From: Octopus sinensis
Taxonomy: Eukaryota
Direction of reading: 5' to 3'
NCBI RefSeq assembly: GCF_006345805.1
Contig: NC_043000.1
Coordinates: 13,516,001-13,580,000, forward strand
DNA: 64,000 nt
The notes beneath the pieces are model-generated. The model had not been told where the DNA came from. It was given only the letters and a program-made list of their open reading frames with translations, and made no database searches. How positions within the stretch are numbered: position 1 is the stretch's first letter; each line of letters starts with the position of its first letter. The position numbers and the translations under genes were made by a program. Positions 1-64,000 of the stretch are shown one piece after another.

Positions 1-931
1 AAGTTACAGAAGCATCAATGACAATTCAAAACAAACAAGGTCTTCCTTCCCTCAAGGAAACACGAAAAATAGCTGGAGGTAAGGAATACTGAGAAAGAAC
101 TGAATCAACAGGGATTCAGGGGGAGAGAAGCAGAAAGGAGCCCAGGGTCAAGAATAGAGAAGTGTCATTGAAGGCTTATGCACCATAGGGAGTGAATGGG
201 CTTGAGAGAGAGAGAGAGAGAGAGGGGAGACAGACAGACAGACAGAGAGACTTTCTCAGTTCACTATTGAGCCACATTTCATACATGTTAACATTACACA
301 TCCAACAGATCATTCTCTGATACATTTGTCTCCAGCATCAACAGATCTTCTGAACAAACTATTTCATAAAACTTGCCTCTTTGGAAATAGAAAGAAACTC
401 ACTGTTGGCAACAGAGGTAAAAGCTCTCTGAACCTGAACTTCTTCCACCTTTTCTTACTCTAATGACTAAAATTTCTTTGCAACTACCCAGCCTTAAACC
501 TGTTACTTAGGCAAGAGAAAATTTCTCCCACTTCAGTGAACCATATAAGCAACTTAAAGACAATTTCATGGGTGTCTTTCTAATGATTACTTCTGAATAA
601 ATTCTAGGAACTCTAGTTCTTTTGTCAATCTATCAAAACTCCTTTTAGAACTTTGTAAATCAATGGTATAAAGTCTATGGCCATACTCAGCTCTTGTTTT
701 GTTTTGTTTCTTAATTTTTAACCATTTTTACAAAAACACTACTTATCTTACATTACCCATAGATATCACACTTCCAACATATACATCAGATAGCTTTTTT
801 TTTTAGTAAGAGTAACAATTCTTAAACTGGTCCCACCTAGTCTTGCCAATAACACTATCACCCACCCATATAGTTTTGTCACTTCTTACACAGGTCCATA
901 TAGTCTTGCTACCTCTTACAACCCTATACAG

Positions 932-1057
932 TAGTGGTTCTCAAACTTTGTACCGTTGCATAACCCTTAAAATGAATTATGTCTCAAGGAACCGCTGCAC
1001 CAAAAAAAATATACTATATCTTTCTCATATTTTTTCATTGTAGTTCACAAGGTAAAT

Positions 1058-1094
<37 letters not shown>

Positions 1095-1283
1095 GTTATA
1101 TCTTTTTGATAACAATAGATTAGACAGGATGATGTCTATATTACAATAACCAATATGTTGCACATGTATAGTGATATTACGATCATGAAATTAGCATTAG
1201 CTTATCACACTCTTTCCCATGGAACCCCTAGGAATCTTTTGCAGAACCCTAGGGTTCTGGGGAACCCCGATTGAGAAATGCTG
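932..1283. mobile_element. hAT (Charlie/MER5-like) non-autonomous MITE
   Basis: Termini TAGTGGTTCTCAA...TTGAGAAATGCTG. 8-bp TSD CTATACAG (924-931) / CTATGCAG (1284-1291), 7/8 match. Internal (TA)n. Confidence 0.8.
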
Positions 1284-1909
1284 CTATGCAGTCATGCAAA
1301 TAAAGGTAATACTTTCTACTCAAGCCTCATATAGTTTTCACAATAAAGGTAACAATTCTCTTATCGATTGTCACCTGTACTTTACCTTCTATACTGTTAA
1401 TAATTATCTCCAAAGCATGAAATATGGAATAAAAGAGGCTGCAGGACATAGCAAGCAAATCACTTATATCATACCATATAATCTTAAATAAAAAAAAAGG
1501 TATGTTAAATAATGCAGTCCTTGATGCACATTGCCTTATCAGAGAGAAAACACACATCATGGTTATCTGCAGAATAAAATATATTTGATCATAATCGTAA
1601 TTCTCATCAGTCATGGTTCATTTTGGGACTAAACAACAACAACAAACAATAGTAGAACTTCTTACCCATGACTCATTTAGTAAGTGCTGACAATAAAGGT
1701 AAATGTACTTTTGTCTCCTACCTGTATATTACATGTTACACTGTTGTCAGTTATTTCTGTACCATCAAACATAGGTTTGATGGTTCTGAAAATATACTTA
1801 TAAATTATAGAAACATGTTTTATTAAAATAACTGGACATCTTCTGTGATGTTAAGCAAAACACAGCCACATACTGGAAAAGGTATATTTTATAATTTTTT
1901 TATATTTAG

Positions 1910-1920
1910 GTTTTACTGAG
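1910..1920 (+). other. Candidate 11-nt microexon GTTTTACTGAG (probably 5' UTR), paralog A
   Basis: T-rich tract + AG (1908-1909), 11 nt, then GTGAGT (1921). The same 11 nt in copy B are followed by GTAAGT. Confidence 0.6.
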
Positions 1921-2186
1921 GTGAGTAGAGTACTACATTCACATTTGTCCCAGGAAACAATCTGCTTGTGTAAACAACAGGGTTTGAACATGAAAAAAAA
2001 CCAATAAAATTAACCCAACACCTTAACCACTGAGCCACCACTAACTTTCCATCTGGAAATACTAAAAGAAAACAAATCGTAAATAATTTCTTTAATACAA
2101 CTAAAATAATTTGATTTTCTGTAATGAGAGATATCTATGAATAGGTCACTTCAAAGGAGACTGGTGGCTTTAATACCTTTCTAAAG

Positions 2187-2575
2187 AACTCTTTACTCTT
2201 TACTCTTTTACTTGTTTCAATCATTTGGCCATGCTGGAGCACTGCCTTTAGTTGAGCAAATCGACTTCACGACTTATTTTTTGCAAGCCTAGTACTTATT
2301 CTATCGGTCTCTTTTGCCGAACTCCTAAGTTACGGGGACATAACACATCAGCATCGGTTGTCAAGTGATGATGGGGAACAAACACAGACACACAAACATA
2401 AATACACACACACACACACACATATATATGACGGGCTTCTTTCAGTTTCTGTCTGCTGAATCCACGCACAAGGCTTTGGTTGGCTCGAGGCTACAGTAGA
2501 AGACAGTTGCCCAGGTGGCACGCAGTGGGACTGAACCCAGAACCATGTGGTTGGTAAGCACAGCCACTCCTATGC
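2187..2575 (-). mobile_element. tRNA-derived SINE, family A (CORE-like, possibly octopus OR2-type)
   Basis: Same tRNA-like head, central domain and (AAAGAGT)n tail as about 20 other copies or fragments. Examples: 12886-13060, 13570-13950, 18786-19125, 20950-21340, 34945-35325, 39120-39520, 49562-49950. Confidence 0.9.
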
Positions 2576-2764
2576 CTATAGAAATATAAATGAAATGGAA
2601 CTATGATTAATAACAAACATGAATTGAAACCTTGAGGCACCTTTCATACATCTATGTGAAATACTCCATACCACAAAATGAAACATACATAGCAATATAC
2701 CAAATATACATTATACCAATATACTCAACATGTACATCACGAAAACTATGAAATATACAGCTAC

Positions 2765-2765
2765 G

Positions 2766-2820
<55 letters not shown>

Positions 2821-2932
2821 TACATATATATACATTCATATACATACATATACATACATATATATACATATATATACATATATACACACACACACACATA
2901 TATATATATATACATACATATATATATATATA

Positions 2933-2971
<39 letters not shown>

Positions 2972-2984
2972 TATATATATGCAC

Positions 2985-3017
<33 letters not shown>

Positions 3018-3050
3018 CATATAATATATACATATATGTATATATACTAT
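2765..3050. repeat. (TA)n/(CA)n compound microsatellite; similar tracts at 3770-4260 and many other sites
   Basis: Direct reading of the sequence. It accounts for the YI-repeat ORFs in the track. Confidence 0.98.
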
Positions 3051-3236
3051 TATAGTGAGCATATATACCACTGTATCAAACATATACACCACTATACTAA
3101 ACATGCATTTCGCTTTACCAAATATATGTACTACTACACCCAACATATATATACTGCTGTACCAAAACACAACTTCCACTATGCCAAACACCCAAACCAC
3201 AGTATCATAGTGATCCTTGTTCTCTTGTGAATATAG

Positions 3237-3336
3237 TTTTCAACAACCAAAACGAAAAAATTCCAATAAATTCAATAAGTGAGATATTCCAATACCAAAA
3301 ACATTCCTCAAAGACAATGCAACCATTGCAACAGAG
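3237..3336 (+). other. Candidate first coding exon of paralog A: 5' UTR plus ATG at 3317 encoding MQPLQQ(R/S), phase-2 donor
   Basis: Acceptor ttgttctcttgtgaatatAG; donor AG|GTGAGT at 3337; A at -3 of the ATG; no upstream ATG in the exon. Indels versus copy B fall only upstream of the ATG. Confidence 0.55.
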
Positions 3337-3792
3337 GTGAGTGTATAGATAGTTGGGGTGGGTGTTGTAGAATAGTGAAAACAGCAAGGAGTGAGGTTTA
3401 AAGTCAGCTAAAACATGGTTACTACACTTGCAGCTTTATTGTCAGGTGTTTCACTATTAATTGTCTAATCTGTTTAAATATGTTGCATGTGAGTGCAGAA
3501 TTGATTTTGTCACTTGTAACAGCAACAGAAAGTATAATGTTGTCTTACTGACAGTTAGAGAGAAAAATCTATCAACAGCAATGATATATAGCTACTATAA
3601 CGAGAGAGAGATGTTCTTGTAGTTGGGTTTGGCTTTTTTCTCCACCCCACTTTTTTTTCTATTCTTTTACTATTAAAGTTGACTCCTGAGGCATGGCAAT
3701 CTAAAATCTTAAGTCATCACATGATTCATATACATGTTTTTTTGTATTCCACATCTATGCATTTTCTATGACTGTGTGTATATGTGTGAATA

Positions 3793-3889
<97 letters not shown>

Positions 3890-4077
3890 ATATATTATAT
3901 ATATATATATATTATTTATATATATATATGTATATACATGTATGTGTGTATGCATCTATATGTGTATGTATATATATATATATGTATATAAATGTACATG
4001 TATATGTTCGTGTATGTATGTTTGTGTGTGTAAACATATATCATTGTATGTATGCATAGGCATACATATATATATAC

Positions 4078-4131
<54 letters not shown>

Positions 4132-4775
4132 TATATATATATATATATATATAATATATATATATATATATGTATGTACATGTATGTGTGTATGCATCTA
4201 TATGTGTATGTATATATATATATGTATATACACACATACACATACACACACACACATATGACATACATACAGAAAATCAGACAGACACAGATATACATTT
4301 TTATTCAAAGAAGTGCAAGGATGGATGTGTGGCTAAGGAGTCGTCTCAACCATGTGATTTCAGGTTCAGTCCTACAGCACAGCATGTAGTGTAAGTGTCA
4401 TTACTATAGACCCTGGCTCACTAAAACCTTATGAGTGGATTTGGTAGATGGAAACTAAAAGAAGCCTGTCATATATACCTGTGTGCACATGTTTGTGTGT
4501 GTGAGTGTACATGAGTGTGTATTGATGTCTCCGTATCTTGTCACTCGCACGTTAACTGTAAAACAATAAGAGTTTGGTGTCAAGACAAAGGGACAAGTTT
4601 TGCAATCTGCACTAAAAACATTTCTGGCTATTATGCAGTTCGCGTTCGAAAGGACTAGGGGAAATATTATGTTGTCTGGAAACAATGTGAAGTCTGGCTG
4701 TGTGCATAAAAATGTGCATAAAAAATTACCTTCATCAAATTTTATCCAGCTCATGCAAGCATGGAGAAGTAGACA

Positions 4776-5007
4776 TTGACCCTTTAGAGTTCAGATTACT
4801 CAGTCAAAAGTAATGCTTATCTATTCACATTCTTTTGTTTGGATAAATCATGCATTATTTTGTATCTTTGAGATTTCGGTGATTTGACTGTTTAATTTTT
4901 AGAATGACATTGTTGGGAAGGCGTGAGAGGCAAATCTGACCTGATTGAACATGAACCAAGTAGAATATTCAAGCCAGATATGGACAATTTAAATGCTAAA
5001 GAGTTAA
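4776..5007 (-). mobile_element. piggyBac-like MITE with CCCTTTAG termini; second copy at 5531-5756 in the opposite orientation
   Basis: The ends approximate TTAACCCTTTAG...CTAAAGGGTTAA. The two copies are reverse-complement homologues about 500 bp apart. Confidence 0.7.
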
Positions 5008-6029
5008 AATAATGCTTCACAGGGTCAAGGGTAACTGGCCCAAGAGAGTACCTATGTTTGCTAATAACCACAAAGGAATCTAAATCATGACATGTTACCA
5101 AGCCATACTCAATTGTGAGTGACAAATGGCTTGTATCATCGAAGATTAGTTGCTCATTTTCTTCACTATAGAGAGAACAGCTTGAACAGAATACAATTGA
5201 TCTACCCTAATTTGCATAATGGTGCAGTTGCTGACAGCATGAATTAATTAATAAATTGAAGCACTACATAACATTCTAGATAAACTGGGATATGATATAA
5301 AATTGCAGTATATGTTTATAGCAATCATGTATTTATAATAGCTTTGCCGTGCAAAGTAGATGGTGGGAGTTAAAGCAGAGGTCAATTTTGTCTTTTGTGA
5401 AGGTAAATAGCCTAATGGTTAGACTATTCAGCTCATGCTTATAAGTTTGTGGGTTCAATTCCTGAACTGAGCAGCAAGATATGTCCTTGAGCAACACACT
5501 TCATTTCACATTGAGTCATGCAATCCAGCTTTAGCCCTTTAGTATTTAAACTGGCCAATCCAGTCAAAATATTCCATCTGTTTTATGTTCAAACTGATCA
5601 GATCCAAGCTCTCACACCTACCCTACAAAGTTATTCTACATTAAATGATCACAGCATCAAGAGCTTGATGATATGAGATAATGCATGATTAATTCAAATC
5701 AATGTGAATCAATAACCATTACGTTTGATAGAATAATCGGACCTCTAAAGGGTTAAATGAGTGCCAGGCAGTTACTGGCGCAGCCCTCACTTCCTCAAGC
5801 TGTTGAATCTTAAATGGTCTGCTGAGTCAATGGTAAGGGTTACGACTACATTACTAAACCATACTCCTTAGTTTTTCATTTTCCTGACCATAGGGAAAAG
5901 AGTTATTTATAGATACTTATTGCATAGCTTAGATCAGTGCTCTGCAATCGGTATGCTGTGGTACACTGGTGTGCCACAAGACGATGCTAGGTGTGCCACA
6001 GTGTAACCTGAATATAATTTTAATCTCTA

Positions 6030-6345
6030 TACTTTTAGTACCCTCTTTTACGGTATGTCGCCAATCTCTACGGTTGCTGGCAACTGCTTCCCAGTTGCTA
6101 ATATTGATGTTGCAGGCCTTCATGTCCCTTTTGCAAACATCCTTGTATCGTAAGAACAGTCTTCCCACAGACCTAGTGCTCCTAGCAAGCTCTCCGTAGA
6201 GTATGTCCTTGGGGATTCTGCCATCTTCCATACGGCTAACATGTCCAAGCCATCTCATACGTCTTTGTGTGAGGAGTGCAAACATGCTTGATATTCCTGT
6301 TTGCTTGAGGACATCTTTGTTGGGGACATGATTCTGCCATTTGAT
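6030..6345 (-). mobile_element. RTE-BovB-like LINE ORF2 C-terminal fragment (inverted part)
   Basis: Translation LGIKWQNHVPNKDVL...RRMRWLGHVSRMEDGRIPKDILYGEL...RYKDVCKRDMK...WRHTVKEG is typical of the RTE ORF2 C-terminus. Confidence 0.92.
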
Positions 6346-6369
6346 GCCAAGGGAACACAAAGGAATGAC

Positions 6370-6531
6370 AGAGAGAGAGAGGAAAAATGGAAAGACAAGA
6401 AAAGATGTCAACAAGAAACTGTGACATTACAACCAGCCAGGCAAAATCTTCACTACATTTACGGCACCTACCAGAGGGAGTGTTTGTCCAGGATAGGACT
6501 ACACAGCCACAGCAGATGTATTAGAACATGA
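6370..6531 (+). mobile_element. RTE ORF2 extreme C-terminus (degenerate zinc knuckle), non-inverted part
   Basis: Translation EREEKWKDKKR...RECLSRIGLHSHSRC* matches the CxSRIGLxSHxRxC end of RTE ORF2. Confidence 0.8.
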
Positions 6532-7087
6532 AATGTAAAAGCCAGATTAGATTATTTTATGCGCAACTTCATTGTCTCCCGAGACAAAAAGGATGCCAAC
6601 AACAAAATATCTTTAGTTATATTTTTAGTTTTGTGTGCCACCAAAGTTTCAAAAGAATAGAAGTGTACCACAAGTGAAAGCGCTGTCTTAGATAGAACTA
6701 AACTGGTCTGTCCTAATATGCATAACAGTGCAATACTGACAACATGAATGAATTAAATTATAAATAGAAGCACCACACAGCATTTTGGATAAACTGTTAT
6801 GCAATATAAATTTACAACATGTGCTTTTAGTAAACATATTTTAAGCTTTGCAATGAAAAGTTGATGTTGGTGTTAAACCAGTTATTTTAATGCTTTTTTT
6901 TTCGTAGCTAGTAAAAATTATCTGCCTCACTAGTTTCAGCATATTTTATTGCTTCATAAAAGGTTGTTAACTCATGTACCTATTAAAGAATTGCTATATA
7001 CACTCTAAATGTAGTGGACTTTGTAAGACACTCTGTAACCGAGTTGCAGATACACAGTTAATAAAAAGCCATATATCAGAAAATATC

Positions 7088-8730
7088 ATCATCATCATCA
7101 TCATCATTTAGCGTCCGTTCTCCATGCTAGCATGGGTTGGACGGTTCAACTGGGGTCTGTGAAGCTGGAAGGCTTCATCAGGCCCAGTCAGATCTGGCAG
7201 TGTTTCTACGGCTGGATACCCTTCCTAACGCCAACCACTCCGTGAGTGTAAGTGGGTGCTTTTTACGTGCCACCTGCACAGGTGCCAGACAGAGCTGGCA
7301 AACGGCCACGAACGGATGGTGCTTTTACGTGTCACCGGCACGGGGCCAGGCGAGGCTGGCAACGGACACGAACGGATGGTGCTTTTACGTGCCACCAACA
7401 CGGGGGCCAGACAGAGCTGGCAAACGGCCACGAGACGGATGGTGCTTTTACGTGTCACCGGCACGGGGGCCAGGCGAGGCTGGCAACGGGCACGAACGGA
7501 TGGTGCTTTTACATGCCACCGACATGGGGGCCAGACAGGGCTGGCAAACGGCCACGAACGGATGGTGCTTTTACGTGTCACCAGCACGGGGGCCAGGCGA
7601 GGCTGGCAATGGACACGAACGGATGGTGCTTTTACATGTCACCGACATGGGGGCCAGACAGGGCTGGCAAATGGCCACGAACGGATGGTACTTTTACGTG
7701 TCACTGGCACGGGGGCCAGACAGAGCTGGCAAACGGCCACGAACGGATGGTGCTTTTACGTGTCACCGGCACGGGGGCCAGACAGAGCTGGCAAACGGCC
7801 ACAAACAGATGGTACTTTTACGTGTCACCGGCACGGGGGCCAGGCCAGGCTGGCAACGAACATGAACGGATGGTGCTTTTACGTGCCACCTACACGGGGG
7901 CCAGACAGGGCTGGCGAACGGCTACGAACGGATGGTACTTTTACGTGTCACCTGCACGGGGGCCCTGATGTTGATCGACCTCATTTGGTTTGATCTTGAT
8001 TTTGACTGTTCTCACGTCTTGCCGGGTTTTCTCATGCACAGCATACCTCCAAAGGTCTCGGTCACTGGTCATTCCTTGGTGAGACCTAAAGTTCGAAGGT
8101 CGTGCTTCACCGCCTCGACCCAGGTTTTTCTGGTCTACCTCTTCCACAGTCCCCTCAACTGCCAGGGTGTGGCACTTTTGCACACAACTATCTTCAGCCA
8201 TTCTCATCACATGACCATACCAGCGCATACGTCTCTCTTGCACACAACAACTGATACTTCTTAGGTTCAACTTTTCTCTCAAGGTACTTACACTCTGTCG
8301 ATTATGAACACTGACATTACACATCCATCGGAGCATACTAGCTTCATTTCTTGCGAGCTTACGCAAATCCTCAGCAGTCACAGCCCAAGTTTCACTACCA
8401 TGTAGCATGGCTGTACGTACACATGCATCACACAGTCTGCCTTTTACTTTGAGCGAGAGGCCTTTTGTCACCAGCAGAGGTAAGAGCTCTCTAAACTTTG
8501 CCCAGGCTATTCTTACTCTAGCAGTTATACTCTCAGCGCACCCACCCCCGCTACTGACTTGGTCACCTAGGTAATGGAAACTATCAACTACTTCTAGCTT
8601 TTCTCCCTGGAAAGTGACGGAAGTTGGTCTCAGAGCATCTTCAGGGTTAATTGTTCCTGAGCATCTGCCACATACAAAAACCATCTTCCTAGTTAGCCTT
8701 CCTTTGACATTGCTGCACCTCTTATGTGTC
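7088..8730 (-). mobile_element. 5'-truncated RTE LINE: RT C-terminal region, 3' UTR with a tandem repeat, and (GAT)n tail
   Basis: ORF 7941-8786 includes LEVVDSFHYLGD, RVRIAWAKFRELLPLL, AMLHGSETW and RRMRWYGHVMRM. The 3' tail is shared with many short copies (e.g. 20425-20700, 24350-24720, 25190-25520, 37860-38110, 51940-52175). Confidence 0.95.
7255..7960. repeat. GC-rich minisatellite with a 60-63 bp unit (about 11-12 copies) in the RTE 3' UTR
   Basis: Unit approximately GGTGCTTTTACGTGTCACCGGCACGGGGGCCAGACAGAGCTGGCAAACGGCCACGAACGGAT, with two largely alternating variants. Confidence 0.97.
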
Positions 8731-9214
8731 CATATATGTAATATATATATTATATATAATATTATCATCATCATCATCATCATCATTTAACATCCGCTTT
8801 CCATGCTAGCATGGGTTGGCTGGTTTGACTGAGATTTGGCGAACCAGACTCCAATCTGATCTGGTAGAGTTTCTACATGTAATAAATAATGTAATATATA
8901 TAATGTAACATTATATGTTATACAGAATATGTATTTATGTATATGCACACACATGCAAGGTGTGTGTATATACATACACACACACACACACTTGCATTTT
9001 GTATGTCTGTGTATATGTATAGGCATGTAAAAAGCACCTGCTACACTCTTGGAATGGTTGGCATTAGGAAGGGTATCCAGCTGTAGAAACCTTGCCAGAT
9101 AAGATTGAAGCCTGCTACAGCCTCCTGGCTTACCATCCTCAGTCATGAGTTGGACAGTTTGACTGAGGCTTTCCAATCTGCATGGGATATATATAGATAT
9201 ATATATATATATAT

Positions 9215-9475
9215 ATAATAATAAATATTAGGGAATAAATCCAAATTTACAGGGAAAAATCAGATTTAGGATTAAATCCAATTTTATAGTAAAATATTAT
9301 ATAATATTAATTAGAGACAAAACCACTATTTTGCAAAACAAACAAGGAAAAACTTAATCAATACATAAAATTTTAATAAAATTTTAATAAAAAGTAAAAA
9401 AATAAAATTTTATGTATTGATTAAGTCTTTCCTTGTTTGTTTTGCAAAATAGTGGTTTTGTCTCTAATTAACATT
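9215..9475. mobile_element. AT-rich repeat family (possibly Penelope-like UTR) ending in a fold-back palindrome; other copies at 15130-15390 and 22624-22955
   Basis: Shared body AATAAATATTAGGGAATAAATCCAAA...TTAGAGACAAAACCACTATT. Inverted arms at about 9309-9375 and 9403-9469. Flanked by (TA)n. Confidence 0.75.
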
Positions 9476-9940
9476 ATATTATATATATATATATACATAT
9501 AAAGAAAAATACACACAAAAGTTATTACATAGTTTATGTATTTAATAATATATATATATATATTATATATATATATAGAAAGAGAGATTGACATACAGAT
9601 AAATATAGGTAGATATAGATACAGACATATAATCTGTACTCAAGGGCAGTTACTAGAATATATGTATTAAATGAGGGATTTTGTGAGAATAACAACTGAT
9701 ATAGAAACACCCTAAGACATCATGCAATCACTTTGACTGCACAAAAACTGCATGAGATCCAACCGGGTCAAAATCATCAATTTTTAGTTTAATTGTTAAA
9801 CACATAATAATGTTTAAGGGGTATTATAAATACATGTATAGAATTAATTAGTTCATATGTTCTGTTATTGTATGTTACATATATCATGTTCAATCAATGT
9901 TAAATTTACACCACTGGAATAATATATCCTGAATATTGAC

Positions 9941-9978
<38 letters not shown>

Positions 9979-10380
9979 ATGTGTACATATAAATAATAAA
10001 GAAATGAGATGTGGGAGGAAATAGAAAATTTAATATTTTAGTATGGTTATAGCTGTTTCATAGTTAACTCCACATTACATCATAAAATTTCATGCACAGG
10101 TACATATACAATATATATGTTTCACAGACACATTATATACATGCATATATATGCATATATATGTGTGTGTGTGTGCACATACATTATATTATACAATTGT
10201 ACAGTTCTATGATGATGAGTAAAACTAATCTTCACGCCATATTTGGAGATCTTGGAATTGTATCTGCTGCATATAAAAAAAATTTATTCATATTATGTGA
10301 TGCATAGTTCCAATTTCTGACTTCAAATATGTAAATCTATGTATGTATGTATGTATGTATGTATGTATGTATGCATGAGT

Positions 10381-10757
10381 GGAGGTGCAATGGCTCAGTG
10401 GTTAGGGCAGTGGACTTGCCATCATAGGATTGTGGTTTCGATTCCCAGACCAGGTGTTGTGAGTGTTTATTGAGCAAAAACACTTAAATCTCCTCGAGGC
10501 TCAGGCAAAGACTGGTGATGAACCCTACTGTACTCTATCACCGCAACTTCCTCTCACTCTTTCTTCCTGTTTTTGTCGTACCTGTATTTCAAAAGGTCAG
10601 CCTTGTCACACTCTGTGCCATGCTGAATCTCCCCAAGAACTACATTAAGAGTACACGTGTGTGTGGAGTGCTCAGCCACTTGCACGTTAATTTCCCGAGC
10701 AGGCTGTTCCATTGATTCGGATCAACGGGAACCCTCGTCATTGTAATGACAGAGTGC
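10381..10757 (+). mobile_element. tRNA-derived SINE, family C (possibly octopus OR1-type); second copy at 21781-22165
   Basis: Head GGAGGTGCAATGGCTCAGTGGTTAGGGCAG...GGTTTCGATTCCC (A and B boxes). Body is colinear with 21781-22165. Both copies are flanked by (ATGT)n. Confidence 0.9.
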
Positions 10758-10837
10758 CATAGTAATATATGTATGCATGTGTGTATGTATGTATGTATGT
10801 ATGTATGTATGTATGTATGTATGTATGTATGTATGTA

Positions 10838-10877
<40 letters not shown>

Positions 10878-11138
10878 TGTATGTATGTATGCAGTTCTTC
10901 TTTGGAATTGACTTCTGAAGTACCCACAAAGCCATAGACAACAGCATGCAAATATTACATTGAAAAAACTTTTTGGTGTGAAAAAGGAGTCTTTCAACCC
11001 AATACTTATATGCTGTTATTTATGGCTTTGTGCAATTTTTCCAAAGAAGAATTATTCCACTTTCTCTTTAAGGTTTATAAGTTCTTGTAACATCAACAAT
11101 ATATATAAATACATGCATGCACACACACACACACACAC

Positions 11139-11560
11139 ATGGCTGCAGTCTGGAAGATCCTGGAAGGACTTGTACGAAACTTTGGTATTGACAGTTACAC
11201 AAACAGCAGATTGGGGTGTCACTGCATAATGCCAAGGATCTTAACATCACCATCAAAATACAGGGCCAGATACTGTATTAGCTTCGGTTTCAAAGGAACA
11301 CAGCTCTTCAGTATCCTTCCAAAATTCTTGAGAGACCTACATAGTGTGGATGTAGGTGTCTTCAAAACTAAACTGAATCACCTTCTGTCAAGGGTTCGGG
11401 ATGAGCCTCCCTCATGGCAGGAAACACAGACGAGGCAGCAGCATCAAATTCCTTCATTCAACAAAAGGCACATATCAAAGGAGGTTTCAAATAATAAGGT
11501 GTAGCAGAGCCAATGGTGGTGCCCCAGCATGATCACAGTTTTCAAGCTGAAACTAGTCAA
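11139..11560 (+). mobile_element. CR1/Jockey-group LINE 3' end
   Basis: Translation WKILEGLVRNFG...FGFKGTQLFSILPKFLRDL...VFKTKLNHLLSRVRDEP resembles a LINE RT C-terminus. Confidence 0.75.
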
Positions 11561-11905
11561 TGTTAATCCAAAGTCATCTTATGTCATCTTTAGCATGGCT
11601 TCTGAGACTGGATGCCCTTTCTAGCTGCAACTACATTACAGTGTCCCGGGTGCTTTTTGTGTTATACACACACACACACACAGAGCTTCCACACAGTTTC
11701 TGTCAATCAAATTCACTCAAAGGCTTTGGTCAGACCCAGGCTATAGCAGAAAACATTTACTCAACATAACACAAAGTGGGACTGAATCTGAAGCCACGTG
11801 GTGGGGAAATCAGTTTCTTAAATACACAACCAAAGGTGTGTGTGTAATATTTATATATTTTGTGAATATATATGTACATATCTATATTATATATTTTATG
11901 TATGC

Positions 11906-11953
<48 letters not shown>

Positions 11954-12001
11954 TTGTTGAAATAGAAAGATGAATTTTCTTGTAACAGATTATTCAAAGG
12001 T

Positions 12002-12575
12002 TTAACCGATACCTGGGTAGCAAAAATCACAGCGGAAAACAGCACGGTTGGAGATAAGACCATTTGGTGTTGCAACCGTGCGTTGGAGCGGATATTGAAG
12101 TTTAATATTATAGTGAATGGAATAAATGGAGTTGAACGAAGATTGTACAGAATACCTTTTATTACATTCTACATATGTTTCGAAGGCCACAAATTTCCAA
12201 ATTCTGTTTAAATAAGGGTACCATATTGCGGCTTTCTCTTCAGGAAAAAAACAGGAATTCCGTTGACAGGACAAAACAAAACAGAGGCACAGCAATTCGA
12301 ATGAAGATGCTCCTTAGGAGCCCATGGCTGAACTGTTTATCAATTGATAAACAGTTCAGCCATGGGCTCCTAAGGAGCATCTTCATTCGAATTGCTGTGC
12401 CTCTGTTTGTTTTGTCCTGTCAACGGAATTCCTGTTTTTTTCCTGAAGAGAAAGCCGCAATATGGTACCCTTATTTAAACAGAATTTGGAAATTTGTGGC
12501 CTTCGAAACATGTGTAGAATGTAATAAAAGGTATTCTGTACAATCTTCGTTCAACTCCATTTATTCCATTCACTA
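12002..12575. mobile_element. Penelope-like terminal-repeat fragment forming a zero-spacer palindrome of about 465 bp (12111-12575, centre 12343/12344)
   Basis: Arms of 233 and 232 bp are reverse complements with two differences seen. Contains a CTGAAGA...GAAAC motif followed by AATAAA. Bounded by (TA)n. Confidence 0.7.
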
Positions 12576-12577
12576 AT

Positions 12578-12636
<59 letters not shown>

Positions 12637-12827
12637 ATTATATATATATGTATATATATGTTATATATATATATATATATGTATGTATATATATATTATA
12701 TATATATATATATATATATGTGAATCACCTACATGACCTTTTCTACATCAAAGTATATTTAATGCTTTCAAATGCTACAAATTATAAGCCCAAGCAGAAA
12801 TTTTGCTTATTCCTAGAATTATTATAT

Positions 12828-12864
<37 letters not shown>

Positions 12865-13963
12865 AATAACATATATCATATATAAAGGCGCAGGTGTGGC
12901 TGTGTGGTTAGAAGCTTGCTTCCCAACCACATGGTTCCAGATTCAGTCTCACTGTGAGGTACCTTGGGTAAGTATCTTCTACAGTAGTTTCAGGCTGACC
13001 AAAGCCTTGTGAGTGGATTTGGTAGACAGAAACTGAAAGAAGCCCATCGTATATATATATATATATATTATATATATAGCATCATCATCATCATCGTTTA
13101 ACATCTGCTTTCCATGCTAGCATGGGTTGGACGATTTGACTGAGGTCTGGCAAACCAGATGGTTGCACCAGACTCCAATCTGGTTCGGCAAAAGAGACTG
13201 ATAGAATAAGTACTAGGCTTACAAAGAATAAGTCCTGGGGCCATTTTGTTCTATTGAAGGCGGTGCTCCAGCATGGCTGCAGTCAAATGACTGAAACTAG
13301 TAAATGAATAAATTGTTGAATAAATTTAACTCCATCCTGTAAGTTACATTAAGTGTGTAGATACTCTGCAGTTATATTTATTTTGTGTGGAGTCTTGTTT
13401 GGATGTCAGGTCTCTTATCTTTCATTGAAAAATTTTCCTATATATATATAAATATATATGCGCATGTGTAAGTATGTAAATACATACACTCACACACACA
13501 CTCATATATACATGCACACTCACACATACACACACACAGATATATATACATACACGCAGATATATATTCTTTTATTCTTTTTATTTTTTTATGTTTCAGT
13601 CATTTGACTGTGGCCATGCTGGAGCACCGCCTTTAGTCGAACAAATCGACCCCAGGACTTATTCTTTGTAAGCCTAGTACTTATTCTGTCAATCACTTTT
13701 GGTGAACTGTTAAGTTACAGGTACGTAAACACACCAACATTGGTGGGGAGACAAACACAGACACACAAATTTACACACAAACACACATATATATGATGGG
13801 CTTCTTTCAGTTTCCATCTACCAAATCCACTCACAAGGTTTTGTTCAGCCCGAGGCTATAGTAGAAGACACTTGCCCAAGGTGCCACATAGTGGGACTGA
13901 ACCCAGAACCATGTGATTGGTAAGTAAGGTACTTACAACCCAGCCATTCCTGCAACTATATAT

Positions 13964-14040
<77 letters not shown>

Positions 14041-14321
14041 CAGAGGCAATGACAAATGATTGAGACCTTTGGTGATATGCAGTGCTTTAGAAGACTTGTC
14101 AAGCCAAGTGAAATCGCAGTTATGGCTGAAGCCAGTGTCACGTAACTGGTACTCGTCCCAGTGACGTGTAAATGCACCCGTGCTGGTGGTATGTATAAAG
14201 TACCCATTACACTCTTGGAGTGGCTGGCATTAAGAAAGGCATCCAGCCATAGATACTGAGCCAAATCTGACTGGAACTTGGTGCAGCACCCAACCAATTC
14301 CAGCATGGAAAGCAGATGCTT

Positions 14322-14785
<464 letters not shown>

Positions 14786-15018
14786 GGATATATATATAAT
14801 TTAAAAACACAAGTAAAGTTTAAAATCCAGGTGTGTTCATTTTTATACATATGCTATACTTGGAACCATTCTGCAGTTGGATCTATAGTTTATATTGGAT
14901 TGGGTACATATGTAGATATATTATTATATATATATATATATTAGAAGAAATAAGGTACTCAGAAATCGGATGGTTGTACATTTACAGATTTTATTAATAT
15001 GTCACATGTTTTTATAAA

Positions 15019-15071
15019 TCATATATTAGCGCTTGCATCTACTACAGTAGATGCAAGCGCTAATATATGAT
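15019..15071. repeat. Short palindrome with arms of about 26 bp
   Basis: ATCATATATTAGCGCTTGCATCTACT-AC-AGTAGATGCAAGCGCTAATATATGAT. Confidence 0.95.
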
Positions 15072-15399
15072 TTCTTTTTTCTAATATACAATACCTCTAC
15101 ATCACCTCCAAACCTTCTAAAATATATATATATATATATATATATAATAAATATTAGGGAATGAATCTAAAATTACAGGGAAAAATCAGATTTAGGGTTA
15201 AATCCAATTTTATAGTAAAATATTATATAATATAATTCGAGACAAAACCACTATTTTAAAACCAAACAAGGAAAGACTTAATCAATACATAAAATTTTAA
15301 TATAAATTAAATAAATATTTAATTTATATTAAAATTTTATGTATTGATTAAGTCTTTCCTTGTTTGGTTTTAAAATAGTGGTTTTGTCTCGTATTATAT

Positions 15400-15437
<38 letters not shown>

Positions 15438-15988
15438 TATATAATATATATATATATATATGTATGCATTTATCTAGATGTACTCTTATCTGGGTTGAGG
15501 TGTAGTCACATAGATGCATATTTGCAGCATACAGCCAGCAAAAGAACTGAATATTGCAAGCCTGGCACCTAACCATTCCTGACATCATACACATTGAAAT
15601 ACCTAGATTCTAATCAATCCTGCAACTGTTTCCACTGGCACAATTTAATCACAAGGCTTTTAATCTGCCTGGAGTTATAGTGAGAGATTTGCCTGTGATA
15701 TTGTGAAGTGGACTGAAGTAAGAATCACGTGGCTGGAAAATAAAGTTCTTAACAACTACACAGACATGCCAACACACGCACACACCATACACACACATAC
15801 CATACACACTTGCATACACACACACACATATGCACAGATGATAATGGATTTGCACCGGTGTAGATGGCACAAAAAGGACTCAATACTTTCAAGTAGGATG
15901 TAAATGGTTTATCTGAGAGTCAGTGTGCATCGGTTGCTATTTAGAGTTTCTCATTTTGTTCCTTGTTCCACTTATGTGTGTGAGAGAG

Positions 15989-16024
<36 letters not shown>

Positions 16025-16061
16025 CACACATGCACACACCCATATAAATAAATGAGTGTGA

Positions 16062-16101
<40 letters not shown>

Positions 16102-16536
16102 ATTGTTCTTTTCTTTCATAATTACATTGATACCTTCAGTTAAATTGTTTTATCTTTAGTTTTCTTTCACTGCTGGAAGTTTCCTGAAATATTGCTCGCC
16201 CCCCCCCACACACACACACACTTCACCCCCACCCCATACCACTTTCCTTCACACACTGTTAAACATCCACAGCACATACACATGCACATAAACATACACA
16301 TACAAACACACACGCACGCATACAAATATATACATATATGCATGCAGGAGCCTGCTAGCTGGATGTTCTCTGACTCACACTTTTCACTGCACTCACCCTT
16401 CTTCCTGTATTATTCTAACCCCCTTTAACTACACCTAACCACCTCTCCAATGACTGCCACCACCCCACCACCACCACCACCACCACCACCACCACTGCTG
16501 CCACCATCTCCGCCACCTCCACTACCACCATCATAG

Positions 16537-16812
16537 TTACCATCACCGCCGCCGCCGCCACTGTCAAGTGCTGCCACCATTGCCGCTACCACTGCCACTA
16601 CTACTCACCATCCTTACCGCAAGCTCCAGCACTACCATACAGCATCCATAACCCCCACCAGCTAATTGAACCATACCCGGATGTGATGGCTATTAAGCCA
16701 GAAGAGCCAATGAAAGCTTCATCAGAAAGCAACATCTCTCCAACAGCTGCTGCAGTTTCATACTGCAGCAGTTGCACAGCAGCCAATCATGTCGCATGTT
16801 ATTGATTATAGT
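16537..16812 (+). CDS. Candidate 276-nt phase-0 coding exon (Pro/Ala/Thr/Gln-rich) that needs two compensating 1-bp homopolymer corrections
   Basis: Acceptor ...ccaccatcatAG (16535-16536); donor GTGAGT at 16813. The corrected reading is LPSPPPPPLSSAATIAATTATTTHHPYRKLQHYHTASITPHQLIEPYPDVMAIKPEEPMKLHQKATSLQQLLQFHTAAVAQQPIMSHVIDYS. As given, that frame has stops. Confidence 0.35.
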
Positions 16813-17299
16813 GTGAGTGCACATATTAAGTGGCTGTATGGTCGTGCAGGGGTGGGGCAGTAACTCATCATAAGTTGACTACAGCTGCCTCACCAAGGTA
16901 GGATGGGTTATGGGTTTACATGAGTGCGAATATTTCAGCTGGTCAGTTAGTTGGTTGGTGTGGGCGGCAGCCGGGTGTGGAGAGGGTTCCTTAGTGCAGC
17001 AGGATTTCTCTGATTTATACACACCGACAATCAGCTACCGATTATGAGATGAATCTTTTGTGATGAGGCCAGCTTGTGGCTGCATGCTTTTCACCTTCTG
17101 CCTTCATCCGTCAGTCATTAGTCAGGTATCGCCACTGGTTAGTAGTAGTGCTGTTTGCACCTTTATTGAAAAGGTCAATCAAGTGCATGAGTCCCTTCCA
17201 TCAGTACACAGCTTCTTCATATATCACAGTTCATTATGATATGCATTAGCTGAGTACCTGTACAAACCAATAATGAAGCTTTTAATGTGGTTGTTCAAC

Positions 17300-17830
17300 T
17301 TGCTAAACATGACTGTAATTACCTTCAAATCCTGCCTTGTCATCTTTAAAAAGGAAGAACACATTTGATCATACAATGCAAGATACATTACACCTGAAAA
17401 AAAATATGATGGGATGGTCAAGGCTAGAACACGTTTGATCATGTGACTGTTTAAAAAAGATTGACATAAGGATGAACAACAACAATAATCTTGTAGCTAT
17501 AAAGTTATATGGCAGAGGTTTCAATGGGTTATTTAGTCCTCATATATATGGCACTCAGGGCCAGCTGCTGGTTGAATACATCATGGTTTTCAAATATGAA
17601 ACTGCTAGACATAGGCAAATAGTCTCACTGCTCTGTGAGAGCCCACTAAGAGCAAAATGTAAGCAAAGCCTGAAAGATAGAAAATTAGGAGCGGATAGAA
17701 AATTAGGAGTTGTTCTACCCACAAGGCATTTTCTGGAAACTTCTGCAGCTCAACTAATACGAAAAGTTGTACACAGGGTTTTACTGTATAGGAAGAATGA
17801 AGGGTTTTTTTTAACAAAAAGAAATTTTTT
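17300..17830 (-). pseudogene. Possible highly degenerate LTR-retrotransposon integrase remnant
   Basis: Minus-strand KPCVQL...PENALWVEQLLIF...GFAYILLLVGS loosely resembles an integrase zinc-finger/core junction. The resemblance is weak. Confidence 0.2.
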
Positions 17831-18105
17831 TCGTGGTTTAGTCATAAAGGGAAGGGCTGCTTCTTTGGTCTTTGTGGAGCTTCAGAGATTAGTGGTCTGA
17901 AGAAGAAACTATCCGCAGACTACAAACCTGGTTTGCAGCTTTGTAACAGAGCAGAGTGGATTCTGCTAAAGGCACTCAAAGGTCACAAGATACTAATAGG
18001 TCAGCCTGAGGCTGTAATGGAAGTGTTATCTAGTGAAACTGAACTCAAAACCTCAGACTTTCAAAATGAACTTCTTAAACTTTTTGCAACTATATTTCTA
18101 AAGAA

Positions 18106-18330
18106 AGGCAGCGAGCTGGCAGACACGTTAGCGCGCCGGGCGAAATGCTTAGCGGTATTTCGTCTGTCGTTACGTTCTGAGTTCAAATTCCGCCGAGGTC
18201 GACTTTGCCTTTCGGGATCGATAAATTAAGTACCAGTTTCGCACTGCGGTCGATGTAATTGACTTAATCCGTTTATCTGCCCTTGTTTGTCCCCTTTATG
18301 TTTAGCCCCTTGTGGGCAGTAAAGAAATAT
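18106..18330 (+). mobile_element. tRNA-derived SINE, family B (central domain TCGACTTTGCCTTTCATCCTTTCGGGGTCGATAAATTAAGTACC)
   Basis: Colinear copies at 28105-28268, 28745-28968, 43605-43800, 53355-53801 and 59340-59520 (minus). Confidence 0.9.
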
Positions 18331-19918
18331 ACATCTCTTTATTACAATTAATTTTTGAATATTATGAAAATTTACAAAAGTAACTGCTTCAATTATTAAG
18401 CTGGTGTTTGAATTAACATGAAATGTTGATGGTAGGATTAATTTAGATAACTTTGAAACAGAAAGTATATATCATAGAATCAGGGGACAGTCTCAAGTGA
18501 GTTGGTATCAAAAGGATTAAACAGAGCACAGAGGTGTTCCAGCATGACTGCAGCCGCATGACTGCAGCCGCATGGCTGAAATGAGTAAAAGAATAAAAGA
18601 AATACAGCCCTGACTACATTTATTATAAATAATAAAATTATGAATAATGGATAGGATTTGAAGAGGTTATAGTCCCATGTCCAGAAAATTCACTGTAAGA
18701 AATTTCACCGCATAAGAAAATTTACCATTAGACAAATCCACTGTAAGCATTATTATGTCAGCATTTTCTTAGATAAAAAAATTAATGATAGGTAAGTAGC
18801 TTGCTTACCAACCACATGGTTCCGGGTTCATTTCCACTGCATGGCACCTTGGGCAAGTGTCTTCTACTGTAGCCTCGGGTTGACCAAAGCCATGTGAGTG
18901 GATTTGGTAGACGGAAACTGAAAGAAGCCCGTTGTATATATGTATATATATGTATGTATGTGTGTATGTTTGTGTGTCTGTGTTTGTCCCTCCAAACATC
19001 GCTTGACAACCGATAGAATAAGTACTAGGCTTACAAAGAATAAGTCCTGGGGTCGATTTGCTCGACTAAAAGCAACGCTCCAGCATGGCTGCAGTCAAAT
19101 GACTGAAACAAGTAAAAGAGAGAAATAAAACCATTAAATAGGTAAGCCATTATTCAACATCAAACATTAAAAAAAAAACATAATGAGGTCATTTAAATGA
19201 AGTTTCTTGAAGTGAACATTTCTACAACCAAAACGTTTATGGCGAAATTTCCTATAACCTTATAATCCAAGCTATGTTCTCATGGAGCACGTGACTTTCG
19301 TATCTTTGTTTGAAGAATTATGGATAGGAGATTCCATACATGTTTTTTTTTTTTCTACATGTATTCCTTTGAAACTCCTGGCTTGTAATAGAACACATGT
19401 AAAATGGAATTAGAAATACACAATTATTCCAGTCTTTTGTTTAGATATGAATAATGCATATATATTTTTGTATTTATTCACGTGTCTATCTATCTGCTAA
19501 TCTATCGATCTACACACGCACATGCATGCACATGTACTCATACAAACATATGCACATACGCATGCATATATACCTATAAACATTAAAAATAATTCATCCT
19601 TAATACTCGTAGAAACAATGACACACAGACATATATGTGTGTGGGTGTTTTTATGTATGTATGCATATGTCTGCGTGTGTGCATGCAAGCGTATATTATA
19701 GAGACACAGATTTCATCTATGAATGCAGTTGAGAAATTATAGGAGTTCAATCCAGCACATGCACATTATTTAGTTTCTACACATGTGAAACTAGTAACTG
19801 CGACAGAAATTTATTTTCAACACTGACCACAAATGTACATATACATACATTTATATATATATATATATATATAATATATATATATATATAGAGATAGATA
19901 GATAGATAGATAGATAGA

Positions 19919-19959
<41 letters not shown>

Positions 19960-20262
19960 TAAAGATTATTTGCCAACATAATGTGGCAGTTCTGGTTAGG
20001 ATGATTGTTACTGTTATTTAGCCCCGGGAAACAGTTTCCAGCTGGTTATATGACACACTATCTGCGTCCTTATATTTTCGAACAAGGGAGTTTAACATCC
20101 CCACTCAGCTCATATATATATATATAGTAATAACAATAATCCCTGGATGGAATTTATAGACCCCAAAAGCATCAGTAGATTGTAGCTGGCATAATGGAAT
20201 AGGAGCTTTATTTGCATATTTGAAGCATTTCCCATAAACAGATTTAAAAGATATGTATGTAT

Positions 20263-20309
<47 letters not shown>

Positions 20310-20322
20310 CTGTGTGTATGTA

Positions 20323-20394
<72 letters not shown>

Positions 20395-21168
20395 TACACA
20401 CATACACACACACACATATAAACATCATCATCATCGTCGTCATCATTGTTTAACATCCGCTTTCCATGCTGGCATGGGTTGGATGGTTTGACTGAGGGCT
20501 GGCGAGCCAGAAGGCTGCACCAGGTCCCAATCTGATCTGGCAGCGTTTCTACAGATAGATGCCTTTCCTAACATCAACCACTCTGAGAGTGTAGTGGGTA
20601 GTCAGGCCAGACAGGCGGTACTGGCATTGACAAGGCTCAAATGGTGCTTTTTATGTACCACTGGCACAGGAGCCAGTCAGGTAGCACTGGCAACAACCCC
20701 ACTCAAAGGATGTTTTTTACATGCCACATACATATATATAAGTTTCTTTATTGGCCACACAGGGCTGCACACAGATGGGACAAGTTACAAGGTAGAGCTT
20801 TTCTTTTGGGGGATGAAAAAAACAAAAAACAAAAGAAACAAAAAAAAAAAGTGGTGGCATAGGTTTCGATCAAGAGGGATCGTAAAAGGGAAGAAAAGAA
20901 CAAAAAAAAAATTAATAAAATAAAAAAATAAAAAAATAAAAATAAAAAAATTTCTCTTTTGTCTTTTATTTGTTTCAGTCATTAGACTGTGACCATGCTG
21001 GGGCATCGCCTTAAAAAATTTCTAGTTGGATTGACCCCAGTACTAATTTTTTCGTTCAAACCTGGTACTTTTTTATTGGTCACTTTCGACAAACCATTAA
21101 ATTATGGGGACATAAACACACCAACACCAGTTGTCAAGTGGTGATGGAAGACAAACACAGACACAAAG

Positions 21169-21209
<41 letters not shown>

Positions 21210-21740
21210 CACAACAGGGTTCTATCACAAGGCTTTGGTCAATCAGAGGCTATAGTAGAAGACACTTGCACAAGGCTCCACACAGTTGGGACTGAACCCA
21301 GAACCATGTGATTGAGAAGCCAGTTTCTTACCACACAGCTATGCTGTGTCATCATCATCATTTAACATCCATGTTCCATACTGGCAGGGGTTGGACAGTT
21401 TGATAGGTTCAGATGAAGCCCAAGGACTGCGTCATGTTCCAGTATCTACTTTGATAAGGTTTCTAAAGCTGGATCCATTTTCTTCTGTGCTGCCAGCACT
21501 AGTGAGGTTGCCAGGCAGACCACAGGACTACAAACTGCAAGGTGGTGGAGTAGGTGGCTTTATACTAGGAGCTGAGAATTTAGAGTATAAGGGAAGGGGA
21601 AAGAGCAGGTTCATGTAGTAGAGGAGCTACATAGCTGCTAATATTTAGATGAGAGGCAGTAGGAGCTGCAAGAAGATAATTAGTGGGGACTTGTTGTCCA
21701 GAGTTGAGTAGAAGTGAGTAGCAAAAAAAAGGACCAGATG

Positions 21741-21774
<34 letters not shown>

Positions 21775-22185
21775 TGTATGGTGGAGGTGCAATGGGCCAG
21801 TGGTTAGGGCAGAAGAGTCGTGGTCATGGGATCATGGTTTTGATTACCAGACCTGGTTTTGTGAGTGTTTATTGAGTGAAAACACCTAAAGCTCCACAAG
21901 GCTCAGGCAGGGGGTCATGCTGAACCCTGCTGTACTCTTTCACCACAACCTTTTCTCACTCTTTCTTCCTGTTTCCGTTGTACCTGTATTTCTAAGGGCA
22001 AGCTATGTCACACACTGTATCATGCTGAATCTCCCCAAGAACTACATTAAGGGTACACGTGTGTGTGGAGTGCTCAACCACTTATATGTTAATTTCACAA
22101 GCAGGCTGTTCCATCGATCGGATCAACTGGAACCCTCGTTGTCTTAACCGATGGACTGTCACAGAAATGTATGTATATATGTATG

Positions 22186-22219
<34 letters not shown>

Positions 22220-22259
22220 TGTATGTATGTATGCATATATGCATGTATGTATGTATATG

Positions 22260-22545
22260 ATGCCAGTCCTGCTTCTCCTCAGTTCAAAGATTTGAGCAAG
22301 GTCGACTCCAACATCAAGACTAACTTTGTGTAACCATAAAGGCAAGCTGGCAAATCACTGCTCCTCTAAATGGAAACCTTACATGTCATTGTGGTTTGGT
22401 GACACGAAACAAAGGAGGCCTTGCTGTCCACTCAAGAAAACACATAGTAAATGATCCACAAGCACTTGAACAAACTGAGTCCTCAACTTGTTCCATTTGT
22501 TGAAAGGTTTGCAAGGCAACAGACCTCAAGAGACACATTCATATC
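22260..22545 (+). pseudogene. RTE-type ORF2 C-terminal fossil with two degenerate C2H2-like fingers
   Basis: Translation VQRFEQGRLQHQD*...TCHCGLVTRNKGGLAVHSRKH...TCSIC*KVCKATDLKRHIHI. Confidence 0.6.
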
Positions 22546-23408
22546 CAGAGAACATGATTACGGATTTATATTACTGAACCCTCATTTGTTATTCACAATG
22601 AGAGAATCCATCATATATATATATATTAAATTAGAGATAAAACCACTATTAGGCAAATCATACAATGAAAAACTTAAGCCAATACATAAGATTATTTAAT
22701 TTATATTATTTAAATATATAACAAAATTATTAAAAAAATATAATTAATAGTAATTATATTAATTTTGTTATATATTTAAATAATATAAATTAAATAATCT
22801 TATGTATTGGCTTAAGTTTTTCATTGTATGATTTGCCTAATAGTGGTTTTATCTCTAATTTAATATTATATAATATTTTACTATAAAATTGGATTCAATC
22901 CTAAATCTGATTTTTCCCTGTAAGTTTGGATTTATTCCCTAATATTTATTATTAATATATATATATATATATATATACAAAATGGACAAAATGACTCTTA
23001 AGAGTAGCATTAATTCTCTAGGTCAGTCAATCTTTCTCAACCAATCAATGGGCTGATTGACTAAACTAATCAATAACGAAGCTATAATGACTACAGGAAA
23101 CAGCTGTAAATCAAATTTGCTATGATGGGGAACTATATAATGACCATTATTTACACCTTGTCTTGTATATCACTCTGTGTAAAAAATACTAATATAACTG
23201 CGAACTCAAATATAGATTTACAATATAGAATGGTGATGAACAACAACCTCAGGTCCTGCCTCCAGAATATTTGGAATTCTTTATTAATCTAAACAATATT
23301 GTTAACCTGGTATACTAACACAGAACATTAAAGTATTTTGCCTGGGGAGATAATCCCTCATTAATAATAATATTTTATATTCATATATATATATATATAT
23401 AATAATAT

Positions 23409-23462
<54 letters not shown>

Positions 23463-23489
23463 TATATATATACACACACATACATATAT

Positions 23490-24352
23490 ATAGGGTGCAA
23501 TGGATAAACTGCTGCTATTTTATATTTTTAATTTCATGCATGCATATTGTTTTTGATTTTGTCAACTACACAGTATAGTAGGGTCAGTTAGGCATCGTCT
23601 GTGAGAAAAACAGTATCATGACACAGTTCACTCTACCAGAAATTTGGAAACAACATGCTGTACTGCTTGGCATTCACACCAGAAGCTCCAATATGAACAT
23701 TTCGGAGTGTTTGGGTGTCAATCTGAGGACACTGCAATCTGAGGACATGTACCAAGAGTGATAAAAATCAAATATCCAGTGTTTGCAGCAATCACTATGG
23801 TGATGTTATGCCTCCATTCATCTTCCCACACAATCTCAGACTTAACATGGAGGCCTACATCAAGTGCCTGGAGGAGGTAGTATTGCCCTGGGTCAAGACG
23901 ATAGCTGCTTAGAGACCCCGTGTCTGGCAACAGGACTCTGCACCATGCCACACAAGGAGGAGAACCAGTCAGACAATTTCTGTGACCACATCACCTCAGA
24001 CATCTGGCTACTTAACTCTCCAAACTGCAACACCTTTGATTATTATGTGTGGGGTGCAGTTGAGCGAGAGACCAACAAAATTCCTTGTAATAACAAAGAT
24101 GAACTGAAGGCAAAGATTATGGCAGCATTCACCAACTTAAACATGGAGACCACCCAGAAGAGTTGCAGGAGATTCCTAAGTCGTCTGGAGGCTGTGGTCG
24201 AAGCCAATGGCGATTTTATTGAATAAATTTACTCTTTAGTATTTCAAGATATTTTTATGTAATTTTGGTAAGTATATCTATTAAAATACGATATCGGTGT
24301 TATTTTCATTTTTGTGTAATTTAGACTACAATATATTCCCCACACCTTGTAT
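23490..24352 (+). mobile_element. Internally deleted Tc1/mariner element (maT/DD37D-like transposase fossil)
   Basis: WQQDSAPCH, then NSPNCNTFDYYVWGAVERE...RLEAVVEANGDFIE*. Degenerate TA-CAGGGTG-type ends. A 16-bp duplication lies at the apparent deletion junction (about 23719-23750). Confidence 0.85.
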
Positions 24353-25154
24353 AGGTTCCTACATCTGGATGCCCTTCCTAATTCCAACTACTCCAAGAGT
24401 GTAGTAGTTGCTATATACCTGTCACTGGTATGGGAGCCAGTCAGGTGGTACTGGCATTGACCACGCTCAAATGGTGCTTTTTACATGCCACCAGCATGGG
24501 AGCCAGTCAGGGAGCACTGGCATCAACCACATTTGGATGGTGCCTTTTACGTGCCACTGGCATGGGAGCCAGCCAGGGGGGGTACTGGTATCAACCACGT
24601 TTGCATGGTGCCTTTTATGTACCACTGGCTGGGTCTTCTTAATCACAGCATATCTCCAGAGGTCTCAATCTCTTGTTATTACCTCTGTGAAGCCCAACAT
24701 TCGAAGGTCGTGCTGACAGGAAACTGCATCCAGTTGTGACACTCCAGTTCGTAAGTTCTAGAGTTGTGGGAAGCATCGTGTCATCCTTTAATTACCATTA
24801 CTCCCAGGTCCATACTGTCTTGGAAAGATTGTACTGGCCAGGGTCCTATCCGTGGGGGTTAAATAAATTTCCCATGGATAGAAGTGGCTTCTGCTGTTGT
24901 TGAGGAAACTGCAAGGGATGTAGCTTTTTTGGGGAGAAAGATACTCTGATATAATATTTGCAGTCAAACTATCAAAAGAGTGCCAGTCATCTTACAATGC
25001 TTATCACTGGAACCTACTATGGTGGTAAAAGTGTTGTTCAAGCTTTTGCCATTTTAATCCAGTGGCATACAGATGTCTCACTAATTTGAGATTGGTAACA
25101 TCTGACAAGATAACACAATCATCATACATACACATACACACACGTGTGTGTGTG

Positions 25155-25186
<32 letters not shown>

Positions 25187-26289
25187 TAGAAGGCACCATT
25201 ATATACGTAAAAAGCACCATCTGAAAGTGGTTGATACAGGTGCCCCCTGACTGGTTCCCATGCCAGTGGGACATAAAAAGCACTATCCAAACGTAATCAA
25301 TGCTAGGGCCACCCAATTGGTTCATGTGCTGGTGGCATGTAAAAAGCAACCATTACACTCTCAGAGTGGTTGGCATTAGGAAAGGCATCCAGCTGTAGAA
25401 ACATTGCCAGATCAGATTGGAACCTGGTGCAGCTGCTGGTTTTCCAGACCTCAGTCAAACCCTCCAACCCATGACAGCATGGAAAACAGATGTTAAATGA
25501 TGATGATGATCAAGAAGATGATGATATACAACAGGCTTCTTTCAGTTTCTGTCCATCAAATCCAGTCAATAGGCGTTGGTTGGTTTGAGGCTATAGTGGA
25601 AGACACTTGCCCAAGGTGTCATGCCGTGGGGCTGAACTCAGAACAATGCGATTGGTAAGCAAGCTACTTATCATATATATGTATATATTTATTCATTTGA
25701 ACATTCATTTTATTTCTGTTTTTCCATGCTAATGGGTTGAATAAATACCTATTATTGAAGAATTGTTTTCTAGCTGGATACCCTAACCCTACCCTTTTCA
25801 CAACTATGAAAGTTTCCACTATACTCGACCCTGAAAGCACAGAACTACAAGACAATTTATTGGCAGAAAAATGACAAGAGGGACCCGCACCATAGCTCAG
25901 TGATTTCCCATACAATAACGGAATGTAACATCGTTACACAAACACATATATGTGGACATGCATGCATGCATGCACACACATATGCAATCGGTTTTGCATG
26001 AGTTTTGTCAACTAAGTTCACTCATAAGGCACTGGCCAGTCTGGGGCTGTTGTAGAAAACAACTACTAAATCGATGGGATTGAACCTGAAACCATGAGGC
26101 TGCAATGCAAACATTACAACCAGCAGCCATGTCTGTGCCTACATACACAGACATACATACATTATTTTTTTGACCATCCATTCCTTTCCCCCTTTCATCT
26201 TCTCTGGACTTTCTTACACACATGCACACACACACACACAGACACATGCACACGCACATACATATCTTATATATATATATATATATATT

Positions 26290-26785
26290 AACAATTAAGG
26301 AACGGCCATAATAGGCCATTCACCCACTAGAAATAACAGCCAAAGCTTCTACCGCAAATAAAGATTAATTCCGTAAACAGGAGAAAATTAAAAAAAACAT
26401 TTACCCTGTAATTTCTTGTACGGTATACCGTTTCATCCTCTGTTTAATGGTAAACTAACCTGATTAAATTAAATCAAGCCAATCCTCCATAAGCCCTCGG
26501 ATTCTTCAGCAAGAAATAGCTCAAGTCGGGACAGATATATACACGAGGCATACCCAATCTTGCCAAGTCAATATCTGACCTAAAATTTTCAAATCGTCGC
26601 ACTCGCGCCAAATTTATCGGCAGCAAATAGATATCAGCCGTCGATTCCATTACGGAATTAACCAAAAAATTCATAATTAATCAATATAGGGTGGCAAGGA
26701 AAATTTTGTAGAATTTTATTGCCACCTGGTGGCAATAAAATTCTACAAAATTTTCCTTGCCACCCTATATTGATTAATTATGAAT
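26290..26785. mobile_element. Unclassified CpG-containing element ending in a palindrome with 58-bp arms (about 26669-26785)
   Basis: Arms centred on T26727; GGTGGCAA/TTGCCACC nested in each arm; (TA)n on both sides. Confidence 0.55.
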
Positions 26786-27479
26786 ATATATAATATATAT
26801 ATATATACACACACGCGCGCACACATATACATAATTTTTCATATATGTATATGTAAATGTGTATAGATATTTACATCTCTCTCTGTCCATATATATGTGC
26901 ACATGTATCTATCTCTTTCTCTCTGTCTCTGTATATATATATATATATATGTATGTACGTATGTCTGTATGTATGTATGTGTGTGTGTGTTTATATGTGA
27001 TTTTGTGTTTGTGAGTATACACTCATGGACACACACACTTATACAGAAGACACACATAAACACATGTATGAAATACATAAACACATGTATATTGAATCAT
27101 GTGACTACTTAAGACTTGGATAGCCTCAGGAATCAACTTTACAAAACAGAAAAAACTAATACAGAAACAAACAAACAAAAAAGCCAAACCCAACTACAAG
27201 AACATCTCTCTCTCGTTATAGTAGCTATATATCATTGCTGTTGATAGATTTTTCTCTCTAACTGTCAGTAAGACAACATTATACTTTCTGTTGCTGTTAC
27301 AAGTGACAAAATCAATTCTGCACTCACATGCAACATATTTAAACAGATTAGACAATTAATAGTGAAACACCTGACAATAAAGCTGCAAGTGTAGTAACCA
27401 TGTTTTAGCTGACTTTAAACCTCACTCCTTGCTGTTTTCACTATTCTACAACCCCCACCCCAACTATCTATACACTCAC

Positions 27480-27581
27480 CTCTGTTGCAATGGTTGCATT
27501 GTCTTTGAGGAATTTTTTGGTATTGGAATAATTTCTCACTTATTGAATTTATTGGAATTTTTCCGTTTTGGTTGTTGAAAA
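27480..27581 (-). other. Candidate first coding exon of paralog B (102 nt; ATG at 27499-27497; MQPLQQ(R/S))
   Basis: Acceptor and GTGAGT donor (27479-27474) are identical to copy A. One 3-bp and one 1-bp indel, both 5' of the ATG. Confidence 0.55.
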
Positions 27582-28036
27582 CTATATTCACAAGAGAACA
27601 AGGATCACTATGATGCTGTAGTTTGGGTGTTTGGCAGAATGGTAGTTATGTTTTGGTACAGCAGTATATATGTTGGGTGTAGTAGTATGTGTATTTGGTA
27701 AAGTGAAATACATGATTAGTATAGTGGTGTATATGTTTGGTACAGTGTTATACATGCTTACTATAATGGCATGTGTGCTTTGTATGTTGGTATGTATATC
27801 TGGTATAATGGCATGTGTGTTTTATATAGCAGTGTAAATGTTTTTGGCATATTGATATATATACATACATATTTGGCATATCTGTATATTTGTTCGGTTT
27901 AATAGTATACATATTTGGTATAGTGGTATGATATATGTTCAGTTTAGTGGTATACATGTTTGAAAAGGTGGTAAACATGTTCACTATAATGGTATGTATG
28001 CTTGATACAGCAGTATAAATGTTTTTGGCACAATGG

Positions 28037-28069
<33 letters not shown>

Positions 28070-29648
28070 TTGACATTGTGGTATGTTTGTTTGGTTTAGT
28101 GGTATACATGTTTTCAAATTCCGCCGAGGTCGACTTTGCCTTTCATCCTTTCGGGGTCGATTAGATAAGTACCAGTTACACACTGGGGTTGATATAATCG
28201 ACTTAATCCGTTTGTCTGTCCTTGTTTATCCCTTCTTTGTGCAGCCCCTTGTGGGCAGTAAAGAAACAGGTATATATGTTTGGTACAATGGTGTACATGT
28301 CTGAAAAAGTGGTATATATGTTCACTATAATAGTATGTATATTTGGTATAATGGTATATATGTTTGAGATTATGATATCTATGTTTCATATAGTGATGTA
28401 TATATTTGCTGTACTTGATAAGACATGTCAAGCTCAGTAAAATTGCTGTCTTCCATACATACAAACTTGTCCTTTCAGGAGCTGGTGCCACATAAAACAC
28501 ACCTGTGTGGTGCTGCATAAACAAACCCATGCCAGTGGCACATAATTAGCACCCAGCACACTCTGTTAAGTGGTGGGCATTAGGAAGGGCATCCAGCCAA
28601 AAAAACCATGACACAACAGACAATTGGAGTCTGGACAGTTTCCCCAGCTGGCTAGCTCCATGTCAAACCGTCCAACCCATGCCAACATGGAAAACATACA
28701 TTAAACGATGATGATGATAATGATGATAAAGTTTGGATAAGGTTTGGCGGCAAGCTGGCAGAAACGTTAGCACGCCAGGTGAAATGCATAACTGCATTTC
28801 GTCTGCCGCTACATTCTTAGTTCAAATTCCGCCGAGGTCAACTTTGCCTTTCATCCTTTTGGGGTCGATAAATTAAGTACCAGTTATGTACTGGGGTCGA
28901 TGTAATCGACTTAATCCGTTTGTTTGTCCACTCTGTGTTTCGCTCCTTGTGGGTAGTAAAGAAATAGATGATAAGGTTTGGAATAGAGGCATGTATATTT
29001 CATATAATGGTCTATATGTTTGGTATAGTAGCATATATGCTCTGCATATTGGTTTAGTTGTGTGTATACTCAGTACAGTGGAATGCATGTTTGGCTTAGT
29101 AGTATATATATATGTTTATGATAATGGTATGATATATGTTTAGTATAGAGGTACAAGTGTTTGGTATAATAGTATGTGTGCTGCTGTAGTCGAATCTATG
29201 TACACAAAAGTAGTATATATATTCATTACAGTGGCATATTTGCTTGGTATCGTGCTATGTATGTTTCATCATGTGGCATGGAGAATTTCATGTGGTGATA
29301 TGAAATGTGCATCCAAGTTTTCATTCTTCTCTATTATCAATCATGGTTTCATTTCACTTGTATTACTAATGATCTTTGGAAAGCTACTATTATTCTCTGA
29401 AGTGGTACATTCATAGATGACTCTCATTACAAACAATCAAATTATTTTAGTTATCATATTTCTCATTTGTATCGAGAAAACATTTATGATTTGTTTTCTT
29501 TTCACATTTCCAGATGGAAAGTTAGTGACTCAGTGGTTAAGATGTTGGATTAATTCTATAGGTTTTTTTTTTCATGTTCAAACCCTGTTGTTTACACAAG
29601 CAAATCGTTTCCTGGAACAAAGGTTAATGTAGTACTCTATCTACTTAC

Positions 29649-29659
29649 CTCAGTAAAAC
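29649..29659 (-). other. Candidate 11-nt microexon, paralog B
   Basis: Minus strand reads ttttttttttatttAG|GTTTTACTGAG|GTAAGT. Confidence 0.6.
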
Positions 29660-30283
29660 CTAAATAAAAAAAAAAAATCATAAAATGTACCTTTTCCAGT
29701 ATGTGACTCTTTTGGTTGGCATCGCAAAAGATGTACAAGTATGTGTCTACAATTTATATGTATATTTACAGAACCATCAAATTCATGTTTCATGGTATGG
29801 AGATAATTGATGGCAGTATAACAGGTAAGATACAGGTAGGGACAAGAGTCAACACTAAATGAGGTATGAGTAAAAAACAGAATTCCAATTAGTAGTAGTA
29901 GTAGTATTACTTTTTCTTCTTCTTCTTCTCTTCTTCTTCTTCTTCTTCTTCTTCTTCTTCTTCTTCTTCTTCTTCTCTTCCGCCTCCTTCTTCTTCTACT
30001 TTTTCTTCTTCTTTAGTCCCTAGTCAGCCATGCTGATTAGAATTACGATCCTGATCAAAGATATTTATTCCACAGATGACCATCTTGCTCTTTCTTTCTC
30101 TGTTCCCAACCATTTGTGCAGCACCTTGGGCAAGTATCTTCTACTATTGCCCTGGATCAACCAAAGCACTGTGAGTGGATTTGGTAGACGGAAACTGAAA
30201 GAAACCTATTATATATATATATACTTTTTTATATGTATGTATGTATGTATATGTATGTATGTGTATGCGTATATGTATGTATG

Positions 30284-30340
<57 letters not shown>

Positions 30341-30349
30341 TACATATGT

Positions 30350-31160
30350 GGGAAATTCTGTCTGTGGGTGTGTTTGTGGAGTTGTTAGTTAACTTCTCCT
30401 ACATCATTTTATCGATTTTGATGAAACTTGACATGTGAGTAGAACTCATGTCTGGAAACCTCATGGCATATTCAGATTGTTGGAAAAATCGATAATAGGG
30501 CCCCTGGAAGGGATCCTTATATATAGCCAAGGGAAATAATCCATTCATTTTCCTAAATTATTTGGTAAAAATGAAAGCGAGTATGCTTATTTCTTAATAT
30601 TTGAACTGTTAGAGTTATTTTCGCAATTCATCCTGTAAAACCTTTAAACAAGTAAATAGTATTTTCCTAAACAATAGATTCACTTATTTTGGTTAGTGAC
30701 TTATTCATAAATATACCAACACTAGCGCCCCTGATGGTAATATTCTCTGGGAATGCACTTTGAACTGTTATTATCTCATATCTGATTAGCTTGTTATTAT
30801 GTAACATGCATCACGATTTTAGTATACATACCTTATTAGTATTTCCTCCTAAGTTCTATATACTCTGGGAACGCATTAAAGCTCTTTTCAGGGCTACTTT
30901 GTTTGAATTCTTACTATCAGGTAACTAATTTCATGTTATTACATGTTATTACATAACTGACTTCCCAATTTGGGTATTCATAACTTATTGGCAATTCTTA
31001 AAAACAAGATCCTGTGTAAGACATTTCGGTATTCCCTTTAAGTGCACAAAAACCGTTTTAAGGGCTACACACTTTGTATTGTTGTTATTGGATTAGTGAA
31101 ACAATTATGAGAATGGAACCAAAGGATATGCTCCACTTTCCCAGGAATTACTGGGTACTT
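30350..31160. mobile_element. Possible Helentron/DINE-1-like non-autonomous element
   Basis: TCTGTCTGT...ATCGATTTTGATGAAACTTGAC is reminiscent of such elements. Boundaries are uncertain. Confidence 0.35.
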
Positions 31161-31990
31161 TAGCTAGTATTTATGTACGTATGTATGTATGTATGTATGT
31201 ATGTATGTATGTATGTATGTATGTATATATGCCTGTATGTGTGTATGTATGTATGTATGTATGTATGTATGCATGTATGTATGTATGTATGTATGTATGT
31301 ATGTATGTATGTATGTATGTATGTATGTATGTATATGTATATTTGCATGTGTTAGCTGTATCTTTGTCTTGACATCATGTGAGGGTTTCTAGTCTCTCAT
31401 TGAAAAACATATGAAGAAAACAAGTATGAATTGGTGACAGGAAAAGCATCTGACTATAAGAAATCTGCTTCGACACATTCTGTGTGTGATCCATGCAAGC
31501 ATGGAAAATTGGAAGTGAAACAACAATGATAACAATTCTAAAGCCCAACAAAATTGTAAGGTAAGTCATATCACACAGACATCTCACACTTCTATAAACA
31601 TGCTAAAAGAATTCCAGAGAAGTTTACTGATGTCACTATTATAATTTACTGCCACCATCACCACTGCTACCACCCACACCTTGTCAAATCACACCACAGA
31701 TTCAGACCACAACACTCAACTACAATACTGCTCACAAAATTAACAATAGAAAGTACATGATGGCTTCAACAATAAAAAATCCTCCCACATACATAGTACT
31801 ACTACTAGCTTTGACATCACCAAAGCTTTTTATTTCCTACAATACACTTACACAAAAAAAAAAGCAATATCCTATTTATGAAATAGCACAAAATGCTGGT
31901 GAGCAAACTGTCTGTCAGATTGCCAAGCCTACATAGGGTATAAGAAGAACACTTCTGGAACTAGCAGTTCTTTTAATGAAGTACCACAGG

Positions 31991-32396
31991 CAGGGCCGGA
32001 TTAAGACCCATCCAGGCCCTAAGCACCTAAGAGATTTTGGTGCCCCCATACAAGATTATGTAATTCAAAATATAAGTAATAACAAACCATATAATAAATT
32101 TTTATTTTTCAAAAATCAAAACAGTTAGAGGGAAAATAATGCTTATTTTTGTATTCTTCCATTTTATTTATACTTGAAAAGTTTCATCTTGCTTTTTTGA
32201 TCAGATCCTCAAAATTAATCTTAGGTAACACATCTGCATCTGTACTTAGTAGTGATTAAGGTATCCCAAATATTATTTCAGCAAGTTTAAAGTGATTTCT
32301 TTTGTGCCGTAAACTATTTACCATTTCTGTGGTGCCCGTCCTTCCCTTGATGCCCTAAGCACATGCTTATTTTGCTTAATGGTTAATCCAGCTCTG
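31991..32396. mobile_element. hAT MITE
   Basis: TIRs CAGGGCCGGATTAA / TTAATCCAGCTCTG. Perfect 8-bp TSD ACCACAGG at 31983-31990 and 32397-32404. Confidence 0.92.
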
Positions 32397-33077
32397 ACCA
32401 CAGGGATCCATCCTATCACTCCTACTTTTCAGCCTATATTTTCATCACTACATCCCCACACTTCACATAGCAGATACAAACAGCCTCATAAACAGATGAT
32501 ATAAGCACTCAAATATACCTTCTATTCTCCAAACATTGTTATACAACTTCTCCAATCCTACCTAAGCCACCAAGAAACCTAGTTCCCTTTTCATTTCTCT
32601 TCATACCACATATCTCTTCAACACCACAGAACATCAAATACAAGCAACAACATGAAAGGACACCTTACAAACACACACACACCGATAGAGAGACCGATAG
32701 AATAAGTACTAGGCTTACAAAGAATAAGTCCTAGGGTCGATTTGCTCAACTAAAGGCGGTGCTCCAGCATGGCAGCAGTCAAGTGACTGAAACAAGTAAA
32801 AGAGTAAAAGAGTTAGTCAAATATTTATCCTGCAGTTGCTTCGCAAGGAACTGAATGTAGCACTCTGTCTAAAATGCTTTCTCCAAATCAACAAAAGCAG
32901 GAATAATAGTTTATTCTTAGCCAAGATTTTCCCTCCAGTGGCTTCACTAGGAGATGAAACCAAACTGCATATCATCTAGGTGTGTATTGGATAAAAATTT
33001 ATTTTCAATTTTTATAAAACTGCTTGCATTTCTCTCTCCATGACTTTCATAACATAGTCCGGTAGTCTCTATAGTTA

Positions 33078-33481
33078 TTCTTTTACTCTTTTACTTGTTT
33101 CAGTCATTTGACTGCGGCCATGCTGGAGCACCGCCTTTAGTCGAGCAAATCGACCCCGGGACTTATTCTTCGTAAGCCCAGTACTTATTCTATCGGTCTC
33201 TTTTGCCGAACCGCTAAGTGACGGGGACATAAACACACCAGCATCGGTTGTCAAGCAATGCTAGGGGGACAAACACAGACACAGAAACACACACACACAT
33301 ATATATATACATATATACGACAGGCTTCTTTCAGTTTCCGTCTACCAAATCCACTCACAAGGCATTGGTCGGCCCGGGGCTATAGCAGAAGACACTTGCC
33401 CAAGATGCCACGCAGTGGGACTGAACCCGGAACCATGTGGTTGGTTAGCAAGCTACTTACCACACAGCCACTCCTGCGCCT
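33078..33481 (-). mobile_element. Young full-length SINE family A copy
   Basis: CpGs are intact and it is nearly identical to 49562-49950, apart from a short deletion there. Confidence 0.95.
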
Positions 33482-33855
33482 ATTTTAAGAGTTGCTTCTC
33501 TTTAATGCATTTTCTTTGCCTTTGCAGAAGTTTATGATGATATTGCTAAACTAGTCCTGTATAACTTGAGTAACAATTCTTTCACATATTCAAGCAGAGT
33601 TCCCCCTCTTCATACAACTGGCAAACAACAAAAAACACCAATACCAGTGTTACCCTACTAACACCATTAATGTACAAATATATCAGTCAACAAGGAAGCC
33701 TGTATGTGGCCACCTGCTAGCAATAACTGCCAAATCTCCCTCCAATCACACCATTTTTTAAAGAAAAAAAAACATTTTTTTAATAGTTATTGTAGTCCTA
33801 TTTATACTAAACTAATCAGGGTGAAAGAGCAAATAGTCAAGAGTGGAATATTTTT

Positions 33856-33950
33856 GGTCAATGACGGTTGACCTGGTCAATGACGGTTGACCTGGTCAAT
33901 GACGGTTGACCTGGTCAATGACGGTTGACCTGGTCAATGACGGTTGACCT
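33856..33950. repeat. Perfect 5 x 19-bp tandem array of a self-complementary unit
   Basis: GGTCAA-TGACGG-TTGACC-T starting at 33856, 33875, 33894, 33913 and 33932. Confidence 0.98.
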
Positions 33951-36544
33951 GGAGTTAAACAGAAACAATGACAACAGACGTCATCAGCATCACCACCATC
34001 ATCATCATCGTTTAACATCCACTTTCCATGTTGGCATGGATTAACAGGAGCTGGCCTGGCAGAAGACTGCACCAGACTTCTGTGTCTGTTTTGGCAAGGT
34101 TTTTTATGGCTGGGTGCCCTTCCTAACACCAACCACCCTGCAGAGTGGACTCAGTGCATTGTAAGTGGCACCAGCACAAGTGAGGTCAGTTTTGGCATGG
34201 TTTTTTACAGCTTTCAAATGCCAACCACTTTACAGTGTGGACTGGGTGCTCTTTATGTGACACCTTGTTTCAGTCACAGTCCTGTGGCCATGCTGGGGCA
34301 CAGTTTATTAAAGTTTACCCAAACAAATCGACTCCAGTTTCTGTCTACTAAATTCTCACACAAGACATTGGTCAACCTTAGGGGTTATATAGTGGAAGAC
34401 TGAGATTCTGAGCTGTGGGACCAAACTTGAAACCATTTCTTTGCAAAGTGAACTTCTTCACCTCATATCCATGCCTTGCACTGATAAATAAGCATACAGA
34501 CACAACACCACACCACACCATAAATACCTGATATTACTGCAACACCACCACCATCACAGTTAAACATTCAGCAACATCAGAACAATCTCATATAATTCAA
34601 CCATCACAGCAAGACTACCACATTACAACATCGCAATAGTACCACTCACTACACACACACCACAACCACCACCACCACCACCACCACCACTGCCAACATC
34701 ACCAACATCACTGCCACCACCACCATTGCCACTGCCGCCACTACCACTTTTGCCACCACCATCACCACCTCTGCCGCCACCATCACCATCACCCTCACCA
34801 GCATCACAGTACCTCATCACTATATTCTATTATTGCCATCAATCATACCAAAAAAGAAACCATCTATATAATCGTTTCCTTGCAAGAAATAGCAGCCAAA
34901 TCTCCCTCAAATAACATCCTACAATTTTTTAACAAAAGACGTTCTTTTATTCTTTTATTTGTTTTAGTCATTTGACTGCGGCCATGCTGGAGCACCACCT
35001 TTAGGTGAACAAATCAACCCCAGGACTTATTCTTTGTAAAAGCCTAGTATTTATTCTATCAGTCACTTTTGCTGAACCGTTAAGTTACGGGGACGTAAAC
35101 ACAGCAACATCAGTTGTCAAGCGATGGAGGGAGAACAAACATAGACACATACATATAAATATATACATATATACGTCAGGCTTCTTTCAGTTTCCATCTA
35201 CCAAATCCACTCACAAGGCTTTGGTCGGCCCAAGGCTATAGTAGAAGATACTTGCCCAAGGTGCCACGCAGTGGGACTGAACCCGGAACTATGTGGTTAG
35301 TAAGCAAGCTATTTACCACACACCCAAATGCAGTCCTTTGTTTCTTGCATGTAAGAAAAAAAGATAGGATGGTCACAGATGGATTGCCTTATTGCCTCTG
35401 ATCACAGATCTGCTAAATCAGAACTGACCTGTAGCAAAGCAACAACAACAGTAACAGCAACAACAACAACAACAACAACTACCAATAGTACAATGCTTTC
35501 CTTCTCATCTCCATTTCACACAGGCCCCCCCCTCTACAATTGCAACTACCATCACTATTTCCATTATCATTCTCAACTCAGCCCACCACCACCACCACCA
35601 ACAACAACACCAACATCCCTTCCACTATCATCATCATCATCATCATCATACCTTTCTCCCACCACCACTACCACTACCACCACCACCGACACCATCACTT
35701 CAATCACCACTACTACCACTCCTTGCAAGAGGAAGCAATAAAAGTACTATAGCTTGGGTGGGGACCAACCACACTAATGTGTGTGTGTGTGTGTGTGCAT
35801 GCATGCGTGTGTGTGTGTGTGTGTGTGCGCGTGTGTGTGTGTGTGTGTGTGCGTGTGTGTGTGTGCCTGCATGAGTGTCCATGCATTTATGTATGTATAT
35901 GTGTGTATTAATGCATTTATGTGTGTGTGTGAGTGAGTGAATGTGTCAATGCATCTGTGTGTGTTTGTATGTGCGTGTGTGTGTGTGTGTGTGTTATGTT
36001 GTGTGTGTGTTATGTTGTGTGTGTGTTATGTTGTGTGTGTGTGTGTGTGTGTGGTGTGAATGAGGAGGAAAAGCAGCAGCAAGAGTAAGTATGAGCAGCA
36101 AATCTTTTTCATCTCTCTCTTTCTTTTTCCTCTCCCCCTCTCTCTTTCTTTCACACACTCTCTCTCTCTCTATCTCTCTCTCTCTCTCTCTCCACCGCCA
36201 CCACCACCACCACCCCCACCCCCACCGGCCACCCGGAGGTCAGAGGTGAGAGGTGAGCAATGGATAACTTGTCAGCTGCTTCATATATTTTGGTATGTGG
36301 CCTGGTTTCAAAAGGGTTATTTAGCTGTTTCCTCTTGCTTTTTCTTTCTTTTATATATATATATATATATCTTGTTTCTTTTTTTTATTATTTATTTTCT
36401 TGTGTTTTACCTCTAATGCTTAGGGTGCATAGAAGAGTGACTTTGGGGTGTGTGTGTGTGTGTGTGTGGATCGGGGAGGGGGGGTTGAGGAAAGGGTTAG
36501 GGGGTTTTGAATAGCTGCTTGGTGGAAGATTGCAGAGGGCTGTG

Positions 36545-36581
<37 letters not shown>

Positions 36582-36701
36582 GCGCGCGCACACACACACA
36601 CACACGCACACACACACACACAACACACACACACACCATAGATACACATAGACAAAGCAGTAAAAATATATACACATGCAGGCAATTGTAGAAAACATAC
36701 A

Positions 36702-36745
<44 letters not shown>

Positions 36746-37324
36746 CATATATACACCCATGAATATGTAAACTACACACTCAGATACACAGGGTACACAA
36801 AGAAACATGCATACATACACACCACACATACATGCAGACAAACAAACATGCAGGCACACACACACACACACACATATACAAACACTATTTACCAACAACT
36901 CAACTATCCACATCAACACACACAAACACACACACACAAATAAACATGCAAATACACATACACACAAATGCAAACAAAAGCAACACACACACACATATAC
37001 AGATACCAACACAACTAAACACCTATTTCTCTCTCTCCCCCTCTCTCCCCCCTCTCTCACACACACACACACACACACAAAAGCTCTTATGTGTGTGTCT
37101 TGATGGACAAAGTTCAGAACAAAGGTGATGATGCTGGTGCTTTTGTGAATTGAAATAAGTTCTACAAATAAATAGGTCCTTTATATTCAAACACAAATCT
37201 CCATGTATATGATGAAGACAAGCAGGCCGAAACTTTGAAGTCAGTGTCAGCTCTCTTGTAAAAGTTCAATAAACATGTGTGGCTGTGTGGTAAGAAGCTT
37301 GTTTCCCAAATTGAGTTCCTTTTG

Positions 37325-37855
37325 AACATTGGGCCTCATGGAGGTAAAGTGGCTGTGTTCCTCTCGAGTGTTGGGCCAGGCGGAGGCAAGGTGGCTGAGT
37401 TCCTCTCAACTGTTGTGCCTGGCGGAAATCAAAGTGGCTGAGTTCCTCTCAAACATTGGGTCTGATGGAAGAAAAGTGGCTGAGTCCCTCTAAAACGTTG
37501 GGCCTGGCGGAGGCAAAGTGGCTGGGTTCCTCTCAAGCGCCGGGCCTGATGGAAGAAAAGTGGCTGAGTCCCTCTAAAACGTTGGTCCTGGCGGAGGCAA
37601 AGTGGCTGGGTTCCTCTCAAACTTTGGGCCTGATGGAAGCAAAGTGGCTGAGTTCCTCTCAAACTTTGGGCCTCATGGAGGCAAAGTGGTTGAGTTCCTT
37701 TTGAGTGTTGGGCTTCAAGGAGGCAAGGTGGCCGAGTTCCTCTCGAGCACTGGGCCTCACAGAGGCAAAGTGGATGAATTCCATTTCAGTGTTGGGCTTC
37801 AAGGAGGCAAGGTAGCTGAGTTCCTCTCGAGCATTGGGCCTCATGGAAGCAATAA
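37325..37855 (+). repeat. 42-bp minisatellite (about 12 units) upstream of an RTE-type 3' tail
   Basis: Unit approximately GGGCCTCATGGAGGCAAAGTGGCTGAGTTCCTCTCAAGCATT, translating as GPHGGKVAEFLSSI. The period was checked at 37611 and 37653. Confidence 0.95.
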
Positions 37856-39336
37856 CCAAGACCTTTGGCATTATGTTGTGCTTGAGAAGAAGACCCATCA
37901 GTCCAAGAAAAATCACAGTCATCGCAGATATCAGTGTCATGCAAATTGGCACCTGTGCCGGTGGCAAGCAAAAGCACCCATTACACTCACAGAGTGGTTG
38001 GTGTTAGGAAGGACATCCAGCTGTAGAAAACCATGCCAATCAAACTGGAGTCTGGTGCAGCCTTCCAGTGTGCCAGCATGGACAACAGACGTTAAATGAT
38101 GATGATGATGGTGGTTCTGGGTTGAGTCCAAGAGCATGGCATCTTGGGCAAATGTCTACTACTATAGCCTCTGGCCATGCTCAAATGGTGTTTTTTACGT
38201 GCCACCTGCACAGGAGCCAGTCCAGCAGCACTGGCGATGACCTCGCTCGAATATTGGTTTTCACGTGCTACCGGCACAAGTGTCACTAATTGTTAAACAG
38301 GATAACAAACTTTAAGACAAGACAAACATCTCAAGTCATATGCATTATTATTATTGGAAAAAATTCAAAGTCTTACACCTGTTTCTGGGATATCCAGACT
38401 TTGAATTTTTTCCAATAATAATAATGCATATGACTTCAGATGCTTGCCTTGCCTTTTTGCTATAAGCCCATACCAACCAAAGCCTTGTGAATGGATTTGG
38501 CAGATCGAATCTAAAAGAAGCCCAATATATTTATAAATGGGCACCTCATGGGAAGACAAGGTTCCATATTGAATCACCTTGGAATGCTGCAACTCCTCCA
38601 GCATCGAATCTTATTGTCAAGTGTCAACTTTGCTGGACTGGCTGCAATTAGGCTGCCTCCAACACCCAGCTTATTAGATCCTAGTCCAACCTATGGAAAA
38701 ATCTGCTACTCAGCTTTTACTCTCTGTTCACATCACCGTGTTCACCAACTTCATTTAACACCAACATGAAGGGATGCTGTTGTCCTCAGAGCCAAGAGAC
38801 CTTCAAATGTGCAAGCAAGTCCCCTACCACTGCTTGATAACACGAAGGGATGCTGTTGTCCTCAGAGCCAAGAGACCTTCAAATGTACGAGCAAGTCCCC
38901 TACGACTGCTTGTTAGCTGGTGTTGCTTTGTTTACATCCTCATAACTTAACAGTTTGGCAAAAGAGATTGATAGACTAAGTACCAGACTTTAAAAAAAGT
39001 ACTGGGGTCAATATGACTAAACCCTTCAAGGCAGTGCCCCAGTACTGGGTGATTTATGTGTGGCACCAGCACAGGTGCTTGTTACATGTACACATATATA
39101 CATATCTTCTATATTTTATTTGTTTTATTCACTGAACTTTTATTTGATTTTATCACTTGAAGGGTTTTAGTCGAACAAATCAACCCCACTTGTTTGTTTT
39201 TTAAGTCTGGTGCTGACACTGATTCTATTGATTTTATTTGCTAAACTGCTAAGTTACAAGGATGTAAACAAACCAACACCGGTTGTCAAGCAGTTGGTGG
39301 GGGATAAACACAAAGACACACCACACACATGCATGT

Positions 39337-39372
<36 letters not shown>

Positions 39373-39911
39373 GTAGTTCCCATCTACAAGATTCACTCAC
39401 AAAGCATTAATTGACCTGGGGCTATAGAAAAAGTCACTTGCCCAAAGCACCATGCAGTAAGGCTGAACCCAAAGCTACATAGTTGCAAAGCTTAGCTTCT
39501 TAGCCACACACCCAATATATAGAGAGATAGGCAGAGCGACAGATAGATAGATGTGTACATATAGATGAATGTGTGTGTGGGGGGATTTGTACATGTATGC
39601 ATGACATTAAATTTGAAGTTTATTTATAGGCATCCACTTGTTTTTCTATTAGACTGGACTTTGGTTATTGACACTCAATATGATGTTACTGGGTCACACA
39701 CATACACAAGGATTCTCACACACACATGCACACACACACACACACACACACTCACACAGACATGCATAGTCACATATGAAATATCAAATTAACAAAAGCT
39801 TCTGTTGATGTTTAACCCAAGGTCAGCATTGATCCTGCAGACTATAGTGACCCAAAGTATTCCTTTCATGACTATCCTATCTTTATGCCTAGACATTGTG
39901 TGTATCACTAT

Positions 39912-40300
39912 ACTAGCAGTATCGCCTGGCATTGCTCGGGTTTGTTTCAATCCTTTAGAATTGGAATTTTTGAAAAGTAAAAATTTTGCATTATGTAGCT
40001 TGTTATTCTTCTCTTTAAGTGAACATTTTTCTGGTTGAAATACACTGAAAAATGGCGACACAACAGTAAAAAAATCGTAAAAAAATAGGGATTTTCATAG
40101 AAAAAAAGCACCTTTTTGATGTAAATAATTTTTGGTCTTAACATTGTCCGATTTGAATTTTTTCTTCTAAGGAATGAAGAGCAAGCCTTCTTCTATCATA
40201 CTTTCAAATTGGGTCAACTTGCACTGCAGGGTCTTGGAGGAAATAGTGGTAGTTGAAGGCTACCAAACCTGCCATACACAGACAACTTCAGCTTTATATA
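39912..40300 (+). mobile_element. Helitron/Helentron-like non-autonomous element
   Basis: Start ACTAGCAGTATCGCCTGGCATTGCTCGGG and end CAGACAACTTCAGCTTTATATAT resemble the termini of such elements as I recall them. Confidence 0.45.
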
Positions 40301-41104
40301 TACAGAGATTAACTAGTATGTCCTTTTCCCTGAGATTGTAGATCTTAAGTAGAGGGAAATTTGGTTTCTATTCTTAGCAAGGTGAGCAAATAATTATGTA
40401 GAGAGTTGCCATTGGCCCCAAGTAAATATAGTTCAACATTTTGTAAGTAAATGTGTGATGAAATTTCCACCAATGAAATGGCAGAACACATTCCCTTTGG
40501 AATGTCTTCTTAGTTGGTAGGAGCAGATTCACTTCAAAAAGGAATGACTTACTAGACTGCTATCCAGCTAATATTGTCCGTAGATGAAGGTACAGCACAA
40601 TGGACATTGCATGCCAATGTCTGAGTTCAGCCGTATCATATGGAACCTTACAGCAAAGACTCATCCCTTACACATTCCAAGAGACCATTGTTTATATCCT
40701 CCCAGTTCTTGCCATGTGCTATGAACTATGTCTGGCTAGGGAGATAGCTCCCTATCTTTACAAAACACATAGTGCATATCAGAATATCACACCCTCTATT
40801 ACTAACAATTAGTTTAATGAAATGTGAGCTGAACTTACATTTACTTGGACATGCTGGAATGGGATGTCTGAGCATGGCTGTTTGGACACTGGTGATTTGG
40901 CATGGTTGATTGGACATAGGAATTGTTTTGGTGACAGTATCTTCTGCTGCTGAAGGGGAACACACACATATGCACAGAAACATTCATATATAGGCAGAAA
41001 GAGTGAGAGAGAGAAAGAGAGATTAAAATTTATTAATTGAAACTAAGTGACATAAATACTTTCCCTTTCTTTGTATGCATAAAGAGAAATATATTCATAC
41101 ACAT

Positions 41105-41139
<35 letters not shown>

Positions 41140-41289
41140 GAGAGAGAGACAGACAGACAGAGAAAGGAAGAGAGTGTGAGAGTTGGATCTTCTGCAGTAT
41201 TGCTTATCAGTCACCACAGTACTCAGTTATCTTCTTTATCAGGTGAAGTACCTTTACATAATTTTTTTCCACTGCCTTGTCCTAAGTCT

Positions 41290-41400
41290 TCCTTGGGCTC
41301 CCTCTTCTACAGGTACCATTTACTCTGAGGACTCGGCACTTGCTTATGAGCTGTGATTATCCATTTGCATCATATGACTGCCTGTACCAGTGTAATCTGA
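41290..41400 (-). pseudogene. Old RTE C-terminal fossil
   Basis: Minus strand CNVQEIRLHWY...HMMQM...KCRVLRVNGTCRRGSPRKT aligns by eye with the end of the 7941-8786 ORF. Confidence 0.6.
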
Positions 41401-42177
41401 TCTCTTGCACATTACATCTAATTCTTCAATAACTGAAGATGAAGAAATGACAGAAGGAATGAATGAACGAATGACTGAATGAATGAATGAATGAATGAAT
41501 GATGATGACGATGACAGCAATGGTGATGATGACTACAGCAATGATAATGATGATGATGATGATGACAACGACGACAACAATGATGATGGCGATGATGATG
41601 ACGATGGTGATGGTGATTGATAATGATGGCAATAGTGATGATGAGGTTGACAATAATAATGATAATAATGATGATAATAAAAATTATGACAGCAAGAATG
41701 ATGATGATGATGATGATGACAATGACGACGATGATGGCGGTGATGATGTAAATGACTTTGACAATGGCAAAGATAACAGTGGTAAGGATGAGGTTCATCA
41801 GGATAATTATAGTGATGATAATGATGATGATTATGACGACGACGACGAAGATGATAATGATGAAAATGACAATATTGGTGGTGGTGGTGGTGGTGGTGGT
41901 GCTGATGATCCTGATGGTGGTGGTGGTGGTGGTACTGATGATCCTGATGAGGATCGTTATGATGGTGATATTCATGCTAATCAAGATAGTGGTAGTAGTG
42001 GTGGTGGTGGTGGTGGTGGTGGTGATGATGTTAATGATGTTGATCATAAAACGACTGATGCTGCAGCCAACACTGAATATGATTTGCAAGCTCTCTGTCT
42101 TTCATACAGCTTTGATGCAAATCTTCCCATTAATCTTAGTCCATGGCTTTAGTATTACAAGTAAAGTAAAATAGCTT

Positions 42178-42215
<38 letters not shown>

Positions 42216-42577
42216 TCTCTTTGTCTCTTGCACTCTCTCTCTCTCTCTCTCTTTACCTCTACTTATCCTCCCTCACTCTTTCTAATTTGTGTTTCTTTAA
42301 AGCCTCCACATTAACTTGAATGATAGGTTCATTGTGAAGAATGTATCTGGTATATCTACTTTGTTGATCTCTATCTTCCATTGCAGCAGCTTTCATCCCT
42401 ACAATTTATATATTAATCTATAAATCTATCTATGCATCCATGCATATCTCATATCTATATCCATCCATCCATCCATCCATCCATCCATCAATACATACAT
42501 ACATACATACATACATACTTATACCCACACACATAAATATACTCAGATAGATACACACACTCACACACACACACACA

Positions 42578-42613
<36 letters not shown>

Positions 42614-42912
42614 CAAGCATACGACTGCACATTCTTGTTTGTAAAATACCAATCACATTTGACACTTCCATAGTTTGTTTATAAAATGTTGCCGCATTCC
42701 AAAAAGCTATTATTTAGCATTAAAATTGACAGTAATTGTTGTCAGTGGGCCATTGAGCCTAAAGGCAGAGTATTCAGCCAGTATCTGAGGGGTGCAGGTT
42801 CAAGTTCCATAGCCATCTGTAGGCAACATTTTTCCATCTTTTGAGGGTAAAATACCCAAACTTTCTGTTGTTTTCACAGGTATACTGTATTTGAAATTTA
42901 CTCTCTTGCCTG

Positions 42913-42960
<48 letters not shown>

Positions 42961-43909
42961 TCATCATCATTTAACGACCATGTTCAATGCTGGCATTGAT
43001 TGGATAGTAGGAGTAGATGCTCTTTCCAATGTCAGCCACTTTACAGCATGTAATGGGTGCATTTTTCCATGCCACCAGCACTAGTGAAACCACCATGCAG
43101 TGTATAAGACTATGGTCTCCAAAGAGGAAACTTTATGCAAGCAGATGAGAGGTAAAGCAAGAATAAAGCTACAAAAGAAGGGGCCGGAGCAAAACAGATT
43201 TCTTGTAGAAGGGCTATGTGACTGCTCCCATTTTAGAAGAGAGGGTGCGAGTGAATGAGTAGGGCTAGAAATCAATAAAATATAGTGGTAGGAGATGTCA
43301 AGGTATGAGGTGGGTAGAAATGAGGAAGACAGAGTGACCAAGAGTGAGGTGGAGAGTAGGAGATGGCTGACAATGCAGAACAGTAGGATGGTAATGATGA
43401 AACAGTAGACAGGAGAATGACAAAAGAGAGGTGATATTGGGTAGCTTGCCATAATGAGTAGGGGAGAGAGAGGCAGGCATAGTGCATGAAGAGAGAATGT
43501 ATGGTGATGGGAGAGGAGATGATTTTAGTGGCTCAGTGAGTTGGTGTTATCAATAAAAGTGTGGGTGGAGAGAACAGTATTAATAGAAGATAACAAGTGA
43601 CACTGGGCAAAACGCTTAGCAGTATTTCGTCTGCCGTTACGTTCTGAGTTCAAATTCCGCCAAAGTCGACTTTGCCTTTCATCCTTTCGGGGTCGATAAA
43701 TTAAGTACCAGTTACACACTGGGGTCGATCTAATCGACTGGCACCCTCCCCCCAAAATTTCGGGCCCTGTGCCTAGAGCAGAAAAGAGTAGGTAACAAGT
43801 GAAATAGTTCAGGGTGGTAAAAAAAGTAAATGATTATCAAGGAAGAGCTGCAGTTAGGGAGGTGATGAGTGGTGGGGGCGTCTTGAGGAGAGAAGAAATT
43901 ATACATATA

Positions 43910-44784
43910 CGAGGGGGTACCCAAAAGAAACCGGAATTTTGCCATGTTTTTTATTCACTTAGTTTTACATATTTACACTTTTATCGCCTTCAAAGTATTC
44001 TCCATTTGAAATAATGCATAGATCCAGATGCTTTTTCTACTGTTGAATGCAGTGCTGGAATTCTTGCGAAGTGATGCCTTTTAACACTTCTGTCTTTTTT
44101 TTCTTCATCTCTTCCACATCTGCAAATTCCGTAGCACCAGCTTTTGTCACCAGTGATGACCTTTGAAAAAAGGTCCAGATCAACTTCCACCTGTTCTTTC
44201 AGTTCATGATAAGCATTCAGTCGTGACTGCTTTTGATCTTCCATGAGCAAGTGAGGCACAAATTTTGCTGCGACTCTTTCTATTCACAATTCTTTGCTCA
44301 AAATTCGTTGGCAAGAGCTCCAGGACAAACCAGTCATACCAACAAGTTTGTCAATTGTTTGGTGACAGTCCTCCAAGATCAGTTCATGAATTTCCATGAT
44401 GTTTTCCGGAGGTTGACAATCACCTTGAACAAGGTTGGTCTTCAAGCGACAAGTTCTCATTCCTAAAGCACGAAAACCACTTGTAAACTCGTGTTTTGCT
44501 CATGGTAGTGGTCTTGTCAGCTGTTTGAAGCGTGACAACTGTTTCAACCACCGTTTCCCCCAGCAGAAAACAGATTTTCACAGCAGCACACTATTCATTT
44601 CAACCATGGCAAAAATCAACATACAGGGGAGAAGCACTTCAAAACAAAAGTGCACCACATGACAGGACAACCACAAGCACCACTGCCAGTCAGCAGATTA
44701 ATGCCTAAGGGTTGCACTAAGTGGCTTTTAGTGGCGGGCTTGTCCCACAGAGAATGTTTTTGGTAACTTTTAGGTACCCCCTCA
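43910..44784 (-). mobile_element. Internally deleted mariner transposon
   Basis: TIRs CGAGGGGGTACCCAAAAG / CTTTTAGGTACCCCCTCA with TA on both sides. Minus-strand PHLLMEDQKQSRL...KVITGDKSWCYG. Confidence 0.93.
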
Positions 44785-44869
44785 TATATATCATCATCAT
44801 CATTTAACATCTGTCTTCCATACATGCATGGGTAGGACAATTGACAAGAGCTGTCCAGGTAGAAAACGC

Positions 44870-45250
44870 TCGACCTTTATTCTCTAGAAAAACGCTGCCG
44901 CCGTGGTGATCTCATTCTCGCCCACAACATCATAAGTGGAAAGTGTAACCTCTCGAAAGAGCTGTTCTTCACTCCTGCTCCAGAGCGTCGGCTACGGGGT
45001 CATACCGAAAAGCTCTACCTGCGACGATTTCATCTCAATCAAAGGAGAGGAGCCTTCTCCGTCCGTGTTGCGGATCCGTGGAACAAGCTGCCAGACGAGA
45101 TAGTGAAGATGCCGACGACCGCTTTGTTCAAAGCCTCCCTTGACCTCAAGTGGCCTGAACTCTTTACATGAACACCACCCTGTACTTAACTCCATGTCCC
45201 CCTACATGGCCTTGCTATTTGCTTTTGAGCCAAATTAACTAACTAACTAC
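44870..45250 (+). mobile_element. CR1-clade LINE 3' end nested in an RTE-tail repeat
   Basis: LYSLEKRCRRGDLILAHNII...RGHTEKL...FSVRVADPWNKLPDEIV...FKASLD, followed by a (TAAC)n tail. Confidence 0.9.
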
Positions 45251-45824
45251 CCTAGGCTACTGTGTCTGTTTTGGCAGAGCTTTTACAACTGGATGCCCTT
45301 CCTAATATCAAACCACTCAGTAGAGTGGACTTTTTATGTGGCACCAGCACAGGCAAGTTTAGTTTTGGCATGATTTTTACAGCTGGATGCCCTTCCAAAT
45401 GCCAACCACTTTACAATGTGGACAGGATGCTTTTTATGTAGCACCAGCACTGGCAGGGTCACTAAGTAACTTACAAGACAAGGAATTATGAGAGAGGCAG
45501 GGGCATTGGAGGAGGTGATCCAGTATCAGATGATGAAAAGTTAGAGCGTTACAGAGAAATAGAGGCAGAAATATACACACACAGCTCTACCAGAATTCAG
45601 TTTTACCAAGATGGGAGAGATTAGGTAACAAACATTATCAACTACTAGATATGGTGACTGTGGGTTCTTGACAGAAGATGGCCATCACCTTTTAATTATT
45701 CATGCTTCCAAACTCTGCACGTGCTTATGCAAATGGCTCATGATTTTAACTTCTGATTTGAATACTTCTTTGCAAAATATGACAACTCTGAGATAATTTT
45801 TGACCAGTTCTATATTTAAGAGAT

Positions 45825-46085
45825 GAGGAATTATGTACATTATTTACATTCGACAGATATTTGTCCTCATCTTGTTTGTTGTTAACATGTTTCAGCTGAT
45901 GTACCCTCCAACCTTCTTCAGGTGTCTTGGGGAAATTTCGAACCTGGGTTCTCATTCCTAAGGTATTTTTCGATGTTATTATTATTATTGTTGTTATTGT
46001 TCAGGTCACTGCTTAGAATCGAATTCGGAATCTTGGGGTTAGTAGCCCGCACTCTTAACCACTATGCCATATACCCATGGGCATA
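45825..46085 (-). mobile_element. Element with a tRNA-like head and a Penelope-like, hammerhead-like tail
   Basis: Minus strand: TGGCATAGTGGTTAAGAG...GAATTCGATTC (A and B boxes), then (AAT)n, then CTGAAGAAGGTTGG...CAGCTGAAAC. The terminal segments are inverted copies (45835-45860 vs about 46085-46110). Confidence 0.55.
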
Positions 46086-46601
46086 TATCCGTCAAATGTA
46101 AATAATATGAATAATGTAAATAATTTTTTGATTAGTTCTGCAGGCACATTTTTATGTATTTTTATCTGCATCTTCAGGCCCCCAGTAGACCTATGAACCT
46201 TGTTACATATTGAACACATATTTTGTTTTGGTTGTGAAGGGAATATGTTCCTATAAAGATTTCTTCTTTTGCAATGTGATTATCCATGACTAACTAATTC
46301 AGCTTTTGATTAAAAAAATGTCAGTTACAGAGAACACACATGAATCTTCCCTCAGAATCACTAAGCAGACTTTCCTGCTTTCAAATAGCTTATCTTATTT
46401 TTGCATGTTGAATTCTGTTCTATCTAAATGTTTCACAAACGTCTTTGAATGAACCAAGCCATTTGATCAGTCCAACACAATCTTGATTTCCTATTTAAAA
46501 AGACTGAGGTTTGCCTTTATCACATCTTTATATCTCTTCTAAGGTTTATCAGATTTTAATATCTCTTTTAGTATATGCAAATATATATCCATACATGTAT
46601 A

Positions 46602-47434
46602 CAAGATCTAATCAAAAAGCATCAGGACTGATGTTATAAAGAAGAAAAAAACTACAACACATATCAACTTGGCATTTAATGATCTTTGAAGTAGTTTCCT
46701 TCTGAAGTCACACACCTTATTCAGCATCGTTTTCATTGATGGAAGCATTCCTGGAACTCCTTTTGGGGATAGTAAGCAGCTGCCTCATTGCATTCTCATG
46801 TCTTGAAATTTTGTTCCTTTCAAACACAATTTCATTTTTGGAAAGCGGAAAAAGTCGTAAGGGGCGAAATCTGGGGAATATGGTGGTTGTCAAATCTGGG
46901 GAATGTGGGGCCAAAAACTGCTGCAACTAAAAGCAGTTTTGGTACAAGAACTATAACTAATGTTCACATCCTCTGACAACTCATGCATGGTGATCTGACC
47001 ATCTTTATGAGCAGCTGGTTGCACATCTGTGATATTTCCATCAATTATGATGATTGCAGGTCTCCTAGACCACGCCTTGCTGTTGACATTTTGTGAGCCT
47101 TCTTGGAAATGTTTGAACCACTCATCCACTTGTGTCCAGATCATACACTCCCCACCATACACTTTTTGCAACTTTGCATAGGTCTCTGCAGAGGCACCAC
47201 CAAGCTTTTGGCAAAATTTGATGCAGATTCTCAGCTTTATTTTCTTGGTGAGATGACCACGCTCTACACACTTTACTTCCAAGTTTTGCTACAAACAACA
47301 CAAGTGAGCAAGAACGTTATAACTTAGTGTGCATGAGTAACAGAGTTCAAGGTCAATCTGTTCCAAGCGGCTTCATTCTAAGTACTTTAGCTCTGTTACA
47401 ATAGCAAGTCCCAGTACTTTTTGATCAGACTTTG
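46602..47434 (-). mobile_element. Internally deleted mariner transposon (second family)
   Basis: TIRs CAAGATCTAATCAAAAAG / CTTTTTGATCAGACTTTG with TA flanks. HTH region RICIKFCQKLG...ETYAKLQKVYG...WFKHFQEG. Confidence 0.93.
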
Positions 47435-47962
47435 TATATGAATATATATTTGCATGTGTGTGTATTTATGATGCTTCATGTTCATCTAAGTCTTTATCTT
47501 TTTTATGTCTTATATTAAACTTGCAGTTCTAAAACATTCTTTACATCTTAGCTAGTTTCTTAAACCAACAAGAGCTAAGCCAACTCAATTTATTCATCGC
47601 TCTTCTACAGTCTTATTTCTCTACATCTCCATAATGCAGTAGTTTTAATTATTCATTCATCTCTGTGATCCAATGTGTTTATCTGTCAGACACTGGTGTC
47701 AGTATTTGCTGAATACACAAGCCTGGACAGCATCTAAAGTCTTTTGAAGCTGCAGTCCCCCGGTTGCTTCTCCTTCTTTAGACATTCTGCATTATTACAT
47801 TTCAGCTAAAATCCTTTTTATTTATTTTATTTCTGTATTTGGCTTGCAAGATTCTTGATGTGAATTCATATGTTAAAACAAATTTTGTTGTATTCTGGAG
47901 AGAGCCATTATGCCAATAATAAGCACACACACTGGTTCTATTTCACTTCCTTATTATTATTA

Positions 47963-48017
<55 letters not shown>

Positions 48018-48439
48018 TTCATTCATTCATTCATTCATCTCTCCCACCGTATATAAACTAGCTCATTCAGATTCTCCTACCTCATATTTTAATACCTAAC
48101 CACACGGAGTAGAAACCAGAAGATGTTCAGATAAGCAACCTTGTTTTCCAACCTGGCACACATCTAAAACCTCTTTTTCAGCACAAATTATAATTACTTT
48201 ATTATTTCATTTCATTTCATTATCTATCTATTTCATTATCTATCTATATAAACACAGTTTCGTCTTCCCTGTTGTATGTTTAGAGAAAAAACTTAAGATC
48301 CCTTCACTCAATCCAACTCTCCCTCTTTCTCCTGCTCTTTCATGCTCATTTATTATTGCCATTTATTTATTCATTTATCTAATTTTATCACAGTTTGGTT
48401 AACCGAAACTGTTGGTTATAGCTCCAGTTAAGAATTCAA

Positions 48440-49510
48440 ATGCCCAATGCTATCTCATTGTTATCATTAATATTTTCTCACACTGGCAGCCTGAGTTTTT
48501 GCTGTTTGCCCACCCACTGGAAGTCACTCTGTTTGCCCACTGGAAGTCACTCTCCTCTGACCTCAGTCGGATGTCTCTCCCATGAACACCTCCAAAGGTT
48601 TAATGTTCCCCCCATCCTTACTTAGGGTTTATCTTCTCTGTAATGTAGTAATTATGTAATGCATAAAATGATGGCATAGTGTATGCAGGTTGAAGGCTAT
48701 TGTATGTTTATGAGTTCTGCCAAATGTGAGCTTTCTTTTCAGGTACATGACACAGCTGTCCCCCATCCCAGTGTCTCACAAGTCCACACCTCCCACACCC
48801 TCAGAGTTGGCACACTGAAAGTTAGATCTGGTGAGATTGTTGAGATGCTTGAACGGAGATGTGTAGATTTGTGCTGTATCCAAGAAGTAGTGTGGAGAAC
48901 AAGTTCTTCTAAGTTCCTCACAGGCAAAGAACATAAGTATAAGATTTTCTGGGCAGGGAACACTGATGGGATCGGAGGCGTGGGTATACTCTTTGCGGAG
49001 AAATGGGTTGATAAGGTAACCAAGGTAGTCAGAGTCTGTGATAGAATACTTAAGCTTAGTTTAGTGCTGCAACATGTGTTAGCAACCATTATCTCAGCTT
49101 ATGCTCCTCAGCCAGGGATACCTGATGAACAGAAAGACCGATTTTATGACACCCTCTTGCAGACTTCCTTGTCGATGAATGACAGGGACCTTCTCTTTGT
49201 GGTTGGCGACTTCAATGGGCATGCTGGACAACATCCAGGGCGCTTCCATGACATACACGGAGGCTATGGTTTTGGTTCCTGCAATGAAGAAGGAACCAGG
49301 CTGCTGGAGTTCTGCAAAGCAAATGATCTTATGGTTTGTAATACTAACTTCAGGAAACCTGCCAGTCACCTATTTACCTACCGATCTGGTGAGCACATTA
49401 GTCAAATTGATTACATCCTCACCAGGAAATTGGAAAGATGACTACTTATAAATACCAAAACCTTCCCAGGTGAAGAATGCACTCCACAATATAGATTAGT
49501 AGTTTGGCAA
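48440..49510 (+). mobile_element. RTE LINE 5' fragment encoding an AP-like endonuclease, 3'-truncated
   Basis: DLCCIQE, GGVGIL, IISAYAPQ, VGDFNGH, NEEGTRLLEFC and SQIDYIL motifs. The 5' boundary is approximate. Confidence 0.95.
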
Positions 49511-50300
49511 ATTAAATTTAAATGTTAAAGTGAATCTAATGGTTTTTTGTGTGTTTCTTAAATGGCGCAGGAGTGGCTGTGTGGTAAGTAGCTTGCTAAC
49601 CAACCACATGGTTCCGGGTTCAGTCCCCCTGCGTGGCATCTTGGGCAAGTGTCTTCTGCTATAGCCCCGGGCCGACCAATGCCTTGTGAGTGGATTTGGT
49701 AGACGGAAACTGAAAGAAGCCTGTTGTATATATGTGTATATATATATGTGTGTGTATGTGTGTTTCTGTGTCTGTGTTTGTCCCCCTAGCATGGTGGTGT
49801 GTTTACGTCCCCATCACTTAGCGGTTCGGCAAAAGAGACCAATAGAATAAGTACTGGGCTTACAAAGAATAAGTCCCGGGGTTGATTTGCTCGACTAAAA
49901 GGCGGTGCTCCAGCATGGCCGCAGTCAAATGACTGAAACAAGTAAAAGAGGTTTATAAACACCTTCCATGCTGCAATTGTATTTTTTATTATTATTACTT
50001 TTCTTTTTATCTCAAGTTCTGTTTTAACTCCTGGAGTCTTGCATGCATAGTGGGCAGCCTGCAGTACTATGCTATCTGTTCTTTTCAACTACCTAATATT
50101 TTCCTGATTATTCTGGCCATGCGAAAGAGGTAAACTTTTTGTAACAGTTCTACTGGGCACCCTATTCCAATTTCCTTATTTTCGTCTTGATGCTTTCTGA
50201 TACCAACCTCAAGAACCCAACATCAATTGGCACTATCTTCACCTTCTTCATTTTTCATAGCCAGGCTATTTCATACTTAAGAAGATAGTGTATATTACTA

Positions 50301-50383
<83 letters not shown>

Positions 50384-50387
50384 TTTT

Positions 50388-50625
50388 ATTAGTCAATTGG
50401 TTAAACATTCAACCAGTTAATTGTTTGATTAAACATTCAGTCAATCAATCAATTGGATTTGTCAAAGTTCTTTCATTGCCATTCACAAATTCATCAATAA
50501 CATGCCCTTTCAGCTCTAAATTTGCTTCAGATTAGACAAACAAAGCTGATTGATTTACTGACTGAACAATTAATCAAAACAACTGATTAGCTAATTGGTT
50601 AAATGATTAACCAAGAAACTAATAA
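50388..50625. mobile_element. Degenerate fold-back element/MITE in (ATT)n
   Basis: Imperfect inverted ends of about 65 bp: TTATTAGTCAATTGGTTAAACATTCAACC vs GGTTAAATGATTAACCAAGAAACTAATAA. Confidence 0.5.
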
Positions 50626-50825
50626 TAATAAGAGAAGCGAAATAGAACCAGCTCAAGTGTTTATTACTGCTATAACAATCCTCCCAAGATACAACAAAAC
50701 ACTTTCATTTACACATTATTTTAATGCATTTTCTTCAGGAAATTTATTGGGATTTTCAAATTAGAGATTGAACTAGCACTATTCTAGAGAACAACTCAAG
50801 TAGACTTTGAGTGAATGTATCTGCT

Positions 50826-50990
50826 TCTTAGTAAACATACCTATAACTGTTCAAGAGAATGCACCTATCACTGTATCAGAGAATAAATCTGGCACTGTCA
50901 TAGAGAACAAACCTATAACTATCTTAAAGAACAGCTGTATCACTGTTACAGAGAACAAGCCTATCACTGTTATAAAAACAGATCTAGAAC
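50826..50990 (+). repeat. Diverged 24-bp minisatellite translating as PITVxENK repeats
   Basis: About 6 units of CCTATCACTGTTACAGAGAACAAA with the frame preserved, ending in TAG at 50993-50995. Confidence 0.8.
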
Positions 50991-52482
50991 TGTAGCAAAT
51001 TATGCAGTAATTTACTCAAGCATGACTGTGTGGTATGGCTGTGAAGATAGACGTATATATGGCTATGTGGTATGGATGTAAAGATAGGCATAGACATGGC
51101 TGTGTGGTTAAGAATCTCACTTTGGAACCACATGGTTTTGACTTCAGTTCCACTGCATGGTACCTTGGGCGAGTGTCTTCTACTATAGTCGAAGTTGAAG
51201 TCTGCAACAAAGTCATTAGCAGGAAAAGAAGTGTAGAGAACTGATGTTGTGGGAAGAAGAGACTAATGAAAGTGTTAAATGCAAAGCCTGAGCAGGTCAC
51301 AGTATGGGTAATGAGAGGGGCAATGAGTGAGCGAGCAAGCCTGAATAGATGTGGCAAATGATCAACCAGCACATAAGAGCAGAGATCACTCAAGTAGGAG
51401 TAAGAAAAATAGGGTGAGAAAAACAGCATACCTTTAGGCCAGAAGATGGAGTGTGTTGGCATGCAACTCAGGGCTCTGTTTTTATCAGTCAGAAGGACAT
51501 TTTGCAATGTGGTCAACGATGTTTGTATGTATAACAGCAGCAGCAGCACCATTTCTTATGTGAGGGTAGTAATGAATAGTTGTATATTCTGGTACTGGAG
51601 AGGAAGGCTAGTATAGGTACTAAGCTCTACTTTGTACCACACGGCATATTTTGTACATATTGTGTGGTACATGAGATCATGTGACCAATCAGATTATCAG
51701 ACGTTACACATCACTGGTCACAATGCACTTTGCAACATTTTAGCATTCAAATGACACCACCATTCAGACCAACATTCCTCTCTGATCAAGACGGAGATGG
51801 GAGCAATGTGAAATGAAGTGTTTTGCTCAAGAACACAACATGCTGCCTGGTCTGGGAATGAAACCCACAATCTAGCAATCGTGAGTGCAACAGCCTCACC
51901 ACTTAGGCCACACACCTTCATGTGTGTGGTATATAAAAACATTCAAGCGAGGTCGTTGCCAGTACCGCCTGACTGGCCCCCCATGCCGGTAGCACGTAAA
52001 AGCACCCACTACACTCTCGGAGTGGTTGGCGTTAGGAAGGGCATCCAGCTGTAGAAACTCTGCCAGATCAAGATTGGAGCCTGGTGCAGCCATCTGGTTC
52101 GCCAGCCCTCGGTCAAATCGTCCAACACATGCTAGCATGGAAAGCAGGCGTTAAACGATGATGATGATGATGATGAGTATTGTGATGGTTGTAAGTAAGC
52201 ATCACTGCCATGCAGATGATGTTTGCTTCTAGTCTTCTGAGGAAAATATGTCTGGCCATGGGAAAATTACTTTGCCTAGAAACAGGTGAGGGTTGGCAGC
52301 AGCAAAGGAAAGACATCCTGATGTAGAGAAAATCTACCACAACAAATTCTGTCTAACCCATGCATGCATGGAAAAATGGTCATTAAATAATAAGGAGGAT
52401 GGTGAAGACAATGATAATGATGAAAATGGTGATGACAACGACGATGATGACACTGATGATGGCAATGATGACGATGACGACA

Positions 52483-52540
<58 letters not shown>

Positions 52541-52564
52541 CGATGACGGTAGTGATGATTTTAA

Positions 52565-53215
52565 GTTGTCATGAATATTGTGAGAAAAATTTTAAATTTC
52601 ATTCAAGTCAAAGTTCTCTGTAATAGGAATTTTCAAGTCATCCTGGAAATTAAGAAGTGAATGTTAAATTCAGTTTTACCATACTTATGTGTGCTGGCAT
52701 TCACAAGCACAGGCTTTATATTTAGTTGTTATTATGTCTGAGGAAATTGCCATTTTCCTCAAAGAAAATGGTAAAAAATTTGCAGAAAAGTTTCTTCGAA
52801 GTTCCTGGAAGAACATGGAGGAAAGAATTTTGCAGAGAAAGTTCATTTTACCTGTCACTTGTTTATCAGATGTACTAACCATTTAAATGACCCGAACCTA
52901 GTGCAGGTATTCAACAAAAGCAGCTTACAGTCTTTTGATAGACAGACACATTTGAAAAAGATCTCACTTTTGAAGCACTAAAACTAAAGATTTCTCTTAA
53001 TTTCTCTTGTTTCTGAAAGGGGTCAGAGAACAGCTGGGAAACAATCCTTTGTTGAAAGAAGGAATTAGTAATTATTTGCTTGTGCTTGAGATGACACTGA
53101 AGAAGTACACACTGAAGGAACCTATTGGCAGCTGGATTCACCAACTTTGGTTATTAGACATACACAATTTCAAAAACTTTAAAGAAGAGTTACTGGAACA
53201 ACAAAATTCTTTTTC
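52565..53215 (+). pseudogene. hAT (Charlie/Buster, ZBED5-like) transposase fossil
   Basis: IVRKILNFIQ...YHTYVCWHSQAQAL...EEIAIFLKE...LSDVL...HLNDPNLVQG...SWI matches the family pattern VVNFIK...HTEVRWLSRG...EIxxFL...LSDIF...LNxLNLxLQG. Frameshifted. Confidence 0.7.
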
Positions 53216-53354
53216 AATCCCTTTCTTTGACAGGCACAGGCATGGCTGTGAGGTTAAGAAGCTTGATTTGCATTCACATGGTTTGGGTTCAATCCCTCTG
53301 CACAGTTGACCAATGCCTTGTGAATGAATTTGGTAGACAGAAACTGTGTGGAAG

Positions 53355-53801
53355 GCGGCAAGCTGGCAGAAACGTTAGCATGCTGGGCGAAATGCATAGC
53401 TGTATTTCGTCTGCCGTTATGTTCTGAGTTCAAATTCTGCCGAGGTTGACTTTGCTTTTCATCCTTTCGGGGTCGATAAATTAAGTACCAATTACACACT
53501 AGGGTCGATATAATCGACTTAATCCCTTTGTCTATCCTTGCTTGTCCCCTCTGTGTGTAGCCCCTGGTGGGCAGTAAAGAAATAAAAAATGATAGTACGC
53601 CAGGTGAAATGCTAAGCGGTATTTCGTCTGCCATTATGTTCTGAGTTCAAATTCCACCGAGGTCAACTTTGCCTTTCATCCTTTCGGGGTTGATAAATTA
53701 AGTACCAGTTACATACTGGGGTCGATGTAATTGACTTAATCCCTTTGTCTGTCCTTGTTTGTCCCCCCTGTGTGTAGCTTCTTGTGGGCAGCAAAGAAAC
53801 A
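53355..53801 (+). mobile_element. Head-to-tail SINE B dimer inside a SINE A copy, bounded by one TSD
   Basis: AGAAACTGTGTGGAAG at 53339-53354 and 53802-53817. Confidence 0.85.
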
Positions 53802-54964
53802 AGAAACTGTGTGGAAGCTTGCTGTATATATATATATATATATATATATGCAATATTTCTTAATTGCTTATTTATTCTAACAACTCTCTGCAATTATATT
53901 TGAATTATAAATTACATGCTCTGAAGTGACACCACATGTTTCGCTTATTCATTCTTTCTTTCTAATATGTGTGTGTGTGTGTTTGTCCCTCATCTCCACT
54001 TGACAACTAGAGTTGGTTTGTTTACATCTCTATAACACAGTAAAAAAAAAAATGCCAATAGATAAGCACCAGAGTTGAAAAAAATAAATACAAGAATCAA
54101 ATTTTTTTTTTATTATGAAAATTTTTTTTTTTTATATACAAGAATAAATTAGTTCAACTAAACCCTTCAAAGTGATACTCCAGCATGGCCACAGTCCAAT
54201 GTCTGAAACAAGTAAAAGATTAAAAGATAGGCAAACAATCAAAACAAACTAACTAACTGTACAACATCAACTTGTAAATATAGCCTTAAAATCAATAGAT
54301 CCATTTCCCATAACTTATCTTTGCAAATCTGAATTTTTCTACTCTGCTGCATATCAAAAAATAAGACAAAGAAGAGAATGGAATGAAGCTTCATTTATCA
54401 TATGAGAGAGATATTCACATATTCTAAACCAAATATTGAGAAATTAGCAAAACTAGTGAAAAATGGGCAACAACAAAAGAGTCACAAATAATGTTGTTCG
54501 CTTTTAATGTCCTCCATATTTGTAGTTAACTATGTGATGTTAGAGATTTTCATGAAGATGGTGCATTTATTTGGCAATAAATGTTTTTCATCTTTTTTCA
54601 TCTCTTGCTTATTTTTTAAATATTTTTTACTTGTTTTATTCACTACATTCATCTCTAACCATCCAGTACTCACGTTCTTATAAACACCTCCCCACCTCCA
54701 AATCCACTACCCATATTAGCACTTGCTTCTTGAGGGTTTTGCTCTCGCACCCCATCACTACCATCTCATATTTACCCAGATACTTCCATCCACCCTTATA
54801 TAAATGCAGGGTAGTCATGCATTTTCTCTATAGAAAGACACCTCTACCTCTGCTTGTCCCTATTTGTCCCTGGGATAAAAATCACCTCTCCACCCTCTCA
54901 AATACTACTCCTCTTAGTCGAGAGGGATTTTCTCTTTTCCTTTTTCATGTTCTTTCCTGTCTTG

Positions 54965-55185
54965 TACACTAGGTCTGAAAGTAGATGAGATGCACATAGA
55001 ACACACTAAATGGTGTAGTCCTTGATACACAAGTCCTGAGAGAAAGATGACATGCTGATATCAGAAAACTAAATAGTGTAGTCCTCAATACACTAGGTCT
55101 GGAAAAAGGATGAGATGTTCATTGGAGAACATACTGGATAGTGTAGTCCTTGATACACTAGGCCTGAAAAAAGATGATACATTGT
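54965..55185. repeat. Diverged minisatellite of about 63 bp, about 3.5 units
   Basis: Recurring TAGTGTAGTCCTTGATACACTAGGTCTGAAAAAGATGA. Confidence 0.8.
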
Positions 55186-58174
55186 ATGTCTATGATGTAA
55201 GGGCTGATTTGAATTAGACAAAAACAACAACAACAACAACATCAAGTGCCAACAGTGAAAAAGAAAGAGCTATGGCTATGAAAAGAAGAGCAAATTGAAT
55301 GCATGGAATCTATTCATAAATTAAAATACTGAAATAAATGCATTGTGTTTGGTATCTCATGAACATTAGTTTGTTAATGTATCGTTAACATCAACAATCA
55401 CTCGTCAAAGTAAAGTCTAATTCATATGATTGAAATTGTAAAGCGTTTTTGTGAAAAATCATTAAATAGTTTACAATATACAAGCTAAGAGTAACAATAG
55501 ACTTTAGAGTTGTACTTGTTTTTACAAATGATTTGATCTGAGATTGTGTGTTGTGTGTTGCATCGGGAGACAATTATGTCGTGGTAAAGTACATTTTGGC
55601 CTTTTAAGAATAACATAAAAATTGTTATAGTCAGGGTTTTATATAGTTTATACACACACACACACACACACACACACTCATATATATATTTTGTTTCTGA
55701 ATAGTGTAATCTTTTATGTGAGATAGTTTCATTGCACTTCTGCAACCTGGTGACTGACACAATTCCATTACCACAGTTCCATAGATGCAATAGAATTGTG
55801 TCACTGAGCAGATTACAGAAGTACGATAGAACTTTTATACCTCATAGACAGTATTACTGAGAACTAAATGAAAGGAGAATGTAACAGTGTTTTCGTATAA
55901 CAATGCTTTTCTTATACGACTACAATGATTTTTCCACAATGTAATTCACAATAAATTCATTTTACTCCCAATGTTCAGGAATAATAGGAATGTATCAATA
56001 ACAATTTCAGATTTGTACTTGTTTGGCAAGTTACGTATGTTGTGACTGGAATAATTAAAACATGGAAAAGCCCTTTTAACCATAAAAAAAAAAAAAAAAC
56101 TGAGGTAACCATATGTCTCCCTTTAGCAATACATCTGTTCCTGTCCCTCTCTCATACTTTAGCTGCTCGTCACTTAACATAAAAACCATCTCTCTCAGAA
56201 CTACTCCCCACTTAATTACAAGGGCCTTGTCTTGTAAGTCATTTTGGTGACCTCACTAGTACCAGTGCCACATGAAAAACACCCAGTACACTCTGTGAAG
56301 TGGTTGGCATTAGGAAGGGCATCCAGCCTTAGAAAACCATGCCGAATCAGACATTGGAGTATGGTGTAGTCCTCTTGCTCACTAGCTCCTGCTGAAGCAT
56401 TCAACCCATGCCAGTATGAAAAACAGTCATTGACCCCTTCAGTCACAGATAAAAATATTTTTTGATTTTCATTTTCTATTTATACTAAAATACAGGTAAA
56501 TAACATATACTGAGTAGATTTTTAAAGAATTCAATTTTCAATATGCTTAGTTTTTGTCATGGATATATAAAAATTTTGCTAACACTAGGTAAAAATAATC
56601 CCAATTTACTTACATCTGTAAGATTTACGAGAAGATACAGCCATCCTCTATGACTTGTGAGCGAACACTGAGTCAGAATCACATGGTCTTGGTTATATAT
56701 ACGTTTTAGAGGTGTCCAATGAAATGGTAACTGTGACTCAATCATAATTTATATTTCTTTTGTAATTTATTCTAAAAAATTGTCCAATACATTGGACAAA
56801 GTGACTGAAGGGTTTAAAGGATGATGATGATGATGATGATGATGATGTTGATGATGACGACGATGATGATGAAAAACACACAAAAACTGTTAGATTCACT
56901 TTTCGGTTATTTAGTGAGATAATCGAATTTTTGTCATCCTATTGCCATCTGGTCACTAATACTGTTCACAATTCACTCATCTGGTTGTTATGAGTGGTGT
57001 AGAGCAGGAGGCAACTCCTTAAACAAGCTTTCACATCATTATGTAGATTTAGTTTCAAACCTTCAAACAATACACTTAGCAAGTAACCCTTTAACGATTT
57101 AAAAAAAATAACTGCCAACATCATAACACTCTATTTTCTGTTCCCTAAAAATGTAAAACCATTTAATGTGTCAGACAAAAAGAAATCAATGTTTTATCCT
57201 CATCTAAGGTGATGAGTCAAAAGTTGTGGTTTAACCCTTTCATCCAGCAGATTTATGAAGAAAATATTTCACTTGTAACCATCATATTTCTATTTTTCAG
57301 ATTTATCTAAGCCTGTATTATCTAAGGTGTCCTTCTATTTTAAAGATAACAAAATGTGGTTTGCAGAAGATTTGACTGTAATTTCTTGCAAGTTGTGTGA
57401 CCTCATACAGACTCTGTCATTGGGCCGTAAATAAGAAGTTGAGGGTTGATACTCTATCATGGATATCCATGCTGTCTGTTGTCAAGAAGCTAAACTTCCA
57501 ATAGCCAAATCTACATATCACAAAGCAGAAAGTATGGGGGAAATATCTAACTGCTGTAAGCAGTCACAACAAGGGGGGGCCTGTGTACTACCCAAGGAGC
57601 TATGCTGTAGGACTGAACCAGAAACTACATAGTTGCAAAGCAAGCTTCTTAACCACACAGCCATGCCTGTATAAAAATAGGATCATTTGCGGTCGTATCG
57701 TATAGCAATACAATCGCACGCGATCCCATTCTTAATGAAATATTACAGACCAGATAATACATGCAGCGGCAATAGAACACAAGTGGAATGACAACAAGAT
57801 TTCTTTTTGAGATATGTACATTATTTATTTTACATATTTTACAATCATGCTTGATGTTGGAAGTTTGTAAGTGTTAGCATGTTTTTGTGTCTGTGTGTTC
57901 GTGAGGCATAAGAGGTACTGACCAGAGAAATAACAATGGAATTTGGTTCACAGTTCATGTTGTTGGTATCAGCCTGGCAACAGGTAGTAGCAGATGGCTT
58001 AAGGTAGTTCTTAGAAGAACTAGAACTCAAGACAGATAATTGATTTACCGTTTATGAGGTACACGGAGTGTAAAAGTTCCATATCAAGATGTTGCGTCTC
58101 GTAGTTGAGATTAATTGAATCACTTGTTGTGTTTATCTTTCTCTTGATATGAATATACTTCCAGATATATTAAC

Positions 58175-58775
58175 TGTAGCCGTTTTTCCCGTGGTGAAAT
58201 TTTCACCTAACTGCTAGAGCTGAATCTGTGGTTGTCTTGTGTACAAATTAAATCTTCGATGTTTGGCGATGAGTTGTGTCCGTCGCTTGGTTTTTGCTGC
58301 GTCTTCATCATATATTCTGCTTGGTTATTTTTCTCTTGATGTAATGGTGGTCGCCAGCCTTTCAAACTCGAACATGGTCGAGTATGCTCTTTGTGGTCAG
58401 AGGTTCACCCTGAGAAGGACTTGAACCAAAGACGAACTCTGTGGTCAGAGGTTCGCCCTGAGAAGGACTAGAAACCTAAGACGAATGTTTGTCTGAGAAC
58501 CCTTCTTTATATAAGGTTTATTGGGCTCAAAACGAACTTCAGAAATGGAAAGCTGTGATTGGCTGCTTGGAACAATGGCACGAAAATAAGTGGAGGCAAA
58601 TCGCGTCACGTGACAACCAGCGGTGCGAACGTAGTAGAGACCACATATCAGCCAATCGAATTAGTGTTTACAACAATGTTAAACTAGCCGAAGATGTTTG
58701 TAATCTCGAACGAGATTATTCTTAATACTTTTCTCAATTAGTGAAGATAGCAATGAGTGTAACGATATTGCTACA
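58175..58775 (-). promoter_or_regulatory. CpG-rich Pol II promoter-like segment, possibly a solo LTR
   Basis: Minus-strand TATATAAA (58513-58506), CCAAT boxes (58558-58562 and 58652-58656), palindromic E-box GTCACGTGAC (58605-58614), 48-bp tandem duplication (58392/58440), TGTAGC...GCTACA ends. No TSD was found. Confidence 0.45.
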
Positions 58776-60631
58776 CCTGCCACAACCGCAAGCATTCTTA
58801 ATGACCTTGTGAAAGGCATGAACATTGCACAATCTCATTTCTTCATTTAAAAAAAATTCACAGATTGCTGTTTAGCTCTCGGTCAGCCTTGATCTATTGA
58901 TCAGACACTATGATGGAAGACATCTGGGCTTATTCTGATATAGTTTCTAAGTAGGATATTTCACTATCAAATGTGTCATTCCTTTTAATGAGAGTAGAAA
59001 GTAATTTGAGATTTAGTGGCCAGTTCTAATAGGTTGAACAACCAGATAAAGGATCATTCACTGGTAAAAAATTTAAGGCATTGTGTTTAAGTAAGAAATT
59101 TATAGCTTATCATTGGGTGAAGCATGGTTGAGTAAACCAGAATGATTGTATCGTTTGTTGTAGCATATCTTTCTTATTTGTTCCCTTACACACACAAAGT
59201 ATTCAGCTCTGAAGTAAGTATGTCGCCTATTTATCAGGTGGTGCCACTGAGGTAATTTAGTCATGTACACTGTAAAAGCAACAATTGTTTGTCCCTTTAT
59301 TTAGAAACATCGAAACAAATATAATAATTTCAAATTTTTGCCACAAGGGCAGCTGGGGAGAAGGGATTAAGTCGATTACATCAACCCCCAGTGTTTCACA
59401 GGTACTTCATTTATCGACCCTGAAAGGATGAAAGGCAAAGTCGACTTCAGTGAAATTTGAACTCAGAACATAGTGATGGATGAAATGCTACTAAGCATTT
59501 CACCAGGCATGCTAACGATTCTACAATCTGAGCAAATATAATAATGTTTATCTGTAATAATTTTGTTAGCTACCAGATAGCAGCAAGGTTATATGAAATC
59601 ATGATCATTGTCGTTGTTTAACATTCACTTTTCTATACTGGCATGGGTCGGATGAAATTTGTGGAGGCAGATTTTCTACAGACAGATACCCTTCCTGTCA
59701 TCAACCTTCACCTGTTTCCAAGTGAGGTGATATTTCTCCAAAGCCAAACATGTTTTCTGGGAACTGTCATATGACAGTGGCTCTTGCTTACAACTTATCA
59801 TGTGATGGCAAGACTACAAGACACCAACTTAAACACATATGTGTGTGTATAAAAGTGTGTGTATAAACACACACACACATTCATACACACACATATGGTC
59901 AACAAATAAATTGACTACCATCGGTTATTATTTTTTAACACAAAACTTTAACATTGCTTACAGCTGTTTCAGCTACCTATGTCAGTCGGTGCTGCCAAAG
60001 AAAATTATGAGAATAATATTCATCATCCTTTATAGCATATCCGATCTGGTACATGGACCTTCATCAGAGTGAATACAAATACATAAAATAAAAGAAGAGA
60101 AGAGGGAAGAGGAGAGAACAGGGCCCCGAGATGAGGAAAGAAGGCTTAATAAATTAGAATCATACTATTTTGCACTGTAAAGCTTGAAGTCAATGAGCAA
60201 ATGAATAAACTAGAAAAATAATTGGTGGGTTAATCTTTCTTTAGGGGTACCAGGGTATATAAATAATAAGAAAATGAAACTAACTTAAGTATAACAGGAT
60301 TCACCTATAGGTTTAGAGAAAGAGTAGTACTTATGATTTTGTAAATAGTGCTAATTAATATTTATCCAAAAACATACCTGTAAAGTTGTTACGGGTATAT
60401 TCTAAAGACCGACCGGCTGTTGTCTGTAATGGAATTGACCAAAGTCCAGCCACCCCTATAATTGGTCAGTTGAATTTAAAACCAAGGGCCAGCTTAGATT
60501 GTTATAGGAGTAGATGTAAATAAAGAAGGGATAACATAGGTAATTTATACAAGTAGAATTAATGGGTATTCTTATCCCTTAGACAGTTATTCCAGCCACT
60601 AACTCTACTTACCTATATATATATATATATT

Positions 60632-60662
<31 letters not shown>

Positions 60663-61149
60663 GAAACTAGGTTCTTTCAGTTTCTGTCTACCAAATTTAC
60701 TCAACTAAACATTGTAAGTAGAAGGCATTTGCCTAAGGTACCATGCAGTGGGCCTGAACCTCAGAACCATTTGTTTCAGATGCAAACTTCTTACTACACA
60801 GCCATACCTGCACATGTAAGTTATATTTTTAATTAGATGTTTAAGGGTATTTTGTTTCACTATAAGCTATCAGTGATTACAATTTGACTATTCAAATAAC
60901 AGAATGCTAATATTTGACTGGTTGAGAGTAATTGATAATATTTATTCATTTACTGAGTAAATTTATGGATATGAGTTCACATCACTAGCTTGTCACAAAC
61001 ACAGTCTTCCCTTTTCTTGGGGTAACTTTCTCAGTGTTTGTTTGAACTCTGTCTATTTGGGTAGATAAACTACACTGGGGAACATAGTTTTTGCTGTCTG
61101 GTGTTGGGGACATGTTTCCTAGTAATTTTGGAGACCATATCTAGCACTG

Positions 61150-61513
61150 GGAGGTGCATGGCTTAGTGGTTAGGGTGTCAGCATCATGATCATAAGATTG
61201 TGATTTCGATTCCTGGACCAGGCAATGCATTTTATTCTTGAGCAAAACACTTCATTTCACTTTGCTCCAGTACACTTAGCTGGCAAAAATGAGTAACGCT
61301 GCGATGGACTGGTGTCCCATCAAACTAGGGAACCCATACGCTATTGAAATTGGGAAACCGGGCCCATGAGCCTGGCTAGGCTTTAAAAGGGTGCATTTAT
61401 TACTGCGATGAACTGGCATCCCGTCCAGCTGGGGGAAACACATACGCCATTGAAATTGGGAAACTGGGCCCATGAGCCTGGCTAGGCTTGAAAAAGGTGC
61501 ATAAATAAAAAAA
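61150..61513 (+). mobile_element. tRNA-derived SINE (family E) with a duplicated 3' domain and a 13-bp TSD
   Basis: TSD ATATCTAGCACTG at 61137-61149 and 61514-61526; A and B boxes; 3' segment of about 100 bp repeated twice. Confidence 0.92.
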
Positions 61514-61526
61514 ATATCTAGCACTG

Positions 61527-61850
61527 AAAAAAAAGCATGGAATGCATTTGCTGCTGTTATATCTGATTTCCTGGGAAACAAAGAGTCATCAAATTTTACA
61601 GAACTTGTACAGACACCGTTAAGCAGTTTTCAAGCTCTGAGCTCTAACATGAATGTAAAAACATTTCCTGCACAGTCATCAGGACTATTTCCCTGAAAAC
61701 CATAGTGCAGTAAGTGATGAGCAAGGGGAAGGATTCCACAAAGATATTAAGATGATATCAATACAGGTGGAACACAAACATGATGTCTGACTACTGTTGG
61801 TCTCTGGAAAAAAACTGTCATGATGCAAGTTAATCATACAAAGCAGCAAA
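61527..61850 (+). pseudogene. Chapaev-like (CMC superfamily) transposase C-terminal fossil, interrupted by the SINE
   Basis: STEKKAWNAFAAVISDFLGNK...NFTELV...NMNVK/HFLHSHQDYFPEN...AVSDEQGEGFHKDI...MMSDYCW. The family assignment is from memory of this motif. Confidence 0.7.
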
Positions 61851-62224
61851 GTGAAGGTTTACTCCTTGAGTAGCTAAGACACCACTTTGACAGAAATATC
61901 TTGTGTAATCAAATATTTTATGTAATACATTTGTTAAACAATAAAATGTACAATTCGGTTTGTGTTAGTTTCTTATTTCAGCATTGCATTTAATGGCAAA
62001 ATTGACATTTTTTGGTAAAAAAAAAAAAAAAATTAATTCCTGTTTAACAAAGAATTTGATATGATAGAAAATGTTCCCCAATGCTGTTCTTATAGTCATC
62101 TGTATAGTCATCCTTTCTCAAACTGCCCAAATGTTTTGACTCCGCCACAAACTCTTGTTTCCAAAATTCTTTGTCTCTCACTCTCTAAGTGCTCAGAATT
62201 ACAGCAATCGGAATTACTGAGCAT

Positions 62225-62262
62225 GCCACCACCACCACTACTGCTACTGCTGCTGCTGCTAC

Positions 62263-62293
<31 letters not shown>

Positions 62294-62370
62294 GCAACTG
62301 CTGCTGCTGCTGCTACTACTACTACTACTATTACTACTACTACTGCAACTGCTGCTGCTGCTGCTGCTAC

Positions 62371-62401
<31 letters not shown>

Positions 62402-62471
62402 GCAACTGCTGCTGCTGCTACTACTACTACTACTATTACTACTACTACTGCAACTGCTGCTGCTGCTGCTG

Positions 62472-62512
<41 letters not shown>

Positions 62513-62537
62513 GCTACTGCTGCTGTTGCTGCCTCTG

Positions 62538-62593
<56 letters not shown>

Positions 62594-62615
62594 GCTACTA
62601 CTACTACTACTACAC
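62225..62615. repeat. Compound (CTA)n/(CTG)n array with higher-order periodicity
   Basis: Recurring block ACTACT...ACTGCAACTGCTGCTGCT, about 4 times. Confidence 0.95.
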
Positions 62616-64000
62616 ATTTCTTTGTTTTGACTATCTTTGTTTTCTAATAGAGTTTAAAAACCGTGGCAATTAGAACCAATGTACATTAGCATTAGAACCC
62701 CCTTTTTTTTTTTCAGTTCAGAAACTAAATTACTGTTATTCGTTTAAGTCTGTGGAGAGGAGAGGGGAAACAGCCCCTCCCTCCCTCCCTTCCCCCCACC
62801 CCGTTTTATAAACCCAGCATCACTTAAATTAATCTCGAATTTCATGAGTTTGTCCAAATGATAAACAGTGGAACAACAGATGAATAAGCAGCAGCAGCAT
62901 CGCGAAAATTGATGGCTTCTGAAAGTCTCAAAGGATTTTCCTATCAACTTCTGAAAATTATGGACAGTGAGAGGGAGGGTGGGAAAGGATGGGATAGAGG
63001 TAGGAGATGATGCGGGGTGGGTAAAAAACAAAAAACAGCAAAAAGAAAAAAAACAAGCTAAAATATACACAGGGGTATAATTTTGCATTCAGACACATAT
63101 ATGCATCCTTGCATGTATGCATTCATGAATGCATACATACATAGCTGCATACATATATGCACACTTAATAGCATACATACATGAACATATATATATATAT
63201 ATATATATATATGCATACTTACATATACACATGCATACATACACATACATACATGTGTAAGCATACAAACATACACTTATACACAACTGGATGCAAACAT
63301 ACATATGTGTATGCATGCATACACTCACATATGCATACATATATACACATACATACATACATGCATACATACACAGCCACACAGACACACACAGGCACAC
63401 GCATCTATGCAAAAATAAGAGTAAACAACTTAAATTTCAGAATTTTAAAATGTGAGAGAAAAAAACCCTATCTATTTTCAATGCCTGAATAATAAATTAT
63501 ATTCATTTATACATATATTTATTTATTTAATTATCTATTTAATTAGTTGTTTTTTTGGGGTTTTTTTTCTTCTTCTTAACTTCATTAAAGGTTACTGCAA
63601 TAAAGCTTGAATTCACTGAATTAAAATCTACAGGTAATCAACTGTGGAAACTGGATACATTGTTAGTTTTGGGTTATAGTATTTGTTTTTCTTTATTGTC
63701 CTAGATATTGATGTTGTTGCTGTCGTTATTGTCGTTGTTGGGTGTGGTTACTGTTAAATGCCTTGCAGTGTGGGAAGCAGGTGTGAGTGCTTTTTAGTTA
63801 GTTAGCTTGCAAATAAATTACTTTTAAGATCTTTATTATGACGCTCTCATTCACATAAACAGTACCTTGAATATCGATTGGGTAGTCTCGTGGCCATTGT
63901 CATGATTGCTTTCAAGCATAAAAGGTAGTTTTCTATTCTGTTTAAAGAACAGCATCATCATCATCATCATCATGATCACCATCATTTAACGTCCATTTTC

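Follow-up and report, generated by a model that had tools for sequence, protein, structure and literature searches.

A near-identical island between the arms of an old inverted duplication in Octopus sinensis, probably a gene-conversion tract

The window, a 64,000-nucleotide stretch of Octopus sinensis DNA dense in transposable elements and microsatellites, contains two inverted arms that lie 23 kb apart. Outside one short block, 10–18% of sites differ between the arms and indels are many; inside it, 337 bp are identical but for a single base. How can so small a segment be almost identical in arms that have otherwise drifted apart? The feature is real, statistically unambiguous and a further instance of a well-known kind. 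We read the block as a recent, possibly recurrent tract of ectopic (non-allelic) gene conversion between the arms of an old inverted low-copy duplication, with a probability of about 0.7, a reading based on one haplotype of one assembly.

Arms, spacer and near-identical block

The block is held in a collinear inverted duplication consisting of arm A (approximately 1540–3788) and arm B (approximately 30102–27034), which measure about 2.2 kb and 3.1 kb, respectively. The parts of the two arms, in window coordinates, are as follows.

1540–2142, plus strand: arm A outer segment 1, inverted match to 30102–29409
2143–2578, no strand assigned: SINE-like insertion of 436 bp, present in arm A only; the site is uninterrupted in arm B
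2579–2703, plus strand: arm A outer segment 2, matching 29368–29244 with 82% substitution identity
2767–3046, no strand assigned: (TA)n microsatellite of arm A (Tandem Repeats Finder); arm B has an expanded 21-bp minisatellite there
3049–3203, plus strand: arm A left flank, degenerate 21–22 bp minisatellite units, matching 27767–27615
3204–3302, plus strand: near-identical extension in arm A, pairing with 27614–27514
3303–3639, plus strand: arm A copy of the block, the putative conversion tract, 337 bp with one mismatch
3320–3339, plus strand: candidate start exon of the initial annotation, ATGCAACCATTGCAACAGAG, seven codons, followed by GTGAGT
3640–3788, plus strand: arm A right flank, first a T-rich run with many indels and then unique sequence, strongly diverged from its match at 27176–27034
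3789–27033, no strand assigned: spacer of 23.2 kb, not duplicated, rich in transposable elements and microsatellites
27034–27176, minus strand: arm B counterpart of the right flank, from the alignment to arm A
27177–27513, minus strand: arm B copy of the block, from the alignment to arm A
27514–27767, minus strand: arm B extension (27514–27614) and minisatellite flank (27615–27767), from the alignment
27768–29243, no strand assigned: arm B-specific material of about 1.5 kb, the expanded 21-bp minisatellite and transposable-element fragments
29244–30102, minus strand: arm B outer segments, counterparts of 1540–2142 and 2579–2703

The core of the duplication, 3049–3788 against 27767–27034, aligns at 90.4% identity over 748 columns. 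Together with the outer pieces (1540–2703 against 30102–29244), it places collinear paralogous sequence on both sides of the block, as gene conversion between the arms requires. Outer segment 1 has a substitution identity of 87%, measured on 1707–2142 and 29849–29409, where 53 substitutions fall in 415 aligned sites. It carries a tRNA-derived SINE head common to both arms, with the A box TGGCTCAGTGG on the minus strand, and a search with nhmmer over the window returned no copy of this segment besides the arm A/arm B pair. At the arm ends, homology fades out and has no sharp termini, while in the spacer no collinear inverted similarity was detected, even by sensitive blastn.

Both arms have since acquired material of their own. 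The SINE-like insertion at 2143–2578 postdates the duplication, and its portion 2193–2568 is 80–86% identical to six or more further copies within the 64 kb. This family, about 400 bp in length, is seen in at least six copies with 79–92% identity, at 2193–2568, 13572–13953, 18791–19120, 33075–33490, 34942–35326 and 49556–49950. The 21–22 bp minisatellite, with a unit of approximately ACATATATACCACTGTATCAA, occupies 3049–3203 and 27613–29279 directly upstream of the tract, and has mostly been replaced by (TA)n in arm A. In the arm B-specific region, Tandem Repeats Finder reports periods of 21, 45 and 63 bp and nhmmer matches minisatellite units across 27784–29279. Within the same region, 28113–28966 has repeat matches to 18107–18329 and 53352–53806.

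Direct comparison and alignment agree that, read on the plus strand, 3303–3639 is 27177–27513 in reverse complement except for one mismatch in 337 bp. The initial annotation had placed this near-identity at 3304–3639 and 27177–27512, with this very mismatch, and is borne out with coordinates correct to within one base. The sole mismatch is T at 3363 and G at 27453 (GGGTGGGTGTTG versus GGGTGGGGGTTG), and the longest perfect run between the arms, 276 bp, extends from 3364 to 3639. A sharp fall in identity had been described on both sides. It holds on the right, at 3640, but on the left the drop comes 99 bp further out, at 3203. The intervening 3204–3302 pairs with 27614–27514 at 99.0% identity, with one substitution (3255), one 3-bp indel and one 1-bp indel. 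Beyond these limits, the left flank (3049–3203) falls to 89.5%, with 16 substitutions and one indel in 155 bp, and the right flank (3640–3788) to 83%, with 22 substitutions and 11 indel events; its unique stretch at 3676–3735 has about 8–10 differences in 60 bp. The homogenised tract may thus be 436 bp rather than 337 bp if 3204–3302 is counted. Differences are denser in 3204–3302 than in 3303–3639 (Fisher p = 0.038), which hints weakly at more than one conversion event; the extension would then represent an earlier tract, or else belong to the 3303–3639 tract and have been repaired patchily.

The run of identity cannot be chance. When the differences between the arms were permuted, in a Sawyer/GENECONV-type comparison, a perfect run of 276 bp was reached in none of 20,000 permutations and the maximum was 164 bp. 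At the flank rate of 0.17, the probability of one difference or fewer in 337 bp is 5e-26. The Jukes-Cantor distance is 0.152 for all flanks and 0.005 for the 436-bp tract, which would put the age of the tract at about 3% of that of the duplication. Compared to the dispersed repeats of the window, in which the best pair reaches 92.5%, the block with 99.7% exceeds every pair, and nhmmer found its copies within the 64 kb in the two arms alone, with no third. The slippage-prone runs in the tract (A5–A6, G4, (GA)5 and T6) are of equal length in both arms, with the exception of the A5 run at the 3302 edge.

Probable gene conversion and competing explanations

Recent or recurrent gene conversion, one of three options offered by the initial annotation, is the best supported of them, owing to the two-tier divergence, the typical tract length and the equal slippage-prone runs. 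The 337–436 bp observed here fall inside the empirical range of tens of bp to about 1–2 kb. Mammalian conversion tracts measure a few hundred bp and rarely exceed 1 kb, and those of Drosophila have a mean of 518 bp (PMC3961182). The divergence of unique flanking sequence (3676–3735, and the outer segments at 82–87%), together with the insertion private to arm A, indicates that the duplication is old. Since the duplication is old and its unique flanks have diverged, instability of the flanking repeats alone cannot explain the pattern. The equal length of the mutation-prone runs, in turn, argues for recency rather than long-term constraint.

We postulate that a break or gap in one arm was mended by homologous-recombination repair, for which the other arm served as template, either within one chromatid or from the sister chromatid. 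Such repair would have overwritten 337–436 bp of one arm. The heteroduplex probably halted where the sequence becomes non-alignable, at the 21-bp minisatellite on the left and at the indel-rich T-run on the right, both of which are putative barriers. The tract retains about 280–340 bp of perfect or near-perfect homology and is the only plausible site left for recombination between the arms, so that conversion there may be recurrent and self-sustaining. Because recombination between arms that are about 15% diverged is inefficient, repeated events would have kept the tract identical while the rest of the arms escaped. Such repeated upkeep is expected to be needed and is an extra assumption, which counts against the conversion reading, as does the divergence of the left-flank minisatellite, which could be inflated by array turnover. 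An event of this sort is common and probably function-free, and we assign no sequence-specific function to the block. In metagenome and viral contig collections, no exact match to 30-mers of the tract was seen.

The two-tier pattern could also arise if the arms were not one old duplication at all. A young duplication whose repeat-rich flanks diverged fast by slippage and array turnover would find a suitable setting here, as the tract is bounded on its left by the 21-bp minisatellite and on its right by a T-rich run that leads into microsatellites; but the non-repetitive flanks have diverged as well (3676–3735 and 1707–2142), the differences in the minisatellite flank are mostly in-register point substitutions (16 versus one indel), and the transposable element private to arm A belongs to a family with 14–20% divergence among its copies, all of which makes this explanation very improbable. 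Somewhat less far-fetched, and still improbable, is the proposal that the arms are mosaic transposable-element copies, whether independent insertions with a subfamily or exchanged module or the terminal inverted repeats of a large DNA transposon. The window is saturated with transposable elements and the outer arm has a SINE head, but no other copy of the core or the outer segments exists in the 64 kb, where true repeat families have 6–10 copies; the arm ends fade, and no transposase, integrase or polymerase domain was seen in the filtered ORFs between the arms. Moreover, recombination or conversion would have to be invoked all the same to account for the mosaic identity of two copies.

If the duplication is taken as old, the identity might instead be apparent or be maintained by selection. 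An assembly or polishing artefact, in which the arms truly differ and mis-assigned reads homogenised the consensus, is unlikely, though it is the alternative that we would set aside with the least ease. The remaining mismatch at 3363 does sit in a G-rich run, where consensus errors are common; against this, the flanks differ by 10–17% plus indels, so that long reads should be unambiguously assignable to the correct arm, the boundaries coincide with the minisatellite and the T-run and not with read-length-like scales, and arms that are diverged and 23 kb apart are unlike fold-back chimeras. Purifying selection would have to act on a functional element, such as a promoter with first exon and intronic regulator, a lncRNA exon or a small-RNA source, that has been invariant since the duplication. 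In its favour, the block starts near an ATG...AG/GTGAGT motif with a TATA-like sequence about 85 bp upstream, and the near-identical region coincides with the unique sequence that two repeat arrays enclose. Yet to keep 337–436 bp at 99.5–99.7% identity, sharp-edged and amid neutral divergence of about 15%, ultraconserved-like constraint would have to act on every base, the homopolymer and (GA)5 runs not excepted. Searches for a homologue, a Pfam domain, an Rfam family and a structural signal all came up empty for the block, most of which would be intronic under the exon model, and no downstream exons are duplicated. We therefore regard selection as an unlikely explanation, a shade less credible than an artefact.

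Two mobile-element models were tried separately and rejected. A large DNA transposon with long terminal inverted repeats (Polinton/Maverick-like) is at odds with the fading arm ends and with the lack of transposition or replication domains in the filtered ORFs of 3.8–27 kb. A young mobile element inserted independently at the same site in both arms is at odds with homology that stays in register across both edges, and with the lack of a third copy in the window.

Coding and RNA content

The initial annotation had found no long open reading frame in the block, and this stands: the longest frame is 60 aa from start to stop and 75 aa from stop to stop. No Pfam domain was detected in ORFs within the tract, nor in filtered ORFs of at least 55 aa across 1–33 kb. 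A six-frame pseudo-protein of 3150–3700 had no match among 5.8 billion proteins, a weak negative, and a larger pseudo-protein built from the ORFs of 1–33 kb had none either, which is uninformative since LINE and mariner fragments, whose relatives must exist, were also missed. Exact look-ups of the ORFs of the window returned nothing on record. The 75-aa ORF at 3208–3432 on the minus strand had, among 1.84 billion representatives, a match to the unrelated repeat protein P0102 and no other; this match was judged spurious, as it was summed from seven 33-residue stretches at 30% identity.

A second option of the initial annotation, a strongly constrained intronic element next to the start exon, finds no footing in Pfam, Rfam, an unusual fold or duplicated downstream exons. 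Were the exon model right, intron would make up some 300 of the 337 identical bases, and as the duplication does not continue into the spacer, there are no duplicated downstream exons. The ATGCAACCATTGCAACAGAG-GTGAGT motif would be compatible with an exon and is equally expected by chance, which leaves the exon unsupported. A structured RNA (miRNA, snoRNA or other Rfam family) was rejected: across the window, no match attained the gathering score of an Rfam family, the hits obtained near the block at E ≤ 10 were all artefacts in the TA microsatellite outside the tract, and the block folds no better than shuffled sequence (plus strand, z = 0.09; minus strand, z = +1.63).

Within the spacer, the exon candidate proposed at 16537–16812 gained nothing from the domain search, which returned no Pfam domain in 16.4–16.8 kb. 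The surrounding 16419–16805 is GC-rich, with open frames on both strands that are partly low-complexity (poly-Thr/poly-Pro on one strand, poly-Gly/poly-Val on the other). One minus-strand frame in it opens with ATG and runs up to AAGGATG/GTGAGT near 16610, which resembles a good splice donor.

Possible spacer inversion and pairing of the arms, and surrounding repeats

The third option of the initial annotation was repeated recombination between the arms that flips the enclosed spacer as an invertible switch. Part of it stands: the tract is the only arm segment plausibly identical and long enough for homologous exchange, and the inverted arms bracket a unique 23.2-kb spacer, the arrangement from which inverted-repeat-mediated inversion can proceed. 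In mammals, efficient homologous exchange takes about 200–500 bp of uninterrupted identity. The tract offers 276 bp that are perfect, or 337 bp with one mismatch, although the mammalian requirement may not hold for cephalopods. An exchange in the tract that was resolved as a crossover would invert the 23-kb spacer, and a germline inversion polymorphism of 3789–27033 is therefore plausible on the layout of the arms. Two parts of the option find no support. A crossover alone does not homogenise sequence; the conversion that accompanies it does. Since homogenisation comes only via conversion, the near-identity shows that the arms recombined, not that the spacer flipped, and the notion of the crossover as homogeniser is a misconception. 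A regulated switch, moreover, finds no backing in arms that are long and diverged, nor in the filtered ORFs of at least 55 aa across 1–33 kb, which contain no Pfam domain and hence no recombinase domain of the kind that a programmed invertible switch would use.

Pairing of the two arms in RNA had also been suggested, as a possible ADAR substrate. The duplex is physically sound, its computed energy over the 337 bp being −614.5 kcal/mol, and the sequence does come from Octopus; as a substrate, the two arms are a speculative candidate that would require both to lie in one RNA. Across Metazoa, including O. bimaculoides, A-to-I editing acts chiefly on dsRNA that young repeats of low divergence give rise to (Zhang et al. 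2023, PMC9989829). Similar to such substrates (Alu pairs and young repeats), the locus has two low-divergence inverted copies that could pair if co-transcribed. Known substrates, in contrast, are usually nearby repeats in one transcript, whereas the octopus arms are 23 kb apart. A fuller functional model would have the island actively maintained as a hinge or paired control element, in which both arms carry inward-facing promoters and first exons and recurrent exchange at the tract flips the 23-kb spacer (germline or somatic), placing its contents under either arm in turn, or in which convergent transcription yields long dsRNA for ADAR or small-RNA pathways. We consider this model highly improbable, the least credible of all the readings weighed here.

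Close parallels to the locus are found among human inverted repeats. HsInv0209 is flanked by 7-kb inverted duplications at 94% identity; within these, 782 bp reach 99.9%, and homologous exchange, and with it the breakpoint, is considered likely to lie there (Aguado et al. 2014, PMC3961182). As in that human inversion, inverted low-copy repeats surround a unique spacer of kb to tens of kb and include a sub-kb, near-perfect island. Compared to HsInv0209, the octopus arms are shorter (2–3 kb) and less alike (about 85% identity), the island is 337–436 bp, and the locus is known here in one orientation. For palindrome P6 of the human Y chromosome, Hallast et al. 2013 (PMC3723533) describe intrachromosomal conversion between inverted arms and occasional inversion of the spacer. 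The octopus locus resembles P6 in having spacer-separated inverted arms with arm-to-arm conversion as the putative process; it would differ from the Y palindromes, whose whole arms of tens to hundreds of kb are held at more than 99.9%, in that conversion kept a small island only.

Other systems touch on single aspects of the locus. In Drosophila, inversions that arise by staggered breaks duplicate ancestrally unique sequence, inverted, at the ends of the inverted segment (Ranz et al. 2007, PMC1885836). By analogy, a staggered-break inversion is a possible origin of the octopus arms, although this model covers the arms and not the identity island. The site-specific invertible switches Hin/Gin/Cin and the FimB/E invertons likewise have a pair of inverted repeats that brackets a segment. 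Their sites, however, are short and exact, whereas the octopus arms are kb-scale and diverged, with no recombinase domain between or beside them, and lie in an animal genome.

As a whole, the locus is one more example of how short islands of concerted evolution persist in old inverted duplications and mark where the arms can still recombine. As a practical flag, its 23-kb spacer is a putative small inversion polymorphism of Octopus, and assemblies and read mapping can fail at this spot. Were recurrent flipping true, the human pattern of recurrent inversion mediated by inverted repeats would be extended to a mollusc, a modest advance.

Several further repeats are seen in and around the spacer. 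Inward from the inner end of arm B, at a distance of about 250 bp, 26669–26785 is a 117-bp palindrome, 99% self-complementary and centred near 26727, which looks fold-back or MITE-like. An AT-rich fold-back element of about 264 bp at 22613–22876 has arms that are 94% complementary, and related copies occur in both orientations in the spacer (9192–9501 and 15122–15426). At 7255–7964, a GC-rich tandem array is built from 11.5 copies of 62-bp units with higher-order periods of 123 and 247 bp, creating long spurious ORFs on both strands. It is probably an internal repeat of a transposable-element family, and weakly related shorter arrays may occur at 24416–24633 (66-bp units), 20594–20700 and 37312–37852.

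Coding remnants of transposable elements were observed at 48683–49441 (plus), 46890–47282 (minus), 7941–8786 (minus), 5929–6414 (minus) and 23864–24226 (plus). They comprise a LINE endonuclease (Pfam Exo_endo_phos), a mariner HTH_48, two LINE reverse-transcriptase C-terminal-like fragments and a mariner-like transposase tail. The only Pfam domains seen in the window are the LINE endonuclease and the mariner HTH, at 46.9–49.4 kb. The initial annotation had guessed a lineage known for extensive A-to-I editing, and the LINE reverse-transcriptase fragment at 7941–8786 agrees, its best named relatives being from Octopus vulgaris and O. bimaculoides; of the two reverse-transcriptase-like fragments, it is the only one with confirmed Octopus relatives. 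On reading, the ORFs of 33–64 kb look transposable-element-derived. Very long trinucleotide or low-complexity arrays lie at 14322–14789, 41418–42174 and 62061–62647. One of them is (ATG)n, repeated about 157 times, and the remaining two create frames of poly-Ile/Thr/Asp and of poly-Leu/Ser/Thr.
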